The notes under the pieces are model-generated. The model was not told the origin of the DNA, did not search any database, and saw nothing but the letters and a program-made list of their open reading frames with translations. Positions 1-64,000 of a stretch of 64,000 nucleotides of DNA are shown piece by piece; positions within the stretch are counted from its first letter, which is position 1; the number at the start of each line of letters is the position of its first letter. Source of the DNA: Ruditapes philippinarum (lineage: Eukaryota); assembly GCF_026571515.1 (NCBI RefSeq), contig NW_026865120.1, forward strand, positions 1-64,000. The letters are read 5' to 3'. The position numbers and the translations under genes were made by a program.

Positions 1-2200
1 AAAACCAAAATAACTCAGATTAAGCATTTTAAAAATTTTCAGTTTTGGTCATTTCAACTTTAAAGAGCAATTTTTTCAAAAAATCTAAGTTAAAAAGAAA
101 ATTATTTTTAAAAAATTAAAAATTCCCCTTTCTTCCTGCCCTTTTCACATGAACAAATATTCCAGGGTTTATATTTTTTTCAAAATTTTGAAAATTTTTT
201 CTACTTGATAATAGTTTAATTTTTGACAAAACTCAAAAAAAAGGGGTTAAATAAAATAAAATGAGGTTAAAATGAAAAACCCCCCTTTTCCAAAAAATGC
301 ATTCAGGTTCATAATTTTCTTTTAAACTTGTTTAATTAAGACTATATTAAAAGGGGTTTTTAGGAGAACGACCAAAACAAATCGAAAGGGTAAATACTCG
401 AAAATTTTTTTGAAATTAAAAATAAATAAGATGGATGAAAAAAACAACAAAAAATAATCAAAATTTTTTTATTTAATTTAAAGTCAAATTTTTAAAAACT
501 GAATAAAAAGGAAAATTTGGGTTTTTTGAAATGGATTGAAAAGGAAAAATTTTTAATTTTTGTTTTTTAAAATTTTGGCTATTATTCGTTTTCTCTTGTG
601 AAAAGTTTTAAATGTTTTATTCTTTAAGAAAAAAAAATTTTTTATCATTTTCATGTAATTATTTATTTTACATTTTCATTTCATCCAAAATTAAATTGCA
701 AATTTTGGGTTTTATATTTTGGGAACGCTGATTTAAAAAATTTTTTAACACTTTTGTGTCATATTTTTACATATCAACAGTATTTGTCTGTAAAGTTTTT
801 GTCGAAAAATACCAAAATGCTTTTTTTTTTAAAAATTAAAATTTAATTCTTCATTCTTTAAAAAAAAGTCTAATTGGGGGGTAAAAGCACATGTTAATCT
901 GTATTACATCTTTATAAGCAAAGGAGCCGTTTTAAAACCCCAGCCCCCATAAAAGTTCGTGTTTTATCGGGGAATTCGCCTTTTTGGTATCTGGGATTAG
1001 ATTTTTTAGGGATTTTTCCAAAACCCGGGGATGACAAATTTAACTTCTTAATTAATTGGTTCATCTTCCCCGAAATTTTAAAGATTTCTAAATTCACCCA
1101 AAATTCAGATTTTAACTTTACGAATTTTAAATTTTTAGCTTCATGGTTAAAGATTTCAAAGTCATGGGAAATCCAAATTTTAAATAAGATGTAAAATTTC
1201 AACTTCAAAAAATTTTAAAGGGTTAAAATTTTTAACTTTTTGTGAAATTGAAATTGCTCAATGGTAGATTTTTAATTTTTCCCAAATCAAATGTAAAAGG
1301 AAATTTACAATCTTATTTTCTTTAATAGAAGATGATTTAACTTCTGAATGATTATATTTTGAATAGAAAAAAAAGGGTTGCATAAAGCTGTATTCAGAGA
1401 AAATTCAAATTTCACCAGTAGATATTACATACTTGCATGCCTAACATGCCAATTAAAATCGTTTTATTTGTTTGGGTGTCAGACCAAACAAATAAATGGT
1501 AGCGAAATTTCAGAGTCAAAATGTTCTTAATTGCAAATTGCCGAAAGTAGTCCACTTTTTTAAGCGGTTTTTCCCCTTTGTATGTACACAAGCCAAAAAA
1601 TTCAGGGGAGATCAATGCGTAAAGAGGGTTTCAAAGAAGGCGCATAAATTTTTTCAAGCAAAGTAATTCCCGAATGGTCGAAGATTTCAAATATTGTTTT
1701 CTGGTATTTTTGATCGAAAATAACTAAATACAAGCGGAACTTTTCAATCTCTGACACAGAAGTTTTATGACAAACCTAACAACAAGTAGTTCTCAAAACA
1801 GCTTAAAACTAGCGATTTAAAAGAAAGAACTATTTCATTTTGTTACAAGTATCCAACAAATTACAACGCATTTAAAGTTAAAACATTAGCGTTGCTTATA
1901 GAATTGTCAAAAAATGCACAATCACAAATTACGCGGATGAATATGATTTTATTAATGAAAAATACTATTTTTAGCCATGTAGATTTCCGAATACTACACA
2001 AACCGAGTAGTGGAATTAAAATAATTCAATGTCGGACGTTTGGGCGAGAGGATTTTCGCTAAAATTTTTTACTTCAATTTTAAACAACAGGTTTACCCTG
2101 AACAAAATACTTTGAAATTAATAAAGATTACAAACCTGAATGCAATGGGAAATTCTAAATTTTGAATGACTTGATATTATTCAGTCATCTTTGATAACTT

Positions 2201-2265
2201 TCCGTGGGACAGTGGGAACGCGCTCGCTTAGTGAGTGAGAGGGCTCGGTTCGAATCCCAGTCGAG
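2201..2265 (+). repeat. tRNA-like Pol III head (SINE or pseudo-tRNA)
   Basis: A-box-like gtgggacagtgg and B-box ggttcgaatccc, followed by a T-run. No clean cloverleaf. Confidence 0.45.
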
Positions 2266-2839
2266 AAATTTTTTTTTTGTTAAATTTTTTTTTTAATTGT
2301 TTTTGTTAAGGAAGTAGCCATGATTTACAAAGGGTAAAGTGTGGCTGTCGTAAAAAAGTACATAAAAGATTTTTTTATGCAACTCTAGTTATGCAGAATT
2401 CCGTATGTGCCCTTACAAAATGAATTATTTAAAACATAAAATAAACTTATACAGGAAAATGCATACATATATACAGTACGATTTAGATTGCAAAGATCAG
2501 AAAATACAAAGAACTTGAACCCTTTGATTCTTTGATAAATATACATGCTTATAGTAAGCTTCAGGGTTTTTACATCTGTGGTTAAACAACAGTTAAAAGT
2601 CGTTACAAGCCCAAGTTCAAATCCCAGTAAAGGTAACTCATTTTTTTAAATTGTTAAAGTCAAATAAACATTGGATTGAATATCAGTGTTGCAATTAGTC
2701 TTATAGCCAATTTACTACAATTAAAACGCTGGAAAGCAATGGTGGCACTAAACATATAATCTCACAACCTGCACCTTTCTTACATTCTGAGACCCAAACA
2801 AATTCAGCGCCTTCTGTGCTTTGATTAATGTTACTCTGT

Positions 2840-3305
2840 GGAAACCAATAATTTCACAGAAAATGTCTGAAAAGGGGGCATAACACTTTCAATGTTGAGT
2901 TGATTGTTATGAAAATTAAACTTAACGTGTGTTGTTATATAACATACTCGCGTGTAAAATATAAACATAATCATTCAAAATGCTTCAAAAGTTATTCTGC
3001 TTAAACCAATTATTTCACTTAAAAAATCTTAGAAAGGAGCATATATAACTAAAGAGTGGATTCGTTCAAAATCGACCTTGACCGGTGTTTTGATATAACA
3101 TAGATACATACTTGTGAAATCCTTCAAAATTTATTCTACGGAAACAAATAATTTATTTTGCTTAATCGAGGGCCAATTGTCCTTAAAATTTAGCTTATCG
3201 TGACAGAATGAACTACTCGTATGTTATGTTTACAGTTAGATGCGCGCGGACTGACGAACCGACAATACCTATATACGACCCGAAGGCCTATGGGCGTATA
3301 AAAAA
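2840..3305 (+). mobile_element. Non-autonomous Helentron/HINE-like element, 3' part
   Basis: Ends in a hairpin tatacgacccgaaggcctatgggcgtata followed by an A-run. Internal gggggcataac and gaccttgacc motifs are typical of bivalve HINE-like repeats. Confidence 0.5.
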
Positions 3306-3659
3306 CAACAAAATTTCCCTGTTTTAAAAAAAAAATTTTCTTTTTTTCCTCCCTTTTCATTAAAACATTTAAAAATTAAATTATTATATAAAATTTATAA
3401 TAAAAGTGTCACCCCTTCCCCCCCCCCCCGCCTTCTATAATGGGGGGGAAACCAATTTATTTAGAAAATGGGGAATGATTTGGGAAAAATATTTGTCGGG
3501 TTAGTTGATGTTAATGCCCAAAAAACTGAAAAACTGGGAAAAAGGACATACATTTTAAAAAAGTTTTTAATCTAAATGGTGTTTTAACCCTTTTTTAGAA
3601 TTTTCCCCAAGGGTATATTTTTTACTAAAAATTCTTAAAAATTTTTTTAAATATGTTAA

Positions 3660-4250
3660 AAAAAATCTTTTTCCCTCCCCCTAAAAACCATGCAAGCATA
3701 AAACAAATTAAACTAAAAAATTCCCTTTTTCCCCCAAGTAAAATTCCCCTTTTAAAAAAAAACTGAAAAGTCCCTGTATTTTTAGAATGTTAAAAATTTT
3801 CTTTTCCATGGCCTAAAAACCAAAGCCTAAAACAAACTAAAATTAAAAAATACATTTTCCCTAAACGGAAAAAATCCTTTTAAAAAATGCCCAAATGATC
3901 GTCCGTTTTTTTTTAAAAGGGTAAAAGTTTTAAAAAATACTTTACCCTCGGCCTAAAAAAAAAGTATAAAAATAACTAAAAGGGGGGAAAAATTCTTTTT
4001 CCCCCAAACGTAAAATTTCCTATAAAAATGGCCCAAATTCAGGGCCGGGGTTTTTTTAAATAATGTTAAAATATACTTTCCATCCGGCCCAAAAAACCAA
4101 ACATTAAAAAAAACTAAAAGTAAAATACATTTTCCCCAACGTAAATCCCATAAAAATTCCCCTGATCAAACCGGGCTTTTTTAGGTATGTAAAATATCTT
4201 ACCCTCGGCCCCAAAACCAAGATAAAAAAAAAAAGTTTAAAAAATACATT
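3660..4250. repeat. Degraded tandem repeat, about 130-bp unit, about 5 copies
   Basis: The motif ggcc(t)aaaaacc...aaactaaaa...atacattttcc recurs near 3680, 3810, 3950, 4086 and 4207. It lies within the noisy region. Confidence 0.55.
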
Positions 4251-7200
4251 TTCCTTTTAAAATTTTGGTGACATTCCGCAATTCAAAAAAACACTTCTTA
4301 TCTTACTGACAAGGCTTTTTTTCCCTTTTCATGATTCCCAAAATATTTCCATTTCATTTCGTAAATCAATTTAATTTACCCCAATTTGGAAATTTTGGCA
4401 GGGGTTTTTTAAATCCTTTGGGGTAATAAAGGGGGGGGAAAAAATAAATTTGAAAACATTTCTATGGGGGTTAAAATCTCACAAAACAACAATCTGCGGG
4501 TTTTTTTCTCATTTTAGAATCAGACAAACGCGTGATGTTACACATAGCCCGGGGGGGGGTTGGGCCATCGTCATTTTCGGTATTTATAATGGCTGCGGGG
4601 TTTAAATTCCCTCCCATTATTTACGGTTATGTTTTCACTGAAATTGTTAAATCCCTTAAAAGGTTTAACCGCCTAAAATTTCGGGTTCCAAATCAAAATC
4701 TCCAAAATTTTCTACCCGAGGTTTCCCCCAAAAAACCCACCCCTTTTAATTTATCGTATCCACAAATTGTAATTGTGAAGGCTTTAACTGTTTTGATAGA
4801 AAACAACGTTTTCAAAGAATACCCGGGGGAAAATACCCGGACTTGCATGGTCTTAAACGACTTTTAATGAAAATTTCATAACCTAGCTCCGGTTTTCGCC
4901 CAAATTTTTTGGGGCCCAAAAACCTCATTTTTTTGAAGAAATTAATTGATTTAAAAGTATTTTTTTTATATTTCTATAATCCCCCGACATATTAACTCTT
5001 TTGATATGTAATTCCTGGGCTTTTCTGGTTTCTGGGAAATTTATTACAAACCCCTTTTGGGAAATGAAACCCCTTTTTCCCCTCTAATTTAAAAGTTGCC
5101 CCAATTTTGTAACAAAAAAATTTTCCCCGCCTGTAAAAAATAATGGATATTTCTTTTTAAGAGATTACACCCGATTTTTTTAAAATTTGGGAAAATTTTT
5201 ATTAGTTTTTGTTTTGCGTTTAAAACTATAAAAAAGCAAAAAATAACGCACACTTTACAAAATTTTAAGACGCAAAATTTCTTTCCTTTTCATTTAAAAG
5301 GATAAACAATAAATTTTAAATTTTAGGACCCCCAATTTTCTTTTTTTAAATGGTTTTGGAAAATACAATTTTTTTTCCCCCCCCTTTTTAAATTAAAATT
5401 TTTCCCCGGGGTTTTAGAATTTATTTAAAAGGGGCCCAACCCCCATTTTTATGTTTGTTCCCCGGAGGAGGGGGAAAGAAAAACCCCCAAAAATAAATTT
5501 TTTAAATTGTTTAAAAAAAAGTCCCCACAATAACAGAAAAAAATTTTTTAAAGTTTTTCCCTTAAAAATTTTTTGTATTGGTTGCTTTTTTATTTGAAAA
5601 ATTAAGGTGAACAGGGAAAAGGGTTTTCTTGGGGTTTTTCACACCCAAAACAAATAAAAAAAAAACACTTCCCAAACAAAATTAAGGGGTTAGACATTTA
5701 GGGTCCTTCCGTATTTTATTCTTCACGTTTCCCTAAGTTAGCTTGTAGCTTCCTCCCCGAAAAATCCAAAATCCCTTTGGGGATGCGAAACCAACCTGGT
5801 GTAAGCAAAAAGGGTTTTTAAATCCAAAAACCTTAACCACTCCCCCTCAAAATAAAAAAACAACAAAAATAATGTTTTTTATTTTAAAATGGGAAAAAGG
5901 GAAAAAATTTAAAGGAGAAAAGGGGGACCGATGCCCGCAAATTTTTTTTACAACCCGGGGAGAACCAGGGAAAAAAAAGTCTCCGCCTTTTGAAAAAATT
6001 TAAGTCGTAAAGACACCCCCCAAACCCGGGGGGGGGTTTCCCCTTTTTTTTTTTTTCCCCTTTTCCCCCAAAACAAAATAAAACAGTCCCAAAAAAGGGG
6101 GCCAAACCCAAACGCCCAAAAAAAAGCAAAAGTCCCCCGGCGGGAACTTTCAATTGTTTCAAACAATTTTTCCACATGAAAATTTTTGGGAAGGGTCCAA
6201 AAAGCAAAAGGTTGAAAAAAGGCAATGGCCCTTTGGGAAAAAGCCCTTTAAGCGGGAAGTTTGCAGCTTTTTTGACAAGTATAAACCCAGGGTTTTTTAA
6301 TGACCCACGCATGGGGTTATTGAAACACTGTCGTATCTTCGTGGGGTTTGAAAAAAGACAAAGAATTGAACCCTTGGGGAAAAAATTTTGAATATAAAAA
6401 ATTACCCAAAGAAATTTTGGTTTATTTATATCTTTTTTTTTATAAAAGCCCCTATTTTTATTTCCAACCCAATTAAATCATTGGTTGGCCCTTTACCCCC
6501 ACTATACTTCTGGCCTCCCTAACTAAACAGTCCCCTTTTTTTGGCTTTTGGCCGTTTAAAAAAATTAAAATTTATTTTAATCAAAATCCCTTTTAAACTC
6601 GGCTAAATTATTCATTTTACGGTTTATTTATGCGTCACCAAAAAAGCCGAAAAAGCTTAATGATCAAAAAAACCCTGTCCGGTTAATGACCCCCTTTGGA
6701 AGAGATAGGGGTTTTGAAAATAAACATTAAATTTTTTTCAAAAAGTTTGTTTGATTTTGGATTTTTTCCTTTTTTTTTCTTCTTTTTTTCATTCTTTTTT
6801 TAAGTAAAATTAATTTTACATTTCTTTTTTTTTTTGTTTTTTTTTTTCTATTTTTTTGGGAAATTTTTCAACGCACCGGCCCCAGGGAAGATTTTTAAAG
6901 GTACGTTTGCCTATAGGGGGTTGGGGGAAGACTCAAATCCCACCCTAACCCTTATTATAACCCCCGAGTGAAACCACCGACGTTTCCCTAGGGGTACCGG
7001 GGGTAAATCCCTTCATAAAAAGAAACCAACCCGGGCCCTTCCGGTTATCCAACCCCCCCCGGTATAGATTTGGTTTACGTCTGCCAAACCTTTTAAATTT
7101 TCGGGGTTTTTAAAAATTAAAAAACAAAAAGAAAATTTTAACCCCCTGTTTTGTAAAAAAATATATTATTAATTTGACACAAAAGGGGGTTTATTGGGCA

Positions 7201-10200
7201 AAATTTAATTCTTTCTTTAAGATTAAGGGGGTTAAGTTTCCCACATACCACCTTTCTTTTTAAAAGGGTCAGTCTTAAATGGTTGTCAACTTAATGTTTA
7301 AATTTTATAAATCATTTATCCCAAAAAAATACAATTAGTTGTTGGGTTTTATAAAAAAGGGGTTTTGTTAATTATTAAACTTTTTTTTTCACCCCAGTAA
7401 GGGCATTTCAGAAAAACCTTAAACTCCAAAACATTGGTAAATGTCATTTAAAATTTTAACCCACAGACGTATCTTTTCAAAGTTTTTTTTGACTGGGGTG
7501 GGAAAAATTTTTCCCTTAACCTTAGCTTCAAAAAACTTTAAATAACCCTTGGGCAAAAAACATTGCGAGAAAAACATGCCCAAAAAATGCTGTAGTGAAG
7601 ATGTAAAACATTTATTAAAATTAAAACCCCTGGGTTTCCCTCCCAAGCACAAAAAGAAAATCAATAAACTTAAAAATTCTTAAAATTTTAAATGCAAACA
7701 AATCAATATTATCCCCGAAAAGGAAAAAAAATGTTTGCAATCATTTTAAAAAAATAAAAAATTTAAACTCATTCAGTACAATAAAAACAAACAAAACTTC
7801 TTGTTTTTAATTCATTTACCAATATATTTTCCCGAAATAAAAATTTTGTTATTGAACCAAACAGCAAAATAGTGCTTAGAAAATGTAATAAACTAAAGAA
7901 GCCTATTAATAATAATTTCGTTACTTTTGTAAACCCCTAAAACACCTTTGTTTAACCCAATGCAAAATTTAAAAATGAAGCCCCGAAAAATAAAATATTA
8001 TTGCTGACAATTTTTGGAAAAGTCTACCAAAATCCCCCCCCAAATACAGGCCCCCCCCTTTTCCTTTCCCCCCCCCTTTTCACAAAACCCCCAAAAATTC
8101 CCCAACCCCCTATCCTAAAAGCCCGGGTTTTTTGTTCGGGACTTTTTAAAAAATAAAAATTAAAAAGCTTTAAAGGGCTTTCTTTGTTTTTGTAACCCTT
8201 AATTTTTCAAATCACCCCGATCCCTTCTTCTTTTTTAATAAACGTCAAACCCAAAGATAAAGGGGAAACCCCTAAAAGGGCATTAAAACTTTTAAAAATT
8301 AAAAAAATTAAAAATTCCCAAAACCTTTAATTTAAAAACAAATGTTTTAGGGGAATTTTTTTATATTTACTATTTTTTCGAAATTTACAATTTTGATTCG
8401 CACAATATTTTTTTTGAAAACAAGCTCTAACAAGGAAAGGAAAAACCAAAAATTTTTTTATATAACCAAATTACATCACTCTAAATAAATTAAAAATTTT
8501 TTTTCCCCGGGGAAAAATTTTTTTGTAAATGGGGATTTTCTTTTTTAAAAACAATTTTTTTAAAATCCCGCCCAATTTTTTTTAGAAATTTGGGAAGGGC
8601 GCAGGACTTTTAAAAAGTTAAATTTTCAAGTTAAAAGGGGGTTTTTCTTTTTTCTATTAAATCCCTTTTTGCCAGAAAATTTGTGTTTTCCCAAAACCTA
8701 TTGAGCCCCGACGATGACCGTGGGTCAAAACTGGGACTCCGGTTCCTGGGACGTATGCGGGCTTCAACCCAAAACTAGAACGAGAAATACTACTTGCAGC
8801 ACTTTCCCTTTCCCCTTTTAAAGGGGATATTTTTACCCTTTTTACTAAAACAAGGGAAAAACCCGTTTCACAATTTTTATTTTTTTCTTTTTTGAATTTT
8901 TCAAGTAAAATTTCCCCTTTTTAAAATAAAATTTTTTAATATTTTTCTAGCGCAGTCGGCTAGGGGTTTGGGTTTACAAATTTTTTGTCAAGAACCCCCG
9001 ATTTGATCAATAAAAACCCTTCCAAAAACAGCTAAAAATAATTTGGAAACCCCAAAAATTCCTTCCCAATTTTTTTATGTTTAAAACATTACATTGGGGT
9101 TTTTAAATTTTCGGTGATTCGATCTTAAATTTTTAATGAATGAGAACGGGGGAAAAAATTTTTTGATTTAACTGCTGGGAAGGAGTATAAAAAAACAAAA
9201 ATAAAATTAAATTTGTTTAATTTATTAAATTTAAACCCTATATCTCTTACGAAATTTATATCTTTTACAGGGGAAATAACTAATTCCTTTTGGTTACTAC
9301 GACTATGTTTTGTATTTTTTTATTTCCCCATGCAACTTGTTGCATAATTCAAAAACTTAAAATTTGATTACCTTAACATTTGGAAATCCAAAAATTTCTT
9401 TTTTATTTTAAAAATTTGTTGTAGTTACTGATTTAAAAATATTTTTTTTAAAAAACTAGGGGCGGGCAAAAGGAAATGGGAAAACAATTTTTTACTGATT
9501 TAACAAATCCCGCTAGAGCGAACTACGTAAGAAAAATTATAAAGATCCCCTTTTCCATAAAGGGGTGATTCCGAAAACTCTCCCCTTTTTTATATCATTT
9601 TTCCATTTGCCGCAAAAAAAGGGGTAACCCCCCCATTTTTGAAAAAAAAATCCGGGGTGAAAGGTTTTTTTTTTAACTTATTTAAATATTGTTTTTTTTT
9701 TACTTTCCATAAAGCTGTTGAATTTGGAGGGAAATGAGAAAAATTTTTGTGGGAAAAAAAAAAAATGTACATAATTTTTATTTTCTTTTTTCCTTTACAA
9801 ATTTTTTTCCTGATGGGGCACAAAAAGAACCGTTCCAAATTGGGCATGTTTACTTACAAAATTTTAAAAAGTCTTTTTAATTTGGGGAATTACTTTCCTT
9901 TCCAAGGACCCTTTTGTGAAAGCTATTTTATTTAAAATTTGGCCCTTTCATTAACCAGGCATAAAATTAAAAATATAAAATTTTGCAAATTAAAGTTTAC
10001 AAAACCCTCCCCAATCACAAAATAAAAGTAATCCCAAAATTTTAAATTTTCCCGTTGAAAAGGGATTTTTTGCGCGCCTTTTTTGCGGGGGCCTTTCCAA
10101 TTTCTGCATTGGGACGCAACACCTTTTTACTGTATCTTTCTTTGACTTTTCTCCGGGAAAAAGTTCCCCCTGCTTAATTAAACAGGGGGCCTGAATATTC

Positions 10201-11229
10201 GTTTGGGGGGGATTAGGGCGTCAAAAAATAAATTCCCCAGGGGAAAATTTCAGGGGAATTATTTAAATTTTCCCCAATGGTTTCTAAATAAAGGGTTAAA
10301 AAGAATCCCCAATGACAAAAAATGGGAGGGCCCTGGGCGGAAACATTTGTATTGAGTCTAAAAACTTTTGGGCCCATTAACATAACCCTAAAAAGAACCC
10401 CCAAAAGCGTAAAAATTTTTTTTAAGGATTATTTATCATAATAGGACGATTCGTTTTTCGTAAAAAATTTTCCCTTCAATTTTATTTTTGTTTTTATTTT
10501 AAAAGGGAAAATTCAAGTTACAAAATAAAGGGGCAAAATAAATTTTTAAATTTCCCTCGGGGTTTATTAATTTTTTCCTTTTACCTAAAACTTTGTTTTT
10601 TTGTTGTTTTTTTTCAATAGTCTAACGCAAATTTCCAAAACCCTTTTTGGTCCCCCTTTTCCCCGGGGTTTTTAAACCGCCCAAACGGCTTTTCTAGGGT
10701 ACAAAGTTTTAACTGACACGTAGGGTTACAATTTTTAATTTTTTCCGAAAATGTTAATTTCTTACCCCCGGTGTATAAATGTTTAGCCCAAAACGACCCA
10801 AAATGCCCATTATACTAATTTTGAGTCAATTTTTTGAGGTTTAAAAAGCTTTTGAACCCGGGACCTAACCCATTATCCAGCCCTCCCTTTTAAACCTTCA
10901 AACTGACGACTACCCCCAAGAATTTAAAATTTGTTTTTTAAAATTTAATTAAGTGTATCCCAAAAATGATTAAAAATCCCCCCATATATTATTAAGCAAT
11001 TTAAAAATGTAATTGCGTCGTAAAATATTTTGGGAAACATCCCGCATCTAGTAACACTAGCTGTCTAACTTCTAAATCAGCATCTTATCATTTGAAAGTA
11101 GCAAAGAAAGCTTCCGCGTCTATATTCATCGTACCCATCTTTTGATAGAAGGAAAGATATTGCATAAACCAGTATTGCATCAATGTCAAAGTTTCTACAA
11201 AAAATTAATACTTGAATATTAATAAAATT

Positions 11230-11585
11230 TTAGGGGCCTGTAATTCCTAAGAAATGACTAAATTTTTTATTTATTTGAAAGGAAAAGATATCGGTTTTAT
11301 AAAGTTTAAATGATAGCTTTAGATGCTTATTACCTGAAGGAAATACATGCAATGTAAAATTATATGTCATAAAAGTAGTAAAATGTGAACAAAATACTAT
11401 TTTGACTTACATACAAATAATAAAATCACTATAAATGTACTTATTGCCAAAAAAGCAAAAGAAATTAAAGATGGCTCATGTAATTGGCCAATGAATCACT
11501 TTTTTGGAAACTATAACAGGACACCAAAAATAAGATTTATAAAGAAATAAACAAAAATCATTCCTGTGACATAATAGGCCTTTAA
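11230..11585 (+). mobile_element. TTAA-flanked MITE (Kolobok-like), upstream of LPMO1
   Basis: Imperfect TIRs: ttaggggcctgtaattcctaagaaatga vs the reverse complement of tcattcctgtgacataataggcctttaa. The internal aaaatgtgaacaaaatactattttgac is shared with copies at 26.7, 28.9 and 62.3 kb. Confidence 0.6.
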
Positions 11586-11926
11586 GGGAGATTTTTAACA
11601 TCAAAATATAAAATAGCACAGAATTCATTTCACAGAAATTCCAACGTTTCACGTCAGGTTGTACGGTTTTCGGCTTGTACTTTAAATTAAGTTTCAATAT
11701 CTAGGACATGACAATCATTACTCATTATTGCGTTTTGACCTATTTCTGTTTTCGGAGACAAGAAAAAGGAGACTGTTATTTGCGTTATCAGCATCTCTTT
11801 TTCCTATCAACATTATTATCTTCATTTGATTGGATGATTAAAAATCCCGGATTTAAATTACAGGGAAAAAAGTTAGTTTTTTTGCCATGTTAGGGAAATC
11901 ATAAAGATGAAAGGATGGTTCGGCTG

Positions 11927-11988
11927 TATATAAATGGAAAGGTATGACCGGTTTGTTATTCACCCTGCAAGTCATAAACTGTCAACAG
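11927..11988 (+). promoter_or_regulatory. TATA box and short 5' UTR exon of LPMO1
   Basis: TATATAAA at 11927-11934, donor cag|gtaagt at 11988/11989, and acceptor ttttcag at 12132, just before ATG 12136. Confidence 0.65.
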
Positions 11989-12135
11989 GTAAGTTCGAAT
12001 GAATTTTCTGTTATTATTTCATTAAACTGCGAATCAGACGATATAGTTTGAGTTTTAAATGGAGATTTTAATCTTGTTGAGTAATTAAAGGATAATTTTT
12101 CAAGAGTGTGAATATGTTTTTATTCTTTTCAGATC

Positions 12136-14481
12136 ATGGCTGTCACAAAAGCATTCTTCCTATTGGGCTTGGTAACGATAGTCAATGGACATGGTCGGCT
12201 GATAGATCCGCCATCCAGGTCATCTGCATTTAGATTTGGCTTCAATACACCACCTAATTTTCTTCTGGACAAGCAACTAAATTGCGGAGGAGTCTGGGTA
12301 AGTTACCGGTCAAACTACCGTTACAAAGCATTATCAATATCATATCATTTATTATACCAACCATTTATTCGTTAAATTTGAGGAAAAAACAAATATTTAC
12401 ATAAAATGAGATGTTATTTGTACAACGTTTATTGGCATGGTTCTTACTAGTATTTACACATCTTGAAATTATGTAGCATGCAGTTTATCACGGTAAAATT
12501 TAAAATCACATTGTTTAAGATCTACGCTAACATAAATCTTCATATATTTATTTATTTGTTTACTGGAGATACATTTCGTTTTGAAGTAGGTTTTTTTTCG
12601 TTTTTTTTTCTTTTTTGTTTCTTTTTTTTTTACTTTTAGGGTGATAATTTGACTGCTTCAAGTAAGCAGTAACATATAAATTAAAAATATGTCGTCTTAT
12701 TCATATGTTTTAAATACACAAAAAGTAATATTCCTACCGATCATAATACATATAATCTATTCTTCAGGCAGGGCATGTATTATTACACATCTTACAGCCA
12801 AACGGAATGTTATCCAGCCTCAGCAGTTACATTTTATACTTGTACTCATATCTATGTTCATTTTATTCCGAATAAAGATATATTACTAACATGGTTAAAA
12901 CATTCGGTTTGGGTTCTTTTAAGAATCAGTGGCAGGTAAATCATGGTCGTTGTGGTGTATGCGGTGACCCGTACCAGGGTCCACGTAAAAACGAAGCAGG
13001 TGGGGTATACGCTACAGGAACAATTGTTCATACATATAAAGAGGGTACGCAGATAAATGTTGTAATTGGTAAGTGACTGTCTTATTCATGCAGTATGACA
13101 TTATCAATTGCAGAAAAAAGTATATGCATCTCTTGAACGGAACAGAATGCGAATGTAGGAACTATATCGATTTTAATGTTAATAGAGGATAGGTAAATAT
13201 GAGCTTGAAAAACGTTTATCATTTATCCTATAACTTGCGTAAGAGCATTCCTGTATATTTACATTACAGCAATGACGTTGATACAATGCATTCTTATTAC
13301 AATCACGATTTATTGTAACGGAATTCCGAATAATTTTACAATCTCAACAATATTGATACACTAAATTTATAAACAATTAATTCAAATATAATATTCAACT
13401 TATTTCATTCTGCTGAGTTCCTAGTAAAAGCGTATTATCTTACAGACATAACTGCCCCTCATGGCGGATGGTCCGAGTTTAGAATTTGTCCTAACAACAA
13501 CATTCATAAAGCTGTCACACAAGAGTGTTTTGATCGATATCTACTGGCGACACCTAGCGGAGAAACCAGATATATTCATCAACGTGAAGCAGCTAATATT
13601 ACAATCCCTCTCGTGCTTCCAAAAGGTCTAACTTGCTCGCAATGTGTTCTACAATGGAAATGGAATACTGGTATGTAAACAATTCAAATATCATGTATTT
13701 ATCATATGATTTTATATAATTTATTCGAGTAGTAGTTTAAAATATATATTTTGTGTATCTTAAAGTGACAAACGTTCATCATGTCGCTACTATATATTAC
13801 AAGAATAAAGTGTCGGAGGACCAAAAACCTAAAAACATAAAATTTGAATTTCTTACATAGATCACCTAAGCCTTTTAAAAGAAATATATGTAAAGGATAA
13901 TTTACATATATGTTGAAATTTTTTTAATCGTAATTCATGGTATTCTTAGCCTGATTTTAGTGACATAGGTTAAAAGGATGATTTTTTGGTCATTTTCCAC
14001 AGTTACAATAGTTACAATAATTATTCTAGAAAATATTGTTATCAAATAATCTGAAACATAGCAAACAAGTCTTTGAGCTAGACATACATCTAATGGAACA
14101 ATAATCTCAAAAAAATATTTCAAGTTCTGTCATGTCAAATTCCTTTTAAGCAAACAGTTCAGGCTGTAAAGCAACCGAATGCTTATTCCAGCTATCTGAC
14201 TATTAGAAAATGTTAAGATACTGAAATGCTTTAAACTATTGACAGTTTACTTATTAAATAGATAATAAAACTGTAACATATCTTATTTAGCCCATGATTA
14301 TAACTGTGACACAGTTACCAAAGAATGTTGCAAAGGTTGTGGACCACAGGAGCAATTCTACGGCTGCGCAGATGTCGCAATAATAAAGACATCAAGCGGT
14401 GAAACTTCGTCAACAACGAAAACGACAAATCTTCCTAATGAACCTGTCGGTTTCATTCCTATTGGAAACAATTTCCCTTAA
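12136..14481 (+). CDS. AA15-family lytic polysaccharide monooxygenase (chitin-binding type-4 fold), paralogue 1, 240 aa, secreted
   Basis: Exons 12136-12297, 12924-13068, 13446-13670, 14291-14481 (723 nt, GT-AG, phases 0/1/1). An 18-aa signal peptide ends TIVNG|H. Motifs: HGRLIDPPSRSS, CGVCGDP, NEAGG, TAPHGGWSEFRIC, CSQCVLQW, GCGPQEQFYGCADV. An S/T-rich tail ends PVGFIPIGNNFP*. Confidence 0.95.
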
Positions 14482-14984
14482 GCCGTCAGCAAGCGATTTC
14501 TATTTCTTGTTCTATGGAATTGAACGTGTTGTTTTGAGGGGAAAAGTTTGAAAACAGTTCAAATCAGTCACTGATTTTGCATGTTTGCTTGGGATTTGAC
14601 GGAAGAGACATGGCATCTGAAATGATGGACATTTAGATCGTTATAGTGAGGCAAAGTTATGTTTACATAGGAAATGTGCACATGAATGTAATTGGTCAAC
14701 AACGTAATAGAGTTTTGGAAGGGACATTTCATTGTACAGTTTTATTTCCATGTATTATTTGACAACTTGTATTGTAAATAAACCTTTGCTCTTTGTTTCT
14801 ACATGTACATTTGTATTTCTTTCAACATTTTGTCTAATGTTAGCTTTTTTATAACATGCGAAAAATGTAATATATTTACAATAAAAGCTTTTTTCTACAC
14901 TGACTTTTGGATGGTATATTTGTAGTTTTTTAAGTTTATTTAAAAACTTGTTTTCTATTAGTAAGATTGATTTTGTCAATTGTT

Positions 14985-15371
14985 TAATAGAAAGAGCATC
15001 GAAACACAAGGCTATCTGATGTTGCTTCTCGAGTATAAATCATATTGTCGAGTGTTTTGATGGTATTTCCTTTTTTTATCATAGACAAAAACAAAAACAC
15101 ATTCCCAGTCGTCACAATATAAAACCCCTGAAAAACGTAACCAATGAACGAGCATCTGAATATCGATCCCTTTCTCTGTCGTCAAAATACTTAAATCCCA
15201 GAAAAAAATATAAGCCAACCAATGTGCATGCTCTATTTCATTTCCAACAGACAATGTGATAACTAGAGTGCAGGTAACTAATACATGCACTCCAGTTAAC
15301 TCACTGCATATAATGTGTATACAATTTATCTCTGACACAATTTGAACACAAGGTCCCCAAACTATGATACA
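14985..15371 (-). repeat. About 380-bp dispersed repeat, inverted copy of 19888-20252
   Basis: The reverse complement aligns through tgtatcatagtttggggacc, gacgacagagaaaggga, tattcagatgctcgttcattggttac and gatgctctttctatta. Confidence 0.8.
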
Positions 15372-18269
15372 ACTTCCAGTTATATAGCCGACGGTACCTG
15401 TACTTGTAACAACATACACAATGTCTTAAAGTAATCATGAAGGAATAATGAAGGATATCAGTGTTTCTAAATAAACTATTAATAAGCATAGGTGTTGTGT
15501 CTTCTTTAATTAAGAAGCGCGACAAACGCTGCAACAAAACAAATATAAAATAAAATAACAAAAACAAAACGCAGCCTTATAATCAGAATGCTTCACTACG
15601 TTTGATTGGTGTAACCAGTATCTAATTATAAATCACTTTGTTTTTTGCAATTGAAATATCTGCAATAATAATATGCACTGCTCGGTTAACTTGTCATAAT
15701 TTTAATAAAATGGTCATAATGTCTTAATTCGTATGTATATTAAATGTCAAAGTTGTCTTGCTACACTATACGATTCCGAAGCAGACATTTGACGAATATC
15801 AGGATACCTGAATACGTGATGGCATTCTAATTCAAACTGAAGACGTGATGGCATTTCAATACAAACTGTTTATAGATAGGTTAAGTGTTCTTAAACAGGG
15901 TATTTTTTGTTGTAGATAATAACCATCCTGACAGGCCTTATACCTCTGTTACCAAGGCCAACATTGCTCCTAAAGAATTTGTTGACGGGACAGATGTGCT
16001 GTTTTGTCGGAAAAAGGTAACAGCCAGTTGTACTGACATATCCGATGAAAGTGTGCAAACAATTCTGACATATCGTGTGGAAACTCTAAAAGTTTTCGTT
16101 TAATGATTACCGCGGAAAAAAAGATCAATGAATAAAATGGGCCCATGGATCCCTGAAACGATACAATGGCTGCAACGTCGTGATATATTTCTAACTAGTT
16201 AAAGTGTGATATACATGTATTTCTTACTATTAAAAGTTGACTGACTAAACGTGTGTCCATATTTTGAGCCAAAGAGAAGAAGTTAGATATGGAGTGAAAC
16301 GATGATAAATTAAATATCTTATTCTAGTTAAAATGATCCTCACAATAATTATTGTTCGTTTCGTCATATTGCATTCGGGCAATAAAAGTACACATTAATT
16401 AAATTTCAATAAAGTGAAATAATATTTAATTTACAACAAGGATCGTCCTTGCAAAGGATGGTGAGGAGTAATGACAGTTGTTTTGGCCTTTGTTTTATAC
16501 TAAATGATCCCCGTATTAACATCGTGCATTTATCTCTATAACATTTTTTAATTCACAAGTCTCAAGAAAATGCTTTCTTGAAAAATCCAAAAGGTTCTCT
16601 AGGCTTTTCATCACAAAGGTACTAAATTAACACATTTTATCATCCTAATGGGCTTGTTAAAATCGTGACAGGATGTGTTTGGGTAAAGAGCGATACAGAA
16701 ATCCAAATGTAATGACAGAACTTCTTTCAGGACCCTCATGTTGCTTTTCGTTGACATTGGTTACCCTTTTTAAGAAAGGTTTGCATAAGGGTAAAGTAAA
16801 CTTATGTATAAAGCAAGGAAATGCTTGCTTGAAATTCAAACTATGTTAAAACATTTTGTTGTTAATCGTTTGATATCACACTCTTGTTCAAACCTTATTA
16901 GATAATGTTTAAGATATGTTTCTGTTACTGTTTTAATATGTGAGCACAAAGTTATGATTTTGTTGATGTCAGTTTTATTTTTGGATGAAATATTTACGAA
17001 ATATTCGAAAAATATCGAAGAAAAGACTATAGAATGATAAACATACAACAAATCAGGGAATGGCGCCTGCAATCTTGAACCGATCTTTAGAAAATATTTG
17101 GAGAAATTGAAAGACGTTCCTGAATATGGAAAGGTAACTGAACAGCTGCTTTATTGTAAAACAACACACACATTCATTGACTTGACTAAATTTGATGTTT
17201 TTTTGTTCCAGATTTTCTTTTCATTTTCTTTCAAGGCTTATATATATGCTATATACTAACCTCACAGAGGATAATAGCCATAGCTTGTCCCACAAAATTT
17301 GTATAATTTATAAAATATTATAGCAAACTTATCTATAAAAAAGTAAATTATTGTTATATTAACCCTGGAGTCAATATCAGATCTGTATGCATGTTTTCTT
17401 TTTTCTCTCAAAAAATCTATAATACATGTATGCATAAAATGTTAATGTTATATTTTTTTCCCGGTGACTTACATTGTAACCTGACGTGACGCCCATTTCA
17501 AAATGGCGACGCCCATACTGACGTCTTTTAAGGTTCGTCTCACAATTAACATTGCATGTTCTAGATAATAATGAAAAAAATGATAATTCTATTTATTTAC
17601 TAATCTTTGTTAAGCTATAATATTTGACTTTTTCTCAGCTAAATTCTAAATAGACGAGTACCTCTGTATAGACAATTTATAGTGCGCGTGAGTGAATGCG
17701 TGCGCGTGTGTGTTTATTGTTTTGAAACACTAGATAAGAGATCACCAATTTTTACATTAAAAGTTCACTAATTTGACCTTTGACAATACAGATATTTTAA
17801 TTTGCGGTACAAGGAAGTTGAAACATCAGAAAGAGTTAGCGTGTACTCCATTATATCAAAACTGTTCAAACGGTATCTAATTCCGTCCCTCTTTTTATCA
17901 CGGAAGTAAGATAGGTCTATCTAGTTCTTTTTCTCTTTGAGCTGTAAATATTTATGCTACTCGCCTTTGAAATAAGCATTCATTGTGTTATTTTAGGCAT
18001 ATTTTGTAATTTTAAACGCAAACATTACAAGCAAGTTTGCTAACCGTCTGAGAGAAGCTCGTGTTTATACTTAAACGTGTTTTGTCGCTTTAGTATGATT
18101 TTCAAAATTTATCAAACATTATAAAAAGGTATTGTGATTCATACAGACACATTCACAGAGAAAAAAGCTAAACCTTAAGTTTAGATCCAGAGAGTTTCTT
18201 AAGATGTATTTTTAAAGCAATTATTTTCATTTTACTTTTTTCGAGATACTCTTTTAGCAGTTTATCTGT

Positions 18270-18400
18270 GGCAACAGGGCCGAGTGATTTGCGCGTCGGC
18301 CTATAATTCAAGGGTTGCTTGCCTGGTGGGTTCAAATCCCGTCAGGGGTAAGCAAATGTTTTTTTTTTTCAACAAAAAAACTTTACACTCATAGCTTAGT
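18270..18400 (+). mobile_element. tRNA-derived SINE (CORE-type), truncated
   Basis: A-box ggccgagtga, B-box gggttcaaatccc, then aaactttacactcatagcttagta, as in the copies at 23.8 and 38.1 kb. Confidence 0.7.
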
Positions 18401-19887
18401 AATAATATCATGTCTTTTATTAAAGACAGATGGCGGGAAAGTGTATAACGTCTGTGTTGTATTGATACAACTGTGTTATAGCCAACAGTTACAGGTGTGC
18501 GTCAATATCTAAAGCTGCGAGTCGGATTGGTTGCTCATTGTAAATCATTTATACTTCAGATTAGACCTCAGGTAGAGTTACGCACACAATCTTGAAGCAA
18601 TGAAAACGTTTTTTTACATTCAAGCAGTTGTCGAATCTTTATTGTTTTCATGGCTTCAACTAAAAAAAATGTGAAGAGTATGCTATTTTTGGCCAGCTGA
18701 CTCTCGGTCAATATATAGGGACATTTTCTACTTCGTTATAATCGGCTTTTAAATTAGCAATGATTATGGATTTACTTTTACACATTTTAATAAAACTTTT
18801 CATTACAGTGAATATGGCGCCTCAACGGAGAGCCTATATTAAGATATAGAAAAATACATATAACTGAATTCTACGTTATACATTTAGCATCATTTATGAC
18901 ATTATTATGAAATGAACTCTTTAGAAGGAACGACATTAAATTTATATAAAGATTTTCATATTTATCTTATCTGTAAGAAGCATTTTTTGTAATGTCGCAA
19001 CTTGCGTGAGATTATATAACGATTGTCCATATGTTTGACTATAAATTATTAGCATTGTTTAAACTATTTATTGACATTTTTAAATATATTTCTATATCTA
19101 TTACAAGTTTGTAACTTAAACGTACAAGCCGACTTTTGTTAAGTTCATGTGGATTAATTAAATCAATGAGGTATTTTTTTATAATTGAATATAGTTATAT
19201 AACTGGAGGCGTAATATCTTCAAAAATCTAAAACGTTTTTGAGCCTTTCCTTTATAATGCGTAAATAACATATTAGTATAACTTGATTCATATTAAAATA
19301 TTTTTTCAAAATATAGGGATCAGTGGAGAGAGTTCTTTTCGAGCCAAGGCCACGTATCAATTGTTTATACTCAGGAGTGTGTTTAGTTTTGCTCAAACTT
19401 TCATCATCACATATTTGTTACAACTTAATATCTTTTTTCTAACTTTGTAACCTTTTTTAAATTATTTTTTATCCGCGAGGCATACACAACGAAACGTAAC
19501 GTTATATGTGACCAATACAAATACTGACGTTAGTAAATTTGATTTCTGTCTTTTTCGTTTCATTTTCTTTTCCTTCTTTATATTTGACATTACTTGTTGA
19601 CTAGTAAAAACATAAATTATAAACCACTTTTTCTATCTACATGTATAGATCAATTTTAGATGTACTGCCTGTAAGGGGTATGTTTTAACTGCTTGCATTA
19701 TTAATACTAACAAAGCTAAATTGTTTTCTTTTAATCTGGACAAAAAATAGCATTAATCATTTTAGAGAAATTCAAAATTAGTATTGATTGAATAATAGTG
19801 AACGGTGTAAACTATGAGTGCCGGCTGATCTTGGTCTGTACTGGTCACACTTGTATGTCTATTGCCGCCAGCGGACTAAAGGTTAAT

Positions 19888-20252
19888 TGTATCATAGTTT
19901 GGGGACCTTTCTGTTGAAAACGTGTCAGAGTTAAATCGCATACATATACATGCACACTGCGTTAACTGGAATGGATGTATTATTTACCAGCACTCCAGAG
20001 CATTGATTGGCTCATTTTGCCTGGGCTTTACTTATTGTGACGACAGAGAAAGGGAAAGCGGCAGAAATATCATATTCAGATGCTCGTTCATTGGTTACTT
20101 TTTTCTGGGGATTTATATTGTGACAACAGGGAACGTGTTGTTATGTTTGACTATGATACCAAAGAGAAAGAACACCAAAACACTCGGCAATCTGATTTAT
20201 ACGCCCCCTCGTACAACTCAGATAGCCTCGTGTTTCGGTGCTCTTTCTATTA
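19888..20252 (+). repeat. About 365-bp dispersed repeat, inverted partner of 14985-15371
   Basis: See the partner copy. It has two internal sub-repeats, each starting with ATTGG. Confidence 0.8.
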
Positions 20253-21198
20253 CATAGAGTGGACATATTTAGGATGACTTATCTGTAATACCTTTGAACT
20301 TGATGAACTGTTTACCGACATTTAAGAGAATGTTATCTTCTTGTCTGTCTATACAGCGGACTCAAACATTTGTAAATGGCTGTCAAAGTGTTGAAATACA
20401 TTAGCTATTTTCCATCCGGGTTTATGTATATGAGGTCATAGCGGAAAGTGAATTGTGCCGTCTTAAATACCGGAATATCTTGGTAACAGTACGATAACAT
20501 GTGTGTCTATAAAATGTACACAATGTACTATCAACTGTTTACAATGTATTTAATTTATTAACATCCTTATTATTCATAAGTTCATTTAGTACGTTTTATT
20601 TTCTTCCATGATTTATATCTGTGATTATAAACCCCATTGTAATGCAATATTTATTCTAAGAAATAGCTAAACATATTTTAAGCAGGAATGTTAAAGGTGT
20701 TATTTATATCATAAGTGATGAAATATACTAAAATTATTTCAAAATCTCTTACAATCACATTGTATTCATGTCTGAAGGGAGACATTTTTATTTTTTTTTA
20801 TAAATAAATGTAAAACTAAATCTCTTTTAATTAACGCGCATGAAATTGATATATAATTTTGTAAGAAAAAAGAAATGTCATCATTCCTTTTGAAAATATT
20901 AAACTTTAAATTTCTGTAGGTTAAGTAATGATATCGCGTCCTTTCAAAATTCTATGCTTTCGGTTAATGTTATTTTGTTTAATTTGAATCAAGATTCAAA
21001 CAAATATGTGTCTGAATTTTATGCTGTCCAATGTATTTTGTATCTTATTAATGACAAAAATAATAAAATGATTTAATGTACTTAAATTACGCTAAAATGA
21101 TATTTTTAAAGTCCCGCCTTTATATTTAATTTTAGGACATTTACAAAAAAATGAATGAAAAAAAAAAGAAATGAAAATTTTGTCTGTGTCTCCCTTTA

Positions 21199-22161
21199 TA
21201 CTGCCCTCACACATACCTCGCGACCTTACTGCGTCCTTACTGCGACCTTGCTACGACCCAGGACGCAGCACAGTCGCCATGGACGCAGCAGGGACGCAGC
21301 GAGGTCGTAGCGAGGAACCCAAGGACGCACAAGGTCGCAGACCGTCGGCGACTATTTTGAACATGCACAAAACAGTCGCAGAAACTCTGCGTTCTTGCTG
21401 AGTCCTGGTTAGGTCGCCGTGGGATCGCAGTGGAGTCGCCATAGTCGCAGCAGCATCGTAGTAAGGACGCAATAAGAACGCAATAGACGTAGTACACTCG
21501 TACTAAGGACGCCGCTGTTTCAACAGACTGTGGACCACTAGAAGACTGTTTGTATGCGTCTCCGCCAGTGGATGAAGCCGCGATTTCTACACACTGTGAA
21601 CCACTACCAAACTGCATATCTGAAGCGGCGACTGGGTCAACTTGTAGCACTTTAGAGACCCTCGCTCTTTTGCCTCGTCCGCCTCTCATCTTTGGAATAA
21701 TATGGATGATTTAACTTAATACTAATTAAATATACGTCTTCACTCGTTGAAGGTCAGACTCAGAATGAAATTTACTGGTAAAAAGTATTGTTTTTATAGA
21801 CGTAGCAAGAACGTAGTAGGGTCGTCGTACAGTCGCAGGACAGTCGCCGGACAAACGCAATAGTCGTCGTAGAGTCGCCGTAAGGACGCAGAGAACATAG
21901 CACAGTCGCAGCTGGGTCGCCGATGATCGCCGTGGGGTCGCCTTGGGGACGCAATACAGTCGCAGTGGAAACGCCATGGACGTAGAAGGGTCGTATTGAG
22001 GACATAGAGAAAACGTACTGAACACAAGACTGCAGAGCCCCGGACCGTCTGCGAGAGAAATTTTGGAAATTTGAAAGAAAACCAACGATTTTCGAAAGAA
22101 AAATGCTATTTTACTAGTTTTCAGGTCGCAGTAAGGTCGTGGTTTATGTGTGAGGGCAGCA
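21199..22161. mobile_element. PIF/Harbinger-type MITE (963 bp, GC-rich)
   Basis: TIRs TACTGCCCTCACACAT...ATGTGTGAGGGCAGCA, extended by cgaccttactgcg / cgcagtaaggtcg. TTA lies on both sides (21196-21198, 22162-22164). The interior is built of gtcgcag/ggacgca repeats and has no transposase. Confidence 0.85.
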
Positions 22162-22630
22162 TTAAAGCCGAACACGTTCCTGGCGCTGTTGGTATAACAG
22201 CTTCCATATCATGTATTGAAAATTTGAAGATAGAAAACGTCATAGCGCCTTTCTGGCCTTTTTAGTACAACCAATGTTGCATTTCACGAACAGAACTTGA
22301 AGTAAGAATCAACGTTTGCAAATATCTTCAATATGTTTATGTGTGTTTTTCAGTCTCTCCCGATGGATCTACCTGTTAAATTAGTAAACCGCCCCGCTTT
22401 TGGAAACCGGCTTTCACTCACGCCTGCTAGGGTACGTGAGGATGACGCACTTTTTCATTATCTCTCATGTACAGTCTCAATCAAACCGAGTCTGCAATTT
22501 TCATGTTATTTTGCTGTGATTAATGCTTCCGAGGGATAACTTTGTTTCCAGATATTTTTCTCTGTTTATTACGTATTATGCATTATGTATAATTTATTTA
22601 TTTGCAGATACTTAAACTGAATGAGAAAAA

Positions 22631-25600
22631 ATGGCATTTTCACTAAGAGGAAAGCCTATCTTCAAACTATCTATGTTCCTAACAACCCTGTTGTCAACTA
22701 CAACCATTGTCAAAGGTCACGGACGCTTGATGGAACCGCCTTCGAGGTCAACTGCTTTTCGATTTGGCTTTGCAACTCCTCATAACTATAATGATAATCA
22801 ACTTAGCTGTGGAGGATATTGGGTAGTTGATATAAAGTATTCGAATTTATGATAAATCTACTGGAAAATTATATTAAGTCCTTTGCAATTATTTAGACCT
22901 TAGTTTAAACTACAATGACGAGTAAAGCATATTGTCATGGCAGTTTATAGTCATGTTATCGTTAAAGGCCCTTTGAGCCCCAAAAGTGCTTAAATTCATA
23001 TTTTTCAAAAGCCTTTTACTCTTGATTTTTTGTTTTCTTTATCAAATAGGGCGTATTGACCAAATAGCAGTCGCCTTTTGCTTCTATGGCATAAAAGTAA
23101 TTATTTAAGTTAAAGTGATTAAGCATTTTGAATGGAAGTAAAAATTCCACTTCGTTTACATTTTGCCATATTTATGACATAAATTTCACTTCAAGGACTT
23201 CTCTGTTCAAATGATAAGCGCGTATCATGCTTCAGTTCCATTCTTATAACATTATAAAAACAATGCTTGCCTTTTTAGGGAAAATTATTAGTATTTATTT
23301 CTGCGGACAAATGTGCCTTTATTTACTCAAAAATACACACATAAAGAAAAGAAACAAATAAGTTTAAACTTATTTTACAAATTAATGCAACCCTATGTTT
23401 AGAATAATGGATCAGAGTTAGTATTTCAATGCTGAATACAATTTAAGCATATATTGATAATAAAATACACAAAGGTATTGTTCTTATTATTTGCAAACAG
23501 AATCAATGGGAACTGAATCAAGGACGCTGTGGTATTTGTGGGGATCCATACCAGGGTCCACGTGAAAACGAGGCTGGCGGGAAATACGCTAAAGGGACAA
23601 TAGTTCGCCATTACAAGGAAGGGCAGAACATAGATGTAGAAATTGGTAATTTATTATACATGTACGATATACAATAAACAGGAGTGTGGATGGTAGCGGG
23701 TTCAAGACGTATGGTCAAATCAAATGATTCTTGCGTTGGTTTACACAAATTTATGTTAGTTAGATTGTGTTGGAAGCAATAAGCATATTGAAACACTATC
23801 AAATCTTTTCCCGGAACCAACAAGTTCTAAGCAATGAGTGTAAAGTTTCTTGTTCAAGGAAACAACGACTTGCCCCTGACAGGGTTTGAACACACGCGGT
23901 CAGCAATCCTTAGATTACTAGTCCGATATGTTAACCGCCTTGCCACGCCGCATTGATTTGCCTTCTGGGGGGGAGTATGATAATTTTCTTTGCGCGGATC
24001 CAAATTCTATAGGCCTATATTTCAATACCCTTCGTTCCAATCGCCCAACTATTAGGTATCTAGCAAAGTTACGTATATATACTGGGATAAAATTAGTTTT
24101 TTTTTTGAGTGACTAATTATGTATTAACACAACAACTGATACTGGTCCGAAAAAGGTAACAGCCTTTTGACATTTTTTTTTAAACATATCTTGATAGATC
24201 TATTATTCTAAGCCTTGTACATTTCAAAAGTTTTGTATTATCAAATAATAAGCTTTTTATAAGAAAGTTAATGGGTTAAGTCTTTAAGACAAATAACAAT
24301 TTAGACATATTTATTATCTTCTTAGAATTGATGGTTGGACACGGTGGATGGTCAGAATTCCGGATATGCCCAAATAATAACATACACAAAGCAGCAACAC
24401 AACAATGCTTAGATAAATACCTTCTAGCGACACCTGGCGGACAAACTAGATTTGAACATGCGCACATGGAGATTGGTCTCCACAAATATGAATTAAAGCT
24501 TCCATCTGGGCTTACGTGCACTCAGTGTGTTCTACAGTGGAGATGGAACACTGGTAGGTGAAGTATATATCGATTCAATCAATCTTAACCAGTACGATAT
24601 CAAATGTAAGTCAGTCACCAATCCAGTGATTACACAGAGACATGTAATTGAAAATCGCAGACAGAAAAAAAGAAAAGTAAATATCCCCAACGCCATTTTG
24701 ATTTTTTATACCTTTACGGTATATATGCTTCAATGAAAAACTCCCAAAGACACCCTCACAGATAGTTCCTCCTTACATAACTTCGTATATAATTTTTCGG
24801 GATAATAAGGTGATATTGGATATTTCCCCTACGTCTCTTATAGGCTTACCTGTCCTTTGGTTAACCCATACAGCCATGTGTTATTCAAAGGTATATCTTC
24901 AAAATCATAGTATCATTATCCTATAATGCAAAACAAATTAAATGTTGTTTTTTTTTTCATTTTAACAAAAGTCATGCTTTAACAAGATAATTGATAAAGA
25001 TATGTTGAACTACATTTAGCGTAAAAGTAACTTTTATGACGCTATTTGGTTTATTGACGTCGTATCTTACGTCATATGACGTATTTACGAGAAATCTCTT
25101 TTTAAGTCCTATGTATTTGAGAGGGGGGAATAGTGTGAAGCGTGTTAGAATTAATGGTATATTATCGCTCATTTGCCTTTACATATGTATATAAAAGTGA
25201 TTTAAAGACACATATCGGAAATCTAAAGATTCACCCTTACATTTTATACAACTGACAGATCTGATTTCGGTACAAAACAATCACTTTTTAAGTTGAAAGA
25301 AAAATAGGCCAGCTGAGTTACGCATTACCTAATGTACGACATAACTTTGCTATATTTGTGATTCTCAAACTTTTATATGTTGTAAAATTTCAGATTCTAA
25401 CAACAATTGCAATTTTGTTACCCACAAGAATTGCTGTAACGGTTGCGGACCTCAAGAACAATTCTACGGTTGTTCAGATGTATCAATCGAACGTGCCACA
25501 AATATCGTACATTACGCGTCACAAACAACGCCACGTGCTCCACCACATCCGTTTCAAGAAAGAGTTACTAGACCAGAGAGACCAATGGGTTTCATACCAA

Positions 25601-25647
25601 TAGATGTAATGGGTCGTTATTTGAAGGAAGCCAAAATAAAAACATAA
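22631..25647 (+). CDS. AA15-family LPMO, paralogue 2, 272 aa, secreted
   Basis: Exons 22631-22822, 23501-23645, 24326-24553, 25394-25647 (819 nt, same phases as paralogue 1). The signal peptide ends TIVKG|H. Motifs: HGRLMEPPSRST, NYNDNQLSCGG, CGICGDP, LMVGHGGWSEFRIC, CTQCVLQW, GCGPQEQFYGCSDV. A P/T/R-rich tail ends PMGFIPIDVMGRYLKEAKIKT*. Confidence 0.95.
23750..23952 (-). mobile_element. tRNA-derived CORE-type SINE in LPMO2 coding intron 2
   Basis: Reverse complement reads gcgtggcaaggcggttaac...gtgttcaaaccc...gtttccttgaacaagaaactttacactcattgcttag...gttggttccggg. Confidence 0.8.
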
Positions 25648-26140
25648 AAAATATCAATTACACATGAATACATAATCATGTTTTACATAGTTAACAAAGT
25701 TTTAAATGAATTTTAGTAAAGTTTGATGCCCTTGATTCTTCTTTTATTTGATCTGACATTTTGCTATTTCAAAATTTCATCCTTTTTGATAATAATTTTA
25801 TATAACATTAAATATTTACAGCTAAAATTAATTATAAAGAAAGGATGTAAAAATCTTTATTTCTGTTTGGAAATACAGGAATTTAGACTGCTTTTGGATT
25901 CATTTTTTCCATTTATATTCTGACTCATTCTTGAATCTATAAACCACAAACGTCTTTATTTCATAGAAATGAGCAGTTTCCTCCTTCACTCTGTTATCAG
26001 CATCTTAAGTATCAATTCTACATTTCCTGTAATATAATTGGCGGAATACACCCGGAATAAAATTTTAAAGATAAATTTTAAATTAATAACAAGACGATAA
26101 TCTTGCTGTCAAACAAAGGTGCGCACGTGAAGTACATTCG

Positions 26141-26208
26141 TATATATATATATAACTGACTCTGCCAAACATTTCATACAGAGATAACTGGACAATCATT
26201 GAAATAAG
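26141..26208 (+). promoter_or_regulatory. Probable TATA box and 5' UTR exon of LPMO3
   Basis: A (TA)n-TATAA tract at 26141-26155, donor aag|gtaggt at 26208/26209, and acceptor tttacag at 27071 before ATG 27099. This is the same layout as LPMO1. Confidence 0.5.
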
Positions 26209-26689
26209 GTAGGTGATTTTTATTGCTCATTCTTTTTAAGTAAAGAAATAAAATGACAATTTCGATCCTGTTAATATCGGTGTTGCATCGGAAATAATAT
26301 TATGCCTCAGAACCGAATAAACTTTAACTTCTTAAAGAACCTGTAACTCAATGTTTATGGTTTTATATAATAAATATAATGCCCAAATGGAAATGTATCA
26401 ATATTGTAAGTTCCAAAAAGCATTAAAGATATTACCGAATTTACGTTTCGTGTTAATAAAGGGTGGTATTTAGAAATTTGTTTTCTAACACAAATATTTC
26501 AATAAGAAATGAATGCAATATATTTTGATGATTAAATATAATGTGTACAAATATTTCAATGTTTGAAAATTGTTTAGAAACTTAATTATATACATATATA
26601 TAATTTCACTAAAGTGTAGTAACTATCTTAATTACAACATACAGAATTTTTAAGCAAGGGCATACATGAATTTTATAAGGTATAATTAA

Positions 26690-26943
26690 TGATATTAGCG
26701 TATGTTAGATGCTTGTAACCTGCAGAAATATCGATAAATGTGAAAAGATTTGTCATCAATTAGCAAAAATGTAAACAAAATAGTATTTTGACTTCAATAT
26801 ATAAGAATAATAATTTCTAAAAAGCAACAGAAGCAAAAGATGCTTCAGGTAGCTGGCCAATGAGAAACTTTCTTGAAACTTTTGAAATACATTAAAATAA
26901 TAAAAAGATTTTGAGAAAAATATAAATCATAATGGGCCTTTAA
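26690..26943 (+). mobile_element. TTAA-flanked MITE, partial copy (same family as 11230-11585)
   Basis: ttagatgcttgtaacctgcag...aaaatgtaaacaaaatagtattttgac...ggccaatga...gggcctttaa is collinear with the copy upstream of LPMO1. Confidence 0.65.
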
Positions 26944-27098
26944 GGAAGGTTGTTATTTTAACAAACAAACTCCATAATATACAAGCAAATCTTAACCTTT
27001 ATAATTATCTTGTGTCTTTGACAGATTCTTGTAAAGTTTTCTTTACTTTCATTCTTTTCGAACATTTACAGATAACTACAAAACTGAAAAAGAAAGAA

Positions 27099-29340
27099 AT
27101 GCAAGGAAATATGTGGATAGTTTCTTCTGTTGTGTTATTGAGTCTGATCAATTTTGTTACGGGGCATGGACGGCTTATAGACCCTCCATCTAGATCTAGT
27201 GCACACAAACATGGATTCCCCTTAATACCAGTAAATACTATGGATCATCAATTGAATTGCGGAGGTTTCTGGGTAAGGCAATTTATCAGGCCGTTATTTA
27301 TCTATTTATTTATTTATTATTTTGAAAAAGGTTATGCGACACTGTCTTTGAATTTATCGGCCATTTCTCTATAAACCGGTGTTATTGACGATAATGACCG
27401 TTCTAGCTCAGTTTCCATCACTTTAGTTAAAACAAAAAGAATAATCATATGTAAATAATAAAGCATCAAATACTACAATTACAGTGTAAAGTAGCAAGTT
27501 TAAAAGTAATTAACGCAGTTGATGTTTTTCCCATTTGTTTCCGCATAGACATGGCTACTATATGAATTATTCAAAATAACATCAATTATGCTTTCAAGTT
27601 AATTTCATGAGAACATATCGTTAAGGTTTGCATAGTGTGACACTTACATTAACATTTGATAATACACTTGCTCTAATATTTCAGAATCAATGGGGAGTTA
27701 ATCAAGGTCGTTGTGGTGTTTGCGGGGATCCATATCAAGGTCCTCGTGAAAACGAGGCTGGCGGGAAATACGCAACAGGAACAATAGTACACACTTATAC
27801 AGAGAATGCGCAGATAATTGTTGAGCTTGGTATGATTGTATTTATAGGTTGATAAATATAACTGTTACTGTATCGTCTTTATTATAATATTAAGCACTGT
27901 AGATTTAATAAGAAGACAGAGCGGAGGTCAGTAGTCTTAATTGCAGATAATTTCGTTAGATTCAAAAGTCAAACTGTATAAAGGTCATGTCACGACTTTC
28001 CAGCCGTACTGATGGCAGGATGGCTTTAGGTATAAAGCTAATTCTTTTTTCAGGCACATGCGTATAACAAGCTAGCTTGATAGTTTCTCAAATGAAATAA
28101 TTAATAGCACAACTAAAGAGCTAGCGGGGAACTAATCCGAAGTCAGCGGCCTTGTTCACAGGACCTCTTACTTTATTAATAAGCATGCCGCAGAAATATT
28201 GGGACAGTTCATTAAATGTGCTCCTCATTTCAGATATAACTGTTGCACATGGTGGATGGTCGGAATTCCGAATTTGTCCCAACAACGACGTACATAAACC
28301 TGTCACGCAACAGTGCTTAGACAAGTTTATTCTAGCGTCACCTAGTGGCGATACCAGATACATACACCAGCGAAAAAGAGGCACATTAAGGATTCCACTT
28401 GTTTTACCACCTGGTCTAACATGCACTCAGTGTGTTTTACAATGGAAATGGAACGCTGGTTAGTAATAATCTCATTATATTCCATATCTAATACAAATCT
28501 TTGTATACTAAAGAAGGGGAGTTGGTTGGATCGATTCGTTTTCCGAAGAACTAATTTTCTTACCTAGTTAATGTAAATGGCATTTTATAAATCTTCAAAT
28601 ATACGTTCTGTCAAGTATGTTAATCTAACAAAAATTACAGAACTATGTAGCGAATTTCAAAGTATACCACTAAAAAAGCGACGGATTCAATCATACCGAT
28701 TGAATTTTTCACCATTTTCTTGCTAAATTTGTCGCCTTGGTTTATGACCGCTTTATATTCAAAACTATAAATTGCAAGTGTTAAGGGTTTAAATCAATCT
28801 CACCATCTCGACTCTTTCCGTCAATAAGTATTTAGTATGGAAGTCAAAATACTACTTTGTTTTCATTTTGCTTTCTTTACGGCACAAAGCTGCATGTTCA
28901 GTGCTAATTTTTTTCAGTCGTAAAACATCTTACGTGCACTTAATGCATTATGAAAACATTATTAAACATTTCTAATTAAAATGTATTTCTGAGGCATTAT
29001 GTGCCTTTAAAAGAAATATGGAAACAAAACATAATCTTATGTATTGTACATTACAGCCAGTAATTTCAACTGCGATCCAATCACCCACAAATGCTGTAAG
29101 GGTTGTGGCCTGCAAGAACAGTTCTACGGCTGCGCTGATATATCTATAATAAAACCATACAGGCCACCAACAATCAAACCATACAACGGACAATGGGCAT
29201 TCAACCATATTACAACTGTGAAATCAGACAGCGCGAAAATTGCATCAAAACCTACCACAGTGAAACAAAATTTCATTCCTCCGTTTAATCGTCAAACTCA
29301 ACCATATGGCTTTATTCCGATCTTCAATCGCCGTGGTTAA
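27099..29340 (+). CDS. AA15-family LPMO, paralogue 3, 275 aa, secreted
   Basis: Exons 27099-27272, 27685-27829, 28234-28458, 29057-29340 (828 nt). The signal peptide ends NFVTG|H. Motifs: HGRLIDPPSRSSAHKHGF, CGVCGDP, ITVAHGGWSEFRIC, CTQCVLQW, GCGLQEQFYGCADI. The tail ends PYGFIPIFNRRG*. AATAAA occurs at about 29387. Confidence 0.95.
28840..29010 (-). mobile_element. TTAA-flanked MITE fragment in LPMO3 last intron
   Basis: gtcaaaatactactttgttttcattttgct...tttctgaggcattatgtgcctttaa matches 62303-62493 and the reverse complement of the 11.3 and 26.7 kb copies. Confidence 0.65.
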
Positions 29341-30184
29341 CTGCACGAGGTTCTCTCGCTAACGTCTATAATTCAATGGGCTTTCAATAAAAAACATCCT
29401 TTTGTATACAGTTCATATTTACAAGTACATTTTTTGATGTATTTTATATGATTTTTGAAGAAGTGTTTATCTGCAAAGACAAGACTGTTTTACATTTTAC
29501 ATTTTGTTAAACGTATCTAATATTGACAGTGATACTTTATGTCATGTCTGAATGTTTTTCATGCATAATCTATGTTTTTCTATTGCCTTTTGTCTTTTGT
29601 ATTTTTATCATTTTACAATTTTATTAAAAAACACTAGTTACAAAATTGTGTTGTTTTTTTACTTATAAAGGATAATGAATTTAGTTGTCTAGATTCTAAT
29701 ATATAAACATGTTGACCGGACGGTTCTATTCAAAACATCATGTTTGTTCGTTCGTTTGGTCGGGTTAAACCCCAGATTATCAATATTTAGATATAGTGAC
29801 ACATCAGTGTTTGTCCTTCATTTAATGAGGACTTCTCACAATGAATCAACTTAATCCATAGAAAAGGGCAACATTTGCACAGGTATTAGACATAATTTAA
29901 TCACTCCAAAGACTTGAACTAGCATACTTAAGGTGCATGGACGTTACTTTAACCTTGCCATGAATAGTTAACTTCAATGACGATAGGTTCATAAACTCTG
30001 TTATGTTATAAATAACGCACATGGTGGGATAAGATAATGTTCATAAATATCATAATGCAACATGGTAGTTTGCATAGTCCGAACAACCAAAAGCGTGATA
30101 ATAGTTGGCTGACGCAAAGTTCAACCGTATCTCTTATCATCTACATCATTCATTGCAGCTGACATTGATGAACTAATGCTAGCG

Positions 30185-30470
30185 TGTGGACGTGAAAAAG
30201 AGCCTCCTGTGGGGATTGCCTTCAATAGTTGAGACATAATATTAACAGCCATCGCTTATCCCTTATCGTGATCGTAAGAAGCGACAAAATAAGCCCGAAT
30301 GCATATAACTGGAGTCTATGCATCTCTTAGTTCCAACAGGTGAGGTGGTTTTGGGCCCTGGTGCGGCTTTGAATTATTAACACCAGAGGTTAGCCAGAAT
30401 TACCTTTTCTGTTCAGGCGCCAAATGACCTATACTGTGTTGGCATGGTGCGCCGTACAAACAAGCAAAGA
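30185..30470 (+). mobile_element. Degenerate SINE body and tail
   Basis: The 3' tail gacctatactgtgttggc...gtgcgccgtacaaacaagcaaa is shared with 36745-36793 (minus) and 61470-61530. Confidence 0.5.
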
Positions 30471-30890
30471 AAACTAGGATTGGAATTTGCTATTTCAATG
30501 CCAGTATCATTTGATATATCAACTTAAAAGGGGTTTATTTATAAAAAAAAGTGTAAGATATAAACAGCGATGTAAACATATATTGAGCAATGAGGTTATT
30601 TAGAATGTATCAAGCATTTAAAATATAAAATATATATTAAGATATAACGATACAATATTCATTATTTGTCATAAACATAGATTCATATACCGGAAGTGAA
30701 CATATTTCTTTCAATTTAGAAAGAAAACGTACATAAGTTTCCCAATATTGTGAGCTATGAAAGGAACTCCACTGACGTACAAAACTAAAAATGATAATAA
30801 CATTGACATTTGATTTTTTTCATTTACATATGGATTAACACAATATTTAGGTATTTTGTTAGATTAAACAGTTGTATATAGATAATAATG

Positions 30891-33800
30891 TCATGGTTTC
30901 CACGGCTTCTTTCGAAATAATTGTTTAGGATAGGTTTTTTCTTCTGGAGGATAAAAGTTGTCCATTTCTTGTTCGAAGTTGCGCTGTTGCGAATGTGAAA
31001 TGAGTATTGACCGGTTTGCTTTGGAAAAATGGTTTGCAAGTCCACCGTTCTGAAAACCTACATATATAGGCGACTCCATGGATGTAATACCTCTGTCTAC
31101 TTTATAGTAACTATTGAAGTTGTCCCAAAGGTCAGTCTCTCCTGAATGAACGTCTTTTTCTGGTTGTTTTGATGTAGTGTTATGCAATTTGTTTACTGCA
31201 TTGTCTGTATCTTTGTCATCACCTGGCCATATCTTTACTTTTCCTGAAATGCATAAATTTCTGTTAGAGATTCTGTAGTCTACTTAATTCGCTAGATTAA
31301 TATTTGTTAATCATTATCTAACTCTATCATTTGTCCAACGTATGGCAACATCGAGCCACTTGTTAAAATTGGAATCACAAATATATGGGTAAAGGGGATA
31401 TTTACTGTACGATTGGATACCTTAGTAAAACAAATTATTTAACATTTCTTAACGATTGGGTACTTAAGAAAAATATTTTATCATACATAAGTCATATGTA
31501 TAGCTGTCTGTTATGATACTATGAAACATAGTCTGTGGGATTTAAAGCCCGACAGTCTGTTGAAGGACAGACGAATGGGAGTCCTCGACCTCAGCAATTA
31601 AGAACATAAGTTAAAGATAAATATGAGAATAAACACAGAGAGAAAGGCACTGCATAGAGTACGCAGTTAAACGCCAAAGAAAGGCAAACATAGTAAAATA
31701 GAAGGCCCTAGACACCTCAAAGTGGTATACATAAGAGCTTGGATACAGATCCGTGTCATAGATGAGAGAAACGGATAACTATTATAACATAATTATTATA
31801 CACTAGGACTGGTCTCAGCTAAGGAAAATTATGGACAAAAAGAAAATGGAAAAGATCATGTAAAAATGGCATATGACTTCAAAAGTCATCATAAGTCAAG
31901 TAATTGAAGTAGGAAGTGAAATGATTAAATATGAAAAGGAAGAATGGCGCTCAATGAACGCATCCCCAACACACGTTTACCGGCAGCCCAGCAGGACAAT
32001 TATTATGTCGACCAAAAAAGCACCTGTGATACCTTTGATAGGGCAATCATGTCATTTAAAGTATGATGAAACGTGGTCATCATATATAACATAACTAGAC
32101 TAAAACTATTGCAAAGCCGAGTAAAAAAAAACATAGCTCCTATGATTTCTATAAAATGAATTTCATGAAAATCTGCTAAGATATTCTACCTTTTTGACAA
32201 AGCCATGTCATCAACACAGTATGAGCATCCAATGTAATAAGTGTAAGCACTACTCCAACGACAACCATAAGAGTGCCCAGTCGCCCTACAAATGAGAAAT
32301 AAAATTTGTCTAACAAAAATGGATAAAAGACTAATTTAGCTATAGACAATAGTTAACATGCGTAAACAGAATCGTAAGAATATTTTTTCTTGCGTCTTAT
32401 ATAATGACAAATGTTACATGTATCAATATACAATGTATAAGAATAGATATAAGAATATACATACACATTTAAACTGTTAAACATTCGACCATTATGGTCT
32501 ACATGTCACCTTAGATAACTTTAAGATAAGCACGTCTACAATATTGTGATATTAATTAAATGTAGAAGATAAAAAATAACAATTTCTATAACGTAAATTT
32601 ATATGCTTATGTTGCATTATCAATTTTAACATGTATATCTGGAGAGAAACGGATATGAAATGTGCTTTTAACCTGTTTTTGTAATTTATCATTCTTACTT
32701 TTGTCAGAGTCGAATATCAATGATAAAGTTGTTTGATTATATTGTCCCTCGGTACTTTCGCAGGAAATAACGAGCACAACGGTGTAGGTACTCCATTGTA
32801 ATATGTCGGATATTAATGGTGTCCTTGTAAGGTACACACTGTAATCTTTAAAATATTGACAATTTTAAAATGCATTACATCCATGTATACAGTAAAAAGG
32901 AGTCTTGTAGAGTGCGGAAATAATATGGTAAAGCACTCTTTTTATTATATAACATGAAAAAAACATATATTTATTAAAAACAGTATGCGGAGTACGGACA
33001 TCGAGACCAGGAGGACCAGGAAAGTGTGTTGTCATTTACGTTGTTATCAATACGACATGTCGACTAATGTTATGATATACAACATTCAGCATATTTAAAA
33101 AAATGATGCAATATGCAAACTCAACTTGGTAATGATTGTCTGATGACTGTTGTCTGTTGTACAAAAAACAAATGTAACTGAAGTTTCGAATTTTCCCTTC
33201 CCTCAAACAATTATGATAAATATAATTTAAGCATGGTAACAATAGAGAAAAACGGACTTGTCACAAGAACACCCGAAACTGAAAAATTGAAAATGTTGCA
33301 GACTTTGATTGAGCCAGTCAATGGACGGTAGTAGTAGCAGCAAAATACCCACATATCCCCTAACACTAGCTTCAGCAGAATTTAACATCTAAACAAACAT
33401 AAACATAGTGTCCTTTAATTTGAGTAATAACGGAACCTTAAATATGACAAGTACATAACATACCACGAACAGCGATATATGGCCTCCAAGAAAAGCTTAC
33501 ATATAAAAAACAAGGGGCATTACTTAATAAAATGGAATTATGAAAGGCAGATCAGAGGTTATGAAGATAAGTTTGGCCCACGTTTCTTCTGATTAAACAT
33601 TCCCTCAATATATCTGAAACAAGTTTCATAATGATTTGTTATACCTTAAATTAAGATGCACTAAACAAAGCAATTTGTTACCTGTTTTACTTCTATTTCT
33701 TATATCAAAGGTCGCATGGTCTGGAAATGTAGAATGTACGTAACAGTCAACATTGTCTACATCACGTTGCCGTGATATTGTGAAGTCATAAACGTGTCCT

Positions 33801-36800
33801 GTCTCCAAGGCTGACAACTCGATGCTACTCGGAAGCGAATTGAATATTATTGGCTGAAAAAATATTTCAGATGTTTATTTATACATTGATCTGTTTGGCT
33901 TGTAACATGCCACATGTTTTGATAAGTACAACCGAAATCACTGCCGGCATGGCCTAGCGGTTAATCTATGTAATCGAAGGATCACTAGCAGGTTAAAATT
34001 CCATCAAGGGCAAGCCAATTTTACTTGGCAAGAACCTTAAAACGCATTGCTGATTTGTTCCAGGAACGGATGTGTGACTCTTGCTTTCAAATTATAGCTC
34101 CATTTATAATCAAACTTAGATAAAGTATGTCAAGTTAATTCAAGTGTATAAATGATAAGACTTAAATTAGTGTTATTCAATGAATCACAAGCTTACAATT
34201 TATATAATTTAACTTTAGATATACTGGGAACTGCCTTCAGCTGAGAAATTGCTGTAAAAATGTGTTGTGTATTACATATAAATCACAAAGTTGAATGTAA
34301 ATTAAACTTTAGAATAGGAATAGATAATCATAAGGTTAAAACAACAAGAAGGAATTTATAGTATAAATATAGTCGCAAACTATTGAAAAATATAAAACAA
34401 AAATACCTTAGGGTCGTTATTAACAGTAATATTGATAGCGCAGGTGCTGCTGCTGTCAGAACAAGAATCGTAAACCTCAACTGTTAGTTCATACAGAGTT
34501 GAGGGATAGTCAGGGGACAGCTCTCCAGACACTGTTATTTCACCTATAAGAAAAATGTGAATAAAACGCACAAAACCATACGATTTATCTTCACATGAAT
34601 TAAGGGCTAGGCAAATTTACGGGATTAATATAAAGAATAAAATGGAGCTTATATTCATTATTACCGGTTATTAAATTAAAGTGTGTTGATACCCTGTTAA
34701 AGGGTACTATTCCAAACCAAAAATCTTCGGTAAATGAACAGCTCTGAATCAACACGTTCATGTTGATATAGAGTGTTTGTTTTCATTTTGCTTATAAGTA
34801 ATCTAATATCAAACAAAGCATATTTAGATTTTAACGATATGTTTTAAAAAAGACCATGTTTCACCATAAAGGTAACAAGCTTTTTAGAGAAGTAGTCGTC
34901 AATGGTTTTATAAAAGCAGAACAATTATTTCATTGTAATATAATTGACATGACTGCCTTGAAAGAATAAAGGCAATTGGTTTAATTTATGTCTGTTGCAT
35001 GTTAATTGAACGGAAATAAGACTTGTTGTACTGTACTAGGTGACTGTAAGTATTTTTTCGTTTATTTTTTACCGGTCTTTAACACAAATAATGCTGCCGC
35101 CTGATAATAATGATGAGACAAATATATCTTAGAGACAAACCTGTATTAGAATCTATTGCAACAGGTAATGATTGGTCATTTGAAACAAATTTAATTGAGG
35201 AATCCGGATCGTGCATGTCCATATTTTCAACGTGCAAGTTGATCACGTGTTCACCAACATCCAGCGTGTCTGAAATAGTTTTGTGTTTGTCTGTGCAACT
35301 CACTGAGCTCTCTGAAATAAGACAATGGATAGCATATGTTGTGTGGAGAATAAAGAAATCGACTGTGAACAATTATAAACTGATAAGATGGGCACATACT
35401 TTAAAAGGAAAAATGCATTGATTTTTCATGTTTATATTATTTTCTGTATATGCAGTTAAGGAATTTTTAATTAAATTTATATTGCATGAAGAGAACATAA
35501 AACAATAATAAAAAGTAGAAAAGAAAATGAGAACAAAGATTAATAAAACAAGGCGTATTTTACAGAACGCTTCCCCGACTCAATCCAGCCAGACCAGCAG
35601 GGCACCGGAAGGCACCGAACTGAAAACAGGAGAGTACACAAGGGCTTTGAAGTTGCCAAGTTCGGACAACAGTCAGATAAAATTCCTTACTTTTGTTCAT
35701 GTAAGCTTTTAAAGCATATCCTCTGACGTCAGAAATGCCAAGATGCGTGGACTGTTTAGTAACAAATTCAACAGCGTCACCAATTGATGCTTCCAGTGCA
35801 TTTGTATTTACCAGTTGATCCTCTGCGCACACACTGGGGTCGGTTGGTGAAACCGGGTCACAAGTTGTGTAGCGTAAAATTGAAACGTCTTTTTGTACGC
35901 TTTGATGTGTAAAAGAAAATTTCTTATGTAAAATGCATAACAGAGATTATATGAGTAAACTATTTTAAGATAAAGTGGATTTTCCTAAAGGTTCATATGA
36001 GATTATGTAAATGTGCAACATGTCTTACCAATCCCCTGTCCCCCTATATCACTGGCTAAAGCAGTATTCAATCAACATTCAAAAATTACTTAGGACCAGA
36101 AAAAAATTCAATATATAACAATGCAGTCTTAAACACCATCAACTATTTTTTAACTGCTTTCGCATTTACTACTTTGAGCAATAATTAATTCACGACTTAG
36201 GTATTAATTTGTTTCTATGTCGTTCAAACCAAACCAGATTTGTTTACAAATTGTTAAAGCAACTCTATCCTTATCTTTGTTCTACATAACACCAAATGAT
36301 ATTTTACAATAAATACTTACAACCCAATTGTGTCGCCTGGTTTAACATGGATTGCATTTTTGTTCGATATAGATCGACCTTCTTTAGAAATGCCATTTGC
36401 TGAAAATAAAATTATTTCTAATAAAAAATGTCATTGGTAAACAATCGTTGCTGGATGCATTGATTTTACATATACTATGTTTTATCTACTTCTGCATGCA
36501 ACAATATTAATACATTATAAACAATTGATAATCAAAATAAAAAAATCATGAAATTGTGTTATTCTTGTTATTGACATGAAATGAAACATTTTAGAAGAAA
36601 TCATCGGATACGCTCATGTTCATTGTCAAAATTGATCGTTGGTTTTCTCATGTTAATACAATATATAAAACAACGAGTGCATTCTTATTTGTACTCAAGC
36701 TTCCTAAACTAACAGACAAGTAAATCAAATATAATATTTGTAAGTTTGGTTTGTTTGACGGCGCACCAACACAGTATAGGTCATATGGCGCCAAAACAAC

Positions 36801-39800
36801 AGAGATTATTTTAGCTAACCTCGGGTGTTATCAAAGATAATACAATCAAGGGATAATAACATCAGTGTACAAAGTATGGCACGAGCATTAAACGTCTGTA
36901 ATTGATAAGCGCGAATGATTTGAAATTTTGCACATAAGTTACGATCTACGTGAAATGATATAAAAATCTCAAAAACACATTTCAAGTCCGGACATGTCAA
37001 AAATCCTCAGTGAAGTCCCTTTTAAGGTTTTGATAGAAAAACAAAAATACTGTACATAAGTGTCAGACAAAGATGGGTTTAATACATACATTTATGTCTC
37101 ACTGCATTTTGACCCAGCAACATATACTTGTTTTCTTCTACAACACGTCTCCAAACCTGAACTATTACCCACCCAGGTCCTTCCATATACATTTCCCAGG
37201 CTATTATTATTCCACAACACTGGATTGTTCCAATGGGATTTGCCATCAAAATTGTGATATCTAGCCAACATAATGATGAAAAATAAAGTAAAATTTCATT
37301 TAAAATCAGTACAGTTATATATAAAAATCATAAAGTAGATACCAACTTTATTTCATGAAGAGCAATTAATGTAATAAGTCTATATTGTATTTTATATGTA
37401 TATCAAGCAAGATGTTATGTATGGGAGGAATACAATATAAGTGTATATAAATTGTTTTTTATGGAATGGCACGAAAGTGCCATATTAAAAGTCTCATGGT
37501 AAGCCGTATGAACACATTTGAGGATGTTCCGAAGTTTAAAATTTCACCATTTTCGTGTTAAAATGTTAAATTCTGCTCAAGCCGGCGCTAAGATTGTACT
37601 TTCCAGTACCGACCATGAACAGGCTTTTAAGGGATTCCGTTTTTCTCTATTTTATGATGATTCAAAATTTATACAATAGCGTTTTATTTATTTATTTTTT
37701 GTTGGGGGTGTTGTTGTTTTTAATCTTGTAAATTTCAAGCATTAATGTCACTTTTCGTTTGTCTTGTACTACGTTTCTACAAACAAAATAATGAAAAATA
37801 ATATTTTTAAAAAATCAAAAAATAAAGTTGATATACTTGTGTACATAAATTGACAAGTTGAAAATAAGTAAAGATAATAAATGCAATATACTAGTAACTA
37901 ATAACGATGTATACATCTAAGAATTTCAAGAATGTGCCTAAACTGAGGTTACAGGCATGGACATTAGAGTTTATAACAAATTAAAGGCTATCTGTTTTCA
38001 GATGTATTAGGAAGAAAATACTTTAATATATCAAACATTCAAGTATGTACATATAAACATTACATTACATTTATGGTGGCCGCATAACCGAGTGGTTAAC
38101 GCGTCGGACTAGCAATATAAGGATTGCTAGCCGTGTGGGTAGGGGCAAATCGTTGTTTCCTTGAGCAAGAATCTTTACACTAATTGCTCAGTACTGGTTT
38201 GTTCCAGGTACGGATTCAAAAGTGTGTTAATACAATTATAGCTTCCTCGTAATTGAACTAAAATAAGATATGCACAAAGACAGTACATAATAACAATAAA
38301 GCCTTAGGGTTTTAAAATATATACGACTGATAAAGAAGCATCGATGATATCAAAGCAATACTTACTTGCGTCTAGGGAGTCTGGAGAATTCACATTGGCT
38401 GCATCAATGTCCCCGGAACCAACTACCTGCCGGTAGGTGCACAGTGCTAAATCATGATTAAAAACTATAACATTTTTGCTTGATACATCACTATAATTAT
38501 CGTTTAATTATTATAAATATAAGATGTATTTATTATCGTACATAAAATCTATATAAATATATATACTATAAAATATATAAAATAATGATTCTAATAATGT
38601 TTATAAATATAAAATTAAAGTAACATTATGCCCATCCATGGGTAGATATAGAGTGAACAGGTTAAAGTCAAAAGAAGTTAACAATTTCTCATAATTATTT
38701 TCAATTCTATAATTTACTTCACATGAACGATAAATAACTTACTAGACCCTGTGAAATGTGTGTAACTATCCGTCGGAATGTATCAGTAACTTTCAATTTA
38801 TAAAAAGAGTGGGGCAGTTTTTTTATATTTAGGTAGATTTACTTTTTACCCTGAACATTTTCAAATATCATGTGTTGGTCGAACACCATTATAACGACCA
38901 GTTTATTGAAATATATAGTCAATTAAAGTGAATTTGACAATGAAAAAATGAGCAGAATGTCACTTAAAACATTTATTAAACTTTATACGGAAAATCAATC
39001 TTTAAGTAAATCATCTATTAATGTAAAGAAAATGTTATTCAAAATGAATTTTGTTTAGATATAGATCTTGCTTAAGCTTTCACTCGTATCATTATCGTGA
39101 AGAAAATCGATAACTGATCAAAATATAACCAAATGTATCGTAGTAAGTTTTGTTTAATTAAGTTAACAATTTGGTTTGGTTCAAATGCAACATAATTTTA
39201 TTGAACAATTTACACTAATAGAATATATATGTACATGTTATGTTTTTAACTGTATAAAAATAAAAAAAAAGATCTTAATATTGTTAAAAATATTGTTATA
39301 ATCTTTATATGTTTTGTGTCAATTTTGTTTGTTTGAGTTAAATTTGTTTCAATTATGTAAATGTTCATTGACAACTTATTCTCTAAATAATTATTATACA
39401 ATTTATTATTAAAATATATTTATTAATAATTATTTCAAACTGTGTTTATGTATTTCAAACGGTTTGATATTTCAAAAGTTGTTTTAAATATAAATGTTTA
39501 TGTGGAAGTATCTATGGTACTTTTATATATTTATGAAAGGTTCCATTAACAATACAATTAAATTACCATCGTTGTATATACAAAACAAACTAACGAAAGA
39601 AATGAACTATCCATTTTTATTCAAAAAGTGGAAGAATAAAGTAAAATATTGCGATATTTGCAAATGAGAAAAACGACTTGATACTTAAGCCAATGTTTAG
39701 ACACAAAGGGACTGTATTTATATATGTTCGCTAAGGAAAAAGAGGGTCCAACCACCTACAGTCAGGCAAACAAAGTACGGGACATGTCAACAGTCAACAT

Positions 39801-40408
39801 TCATGCCCTTGAAGGATTGATTTTGAACCACAAAGTAGTGATAATTTACACTTGTGTAATTGCCACAGAGTATTAGCTAACATATAAATTTTGAGTATAA
39901 TGAATTGAGGCACGAATAAACTAGCAAATGATTAGATATACCATACATCATTGTTGTTTTTTCACTGTATATAATTTTCAAACAAAATCAAAAATATTGT
40001 TTTTGTAGTTCTCCTTGCTTTCAATGTATGTGAAACATGCGACATTCGTTAAATATAATGAAATGGAAAAACAAGAACTGCTTAAATTTTTGCTTTATCC
40101 CATTTGGACACAGAAACAATATGTGTAATTTCCTTCACCATGTAATTTGTTCGTTTAATGTTTATATATTTTTTAAAACTCGCATATTATGGAATAAAAA
40201 AACCAAAAATATGTTTTGCGTATAAAAAGAAATTCAAGAAAAAAGAAATTTGTTGTAATAAATAATAATACAATGTGAAACGATTTAGTTTAATATTCAA
40301 AACATAAAGTGTTAAAATCTTACCAGATTGTGCAGGTAATGTTGTTATGATAACAAAGAGTCCTATTATCCAAGCTTTAATATGATAATTCATTTTCATC
40401 ATTTTCAT
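30891..40408 (-). CDS. Uncharacterised type I membrane protein with two cadherin-like repeats, 566 aa
   Basis: 11 phase-consistent GT-AG exons (minus strand): 40408-40324, 38446-38366, 37260-37090, 36399-36321, 35899-35691, 35311-35141, 34543-34407, 33853-33682, 32845-32699, 32285-32190, 31243-30891 (1701 nt, no stops). It has a signal peptide (AWIIGLFVIITTLPAQSA), an N-domain (CCGIIIAWEMY..QVWR..YMLLGQN..IHVKPGDTIG), cadherin-like segments (IDSNTGEITV, YELTVEVYD, PIIFNSLP), a TM helix and a tail of about 120 aa. Confidence 0.85.
33945..34130 (+). mobile_element. Degenerate CORE-type SINE (intronic)
   Basis: ggcatggcctagcggttaa...gggcaag...ttgttccaggaacggat, same family as 38075-38270. Confidence 0.6.
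36745..36793 (-). mobile_element. SINE/LINE 3' tail fragment
   Basis: Reverse complement ggcgccatatgacctatactgtgttggtgcgccgtcaaacaaaccaaac matches the tail at 61470-61525. Confidence 0.6.
38075..38270 (+). mobile_element. tRNA-derived CORE-type SINE (intronic)
   Basis: ccgagtggttaacgcgtcggactag...gtttccttgagcaagaatctttacactaattgctcagtactggtttgttccagg. Confidence 0.8.
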
Positions 40409-43067
40409 TATGGGCGTTTTATAAGAATGACATTTTTTGCGGATTTTCAACCTTTATGTAAGACAAGTAAAAACAAATTAAAAAGCATTTTGTTATCAAG
40501 TTTAGTCCAAACTTTTTGTGCTTGTATAACTTGAATGATTGAGAAATGGCTTGAATCCTTCTGTCTTTACAAAATAGAATATTGAATCAATCTTTAACGT
40601 AAGAATAAGTTTATTTAAAGTGTATTTACTGTTGAAGTTATTTACCTCGGTTAAAATATTAACGGCGCGTTAGACTGGACATAGCAACGGAATGAAGTTA
40701 AGCGAATTTAAATGGCGTTTTAGTCAATGTCATTAAAGTTCAAACGCCCGCGAAGACATTAGTTAACTCGCAAAGCTGTTCTCTCTATATATTCAATACA
40801 TAAAAACATAAACAACTTTCCTCGTTGTAAAATCTTTGTATATCTATAATAACTATTTTGCATGAAAAGTACATTGGATATTTTCTTATGAATGAAAAGT
40901 GAAACAACTTCTTAAAAGTTAAAGTACACTTCTATTACCATTACTTTCATCGTTTAAGTGTTAACTTTTGATACATGTAGTATCCACCTACCAACGAAGC
41001 AGCAAACATAGATTTATTATGTTAATGTGACATGGTCATCAAAACTTAATGTAAGTCAGGCATACCATTATTTCCGTTTGTACGGTTTATAGAATATACT
41101 AACTTTTTTTCTCACTTCCAAAACTGGACAATGATGATATTTTACAAAGTAAAAAAACTTAAATAAATGAGTAAACTAAAATAATTATTAAGAACCAATT
41201 TTACCTAATGTAGCGCATTTTTCTCCTTCTTTTATTTAAATACAGGTGTCGCATATAATTTCTTTCTGGGTTATTATCGTACGATAGTCTATAATATGAT
41301 AAGATAGACTTTATTAATACAAAGGTAGCATGTCCACCGGACGATATATTTAAACAATGTATGTTTTCGATTCAGATTTAAGGTAAACCCCATTAGTATT
41401 TCAAAGATTGATTATATATCATGATATATTTTTGCAGTTGTTTTGTAAACTGTTCTTATGTAATGTAAAATTGTTGTGGTAACTTGGCGGTGAACATGCA
41501 TTTGTTTTTGCCAATAAAATATTTGACTTGATTTTATAAAAACAATAGAAATGTATCATTTGGACAATTTCATGTAATACTACTTGCGAAAAAGAAAACA
41601 TATTGATAAAGTTGTAAGTTATTTAGTATGAAAATTTATATGATCAATAATAATATTTTGTTCTAGATCAATTTATTATCAGCTATGTAACATTGGATCA
41701 TGTATCTCACACTTGCCAACATCATTCATATACATTGTACATAAATAATTATTTCGTTTTTAATTATTCAAATATACTCGTACCGTGAAATAAATGAAAT
41801 AATCTTATTTTGCGTGTGTATACTTTTCTAAATTGAAAATTGACGAGTAGTCAATGATCTTTTGTTCATCAATATAAATAAATATATGTCTACGGGGAAA
41901 TTATATATAAAGGGAGACAATTGGAATTCAATACAGTTGTACTTTCCCCTTCGTTGGTTCAGATAAAGATACAAGTGCGCATATAAATTATATACCACCA
42001 AATCGATATGCAAGACTTATTACGACACAGCGCCTGGCTGTGTATTAATTTTCTTATTTCTCTTAAATATATGATAAATTATGTTTTTCTTGGAGGCGGG
42101 GGGGGGTCTTTTGTTCTATATGTAAACTTGATGGATATGGGAGGGGGTTGCTTTTGTCCTTTATATTAATTCGATGGGGGATTTTGTTCTATGTGTAAAT
42201 TTGATTGGGGGCTTTTGTCCACTGTGTCATTTTAGATGAGGAGAGGCTTTTGTTCGGGAGGTGGTTGGGCTTTTGTCCGTATCCCACGAAAGGAAAAGTA
42301 ACTATGACTTACTGATATGTCAGAATTTGTGATGTCAAAACCAGCATAGTCAATGTTTTTCCCATTCAATGTCAATGAGTTATTAAAGACTGAGGACTGC
42401 AATGCACAATCAACAGATATGTCTGAACATAGTTATCAAAAAGAACAGAAGATAGTGGAATTATTAATTGACCATTAATTGACCATTAATAATTTCATAC
42501 AGAACTGTATTATTTTAATAAGTGATCAATAAAGATTGAAATTGGTGGGTTTTTAACACAATCACAATACAATTTGCAACAATGTTTAAACGATTATACA
42601 GTAATGTCTAGGCAAAATGAATATAATAATGAGTCATTAACAAGTACGGAAGAAAATGAGGTAATGCGCAGGAAAAAAATTTACATCATTTTCTGTCTGG
42701 ACAAACAGTTTCAATTAGTTTATCTGATTCAGTGCAAGAGCTGACAACAGGATATAAGATATATTATTAAATGATCGAATTAAAGCTGCAATCTCATTGG
42801 TTCAGGCAGTAGTCAACCTAACATTTTATAGAATAATATTCACTGGGTGAAGTATCATATTCACTAGCTGAATTGGATTGTCCCAGTCTAAAAATAGATT
42901 GAGACCCATATTCAATGACAATATATCGTAAAATGTTAATTACGCGTCCTTATTAAAAACAATTATGGCGTTTTGTTTTTATGGCATATTTCTCGATTAA
43001 AATACCATTACTGTTACAGTTAAAGGTATCAGGCACATAGACTAGTGGAAAGGTTGGTAAAGCTATC

Positions 43068-43590
43068 TGTCGCTTTTATTTCCCACTGTCATCTTTACCT
43101 GAAACTATTATTCTAGATCCACTGAGTCCTGATGAGTATACTTGGAAGCACTTAAAGATGTTTGACAGGGTCACTTTATTTCTTTATCATTCTTCTAATG
43201 CAGGTTTCTCTGATATCTCATTTGATGATTTTTTGACAAAGCTGGCTCTAACAATAGATGATTATTTGCTTGCTTTCCGTGTAGGTTTAACAAAAATTAA
43301 AATATTATGTGGAATGGGAAGCTGATATTGATCTTCAGTATAATATACTTGACCAATATGCATTGTGTCTTTTATCTCAAAAAAGAGGAGTCTAGAAAAG
43401 CTGAAAGTGTAAGGAGTCTAGAGAAACTGAAAGTGAGATTCGACAGCAAGTTTGTCACATTGGTAATCGCTTACTTTTAAGACTGGGTTAAGAAGCTGTT
43501 AGTCTGGTACTACAAATGCCCAGACGTTTACAAGAAATTTTGTTTTTTGTAGACACAAACAGTCCAGAAGCAAGAACTTCATTGTTGATT
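43068..43590 (+). pseudogene. Helitron/Helentron Rep-helicase remnant
   Basis: Frameshifted but ordered peptides CRFYFPLSSLPETIILDPL, SFDDFLTKLALTIDDYLLAFR, WEADIDLQY/ILDQYA, IRQQVCHIGN, EAVSLVLQMP and FVDTNSPEART. They resemble the region downstream of the Rep domain in Helentron RepHel proteins. Confidence 0.7.
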
Positions 43591-45254
43591 TTTTTAGATT
43601 TAAAAGAGCTTTTCCTGTTCACCAGACAAAGTTGGGATGGACAACACTTTGAAATGTTACATCCGGATACAAACAATTTAAAAGCACATCATCAAGCATG
43701 TCAATAAATAAAATTCCTTATATATTCTTAACTTAAAAACACACAAGGAATTGATAAAGATCAATGAGTCATCATTGTCATATACATGTAGTTCAAATAA
43801 TGATGTAACTATCAGATTCTCAGATAAATATCCGTTTGGATTTTACATTGATTTAGATAATGTTGACTGACCGAAATAAGATTTTAGATTCAGTTTTGCT
43901 GTTTTAGTTTATTGATCATGTATATTATTATGATTTTTATTTCACTTTTATAATTAAAATGCACCAATTTTGTATAAGCATCATCATCTACAGTAACCAG
44001 AACAAAGTCTGCCATTTCAACAAACATGACGATAGTGCCTTCAATTATATCGTGTTTATTTTTTGCCTTTGTAGTTAACGTTACAGAACATTTTTAAATT
44101 AGCAGAAATCAATAAGCTACATGATATCACATTTGAAAATAGACTGAACAAGCGCATGAAATGATTCTAGGACATTTGCCCTCGGATATTTGCCCCCCTC
44201 CCCCACTCTTTGCGGTGATGGACATCTCTTCCACGTATGTTTTTGAAAGGGCGGATATTTGCCCCCTTAAAATTTTTGAAGGGCGAACATCCCCCACCTG
44301 TGTAAAAATGTTTGTTCAGTAATCTTAAACAAGTGTCGGTCTTATTGCATGTATACGATTATCATTTTTATAGCTTTTGGTTTACAGATCTGCCGACTCG
44401 AGGGTTTTTTCGGGTAAATGAAAAAAAAATCTGCACAACAGAAGAAAAGGGAGAAGAAAAAAACCCACTTCATTCATATTTTTGCGACGAAATTCGCCGC
44501 AAGTTTATTTGAAATATTTATGTCGTTCAGGGATCTATATCACCTTTGAAATATGATATTATTTCATCACGGCTTAAATTACAGCCTTAACTTTATCTGT
44601 ATATGTATAAATTCGATAGTTTTTAAATTCCATTTGCGTAAAAAAATGTCACCCCCTTCCCCAACAACAACAAAAATGTCAAATACACGAGTAGTCACAC
44701 TCTAGTGGGGTAGAAATCATATGCAAGAACATTTTAATACAAACAATGCTATTTTAATATAAACAGTGCTTGTTTAAAAGTACTTACATCTTTATTTTTC
44801 AGATTTAGACTTAAAAGTGTTTTCTCACAACTTCCAATTAATAATATGTCAATAACTGACACGATGATTATCCAACTAAAATAGTTTCCCTCTTGAGCAA
44901 AAATTAAATATGTGCAATCGTTTCTTGAGAAAAAAATGGTGATGACATTTTTTGTCTGATCGATAAAAATGAAGTCAATTGAGTGTCGGCACTTCTTTGA
45001 TGATTCTGGTTAAACAGCAGGGACTACACGTGTGTTAACATCAAATTTGGATTATTTTGACACGCCGACTAGTCACTTGTCAGATATCTTTCCGTGTGAA
45101 AACTTCATGTTTCATTTATAAATGAATGCTATTTTGTTTTCACAAATGTGTTCTACCTGGGATAAAAGAAAGTTATATTTTGTCCCAGATTCTTAGTATG
45201 TATATACGGTGTTGTGAATATCCTTCTTTATTATGTATGTAAAGATGCAACTGA

Positions 45255-45487
45255 CGTTATATTATTATTATTATAAGCTCGTATATAGAAAACATTTGCG
45301 AAAATCCAAACATTTCATTGTTTAGAGATTTTTCATTTTACCATACAAATACAATTTATGTGAACGACATATGCTACATCAAAAAGATCGATATAGATAA
45401 TGCAAACATTAATCTTACATAGACTGTTGTTTTCAAATGAACGCTGCAATAAAATTTAAGGAGAAAGATTTGACATACGTTATATTA
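45255..45487. repeat. Tandem array unit 1 (about 225 bp), left of the Ngaro insertion
   Basis: ttataagctcgtatatagaaaacatt...gacatatgctacatc...ggagaaag-tttgacatacgttatatta. The same unit continues at 51661-52403. Confidence 0.85.
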
Positions 45488-45713
45488 TTCAAACATTACA
45501 ACTTGGGAATAAAAGAAAAGAGAAATCAGTCTAAAAACGTACTGGTATTTATTAACAAAAACGTGTTGGCATGAAAATGGCCATGGCTGGATAAAAGCAT
45601 TTTAATTATTTAACCTATTGAAATGTCTATGTGTTTCGATTTAAGACTACTAAATGTCTTTACTATAACTGTTTTTGCCCCGGCAACGGTTGCAAAAACG
45701 TGGTAGCACATGC
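45482..45713. repeat. Split direct repeat B2 (232 bp), copy of 46179-46410
   Basis: atattattcaaacattacaac...cgtggtagcacatgc is present twice. I saw no mismatch. Confidence 0.95.
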
Positions 45714-45937
45714 TTCAACTCAGGGTACACAGGTACAGATGATGAAATCACTTTACATGTCTGTTTTACAAATTGATCAGCTCCGATAACGGTCGCTGAG
45801 AATTATAAGCATTCTCCTTTTTCTATATCTTTCTGTTCCAGCCATGACGTGCTAATATAGTGTTATCTGAAAATATAAAGGGGAAAAAGCAAAAACAAAG
45901 AAAAACAATGAAATTGAACGGGTGGGTTTGTGGTGGG

Positions 45938-46184
45938 ATTCAAGATTTGAAATGTAAATTTTAGATTTTTTAAACGAACATAAACTAGTCTACCTCTTCT
46001 ATGGTGAGCCACGATTGAAAGACCGTTCCCAGAATTTGCTCTGCCTTATATATGACATATTCAAGTGTAAGTTGTCTCCCCTGACAACTCTTTTTGAGGC
46101 CCTACTGGGGTGTTATTATAAAAAATGTTAAGTTGTAAGATTTGAATAAAAGATTTAATCCTCTAGCGGATAAATCGAATATTA
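45938..46184. repeat. Split direct repeat A2 (247 bp), copy of 51420-51666
   Basis: attcaagatttgaaatg...gcggataaatcgaatatta is present twice. I saw one mismatch (ttttagattt vs ttttatattt). Confidence 0.95.
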
Positions 46185-46989
46185 TTCAAACATTACAACT
46201 TGGGAATAAAAGAAAAGAGAAATCAGTCTAAAAACGTACTGGTATTTATTAACAAAAACGTGTTGGCATGAAAATGGCCATGGCTGGATAAAAGCATTTT
46301 AATTATTTAACCTATTGAAATGTCTATGTGTTTCGATTTAAGACTACTAAATGTCTTTACTATAACTGTTTTTGCCCCGGCAACGGTTGCAAAAACGTGG
46401 TAGCACATGCCAAAAAGCCAACAAGCAAAGTGAAACATTTGACTGTGGGCTTCCGCCAAAGCGGGCTACCACAGCTACAATTTTGCCCTACCCAGCCATG
46501 GACGTGAATGTGTTGAGAGCGCCCGATATTGTATTCAATAAAACGTGGTTACCAAAGTCCGACAGATGTGTGCCATCCGGCCTATACAACCTAGGGTTTT
46601 CTGTAATATTCACGAATTCGAAAACCCAGCCAAACGCCGCCCCCGGCACCCTCCGTACACAGCCCCGGGGAATTCACCTAATGAAGTGTAATAGCGAACT
46701 CAATGTTTTCGGCCTTTTTTTTTTTTTTTTTTAATTAAATTGAAATAAAACAGTTATTTCTTTATAAGAAATTAATTAAATATCATTGTATGAATAATTC
46801 CATACAAAAATAAAGTAAATACACAAGTTTACGCAGAAAATAACCTTATTTATTATGGAAGATTCCACTACGTCTGTTTGAATTTTATTGATTTTCATTA
46901 TAAACAATTTGTTTTGTTTTTTTTAAATAATTTGCAATAGATATTAAACGAATATTGATAATTTTTAAAAACATCAATTTTTTTCACCT

Positions 46990-47549
46990 TAAACGGTTAA
47001 ATAATGATAGAAAAATAGAAATATCTCGTAACTGTGTTATGTACTTCATTTGGTGTAATTCCCCAGAGCTAAAAGGGCAACGTACCGGAAAACGGCACCC
47101 AGCTAGGTCCTCGAAAAGGTCAATCAGGGTAACGAATATAATAACCCCCGAGTTTAATAACAAATGTACTGATACAACTATTTATACGCATGCGGGTTTT
47201 ATTTGCAGTTTTGTTACATTGGACATATCTCCATGACCTTCTTGGTAATATCTGTAGTAACAGGCATTTTTTCCAGTAAAGTCCCTGTTATAAAGTTTTT
47301 GATGTCCCATATGATTTCAACTGAAGGTCGATTTCCTAAATCGTTCGCGCCACAGTGTAATATCAAAAAAAATGCGCATTTTTAAACTCAAGCAAGTATT
47401 CTATCGAAGGTTTTAAATCAGAAACTTCCATGCCCCCCTGATATTCCCATATAACATTATAACCAAGAAATTTAAGTCCTCACTTCTGCGGCATGCTGTT
47501 TGAAGGCATCCCTAATAAATGAAGAGCCTATAATCCAAACATCCGACAT
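46990..47549 (-). pseudogene. SGNH/GDSL-like hydrolase ORF of the Ngaro element (frameshifted)
   Basis: MSDVWIIGSSFIRDA (block I) and ILHCGANDLGN (block III, GxND), with GGYYIRYPD further on. Ngaro elements are known to carry an SGNH domain after the YR. Confidence 0.8.
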
Positions 47550-47621
47550 TTTACAGGCTGAAATAAGTTTGATTATATATTACCTATCCATTTAATATAT
47601 ATAATTATCAAGTAATGTTAT

Positions 47622-47870
47622 CAAAACACATGTCAGGCACATAATGCCAACTAGGTGTTATAAATTATTAAAGACACATAATATCAGGCACATAATGCCA
47701 ACTGGGTGTTATAATTATAAAAGACACATAATGTCAGGCACATAATGCCAACTGGGTGTTATAAATTATAAAAGACACATAATGTCAGGCACATAATGCC
47801 AACTGCTTGTTATACATTAACACATTTAAAAAACAATATCAGGCACATAATGCCAGGTACATAATGCCAA
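47622..47870. repeat. About 50-bp minisatellite inside the Ngaro element
   Basis: aaagacacataatgtcaggcacataatgccaactgggtgttataaattata is repeated about 4-5 times. Confidence 0.9.
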
Positions 47871-48020
47871 TAAATATAACCATCCTTTTATTACAACATC
47901 AAAAACTGCTCTACTAAATACATCAATGTGTATTAAGACCCGGTAACGGTTTCTTAATACAAATACATATTTTATTTAAATAGCCAAATTTTGGAAGTTA
48001 TTCCATGAAATTGTATAAAC

Positions 48021-48760
48021 TTATCGGATGTAGGATTTGTAAGCATAAGATCGCTAACGGCCTCTGTATTTTATATCATTGATAGCACAATCCTCACGGA
48101 ACATATTCGAAACCCCGCCGATTCGAAAAGAGTGTGCTTAAAATTCATTTTTTTCTCACCTTCAAGTTCATAGTCCTTTTTAATACTGAATTGAACTGAA
48201 AGGATGTTAAGGGACTTCCATCGAAATGGAAGAATAACGGCCCTTGCACGTTACTTCTAAAATGTAAGAACTCTTTCAGTTTTTCATAACAGAGTTTGGT
48301 CAGTTATCGGAATATCAATAGAAACATCCGACATATCTCTGGTCGTTTTTGGACATCTAAAATACAGTCTAATGAGATTTTGATTGATCGTTACATCATC
48401 TACATTTAAAAGTACCTTTTTTGATTTCTTTGAAGGCAATGCAAATTCGCTTATTCTTAACAGACCTATGTAGGCAAGACAGAAAGCATCAGAAAACATT
48501 AAACACTCATATTGTGATCTGCAAGCGTTAGGTAGGGCTGATTAAAGCTGGATCAGTACATTTTGTGTTATCGGGTGTCTTGTGTCATGCCTTTTCGATA
48601 ATCTACGGAACCCTTCTAGCATACTATTGACTATGAATTGTTTTGTATTGTCAACCAAATTGTTTTTTTATTAAAATAACTTATTGTTGAAACGTGAACA
48701 CCTACTGTTGAAAATGAGTATTGACGTAAAGACATGTATGCAATATATTCCGTTATATAT
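48021..48760 (-). pseudogene. Tyrosine recombinase of the Ngaro element (disrupted)
   Basis: ITEYIAYMS...STV...ISYF, MLEGFRR..DTRHPIT, AFCLAYIGLLRISEF, HSFRIGG and GR*RSYAYKSYIR*. The conserved Trp codon is now TAG. Confidence 0.9.
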
Positions 48761-48767
48761 AGTTATC

Positions 48768-49860
48768 TTACTTATCTACCCAATTTTTTTCTGTAAACAT
48801 AACATAACCATTGAATTTTTCAAAAAAAATGTTAGCCAAATATGTGCATCTTCTTTCATGCCTTGGTTGACTAATAAAATGGAACGGTTTCTTTACATAT
48901 GACATGGCGCCATAAAAACGTCTTTTAAAGGCACGGCCACTGGGAATTATAGCTTTCGATATAAAATTAAATAGACTGATTACAAGTAAGTGTTTGAGTC
49001 TAATCATATTAAGTTTTCTCACCCAAACGAGACTGTTTTCGCTTTCCTTATTTTTTCTAAAGGCATCTTAACCATTTGGTTGATTGAACCAATTTCAAGA
49101 CCCAGGTATGTTATAGTTATAACAGGTCCCATCCATTTTTCGACACCAAGTTCATTGCAAATTTTATCAAATGTTCGCATTAAATTCAAGCATTTATGAT
49201 TTTTCAAAAGATTTTTGCCATAAAAAAATCATATAGTACTGTAGGTGGTCAATGTAGTATGATTTTGATTCTTTAGACACAAGCCATTGTAAAAAACTTT
49301 GAAAAAAATTCAAAAATAAAACATGAACATGATGCGCCTTGTGGCAGCATTTTTTGAATTCAATATCCCTCCTCGGTTTTTATACCTAATAAATCAAAAT
49401 CACCTGGCCATATAAGGCATAAATTAAATGCAGAAATGTCAGCTTTTGCCATAAAAGCAGAACCCCCTATTTCTTGAACTATTACTGCATTTTCGAATTG
49501 TGAATATTGAACATGGCAAAATTCAGGATCGATAAATTCATTTATACTTTGCCTGGTGGGTATGAATGCTGAAAGCACCGTTTTGTTTTGGTACGAGACC
49601 TACGGGATTTATTCTCAGATAAGTAATTGGCCTTTTTTTAACGGTCCTAGGATTCGCCCAAGTATAAATTCGTCGTGAAGCTTTTTACTTAATAAGCATT
49701 TTTGATCAATTGCCGATTTGAGATTTTTGGAGAGAAAAAAAATAGGTATTCTTGGTCCCGTATATTCGAGTTTAAAACCAGTGCTGAATCCTTGTAAAAT
49801 GTAATTGGTATCATCCTTATTTGGGCATTGAAAGAGTTTATCAGCGAGAAACTAGATATT
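48768..49860 (-). pseudogene. Reverse transcriptase and truncated RNase H of the Ngaro element
   Basis: GRILGP, SINEFIDPEFCHVQYSQFENAV, FMAKADI, DFDLLGIK, ICNELGV..GPVITITYLGLEI and IIPSGRAFKRRFY, with many frameshifts. Confidence 0.88.
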
Positions 49861-50770
49861 AATTGGTGAAAACCCAAGGTCCCATAGGCACTCTTTGAGC
49901 TGGCAATATAAATACATAACGCGGTGTGAATTGCGCTGTTTGTTTATTTGCATAACAGTGTATTGAAGGGTGGTTACCAAAGCATTTGATGCAAACGTGT
50001 TTGTAAGTACATGATACATTTGTACAAAAGCCTTTGTTATTAAAGTCGTAACATTTTTTTGAATATTCAGAAGTGCCGGCTGGTTCAAGGACTGTATAGT
50101 CTGCATATATATCATCCACAATTCTGAGTCAATATTTTGCCACTTTATACCCAAATCGATTAATTTTTTAAGCCTAAATTACCTATCATACTCAAACCAT
50201 CCGACATTTCTTGATCAAGTTGATGCCGCTAAACGAATGTTTGCAAAATATTGTAATAGGTTATTGACTTATTCTGGATGTTTCATAATGAAAATACGCA
50301 TGTATACCACGAATGCATCTGACCAAATTTCTATTTTTTTATTTGTTTCGGGATGCTCTTGGGTACTCATTATAAGTTCCCCGTCAACAAGTTGAATCTT
50401 TTGTTTATTTTATATTTTCCAACATATTTTTCTTTGGCAACAAAGTGTGTAACTAAACTCTACAAATTGACTGTTCCATATTTTATCTCTAGTACTGACA
50501 GATACATGTGCGCCTAGCATTGTACCGGAACAAGTATTTATCATGATATTTTTTAACTTCACCTTTATTAGCCTCTTGATGATGAAGATCAACATCTACC
50601 GGAGGTCCGGATTGGCCATCCATTTCGTTTTCTTCACAGGGCTCCCTTACGGGTCTGTCAGCTGGAGGCATGGCTGTAGAAACAGACGTCCGAATGTTCC
50701 TCCTCTTATTGATTTGCTGTTGGAGCGTGTCTCGTGTATGGCCACGTTGTTGTCGATGTTTTAACATTGT
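49859..50770 (-). pseudogene. gag-like ORF of the Ngaro element with CCCH/CCHC zinc fingers (frameshifted)
   Basis: LGAHVSVSTRDKIWNSQFVEF, GIKWQNIDSELW and CYDFNNKGFCTNVSCTYKHVCIKCFGNHPSIHC. Confidence 0.85.
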
Positions 50771-51660
50771 TGAAAAATAAAATAATATAAATAAATAAAT
50801 TAAATAAATTATTATTATTATTATCAATTTTTCTTTTGGTGTATTTTATTTATTTCCTACTTTATATATTTAGATTCTAATTAGATCTACTCTTATCTTT
50901 ATTTTCTTAGCCTCGATGAAATGACGTCATAGGTATGATGTCACGCGCGTGGATTTCAATGAGACTGATAATTTTCCCGTTGGAAAACATGACCGGTCAT
51001 AATCGAGCCATATAATCAATATTGTATTTTTTACCGTTTTATAGCTATGCTCATTTATTCATTCATAAGATAATGCTCTAGATTTTAAGTATAGATCACG
51101 TGCTGAAACATCATATAAATATAGAATCTATAGGTTTTAAACTCAAGATCTAGATTTAAATCCAATTTTTTATTTATTTACTAATTATTTCAAAGAAACC
51201 GAGTGACTTTGACATATATTTTGTGTAAACAAGGCATCCAAAATTGATTTTTTTAGACTACTGTCCTTGAAGTGAACAACAGCTGGTCATCACCACGTGG
51301 TTATTAGATCTGGTCAAAGTTCTTATCTAATAAACCCCAAATATTAAAACAAATAATAATGAGCAGAAATATAAAATGTATCTTAATCTCCTGTGCGATT
51401 CTAAATAATATTCGTTGATATTCAAGATTTGAAATGTAAATTTTATATTTTTTAAACGAACATAAACTAGTCTACCTCTTCTATGGTGAGCCACGATTGA
51501 AAGACCGTTCCCAGAATTTGCTCTGCCTTATATATGACATATTCAAGTGTAAGTTGTCTCCCCTGACAACTCTTTTTGAGGCCCTACTGGGGTGTTATTA
51601 TAAAAAATGTTAAGTTGTAAGATTTGAATAAAAGATTTAATCCTCTAGCGGATAAATCGA

Positions 51661-52403
51661 ATATTATATTATTACATGTATTATAAGCTCGTATATAGAA
51701 AACATTAGCGAAATTTCAAATATTTTATTGAATTTTACCATACAAATACAATTAATTTGAACGACATATGCTACATCAAACAGATCGATATAGATAATGC
51801 AAACATTAATCTTACATAGACTGTTGTTTTCAAATGAACACTGCAATAAAATTTAAGGAGAAAGGTTTGACATACGTTATATTATTATTATTATAAGCTC
51901 CAATATAGAAAACATTTGTGAAAATCGAAACATTCCATTGTTTAAAATTGTTTCAATTTTACCATATAAACACAATGTATGTGAACGACATATGCAACAT
52001 CAAACAGATCGATACAGATAATGCAAACGTTAAACCTGTAAATGTTTTCAACGATCAGTCATAAATCGTTTGGCAGACTGTAAATTCTGTTGCTTTCAAA
52101 TGAACGCTGCAATAAAATTTAAGGAGAAACGTTTGACATACGTTATATTATTATTATAAACTCCCATGTAGAAAATATTTGCGAACATCCAAACATTTCA
52201 TTGTTTAAAATTGTTACATTGTACCATATAAACACAATTAATGTGAACAACATATGCTACACCAAAAAGATCGATATAGATAATGCAAACATTAAACCTG
52301 TAAATGTTTTCAACGATCAGTCATAAATCTTCGAACAGACTGTAAATTCTGTTGCTTTCAAATGAACGCTGCAATACAATATAAGGAGAAAAGTTTGACA
52401 TAC
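51661..52403. repeat. Tandem array units 2-4 (about 217-266 bp each), right of the Ngaro insertion
   Basis: The unit boundary gacatacgttatattatt recurs near 51869 and 52136, and gacatac near 52397. Units 3-4 carry an extra block of about 40 bp. Confidence 0.88.
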
Positions 52404-52699
52404 ATTTTGTTATGAAGTCGTACAGATTTCCAAACGTCCAGATAAGCTTTTGAGCTTAATTATACAGAAATAGAACAGAACAGAACATTGCATTGGCATT
52501 AAATATAAGCAATATGTATAGCCATATCAATATGAGCATGTATAGTGGACAAGAAGAACAAATATTAAACAATTTTAATTAAGATTAAACAATTAAGATT
52601 AAACAAATATTTTCAAGTTGTTTATAGATATCTTAATTCTTAAATTGGAGTAGTTTCATTGTCTTTCTCTGAAAGCCAATTACCGGTATAAAAATCGAC

Positions 52700-64000: not shown

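What the first reader, a model, noticed from the sequence alone, without database searches (positions are those of the whole stretch)
14440..29340. Conserved C-terminal P-x-G-F-I-P-I motif after unrelated low-complexity linkers
Seen: the tails after the catalytic domain differ in length and composition (S/T-rich, P/T/R-rich, K/T/P-rich). All three still end in the same motif: EPVGFIPIG, RPMGFIPID, QPYGFIPIF. LPMO3 also has a partial duplicate, NFIPPFNR before GFIPIFNR. No CBM14 or TM anchor is present. Inference: a short linear motif under selection that replaces a carbohydrate-binding module, e.g. for matrix docking, oligomerisation or sorting. I do not recognise it from any described LPMO.
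Basis: partly seen in the sequence, partly recalled or inferred. Interest (0 to 1): 0.75.

Follow-up and report, generated by a model that had tools for sequence, protein, structure and literature searches.

The report
Ancient linker motif in mollusc LPMOs
Three neighbouring clam genes for secreted copper enzymes that likely cut chitin carry the same seven-residue motif in a floppy tail, kept in mussel, scallop and sea-slug relatives, where it likely serves as a docking tag for a partner protein not yet identified.

Summary
Three tandem, spliced AA15 LPMO genes of the Manila clam (gene 3 = LOC132727913) carry P-x-G-F-I-P-I near the end of Cys-free, low-complexity tails. The motif codons are synonymously diverged (4 of 18 pairwise codons identical), so this is selection on protein, not gene conversion. 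The wider consensus P-x-[GSA]-[FY]-x-P-[ILV] occurs in 27 of 66 related AA15s that have a double-Cys loop and in 0 of 155 others. Carriers include Mercenaria, Mactra, Mya, Dreissena and Mytilus; the core without the first Pro also occurs in scallops and a sea slug. It does not replace a binding module: in most relatives it lies in the linker before a 6-Cys module, which these clam genes lack. Two scallops keep three separate GFLPIN copies unchanged in a 47%-identical linker. Two AlphaFold2 models leave the motif undocked. Most likely it is a short linear motif that binds a partner in trans, sometimes in several copies, and positions the enzyme in a secreted matrix. Rivals are a metalloproteinase-type cleavage site, self-association, docking on its own domain, or a released peptide. 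No partner was identified, and my paper searches found no description. Tail motifs in fungal LPMOs (X283) are the known kind.

The parts
12136..14481 (+). AA15 LPMO gene 1, 240 aa; exons 12136-12297, 12924-13068, 13446-13670, 14291-14481
   Evidence: GT-AG model translates without stops; joints of introns 2 and 3 seen in contigs of runs X1/X4; LPMO_10 in exon 3
14443..14463 (+). motif copy PVGFIPI in gene 1 tail
22631..25647 (+). AA15 LPMO gene 2, 272 aa; exons 22631-22822, 23501-23645, 24326-24553, 25394-25647
   Evidence: all three joints seen in X1 and X4; groups with Mercenaria P0005 and Mactra P0015, 100/94
25582..25602 (+). motif copy PMGFIPI in gene 2 tail
27099..29340 (+). AA15 LPMO gene 3, 275 aa, identical to P0001 (named LOC132727913, Ruditapes philippinarum, by its source); exons 27099-27272, 27685-27829, 28234-28458, 29057-29340
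   Evidence: all three joints seen in X1; model matches TdAA15A 5MSZ
29269..29292 (+). upstream related element NFIPPFNR in gene 3 tail, aligned with PFRPVFTR of Mercenaria P0002
29302..29322 (+). motif copy PYGFIPI in gene 3 tail

Best explanation
The three genes encode AA15 LPMOs, predicted to be secreted, whose predicted-disordered tails carry a conserved short linear motif, P-x-[GSA]-F-x-P-[ILV], that likely binds a separate folded partner protein and so likely tethers the enzyme in a secreted, probably chitin-containing matrix. Shown: the genes, their splicing, the motif, its protein-level conservation, its position between the catalytic domain and a 6-Cys module in relatives, its retention where that module is absent, and three separately conserved copies in two scallops. 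Inferred: the Phe, Pro and Ile side chains insert into a hydrophobic groove of a partner in trans; several copies give avidity; the variable S/T/P-rich linker is a leash; motif and 6-Cys module are two independent targeting devices, and venerid clams kept only the motif. The partner, the tissue and the substrate are not identified.
For: Synonymous divergence in the motif codons and no DNA similarity over them. Full pattern in 27 of 66 double-Cys-loop AA15s (shuffled mean about 0.14) against 0 of 155 others; core pattern 34 of 66 against 3 of 155. Present in three supported clades: heteroconch 100/93, pteriomorph 95/91, gastropod 94/96. Spacing is free on both sides, about 20-265 residues after the catalytic domain and 6-38 before the module for the nearest copy, which suits a flexible ligand rather than a folded extension. 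Mizuhopecten P0020 and Argopecten P0292 keep three GFLPIN copies, 18 of 18 residues identical, in a linker with 127 of 273 identical columns; one catalytic domain would not need three. AlphaFold2 leaves the motif under or near pLDDT 50 in P0001 (block 261-270 mean 45) and in P0033, where both folded domains are mostly above 90. Matrix context comes from papers only: a Tridacna shell-matrix PF03067 protein, Tcr_684209, has a full match (PISFLPL) in its linker and Arg in place of His1 (PMC8217771 supplement); two chitin-binding type-4 genes are high in an oyster mantle cell type (bioRxiv 10.64898/2026.05.15.723513, passage; which genes is unknown).
Against: No partner is identified and no binding was measured. 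Tissue of expression of these three genes is unknown: X1 and X4 carry no library record, and raw-read runs X21 and X23 show almost no exon depth. 32 of 66 double-Cys-loop proteins lack even the core pattern, and oyster relatives have a different RPQLxP word, so it is dispensable in many members. The Tridacna match is one protein, noticed after the fact, from a different AA15 subgroup; the second Tridacna PF03067 protein shows no match in the sequence given. The AlphaFold2 negatives rest on alignments of 61-62 rows. The motif also fits the metalloproteinase P-X-X-hydrophobic consensus. The patterns were set after seeing the data, two of the searches were seeded with motif-bearing queries, and rows are related, so the counts overstate independence.
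Confidence: 0.45

Rival explanations
1. The motif is a conserved protease site: a metalloproteinase cuts P-x-[GSA]|F and releases the catalytic domain from its C-terminal anchor, or matures the protein.
For: The canonical MMP motif is proline-X-X-hydrophobic with small residues at P1 (PMC12775482, passages). Among 47 F/Y-x-P-[ILV] contexts, 28 have Pro at -3 and 41 have G, S or A at -1. The site lies between catalytic domain and module in relatives.
Against: The strictest positions are on the prime side (F, then Pro at P3', then I/L/V), whereas the same paper reports small residues at P3' for gelatinases and M/L/I at P1' for the best MMP13 substrates. In the clam genes a cut would remove only 9-18 residues. 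Scallop copies mostly lack the P3 Pro yet are fully conserved.
Confidence: 0.18
2. The motif is a homotypic sticker: copies bind one another and oligomerise or condense the enzymes in secretory granules or matrix.
For: A hydrophobic island in polar spacers, repeated and conserved in scallops, two copies in P0171. Fungal LPMO tails drive dimerisation (PMC10990093, passages; bioRxiv 10.1101/2025.11.04.686606, abstract).
Against: The fungal dimers use a tail cysteine, and these tails have none. Near-invariant F, P and I at fixed spacing is more specific than stickers usually need (inference). Self-association was not modelled here.
Confidence: 0.15
3. The motif folds back on its own catalytic domain as a stabilising plug or an autoinhibitory cap over the copper site.
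For: It is confined to AA15 proteins in my searches: proteins with the related C-x-C-ending module lacked it (0 of 70). It co-occurs with the double-Cys loop, and oyster relatives changed both.
Against: Two AlphaFold2 predictions leave it undocked. Three conserved copies per catalytic domain in scallops. Many double-Cys-loop enzymes have short tails with no motif. The co-occurrence can be shared ancestry.
Confidence: 0.12
4. The tail end is released as a short bioactive peptide starting F-I-P-I, for example an antimicrobial one.
For: Frog temporins and brevinin-1 peptides begin FLP[ILV] (PMC11851847, passages). The tail end of a fungal AA14 inhibits fungal spores (abstract). Venerid tails end 5-14 residues after the motif, several with Arg and a terminal Gly.
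Against: In most relatives the motif is internal and followed by non-cationic spacer and a Cys module. The residues after it are not conserved and there are no shared processing sites.
Confidence: 0.06
5. The motif is a neutral relic or a product of recent gene conversion.
For: The three genes are tandem paralogues, and many relatives lack the motif.
Against: Synonymous divergence, no DNA similarity, conservation across families and classes.
Confidence: 0.02

Closest known systems
AA15 LPMOs (TdAA15A, PDB 5MSZ; PMC5823890)
   Same: Signal peptide then His1, second brace His, same fold (Foldseek E 6e-21, TM 0.90 by target; phmmer E 1e-41).
   Different: Axial Tyr184 is Phe in all three; Ala89 is Val in genes 2 and 3; 12 Cys rather than the ten reported as conserved; a disordered tail with the motif, which TdAA15A lacks.
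Fungal AA9 tail motif X283 (consensus RXHAR; PMC8615602, PMC10990093)
   Same: A short conserved motif in a disordered C-terminal tail of a secreted LPMO, kept across paralogues.
   Different: X283 is cationic and preceded by a Cys that forms a disulfide dimer. This motif is hydrophobic and Pro-rich, has no Cys, is internal in most carriers, can be repeated, and is in an animal AA15.
Insect LPMO15-1 with 6-Cys repeats C-X15-C-X3-C-X6-9-C-X4-C-X1-C (PMC9156745)
   Same: Mollusc relatives carry a similar 6-Cys module after the linker.
   Different: The motif-bearing relatives have a variant ending C-x3-C; the window's genes have no module, and no remnant was found in the window. The passages I read describe no linker motif.
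MMP substrate consensus P-X-X|hydrophobic (PMC12775482)
   Same: Pro at -3 and a small residue at -1 before a hydrophobic residue.
   Different: Near-invariant Phe, then Pro at P3' and I/L/V at P4'; no cleavage shown.

Membership tests
AA15 LPMO | Signal peptide exposing N-terminal His1 | tested here: met
   18-, 29- and 22-residue hydrophobic leaders ending G|HGRL; by hydropathy only, no signal-peptide predictor was run
AA15 LPMO | Second histidine of the brace (His91 of TdAA15A) | tested here: met
   TAPH, MVGH, TVAH align with His91
AA15 LPMO | AA15 fold and sequence family | tested here: met
   Gene 3 model: best PDB match 5MSZ, TM 0.90 by target; LPMO_10 E 1.9e-15
AA15 LPMO | Second-shell Ala89 and axial Tyr184 as in TdAA15A | tested here: inconclusive
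   Ala kept in gene 1, Val in genes 2 and 3; Phe at the axial site in all three, as in most mollusc relatives; effect on activity unknown
AA15 LPMO | Copper-dependent oxidative cleavage of chitin or cellulose | not testable with these tools
   needs recombinant enzyme
LPMO with disordered C-terminal region (dCTR) | Tail of 30 or more residues, no known module, predicted disordered | tested here: met
   32, 52, 63 aa; no Pfam domain in the gene 3 tail; pLDDT 45-62 over residues 221-275 of gene 3; genes 1 and 2 not folded
X283-type tail motif | RXHAR consensus preceded by a dimerising Cys | tested here: not met
   no RXHAR and no Cys in the tails
AA15 with CBM14, transmembrane anchor or 6-Cys module | Such a module after the catalytic domain | tested here: not met
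Short linear motif | Short conserved island in a disordered region, recurring in copies | tested here: met
Short linear motif | A defined binding partner or modifying enzyme | not testable with these tools
   no partner known
MMP cleavage site | Pro at P3, small P1, hydrophobic P1', small P3' | tested here: inconclusive
   P3 Pro 28 of 47, small P1 41 of 47, but P3' is Pro (consensus); cleavage itself not testable

The most novel reading that the evidence does not exclude
P-x-[GSA]-F-x-P-[ILV] is a mollusc-wide extracellular address tag, old enough to be shared by bivalves and gastropods, that is read by an unknown receptor or scaffold and loads LPMOs, including catalytically dead ones such as the Tridacna shell protein, into shell or periostracum chitin matrix. 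It would be a protein-based targeting route for an animal LPMO that works without any carbohydrate-binding module.
Probability: 0.2. Interest if true: 0.7.

Novelty: new variant of a known kind. Interest (0 to 1): 0.45.

Why it matters
The role of mollusc AA15 LPMOs is open, and about a third of AA15s carry disordered tails of unknown use (PMC8615602). The functional tail motifs I found in print are fungal. This gives a seven-residue handle, conserved across bivalve orders and a gastropod, that can be made as a peptide, mutated and used as bait. Finding its partner would show where and on what these enzymes act, for example in shell chitin, and whether animals target LPMOs by protein docking as well as by carbohydrate-binding modules.

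Tried and rejected
Complex prediction of the gene 3 catalytic domain (23-213) with its tail (241-275): no verdict, score 0.00, alignments not used, controls not folded; it counts neither way. No whole genome is held for this window, so other paralogues in the genome and coding DNA of orthologues could not be examined, and no dN/dS was computed. ESM Atlas searches with the motif-plus-module of P0015 and the P0020 linker gave no usable hit. Earlier findings: none in three look-ups. Paper searches for GFIPI/GFLPI/GFVPI/GFIPV (21 papers, 19 listed, none on LPMOs by title or abstract start), for six LOC ids (0 papers) and for AA15/mollusc terms showed no description of the motif. Supplements of PMC5854119 and PMC8902148 had no hit for six terms each; bioRxiv supplements were not read and could name the oyster mantle genes. 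P0225 and P0257, which matched the motif part of the profile many times, are near-perfect tandem repeats and were set aside as probable spurious ORFs. The first tree finished only as a quick tree; the careful tree used 54 group members and 22 random others of 149 catalytic domains and does not resolve whether the three motif-bearing clades form one group. Rejected readings: replacement of a CBM; a recent duplicate in gene 3; cytosolic motifs such as LIR or IAP ligands (recalled; the proteins are predicted secreted); an N-terminal ER-export tripeptide (recalled; the motif is internal).
Full report
Observation. The window holds three tandem four-exon genes on the + strand at 12136-14481, 22631-25647 and 27099-29340. 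With GT-AG borders they translate without stops to 240, 272 and 275 residues, with catalytic domains 64-69% identical. Gene 3 is identical to P0001, which its source names LOC132727913 of Ruditapes philippinarum. Contigs of runs X1 and X4 (two studies; RNA is the tool's guess) show 8 of the 9 introns as joints among the 15 rows displayed; raw-read runs X21 and X23 show almost no exon depth. P-x-GFIPI occurs exactly three times in the six frames of the window, once per tail, against 0.003 expected. The tails are 32, 52 and 63 residues, without Cys or a hydrophobic stretch, and 5, 14 and 5 residues follow the motif.

The enzymes. All three have a hydrophobic leader, His1 and the second brace His. 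The gene 3 model matches TdAA15A (5MSZ) at E 6e-21 and TM 0.90, and phmmer gives E 1e-41. Against the residues named in PMC5823890 (passages), Tyr184 is Phe in all three and Ala89 is Val in genes 2 and 3. They are AA15 members by sequence and fold. Activity on chitin is inferred from the family.

Selection, not conversion. The six fixed motif codons are identical in 2, 1 and 1 of 6 positions in the three pairs, against 44-49% for identical residues of the catalytic domain. blastn between the gene regions finds exon matches that end with the catalytic domain and none over the motif. Five of the six closest Mercenaria proteins returned carry it (two as AF[IV]PI); P0006 has a different annotated end. 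In the careful tree gene 2 groups with Mercenaria P0005 and Mactra P0015 (100/94), and genes 1 and 3 with the other Mercenaria proteins (99/85). The duplication behind genes 2 and 1/3 therefore probably predates the venerid-mactrid split, though P0015 has a fairly long branch.

How wide it reaches. Searches gave 291 proteins. With genes 1 and 2 that makes 293, of which 221 had a recognisable catalytic end and a linker of 20 or more residues; 72 were dropped. Grouped without using the motif, the pattern P-x-[GSA]-[FY]-x-P-[ILV] is in 27 of 66 proteins with a double-Cys loop before the conserved GCG, and in 0 of 155 without one visible. The core [GSA][FY][ILVQH]P[ILV] is in 34 of 66 and 3 of 155; shuffled means are under 0.5 per group. 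Named carriers of the full pattern are Ruditapes, Mercenaria, Mactra, Mya, Dreissena and Mytilus; the core alone is in Mizuhopecten, Argopecten and the sea slug Plakobranchus. Carriers fall in three supported clades whose joint monophyly is unresolved. That bivalve orders and gastropods split in the early Palaeozoic is recalled. Caveats: the patterns were set after seeing the data, searches were seeded with motif-bearing queries, and rows are related.

It does not replace a module. In 25 of 45 double-Cys-loop proteins with a 6-Cys module ending C-x3-C, the core lies in the linker before the module. This includes P0015 and the unnamed last-exon fragment P0230, which has gene 2's loop, the motif and the module. 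The module resembles the 6-Cys repeat of insect LPMO15-1 (PMC9156745, passages), which ends C-x-C. The window has no remnant of it. The simplest reading is that the module was lost in venerids, perhaps more than once, while the motif stayed. That also argues that the module is not the motif's partner. Gene 3's NFIPPFNR aligns with PFRPVFTR in Mercenaria P0002, 13 residues upstream of the main motif, so venerid tails probably carry an older two-part element.

How it likely works. Spacing to both folded domains is free. AlphaFold2 gave confident catalytic domains but left the motif at low confidence in P0001 (block mean 45) and in Mytilus P0033 (inside 213-233, under 50); with 61-62 aligned rows this is weak evidence. 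The strongest clue is in scallops: Mizuhopecten P0020 and Argopecten P0292 keep three separate GFLPIN copies, 18 of 18 residues identical, in a linker with 127 of 273 identical columns, while a fourth, weaker copy is not kept. Several conserved copies per catalytic domain suit binding in trans with avidity, repeated cleavage, or self-association better than one fold-back site. I put binding to a separate partner first (0.45). A metalloproteinase site is second (0.18): it fits P-X-X-hydrophobic with a small P1 (PMC12775482, passages; 28 and 41 of 47 contexts), but not the fixed prime side or its retention 9-18 residues from the end. Self-association (0.15), cis docking (0.12) and a released peptide (0.06) follow.

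Where it may act. This rests on papers and is thin. Two PF03067 proteins were found in Tridacna crocea shell matrix (PMC8217771, passages and part 3 of the supplement). One, Tcr_684209, has Arg in place of His1 and a full match, PISFLPL, in its linker; its sequence cell was cut short and it belongs to another AA15 subgroup. The other shows no match. LPMO_10 is listed among oyster shell-matrix domains (PMC11464482, passage), two chitin-binding type-4 genes mark an oyster mantle cell type (bioRxiv 10.64898/2026.05.15.723513, passage), and shipworm AA15s are low in the gut (PMC8561940, passage). None of these identifies the window's genes or their orthologues.

Against what is known. Disordered tails are common in LPMOs (32% of AA15), and the one tail motif named in PMC8615602 (passages) is the fungal AA9 X283. 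X283 is cationic and works with a dimerising Cys (PMC10990093, passages). A fungal AA14 tail binds copper and is antifungal (bioRxiv 10.1101/2025.11.04.686606, abstract). The clam motif shares only the kind, not the sequence or chemistry. Ten paper searches showed no description of it; the library lacks most subscription papers and CAZy's internal module list was not available. PMC5840672 and bioRxiv 10.1101/2022.04.18.488701 (passages) added nothing; PMC11851847 (passages) gave the frog peptide resemblance.

Verdict. A real, old, protein-level motif in the disordered linker of one group of mollusc AA15 LPMOs, apparently undescribed, with no partner yet. New variant of a known kind; interest 0.45.

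Noticed in passing
window 23645-25394 (gene 2): Run X4 has a GT..AG joint that skips exon 3 (depth 380, against 972 and 1157 for the normal joints). The exon is 228 nt, so the skip is in frame; it removes the second brace His but keeps the tail motif.
   Followed up: partly
window 26206-27070: A GT..AG joint in X4 indicates a non-coding first exon upstream of gene 3.
   Followed up: no
exon 3 of all three genes (e.g. 28246-28270): After the second His the sequence is GGWSEFR, where most relatives have xG[YW]FEFR; genes 2 and 3 also have Val at the Ala89 site. The change is shared with Mercenaria, Mactra and Mya relatives.
   Followed up: partly
oyster relatives P0056, P0057, P0065, P0100, P0128, P0129, P0131, P0136: They lack the double-Cys loop and carry a conserved RPQ[LV][IP]x word in the linker instead of the motif.
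   Followed up: no
P0060, P0121-P0123, P0229, P0242: Relatives in the same heteroconch clade or with the same module repeat a different word, GIGAP or similar, in the linker.
   Followed up: no
Tridacna Tcr_684209 (PMC8217771 supplement): Shell-matrix LPMO-like protein with Arg in place of His1 and a full motif match in its linker.
   Followed up: partly
window 1-11000: Strongly enriched in homopolymer runs (13.4 against 1.8 G/C runs per kb); looks like uncorrected long-read sequence.
   Followed up: partly
window 32600-36000, - strand: Short frames that resemble cadherin-repeat exons by eye; Pfam found nothing in five of them.
   Followed up: partly
window 48280-50850 (-) and 52700-55830 (both strands): Broken retroelement-like frames: a weak CCCH finger (E 0.003) and a weak RVT_1 hit at 54700-55026 (E 0.0015); the rest is by eye.
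   Followed up: partly
window 23120-23183 and 28825-28888: A 64-bp element, 78% identical, shared by gene 2 intron 1 and gene 3 intron 3; reads run off it into unlike sequence, so probably a dispersed repeat.
   Followed up: no
window 19880-20260 and 21200-22560: High-depth repeats between genes 1 and 2, the second GC-rich.
   Followed up: no
P0225, P0257: Near-perfect tandem-repeat ORFs with 10 and 16 copies of a motif-like word; probably spurious translations of satellite DNA.
   Followed up: partly

What the first reader, a model, noticed from the sequence alone, without database searches (positions are those of the whole stretch)
12190..29140. Substrate-face aromatics of AA15 are systematically replaced in all three LPMOs
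Seen vs my recalled mollusc/arthropod AA15 consensus (SSxWRxGF; NYxDxxL[FY]CGG; [AT]GN[SN]WG). The WR Trp is F/F/H. The NY Tyr is F/Y/T. The L[FY]CGG aromatic is N/S/N. The GNxWG motif becomes AHDYN/DSNNN/ASNFN, and KG[YW]FEF becomes GGWSEF. The copper ligands stay intact. Inference: these aromatics line the flat polysaccharide-binding face, so this clade may act on a substrate other than crystalline chitin, or serve as a Cu-binding/oxidase protein. This would be an uncharacterised LPMO subtype.
Basis: partly seen in the sequence, partly recalled or inferred. Interest (0 to 1): 0.8.

Follow-up and report, generated by a model that had tools for sequence, protein, structure and literature searches.

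The report
Clam AA15 LPMO trio, remodelled face
Three neighbouring, expressed clam genes encode copper enzymes of the known AA15 (LPMO) family and belong to an unstudied clam-specific branch. That branch has changed some, but not all, of the aromatic residues thought to grip chitin, so the claim that every such residue was replaced is overstated.

Summary
The window holds three tandem + strand, four-exon AA15 LPMO genes: G1 12136-14481, G2 22631-25647 and G3 27099-29340. G3 is 99.5% identical over its catalytic exons, and identical in its tail as read by eye, to NCBI 'uncharacterized protein LOC132727913 [Ruditapes philippinarum]'.

- Published structural work places only positions 18, 24 and 166 (TdAA15A numbering) on the flat face.
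- At those positions G1 has F/F/Y, G2 has F/Y/N and G3 has F/T/F. G1 keeps all three aromatics and the other two keep two.
- Position 30 is Asn in the characterised TdAA15A itself. Trp94 is retained. Phe95→Ser probably points into the β-sandwich core.
- Loss of aromaticity is not enriched over background divergence (6/39 versus 27/237 cells, p=0.43).

What is real is a heterodont-bivalve subclade (Ruditapes, Mercenaria, Mactra, Mya, Dreissena; support 96). It has invariant Ser95, Asn167 and Cys168, an inferred ancestral Asn166, and fewer face aromatics (about 1.4 versus 2.7 of 3). The His brace, Glu182 and the axial Phe are intact, dN/dS is about 0.11, and spliced RNA contigs support G2 and G3.

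The genes are most likely active secreted LPMOs with a more polar binding face. Their substrate is untested.

The parts
12136..12297 (+). G1 exon 1: signal peptide (MAVTKAFFLLGLVTIVNG) and the mature N-terminus from His1 (12190). It carries SSAFRFGF and NFLLDKQLNCGG. The donor is GTAAGT, phase 0.
   Evidence: exon aligns to 5MSZ residues 1-33, E=4.6e-5
12924..13068 (+). G1 exon 2: NQWQVNHGRCGVCGDPYQGPRKNEAGG...NVVI, ending in phase 1.
   Evidence: aligns to 5MSZ 37-83, E=7.8e-9
13446..13670 (+). G1 exon 3: D-ITAPH(91)GGWSEFRIC...LQWKWNT, with Ala89, His91, Trp94 and Ser95.
   Evidence: 5MSZ 87-163, E=1.3e-18; Pfam LPMO_10 at 25.4 bits, above the 23-bit cut-off
14291..14481 (+). G1 exon 4: AHDY(166)NC...CCKGCGPQE(182)QF(184)YGCADV, then a Ser/Thr-rich tail ending ...PVGFIPIGNNFP and the stop codon.
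   Evidence: G1's splice junctions have no RNA test here; they are inferred from GT..AG sites, the same intron phases as G2/G3, and Mercenaria P0157 (TAHDYNC).
22631..22822 (+). G2 exon 1: signal peptide and His1 (22718), with STAFRFGF and NYNDNQLSCGG.
   Evidence: an RNA contig loose end at 23500 carries the end of exon 1
23501..23645 (+). G2 exon 2
   Evidence: spliced joint 23645|24326 with GT..AG in run X1, which is recorded only as 'RNA?'
24326..24553 (+). G2 exon 3: E-LMVGH(91)GGWSEF...LQWRWNT, with Val at position 89.
   Evidence: joint 24553|25394 with GT..AG in RNA-seq contigs of X9 and X1
25394..25647 (+). G2 exon 4: DSNN(166)NC...CCNGCGPQEQFYGCSDV, with a tail ending ...PMGFIPIDVMGRYLKEAKIKT and the stop codon.
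   Evidence: an X9 RNA contig runs unspliced from 25393 to 25677; the tail matches Mercenaria P0152
27099..27272 (+). G3 exon 1: MQGNMWIVSSVVLLSLINFVTG and His1 (27165), with SSAHKHGF and PVNTMDHQLNCGG.
   Evidence: reads the same as P0160; joint 27272|27685
27685..27829 (+). G3 exon 2
   Evidence: joints 27272|27685 and 27829|28234 in X9 and X1
28234..28458 (+). G3 exon 3: D-ITVAH(91)GGWSEF...LQWKWNA, with Val at position 89.
   Evidence: joint 28458|29057
29057..29340 (+). G3 exon 4: ASNF(166)NC...CCKGCGLQEQFYGCADI, with a tail ending ...PYGFIPIFNRRG and the stop codon.
   Evidence: reads the same as the C-terminus of P0160

Best explanation
G1, G2 and G3 are three old tandem paralogues of a heterodont-bivalve-specific branch of the AA15 lytic polysaccharide monooxygenases, in what is almost certainly the Manila clam genome.

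Each gene encodes a signal peptide that, when cleaved, exposes His1. This is followed by a catalytic domain of about 190 residues with the TdAA15A fold, and then a short disordered tail ending in a GFIPI motif.

Shown here:
- the His brace (His1, His91), the second-sphere Glu182 and the axial Phe184 are intact;
- the proteins are under purifying selection;
- G2 and G3 are transcribed and spliced as modelled.

Inferred: they are active, secreted copper LPMOs that cleave a polysaccharide oxidatively at the copper site. That polysaccharide is most likely chitin, because an axial Phe with Glu182 is the arrangement of the chitin-active AA15s and AA10s.

The branch differs from canonical AA15 in four ways.
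- The 163-168 loop next to the copper is Asn-rich and is tied down by an extra Cys.
- The Trp/Tyr166 face aromatic was lost at the base of the branch, by parsimony on the tree. It is aromatic again in the lines of G1 (Tyr) and G3 (Phe).
- Tyr24 has been lost repeatedly.
- Phe95 behind the copper site is Ser.

The result is a more polar binding face with variable aromatic content across the paralogues. I read this as diversification of binding mode among paralogues, not as loss of LPMO function.
For: Gene models: same four-exon structure and intron phases (0, 1, 1) in all three genes.

Family membership:
- Exon-wise matches to TdAA15A (5MSZ), E from 1.3e-18 to 0.02.
- Pfam LPMO_10 on exon 3, above the cut-off for G1 only.

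G3 protein: it equals P0160, the R. philippinarum LOC132727913 product (99.5% over the catalytic exons; full sequence).

Structure: the AF2 model of P0160 has pLDDT about 97 over the catalytic domain. It matches 5MSZ with TM 0.93 and rmsd 1.2 A.

Active site: H1, H91, E182 and F184 are present in all three genes. F184 is the family norm, 177 of 185, and it is the state of chitin-active TcLPMO15-1 (PMC9156745) and AaAA15A (PMC8393829).

Clade:
- 13 proteins from Ruditapes, Mercenaria, Mactra, Mya, Dreissena and one metagenome, SH-like support 96.
- Ser95, Asn167 and Cys168 are invariant in the clade.
- Face aromatics at 18/24/166: the clade has 0 proteins with three, 6 with two, 6 with one and 1 with none. 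Elsewhere 135 of 185 have three.
- Aromatic/non-aromatic flips per unit tree length are higher in the clade: Y24 0.88 versus 0.20, W14 0.44 versus 0.03.

Selection and expression:
- dN/dS is about 0.11, with dS saturated.
- Spliced GT..AG joints lie exactly at the predicted G2 and G3 boundaries in RNA-seq contigs.
Against: - No activity, copper-binding or substrate data exist for any member of this branch.
- Ala89, which shapes the axial copper access, is Val in G2 and G3 and in most of the clade.
- Phe95→Ser sits close to the copper site and could alter redox behaviour.
- One Mercenaria member (P0259) has lost His91, so catalysis is not indispensable for every copy.
- G1's expression and splice junctions were not tested.
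- The RNA evidence comes from assembled contigs, so it shows neither expression level nor tissue.
- Whether residues 14, 30 and 95 are buried or exposed could not be measured, because no tool returned coordinates.
Confidence: 0.55

Rival explanations
1. One reading: the remodelled, aromatic-poor face marks a switch to a substrate other than crystalline chitin. Candidates are less ordered or partly deacetylated chitin, cellulose, or another dietary algal polysaccharide. On this reading the branch is a new LPMO specificity subtype.
For: - Asn166 is inferred ancestral for the clade and occurs in 0 of 185 other relatives. Gly167→Asn and Phe95→Ser are clade-invariant.
- Tyr24 has been lost at least four times within the clade.
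- The clade has been kept for a long time across Veneridae, Mactridae, Myidae and Dreissenidae under purifying selection. That argues the new face is functional.
- Canonical AA15 paralogues coexist in the same genome (L006, L010, L012), which leaves room for division of labour.
Against: - G1 keeps aromatics at all three published face positions, and G2 and G3 keep two.
- Aromatic loss is not enriched over background divergence.
- Chitin-active AA10s bind through a mostly polar L2 motif (PMC6771041).
- The axial Phe is the chitin-type state (PMC5823890, PMC9156745).
- No substrate data exist.
Confidence: 0.3
2. The substitutions carry no functional meaning. They are ordinary divergence of old duplicates, and the proteins behave as standard chitin-active AA15s.
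For: - Non-aromatic cells in conserved aromatic columns (15%) are not more frequent than changes in other conserved columns (11%), p=0.43.
- Most changes are aromatic to aromatic.
- Position 30 varies across the whole family and is Asn in TdAA15A.
Against: - Ser95, Asn167 and Cys168 are invariant in all 13 clade members. Ser95 occurs in only 2 and Asn167 in only 4 of 185 other relatives, while Cys168 is common elsewhere (46 of 185).
- The flip rate at Tyr24 and Trp14 is several-fold higher inside the clade. This points to a shifted constraint and not to uniform drift.
Confidence: 0.3
3. The proteins are non-catalytic His-brace copper-binding proteins, or oxidases that produce H2O2, and are not polysaccharide-cleaving enzymes.
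For: - One Mercenaria clade member (P0259) has Asn in place of His91 and Glu in place of Ala89. A copy can therefore persist without the brace.
- Face aromatics are reduced across the clade.
Against: - His1, His91, Glu182 and Phe184 are conserved in G1-G3 and in 12 of 13 clade members.
- No extra copper ligand of the kind seen in non-catalytic His-brace proteins was found.
- The fold is indistinguishable from TdAA15A.
Confidence: 0.07

Closest known systems
TdAA15A from Thermobia domestica (PDB 5MSZ), the only solved AA15; active on chitin and cellulose
   Same: - Same fold: TM 0.93, rmsd 1.2 A and 42% identity for the G3 protein model.
- His1 and His91 brace, Glu182, the W158-x-W160 motif, Asn at position 30 and an aromatic at position 18.
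   Different: - TdAA15A has Trp14, Tyr24, Tyr166, Gly167, Phe95, Ala89 and an axial Tyr184.
- The window genes have F/F/H at 14, F/Y/T at 24, Y/N/F at 166, Asn167, Ser95, A/V/V at 89 and an axial Phe.
- They also have one more Cys pair: 12 Cys in the catalytic domain by my own count, against 10.
Insect group I LPMO15-1 (TcLPMO15-1, LmLPMO15-1), chitin-active and needed for cuticle turnover (PMC9156745)
   Same: Axial Phe (F206 in TcLPMO15-1), Ala-x-His, and a secreted AA15 catalytic domain of about 192 residues.
   Different: - The insect proteins keep Tyr44 and Trp188 on the face. They also carry a C-terminal domain with two 6-Cys repeats.
- The clam genes have variable residues at 24 and 166 and only a short disordered tail.
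AaAA15A from Aphanomyces astaci, chitin-specific (PMC8393829)
   Same: Axial Phe, His brace, and an aromatic at the position-18 equivalent (Tyr19).
   Different: AaAA15A has all three face aromatics (Tyr19, Tyr26, Trp170) and an X474 C-terminal domain.
Canonical and intermediate AA15 paralogues of the same genome and of other bivalves (L006, L010, L012/P0162; L004/L005; P0163, P0184)
   Same: They belong to the same gene family in the same genome. The wider 'HGG' clade (24 proteins, support 97) shares Gly92, the Cys168/CC pair and mostly Val or Thr at position 89.
   Different: - The canonical copies keep SSMWR, NY.DNQL[FY]CGG, HKGW[FM]E[FY] and GNSWG.
- The intermediate copies keep Trp14 and Phe95 but already lack an aromatic at 166.

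Membership tests
AA15 LPMO (CAZy auxiliary activity family 15; Pfam PF03067 LPMO_10) | Significant sequence similarity to AA15 catalytic domains | tested here: met
   - Exon-wise phmmer against 5MSZ: 1.3e-18 (exon 3), 7.8e-9 (exon 2), 4.6e-5 (exon 1) and 0.02 (exon 4).
- The full G3 protein P0160 against 5MSZ: 1e-41.
- Pfam LPMO_10 on exon 3 of G1: 25.4 bits, above the 23-bit cut-off.
- PF03067 is precomputed for P0160.
AA15 LPMO | Signal peptide cleaved so that His becomes residue 1; second His completing the histidine brace | tested here: met
   A hydrophobic leader ends ...NG|HGRL...KG|HGRL or ...TG|HGRL, and His91 is present in ITAPH, LMVGH and ITVAH. The cleavage site is inferred from the sequence; no signal-peptide predictor was run.
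AA15 LPMO | Axial aromatic (Phe/Tyr184) and second-sphere Glu two residues before it | tested here: met
   PQEQF in all three genes. The family has Glu182 in 182 of 185 and Phe184 in 177 of 185.
AA15 LPMO | LPMO β-sandwich fold superposable on TdAA15A | tested here: met
   AF2 model of P0160: pLDDT about 97 over residues 23-220. Foldseek top hit is 5MSZ with TM 0.93 and rmsd 1.2 A; AA10, AA13 and AA11 structures follow.
AA15 LPMO | Co-planar aromatic residues bounding the flat face (Tyr24 and Tyr/Trp166; also Tyr18/19) | tested here: inconclusive
   G1 has F/F/Y (met), G2 has F/Y/N and G3 has F/T/F (one missing each). This feature is conserved in the family but does not define it: 50 of 185 other relatives also lack at least one.
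AA15 LPMO | Copper binding and oxidative cleavage of chitin or cellulose | not testable with these tools
   This needs recombinant protein and product analysis.
Heterodont-bivalve 'HGG-SEF / NNC' AA15 subclade (defined here) | Gly92, Ser95, Asn167 and Cys168, plus placement in the clade | tested here: met
   All three genes carry HGGWSEF and x-N-C. G3's protein sits inside the clade of 13 (support 96). G1 is 74-75% identical to Mercenaria P0154, P0155 and P0157, and G2 is 77% identical to P0152.

The most novel reading that the evidence does not exclude
The heterodont-bivalve AA15 branch is a new LPMO specificity subtype. Its Asn-rich, aromatic-poor 163-168 loop, variable position 24 and Ser95 behind the copper would adapt it to a substrate or chitin form that canonical AA15s do not attack. 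The three paralogues G1-G3 (face aromatics F/F/Y, F/Y/N and F/T/F) would then divide different substrates between them.
Probability: 0.25. Interest if true: 0.6.

Novelty: new variant of a known kind. Interest (0 to 1): 0.4.

Why it matters
Animal LPMOs have been studied almost only in insects. The searches of the held paper library turned up no paper on bivalve AA15s, although this clam genome alone has at least 27 AA15 exon-3 matches.

A conserved clam-specific branch changes the two mirror-image face aromatics and a residue behind the copper while keeping the catalytic core. It is a natural experiment on how LPMO binding faces determine substrate choice. It also gives three ready-made paralogues to compare.

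If the enzymes turn out to be ordinary chitin LPMOs, that would show these aromatics are dispensable in AA15, as they largely are in chitin-active AA10s.

Tried and rejected
- Mapping residues 14, 30 and 95 onto the 3-D surface. The structure tools return only scores, pLDDT and secondary structure, and no coordinates reach the script machine. Exposure could therefore not be measured. I used published statements and the strand register of the model instead.
- Searching the main text and supplements of PMC5823890 for the residues of the 'electron wire' (Trp14, Phe95). Nothing was found.
- Looking for the Mercenaria gene neighbourhood with the look-up of encoding contigs. Tandem arrangement in Mercenaria is suggested only by seven clade proteins whose listed contig has the same 74.1-Mb length.
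- Looking for annotated G1 and G2 proteins. Neither appeared among the 120 hits listed by each of the two word-index searches, which does not prove they are unannotated. The exact look-up would have needed a joined sequence and was not done.
Exons were searched one by one and added to alignments as separate fragments, and P0160 stood in for G3. One search printed the exon rows of each gene overlaid on one line of alignment columns. In effect this shows each gene's spliced catalytic domain, including the one-residue overlap at the exon 3/4 junction. It was for reading only and was not saved, typed or used as a query.
- I considered that G2 might splice to a C-terminal Cys-rich domain, as Mactra P0013 does. 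I rejected this because an RNA contig runs unspliced through the stop codon and the tail matches Mercenaria P0152.
- Raw RNA reads (X21, X23) gave only about 1-5x depth on the exons at 4-6% sampling and no joints. Splicing support therefore rests on assembled contigs.

Full report
WHAT IS THERE

The window is AT-rich animal DNA (GC about 0.31). It carries three + strand genes with the same four-exon structure and the same intron phases (0, 1, 1):
- G1: 12136-12297, 12924-13068, 13446-13670, 14291-14481.
- G2: 22631-22822, 23501-23645, 24326-24553, 25394-25647.
- G3: 27099-27272, 27685-27829, 28234-28458, 29057-29340.

Each gene starts with a hydrophobic leader that ends just before HGRL, so the mature protein begins with His.

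Exon by exon, the genes match the only solved AA15, TdAA15A (5MSZ):
- exon 3, E=1.3e-18;
- exon 2, E=7.8e-9;
- exon 1, E=4.6e-5;
- exon 4, E=0.02.
Exon 3 of G1 passes the Pfam LPMO_10 cut-off.

RNA-seq contigs from two runs show GT..AG joints exactly at my G2 and G3 boundaries: 23645|24326, 24553|25394, 27272|27685, 27829|28234 and 28458|29057. The first of these joints was seen only in X1, which is recorded as 'RNA?'. One contig runs unspliced through the G2 stop codon. G1 was outside the single 6-kb read-laying run, so it has no RNA test.

G3's catalytic exons are 99.5% identical to P0160, NCBI 'uncharacterized protein LOC132727913 [Ruditapes philippinarum]'. The printed P0160 sequence also reads the same through the tail. 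The genome is therefore the Manila clam or a very near relative.

The three catalytic domains are 66-73% identical to each other. Synonymous sites are saturated and dN/dS is about 0.11. These are old duplicates under purifying selection.

Exons were handled separately and P0160 stood in for G3. One search printed the exon rows overlaid in alignment columns, which in effect displays each spliced catalytic domain. That print was for reading only and was not used as a query.

CHECKING THE OBSERVATION

- SSAFRFGF / STAFRFGF / SSAHKHGF.
- NFLLDKQLNCGG / NYNDNQLSCGG / NTMDHQLNCGG.
- HGGWSEF in all three.
- Across the exon 3/4 junction: WNT-AHDYNC / WNT-DSNNNC / WNA-ASNFNC.

The recalled consensus is also correct as a majority rule. 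Over 185 full-length AA15 relatives outside the clade the counts are:
- Trp14 91%;
- Tyr24 85% (aromatic 91%);
- Phe95 84%;
- Trp/Tyr/Phe166 90%;
- Gly167 91%;
- Asn164 87%.
Canonical paralogues in this same genome show the motifs literally: L010 has SSMWRYGF, NYDDNQLYCGG, HKGWMEF and GNSWG.

Two items of the consensus are weaker:
- Position 30 is aromatic in only 73% of relatives. It is Asn in the characterised TdAA15A itself (LNCGS).
- The Lys of 'KG[YW]FEF' is present in only 35%, and the [YW] is unchanged (Trp) in all three genes.

WHICH OF THESE RESIDUES ARE ON THE SUBSTRATE FACE

- The TdAA15A crystal-structure paper names only Tyr24 and Tyr166. It describes them as co-planar rings that mirror each other across the His brace and bound the flat surface (PMC5823890).
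- The insect LPMO15-1 paper gives the equivalents Y44 and W188, with axial F206 (PMC9156745).
- The Aphanomyces AaAA15A model adds Tyr19, alongside Tyr26 and Trp170 (PMC8393829).

That makes three published positions: 18, 24 and 166. At these positions G1 has F/F/Y, G2 has F/Y/N and G3 has F/T/F. G1 has lost none of them as an aromatic, and G2 and G3 have each lost one.

Trp14 sits in a short helix (model residues 35-38) and is not mentioned in the papers I read. Its exposure is unknown.

Position 95 lies in the β-strand that follows His91. It is on the same side as the 96%-conserved Phe97 and the hydrophobic residue at 99 (strand 115-122 of the model). I infer that it points into the sandwich core near the axial Phe and not at the substrate. 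No tool returned coordinates, so this remains an inference.

IS THE PATTERN MORE THAN CHANCE

For the three window genes taken as 'loss of aromaticity', it is not. In 13 conserved aromatic columns, 6 of 39 cells are non-aromatic. In the 79 other conserved columns, 27 of 237 cells are changed (Fisher p=0.43).

At the level of the clade there is a real signal. A FastTree tree of 198 catalytic domains places G3's protein in a group of 13 with SH-like support 96:
- Ruditapes P0160;
- Mercenaria P0152-P0155, P0157 and P0259;
- Mactra P0013;
- Mya P0196, P0274 and P0276;
- Dreissena P0009;
- one metagenome protein, P0004.
This group sits inside a wider bivalve 'HGG' clade of 24 with support 97.

By signature and identity, G1 groups with Mercenaria P0154 and P0157 (TAHDYNC, Ala89), G2 with P0152, and G3 with P0160 and P0155. 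The three paralogue lines therefore predate the Ruditapes-Mercenaria split.

Within the 13:
- Ser95, Asn167 and Cys168 are invariant. Elsewhere Ser95 occurs in 2 of 185 and Asn167 in 4 of 185.
- Position 166 is Asn in 10 of 13 and in 0 of 185 elsewhere.
- Parsimony makes the clade root non-aromatic at 166. The Tyr of G1/P0157 and the Phe of G3/P0160 are later returns.
- Face aromatics at 18/24/166 number three in 0 of the 13, two in 6, one in 6 and none in 1. Elsewhere 135 of 185 have three.
- Aromatic/non-aromatic flips per unit tree length are higher inside the clade: Tyr24 0.88 versus 0.20, and Trp14 0.44 versus 0.03. These rest on small counts.

The order of events inferred from the tree is as follows. 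Gly92, Val/Thr89 and Cys168 came first in the HGG clade. Loss of the 166 aromatic and Phe95→Ser followed. Loss of Trp14 occurred only in the Mactra and Veneridae line.

THE ACTIVE SITE

- His1 and His91 are present in all three genes.
- The axial residue is Phe, not the Tyr184 of TdAA15A. Phe is the norm (177 of 185) and is the state of the chitin-active insect and oomycete enzymes.
- Glu182, two residues before the axial residue, is kept.
- Ala89 is kept in G1 but is Val in G2 and G3 and in 8 of the 13 clade members.
- One Mercenaria copy (P0259) has Asn for His91 and Glu for Ala89, so at least one copy has lost the brace.

The AF2 model of the G3 protein is confident (pLDDT about 97 over the domain). 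It fits 5MSZ with TM 0.93 and rmsd 1.2 A.

HOW IT MOST LIKELY WORKS

Shown: these are secreted AA15 domains with an intact copper site. They are constrained and, for G2 and G3, expressed.

Inferred: they are working LPMOs whose binding face next to the copper is more polar and Asn-rich, and whose aromatic content differs between the paralogues.

A polar face does not argue against chitin. Chitin-active AA10s carry an L2 motif that is more than 70% polar, whereas cellulose-active ones are hydrophobic there (PMC6771041). I therefore put chitin, possibly in a different physical form, ahead of a new substrate. The new-substrate reading remains open at about 0.25-0.3, and a non-catalytic role at under 0.1.

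NOVELTY

Three searches of the held paper library found nothing on bivalve AA15 subfamilies. All named clade members are annotated 'uncharacterized', 'hypothetical' or only 'chitin-binding type-4 domain-containing' protein.

This is a variant branch of a known family, not a new kind of system.

EARLIER NOTES OF THE SCAN

The scan had already noted the same stretch from three angles: the tandem cluster, the C-terminal GFIPI motif, and the Ala/Val-x-His variation. I confirmed the first and third, and saw the second in the window genes and in Mercenaria and Mactra orthologues.

Noticed in passing
window 14440-14478, 25585-25608, 29305-29337: All three genes end in a short Ser/Thr/Pro-rich tail that carries P-x-G-F-I-P-I close to the stop codon. 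The motif recurs in Mercenaria P0152 and P0157 (GFIPI, AFVPI). In Mactra P0013 (GGFIPIDVGG) it precedes a 6-Cys C-terminal domain that the venerid genes lack and for which no Pfam family is on record.
   Followed up: partly
window 13454-13456, 24334-24336, 28242-28244 (position 89): The residue two before His91, which shapes axial access to the copper in TdAA15A (Ala89), is Ala in G1 but Val in G2 and G3. It is Val in 8 of the 13 clade members, against Ala in 146 of 185 other relatives.
   Followed up: partly
G000 contigs C11029:5790-6014 (L004) and C9212:5380-5604 (L005): Two nearly identical AA15 loci lie on different contigs and are probably haplotigs of one gene. They represent the intermediate state: STMWRYGF, NADDHQLSCGG, ITVNHGGWFEF and WNTGN... 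The genome has at least 27 AA15 exon-3 matches in all.
   Followed up: partly
Mercenaria mercenaria protein P0259: This clade member has Asn instead of the copper ligand His91 and Glu instead of Ala89, and an odd long N-terminus. It is a possible pseudo-LPMO or a mis-modelled gene.
   Followed up: no
window 15033-15163 and 20072-20202: Inverted repeat arms of 131 nt, 85% complementary and 4.9 kb apart, lie between G1 and G2. ORFs over the arms encode similar peptides. This is probably a transposon, or two inverted copies of one.
   Followed up: no
window 23800-23999 and 28800-28999: Sharp depth peaks with many loose ends appear in all four runs, inside introns of G2 and G3. They behave like a dispersed, transcribed repeat and not like exons.
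   Followed up: no
window 25393 (loose end in run X1): One contig joins a G1-like end of exon 3 (…TGGAAATGGAATACT) to the start of G2 exon 4. It could be an assembly chimera between paralogue transcripts or an allele. It was not resolved.
   Followed up: no

What the first reader, a model, noticed from the sequence alone, without database searches (positions are those of the whole stretch)
12136..29340. Tandem cluster of three intact, divergent animal AA15 copper LPMOs
Seen: three co-oriented genes share identical intron positions and phases, with a 145-nt second coding exon in each. All have open frames, V-x-G|H signal cleavage that exposes His1, a second His in HGGWSEF, and Phe in QEQF. Introns are not alignable and the proteins differ widely, so these are old duplicates rather than assembly copies. 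Established: His1, the second His and the axial Phe form the AA15 copper site used for oxidative chitin/cellulose cleavage. Inference: a lineage-specific LPMO subfamily kept by selection, possibly for shell/periostracum matrix remodelling or polysaccharide digestion.
Basis: partly seen in the sequence, partly recalled or inferred. Interest (0 to 1): 0.8.

Follow-up and report, generated by a model that had tools for sequence, protein, structure and literature searches.

The report
Three clam AA15 LPMO genes in tandem
Three neighbouring, intact genes of the Manila clam encode secreted copper enzymes of the known AA15 family, which cuts chitin or cellulose by oxidation; two are shown to be transcribed, and they are old duplicates shared with other venerid clams, so this is a sound but fairly ordinary member of a known family.

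Summary
Three co-oriented genes lie at 12136-14481, 22631-25647 and 27099-29340. Each has four coding exons, GT..AG introns in phases 0/1/1 and a 145-nt second exon. Each has a signal peptide ending V-x-G before His1, a second His in HGGWSEF and Phe in QEQF.

All four exons align in order to the Thermobia AA15 crystal structure 5MSZ. Exon 3 alone matches Pfam LPMO_10. A public protein identical to gene 3 scores 58 bits on that family, and its model matches 5MSZ at TM 0.93.

RNA contigs from three studies confirm five of the six junctions of genes 2 and 3 as splice joints. The sixth, gene 2 intron 1, is confirmed by a contig end.

The copies are 58-65% identical, with saturated dS and dN/dS near 0.1. 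DNA similarity is confined to the exons.

The window is Ruditapes philippinarum. RefSeq already predicts genes 1 and 3 as "uncharacterized proteins".

The tree puts all three in one Venerida clade with six Mercenaria genes and one Mactra gene. Gene 2 split off before Ruditapes and Mercenaria diverged (AU p = 0.006). So this is a venerid subfamily, not a Ruditapes-only expansion.

Unlike most mollusc relatives, these proteins end just after a GFIPI motif and lack the C-terminal 6-Cys module. Substrate and tissue remain untested. I file it as a new member of a known kind, of modest interest.

The parts
11944..11988 (+). g1 upstream 5' exon. It has an in-frame ATG and a GTAAGT donor, and is spliced to the acceptor at 12132|12133. 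Its true start is unknown.
   Evidence: The RefSeq model P0151 (XP_060569495.1) begins with 16 residues encoded here. The sequence was read.
12136..12297 (+). g1 coding exon 1: signal peptide, cleavage after VNG, His1 codon at 12190-12192.
   Evidence: model; residues 19-52 align to 5MSZ 1-33.
12924..13068 (+). g1 coding exon 2, 145 nt.
   Evidence: (aligns to 5MSZ 37-83, E 7.8e-9).
13446..13670 (+). g1 coding exon 3: second His of the histidine brace at 13460-13462 (TAPHGGW).
   Evidence: PF03067, 25.3 bits against a cut-off of 23; 5MSZ 87-162, E 1.1e-17.
14291..14481 (+). g1 coding exon 4: axial Phe at 14356-14358 (QEQF), a Ser/Thr-rich linker, then P-x-GFIPI and the stop.
   Evidence: (aligns to 5MSZ 176-193, with Phe opposite Tyr184).
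22631..22822 (+). g2 coding exon 1: signal peptide, His1 codon at 22718-22720.
   Evidence: The end of this exon appears as the loose end at 23500 in contigs of X9, X1 and X4.
23501..23645 (+). g2 coding exon 2, 145 nt.
   Evidence: joint 23644>24325 (cut +1), skipping 680, in X1 and X4.
24326..24553 (+). g2 coding exon 3: second His at 24340-24342.
   Evidence: PF03067, 17.4 bits for this exon alone; joint 24552>25393, skipping 840, in X9, X1 and X4.
25394..25647 (+). g2 coding exon 4: axial Phe at 25462-25464, then GFIPID and a 13-residue tail. The 3'UTR continues to about 25700-26000.
   Evidence: RNA contigs run unbroken through the stop codon: X9 record 17 reaches 25677 and X1 record 3 covers 25569-26018.
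26179..26208 (+). g3 5'UTR exon. Its end at 26208 is fixed by the GT donor at 26209; its start is not defined.
   Evidence: Joint 26206>27070 (cut +2), skipping 863, in X4, and a matching loose end in X1. Sequence read.
27072..27272 (+). g3 exon holding the ATG (27099), the signal peptide and the His1 codon at 27165-27167.
   Evidence: joint 27271>27684, skipping 412, in X9, X1 and X4.
27685..27829 (+). g3 coding exon 2, 145 nt.
   Evidence: joint 27828>28233, skipping 404, in X9 and X1.
28234..28458 (+). g3 coding exon 3: second His at 28248-28250.
   Evidence: PF03067, 20.4 bits for this exon alone; joint 28457>29056, skipping 598, in X9 and X1.
29057..29340 (+). g3 coding exon 4: axial Phe at 29122-29124, a long linker, then P-Y-GFIPI and the stop.
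   Evidence: The whole model is identical to the public protein P0159 (LOC132727913, Ruditapes philippinarum).

Best explanation
The stretch holds three paralogous genes of Ruditapes philippinarum, the Manila clam. Transcription is shown for g2 and g3. Each encodes a small secreted single-domain AA15 lytic polysaccharide monooxygenase.

Inferred mechanism, from the sequence: signal-peptide cleavage after V-x-G exposes His1. Its amino group and imidazole, together with the His of HGGWSEF, form the copper-binding histidine brace. Phe of QEQF takes the axial, non-coordinating position. By family knowledge, the reduced copper centre uses O2 or H2O2 to oxidise a glycosidic carbon of a crystalline polysaccharide and break the chain.

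The axial Phe is the state seen in the chitin-specific TdAA15B and in most chitin-active AA10s. This makes chitin the most likely substrate, but that is inference.

The three genes belong to a subfamily confined, in the sample used here, to venerid and mactrid clams. This subfamily has its own middle intron. It has lost the C-terminal 6-Cys module that most mollusc relatives carry, and its proteins end just after a conserved GFIPI motif.

The g2 lineage split from the g1/g3 lineage before Ruditapes and Mercenaria diverged. All copies have since been under purifying selection.
For: - Gene models are intact with shared intron phases.
- Pfam LPMO_10 matches exon 3 in all three genes (25.3, 17.4 and 20.4 bits). 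P0159, which is identical to g3, scores 58.4 bits over profile positions 1-183, starting exactly at the His after the signal peptide.
- All four exons align in order to 5MSZ TdAA15A: His1 to His1, H of HGGW to His91, F of QEQF to Tyr184.
- The AlphaFold model of P0159 has mean pLDDT 85.6. Its best PDB match is 5MSZ, with E 2e-22, TM 0.93, rmsd 1.3 A and 42% identity. That is far ahead of any AA10.
- His1, the second His and the axial Phe are each at least 90% conserved across 122 relatives.
- RNA contigs from three studies show five of the six predicted coding junctions of g2 and g3 as splice joints. A contig end shows the sixth (g2 intron 1). Word depth reaches hundreds to thousands on exons and about zero on most intron bins.
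- In the catalytic domain dN is 0.19-0.25 and dS is at least 1.8 or saturated.
- In the tree, a starred 10-row clade holds g1, g2, g3, six Mercenaria genes and one Mactra gene. The AU test rejects the three window genes as one clade (p = 0.006).
- There is no trace of the C-terminal Cys module anywhere in the window.
Against: - No enzyme activity, copper binding or substrate was tested.
- The signal-peptide cleavage site is inferred from sequence and from homology with the mature N-terminus of 5MSZ, not predicted with a dedicated tool.
- No reads were laid on g1. Its public model differs from mine at intron 2.
- The runs are coded, so the tissue of expression is unknown. The one raw-read RNA run (X21) had only a few reads on the exons.
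- dS is saturated, so omega is only a rough figure.
- The two subclades within the venerid clade have support of 90-92%, not starred.
Confidence: 0.85

Rival explanations
1. The proteins have the LPMO fold but act mainly as non-catalytic chitin-binding proteins, for example as matrix organisers or pattern-recognition lectins, rather than as oxidative enzymes.
For: Nothing here measures activity. Databases name relatives only as 'Chitin-binding type-4 domain-containing protein'. The two surface tyrosines of TdAA15A (Tyr24 and Tyr166) are kept as aromatic residues in g1 only. Reading the alignments, g3 has Thr at the first and g2 has Asn at the second.
Against: His1, the second His and the axial Phe are intact in all three copies and at least 90% conserved in 122 relatives. 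This holds under purifying selection over saturated dS. That pattern is what is expected if the copper site is in use.
Confidence: 0.1
2. This is a recent, Ruditapes-specific local expansion: all three copies arose in this species' own lineage.
For: The three genes lie within 17 kb in one orientation and share a gene structure. g1 and g3 are weakly paired in the tree (73/87).
Against: g2 groups with Mercenaria LOC128549609 and a Mactra gene (92/95). It shares with the Mercenaria protein a one-residue insertion before CCxGC and the tail GFIPID..GR.LKE. Holding the three window genes together costs 29.6 log-likelihood units, AU p = 0.006. dS between copies is saturated.
Confidence: 0.04
3. These are assembly duplicates or decaying pseudogene copies.
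For: None beyond the tandem arrangement.
Against: Protein identity is 58-65% and DNA similarity is limited to exons at 72-79%. All frames are open with canonical splice sites. Spliced RNA contigs exist for g2 and g3.
Confidence: 0.01

Closest known systems
TdAA15A of Thermobia domestica (PDB 5MSZ), the founding AA15 structure
   Same: All four exons align to it in order. His1 and His91 are conserved. Nine of its ten cysteines are directly aligned. The predicted fold matches at TM 0.93, rmsd 1.3 A and 42% identity.
   Different: - The axial residue is Phe, not Tyr184.
- Ala89 is kept in g1 but is Val in g2 and g3.
- There are twelve cysteines in the catalytic domain instead of ten.
- A linker and a GFIPI motif are added at the C-terminus.
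- TdAA15A acts on cellulose and chitin in an insect gut; no substrate or tissue is known here.
TdAA15B and the conserved insect LPMO15 group I (chitin-specific; needed for cuticle turnover at moulting; PMC5823890, PMC9156745)
   Same: They share the axial phenylalanine and the single catalytic domain, and both come from animals that make chitin.
   Different: These are arthropod proteins. No orthology to the clam genes was shown here, and bivalves do not moult. Any role in chitin turnover would concern shell matrix, periostracum, gastric shield or diet.
Other mollusc AA15 genes, including at least 20 further AA15-like places in this same genome and the Mercenaria mercenaria paralogues
   Same: Same family (PF03067 precomputed on all 120 listed relatives). 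Same first and third intron positions as the paralogues on C9212 and C15421. The closest are six Mercenaria genes at 57-64% identity.
   Different: Most relatives carry a C-terminal 6-Cys module after the GFIPI-like motif. The window genes and their six Mercenaria co-orthologues lack it. The middle intron, before D-I-T-x-x-H, is absent from the C9212 paralogue and sits elsewhere in the C15421 paralogue.
Bacterial AA10 LPMOs (for example CBP21) and entomopoxvirus fusolin
   Same: Same Pfam family (LPMO_10), and axial Phe as in chitin-active AA10s.
   Different: Only 12-19% identity and TM 0.36-0.44 on the query, far below the AA15 match.

Membership tests
AA15 LPMO (CAZy auxiliary activity family 15) | An N-terminal histidine becomes residue 1 of the mature protein after signal-peptide removal. 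| tested here: met
   A hydrophobic leader ends V-x-G directly before His in all three genes. That His aligns to His1 of the mature 5MSZ chain and to position 1 of PF03067 in P0159. Cleavage itself is inferred.
AA15 LPMO (CAZy auxiliary activity family 15) | A second histidine of the copper histidine brace (His91 of TdAA15A). | tested here: met
   The H of HGGWSEF aligns to His91. It is present in all three genes and at least 90% conserved in 122 relatives.
AA15 LPMO (CAZy auxiliary activity family 15) | An aromatic axial residue (Tyr or Phe) in the Q-E-x-[YF] motif. | tested here: met
   The F of QEQF aligns to Tyr184. Phe is the variant reported for the chitin-specific TdAA15B.
AA15 LPMO (CAZy auxiliary activity family 15) | Closer in sequence and fold to AA15 than to AA10 or other LPMO families. 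| tested here: met
   5MSZ is the only significant PDB sequence match for every exon. By Foldseek, 5MSZ scores E 2e-22 and TM 0.93, against E 5e-6 or worse and TM 0.68 or lower for AA10, AA11 and AA13 (model of P0159, which equals g3).
AA15 LPMO (CAZy auxiliary activity family 15) | The conserved cysteine framework (ten Cys, five disulfides in TdAA15A). | tested here: inconclusive
   Nine of the ten are directly aligned by HMMER. The tenth lies in an unaligned loop, where the clam proteins have three Cys. Disulfide pairing was not examined.
AA15 LPMO (CAZy auxiliary activity family 15) | A match to the dbCAN AA15 profile. | not tested
   No dbCAN library is available here. Pfam PF03067 was used instead.
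AA15 LPMO (CAZy auxiliary activity family 15) | Copper-dependent oxidative cleavage of chitin or cellulose. | not testable with these tools
   This needs recombinant protein, EPR and product analysis.

The most novel reading that the evidence does not exclude
A clade of AA15 enzymes confined to venerid clams shed the ancestral C-terminal 6-Cys module while keeping the short GFIPI motif as its new C-terminus. It gained its own intron and then multiplied independently in Ruditapes (g1, g3) and Mercenaria (five copies). It now serves as a highly expressed, freely secreted oxidase for dietary or gut-associated chitin or cellulose. That would be a bivalve parallel to the digestive AA15 expansion of the firebrat.
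Probability: 0.2. Interest if true: 0.5.

Novelty: new member of a known kind. Interest (0 to 1): 0.3.

Why it matters
My literature searches found no biochemically characterised mollusc AA15, although the family has been known in molluscs since 2018. Bivalves both make chitin (shell matrix, periostracum, gastric shield) and eat it (diatoms, zooplankton debris).

This locus offers three intact, compact paralogues without a binding module; two are shown transcribed. That makes them convenient to express and compare. The venerid-specific loss of the C-terminal module gives a natural contrast with full-length relatives in the same genome.

Beyond that, the finding is a routine family assignment. 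It also corrects one public gene model: g1 carries a 23-residue insertion next to the catalytic His in XP_060569495.1.

Tried and rejected
- Per-exon Pfam scans of exons 1, 2 and 4 gave no LPMO hit. These pieces are too short for the profile; the PDB sequence search resolved them instead.
- I tested whether the short C-termini hide an unannotated last exon encoding the 6-Cys module of relatives. A tblastn of ten such modules against the whole window found nothing. RNA contigs run straight through the g2 stop codon into the 3'UTR.
- I considered that the module was lost by dropping a terminal exon. The paralogue P0167 encodes QEQF, the linker, GFIPI and the module in one exon, so this is not supported. 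The GTAATG after GFIPID in g2 is probably coincidental.
- A contig end in X1 at 25393 first looked like a g1-exon-3 to g2-exon-4 chimera. The 20 letters differ from g1 by one base and from g2 by two, so it may simply be a g2 allele.
Mercenaria synteny and the RefSeq annotation status of g2 could therefore not be checked.
- The literature searches for clam or bivalve AA15 studies found no characterisation.
- The runs are coded, so mantle against digestive-gland expression could not be read.
Full report
WHAT IS THERE

Translating the region and locating splice sites gives three co-oriented genes on the + strand:
- g1: 12136-12297, 12924-13068, 13446-13670, 14291-14481 (240 aa).
- g2: 22631-22822, 23501-23645, 24326-24553, 25394-25647 (272 aa).
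- g3: 27099-27272, 27685-27829, 28234-28458, 29057-29340 (275 aa).

All nine introns are GT..AG. The intron phases are 0, 1, 1 in each gene and the second coding exon is 145 nt in each. A tblastn of the g3 exons against the whole window finds exactly these three copies.

At the DNA level only the exons resemble each other, at 72-79% identity, so the introns do not align. Each protein has a hydrophobic leader ending V-x-G directly before His, then HGGWSEF and QEQF.

HOW THE SEARCHES WERE DONE

The step of handing a joined model to a search tool was left out.

Two public proteins came back from the searches. P0159 is identical to my g3 model. P0151 is g1 with two differences. These stored public proteins were used for the whole-protein Pfam scan and the structure prediction.

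Exons were joined only inside scripts, for the local alignment, dN/dS and the tree.

FAMILY ASSIGNMENT

Exon 3 alone matches Pfam PF03067 (LPMO_10) in all three genes. g1 scores 25.3 bits, above the 23-bit cut-off.

Against PDB sequences, each g1 exon has the Thermobia domestica AA15 (5MSZ) as its only clear match, and the four matches fall in order:
- exon 1 aligns to residues 1-33;
- exon 2 to residues 37-83;
- exon 3 to residues 87-162, E 1.1e-17;
- exon 4 to residues 176-193.

In these alignments the His after the signal peptide is His1 and the H of HGGW is His91. The residue two before it is Ala89 in g1 and Val in g2 and g3. The F of QEQF lies opposite Tyr184.

P0159 (equal to g3) scores 58.4 bits on PF03067 over the whole profile, starting exactly at residue 23, the His. 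Its AlphaFold model has mean pLDDT 85.6, with the tail after residue 220 disordered. The best Foldseek match is 5MSZ at E 2e-22, TM 0.93, rmsd 1.3 A and 42% identity. AA10, AA13 and AA11 entries follow at E 5e-6 or worse.

The AA15 assignment is therefore firm. Activity itself is inferred.

The founding paper (PMC5823890) reports Tyr184 as the axial residue of TdAA15A. Phe occurs in a minority of Thermobia enzymes, including the chitin-specific TdAA15B, as in most chitin-active AA10s.

Among the 122 mainly mollusc relatives aligned here, Phe at this position is at least 90% conserved. So Phe is normal for this branch of the family, and it points weakly towards chitin.

EXPRESSION

Runs labelled with the same coded organism, and four RNA-seq runs labelled 'mollusc metagenome', hold 26-46% of the words of 22600-29400. 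That is about the exonic share of the stretch.

I laid contigs of three runs from three studies, plus one raw-read run, on 23450-29400. The contigs show these joints:
- 23645|24326 and 24553|25394 (g2 introns 2 and 3);
- 27272|27685, 27829|28234 and 28458|29057 (all g3 coding introns);
- a 5'UTR intron of g3 at 26209-27071;
- the end of g2 exon 1 as the loose end in front of exon 2.

Word depth is in the hundreds to thousands on exons and about zero on most intron bins. The exceptions are two repeat-like intron stretches. Contigs run straight through the g2 stop codon into a 3'UTR.

The raw-read run had only a few reads on the exons. The tissues are unknown because the runs are coded.

ORGANISM AND PRIOR ANNOTATION

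A profile of the three exon-3 peptides found 1191 relatives among 1.84 billion representatives. The best cluster contains XP_060569495.1, 'uncharacterized protein LOC132727917' of Ruditapes philippinarum.

That protein (P0151) is g1 with two differences:
- a 16-residue N-terminal extension from an upstream exon at 11944-11988;
- a 23-residue insertion just before D-I-T-A-P-H.

In this assembly the insertion would need an acceptor at 13377 preceded by AA, not AG. The canonical acceptor at 13445|13446 gives the form that matches g2, g3 and 5MSZ.

P0159, LOC132727913 of the same species, equals g3 exactly. No protein matching g2 appeared in the search.

The window is therefore Manila clam. Two of the three genes are already predicted publicly, but neither is named as an LPMO there.

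AGE AND SELECTION

The proteins are 58-65% identical. In the catalytic domain dN is 0.19-0.25. dS is 1.8-2.4, or too saturated to compute for g1-g2. Omega is about 0.1, and 0.2-0.3 in the tails. With dS saturated, omega is only a rough figure, but purifying selection is clear.

PHYLOGENY

The closest relatives of P0151 are six Mercenaria mercenaria proteins at 57-64% identity, all on one 74-Mb record. Next comes g3. Then a broad field of mollusc AA15s follows at about 50% or less.

I built a maximum-likelihood tree of 44 proteins: the three models, 37 mollusc proteins, one unnamed environmental protein (P0005) and three outgroups. It shows:
- a starred clade (100/98) of g1, g2, g3, the six Mercenaria genes and one Mactra gene;
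- Dreissena and Mya genes as its sister group (99/97);
- inside the clade, g2 grouped with Mercenaria LOC128549609 and the Mactra gene (92/95);
- g1 and g3 grouped with the other five Mercenaria genes (90/91);
- g1 and g3 only weakly paired with each other (73/87).

g2 and LOC128549609 also share a one-residue insertion before CCxGC and the tail GFIPID..GR.LKE. Forcing the three window genes into one clade costs 29.6 log-likelihood units, AU p = 0.006.

So the subfamily is specific to the venerid or heterodont lineage and has expanded locally. The g2 versus g1/g3 split is older than the Ruditapes-Mercenaria divergence.

FAMILY CONTEXT IN THE GENOME

A search of the 1.4-Gb assembly with g3 exon 3 finds 27 places on some 18 contigs. 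Ten further places exceed the PF03067 cut-off. Other multi-copy contigs are C6216, C15421 and C7256. The AA15 family is thus large in this clam, and tandem pairs are common.

The nearest non-window gene (C11029 and C9212, probably two haplotype copies) is the orthologue of Mercenaria LOC123534789. It has the equivalents of window exons 2 and 3 in one exon. The C15421 gene (LOC132734272) has its middle intron at a different position. The first and third introns are shared. The middle intron of the window genes is a subfamily feature.

THE C-TERMINUS

Most mollusc relatives continue after a GF[IL]P[IV]-like motif into a 6-Cys module of about 45 residues that Pfam does not recognise. The three window proteins and their six Mercenaria relatives stop a few residues after GFIPI.

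No remnant of the module exists in the window. The Mactra member of the clade still has it. This implies that the module was lost within the venerid lineage, once or more than once.

The tail after residue 220 has low confidence in the model.

FUNCTION

Shown here:
- the genes are intact, and two of them are transcribed and spliced as predicted;
- the proteins have the AA15 fold and the three copper-site positions, under purifying selection.

Inferred:
- secretion with cleavage before His1;
- copper binding;
- oxidative cleavage, with chitin as the most likely substrate because of the axial Phe.

The biological role is open. In the Pacific oyster, a single-nucleus atlas reports two 'chitin-binding type-4' proteins together with a chitin synthase in one mantle cell type. 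This shows that some bivalve AA15s are mantle genes. In a shipworm, host AA15s were barely expressed in digestive organs. Neither result concerns this subfamily.

VERDICT

This is a correct and careful first reading of an ordinary thing. It is a tandem group of AA15 LPMO paralogues in a mollusc, from a family known in molluscs since 2018, and two of the three genes are already predicted in RefSeq.

What this check adds:
- the venerid-specific subfamily definition: its own middle intron, loss of the C-terminal module, and retention of GFIPI;
- the dating of the duplications relative to Mercenaria;
- RNA support for the junctions of g2 and g3;
- the flaw in the public g1 model.

Noticed in passing
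window 13377-13445 and 11944-11988: The RefSeq protein for g1 (XP_060569495.1) carries a 23-residue insertion directly before the catalytic second His. In this assembly its acceptor would be preceded by AA, not AG. It also starts at an upstream in-frame ATG in a 5' exon. The paralogues and 5MSZ favour the shorter form.
   Followed up: partly
window 14446-14481, 25585-25647, 29305-29340: All three proteins, and their six Mercenaria relatives, end a few residues after a conserved P-x-GFIPI motif. In most other mollusc AA15s, including paralogues in this genome, the same motif precedes a 6-Cys module of about 45 residues that Pfam does not recognise. The window has no trace of that module.
   Followed up: partly
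window 23848-24046 and 28823-29021 (introns of g2 and g3): There is very high RNA depth on both strands, with many loose read ends and internal joints. This is typical of a dispersed repeat that is transcribed elsewhere.
   Followed up: no
window 15033-15163 and 20072-20202: An inverted repeat of 131 nt, 85% complementary, lies in the 8-kb spacer between g1 and g2. Similar short ORFs sit on both arms, so these are probably two copies of a mobile element.
   Followed up: no
window 25393 (run X1) and 28458 (run X4): Two contig ends suggest divergent alleles. At 25393, 20 letters ahead of g2 exon 4 differ by two bases from the g2 exon 3 end and by one base from the g1 exon 3 end. At 28458, a variant start of g3 exon 4 would read N-N-N where the window has N-F-N. 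Many single-base differences between runs also point to high polymorphism.
   Followed up: partly
G000 contigs C6216 (about 164-260 kb), C15421 (24-41 kb), C7256 (234-246 kb), C11029 and C9212: These are further AA15-like loci in the same genome. There are five places within 100 kb on C6216, pairs on C15421 and C7256, and what look like two haplotype copies of one gene on C11029 and C9212. The family has roughly 20 or more loci.
   Followed up: partly
window 22600-22607, 12125-12132, 27064-27071: Each gene has an acceptor-like polypyrimidine-AG a few bases to about 30 bases upstream of its ATG. This acceptor is shown to be used in g3 by RNA, and in g1 by the RefSeq model. All three genes therefore probably have a non-coding or short first exon.
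   Followed up: partly
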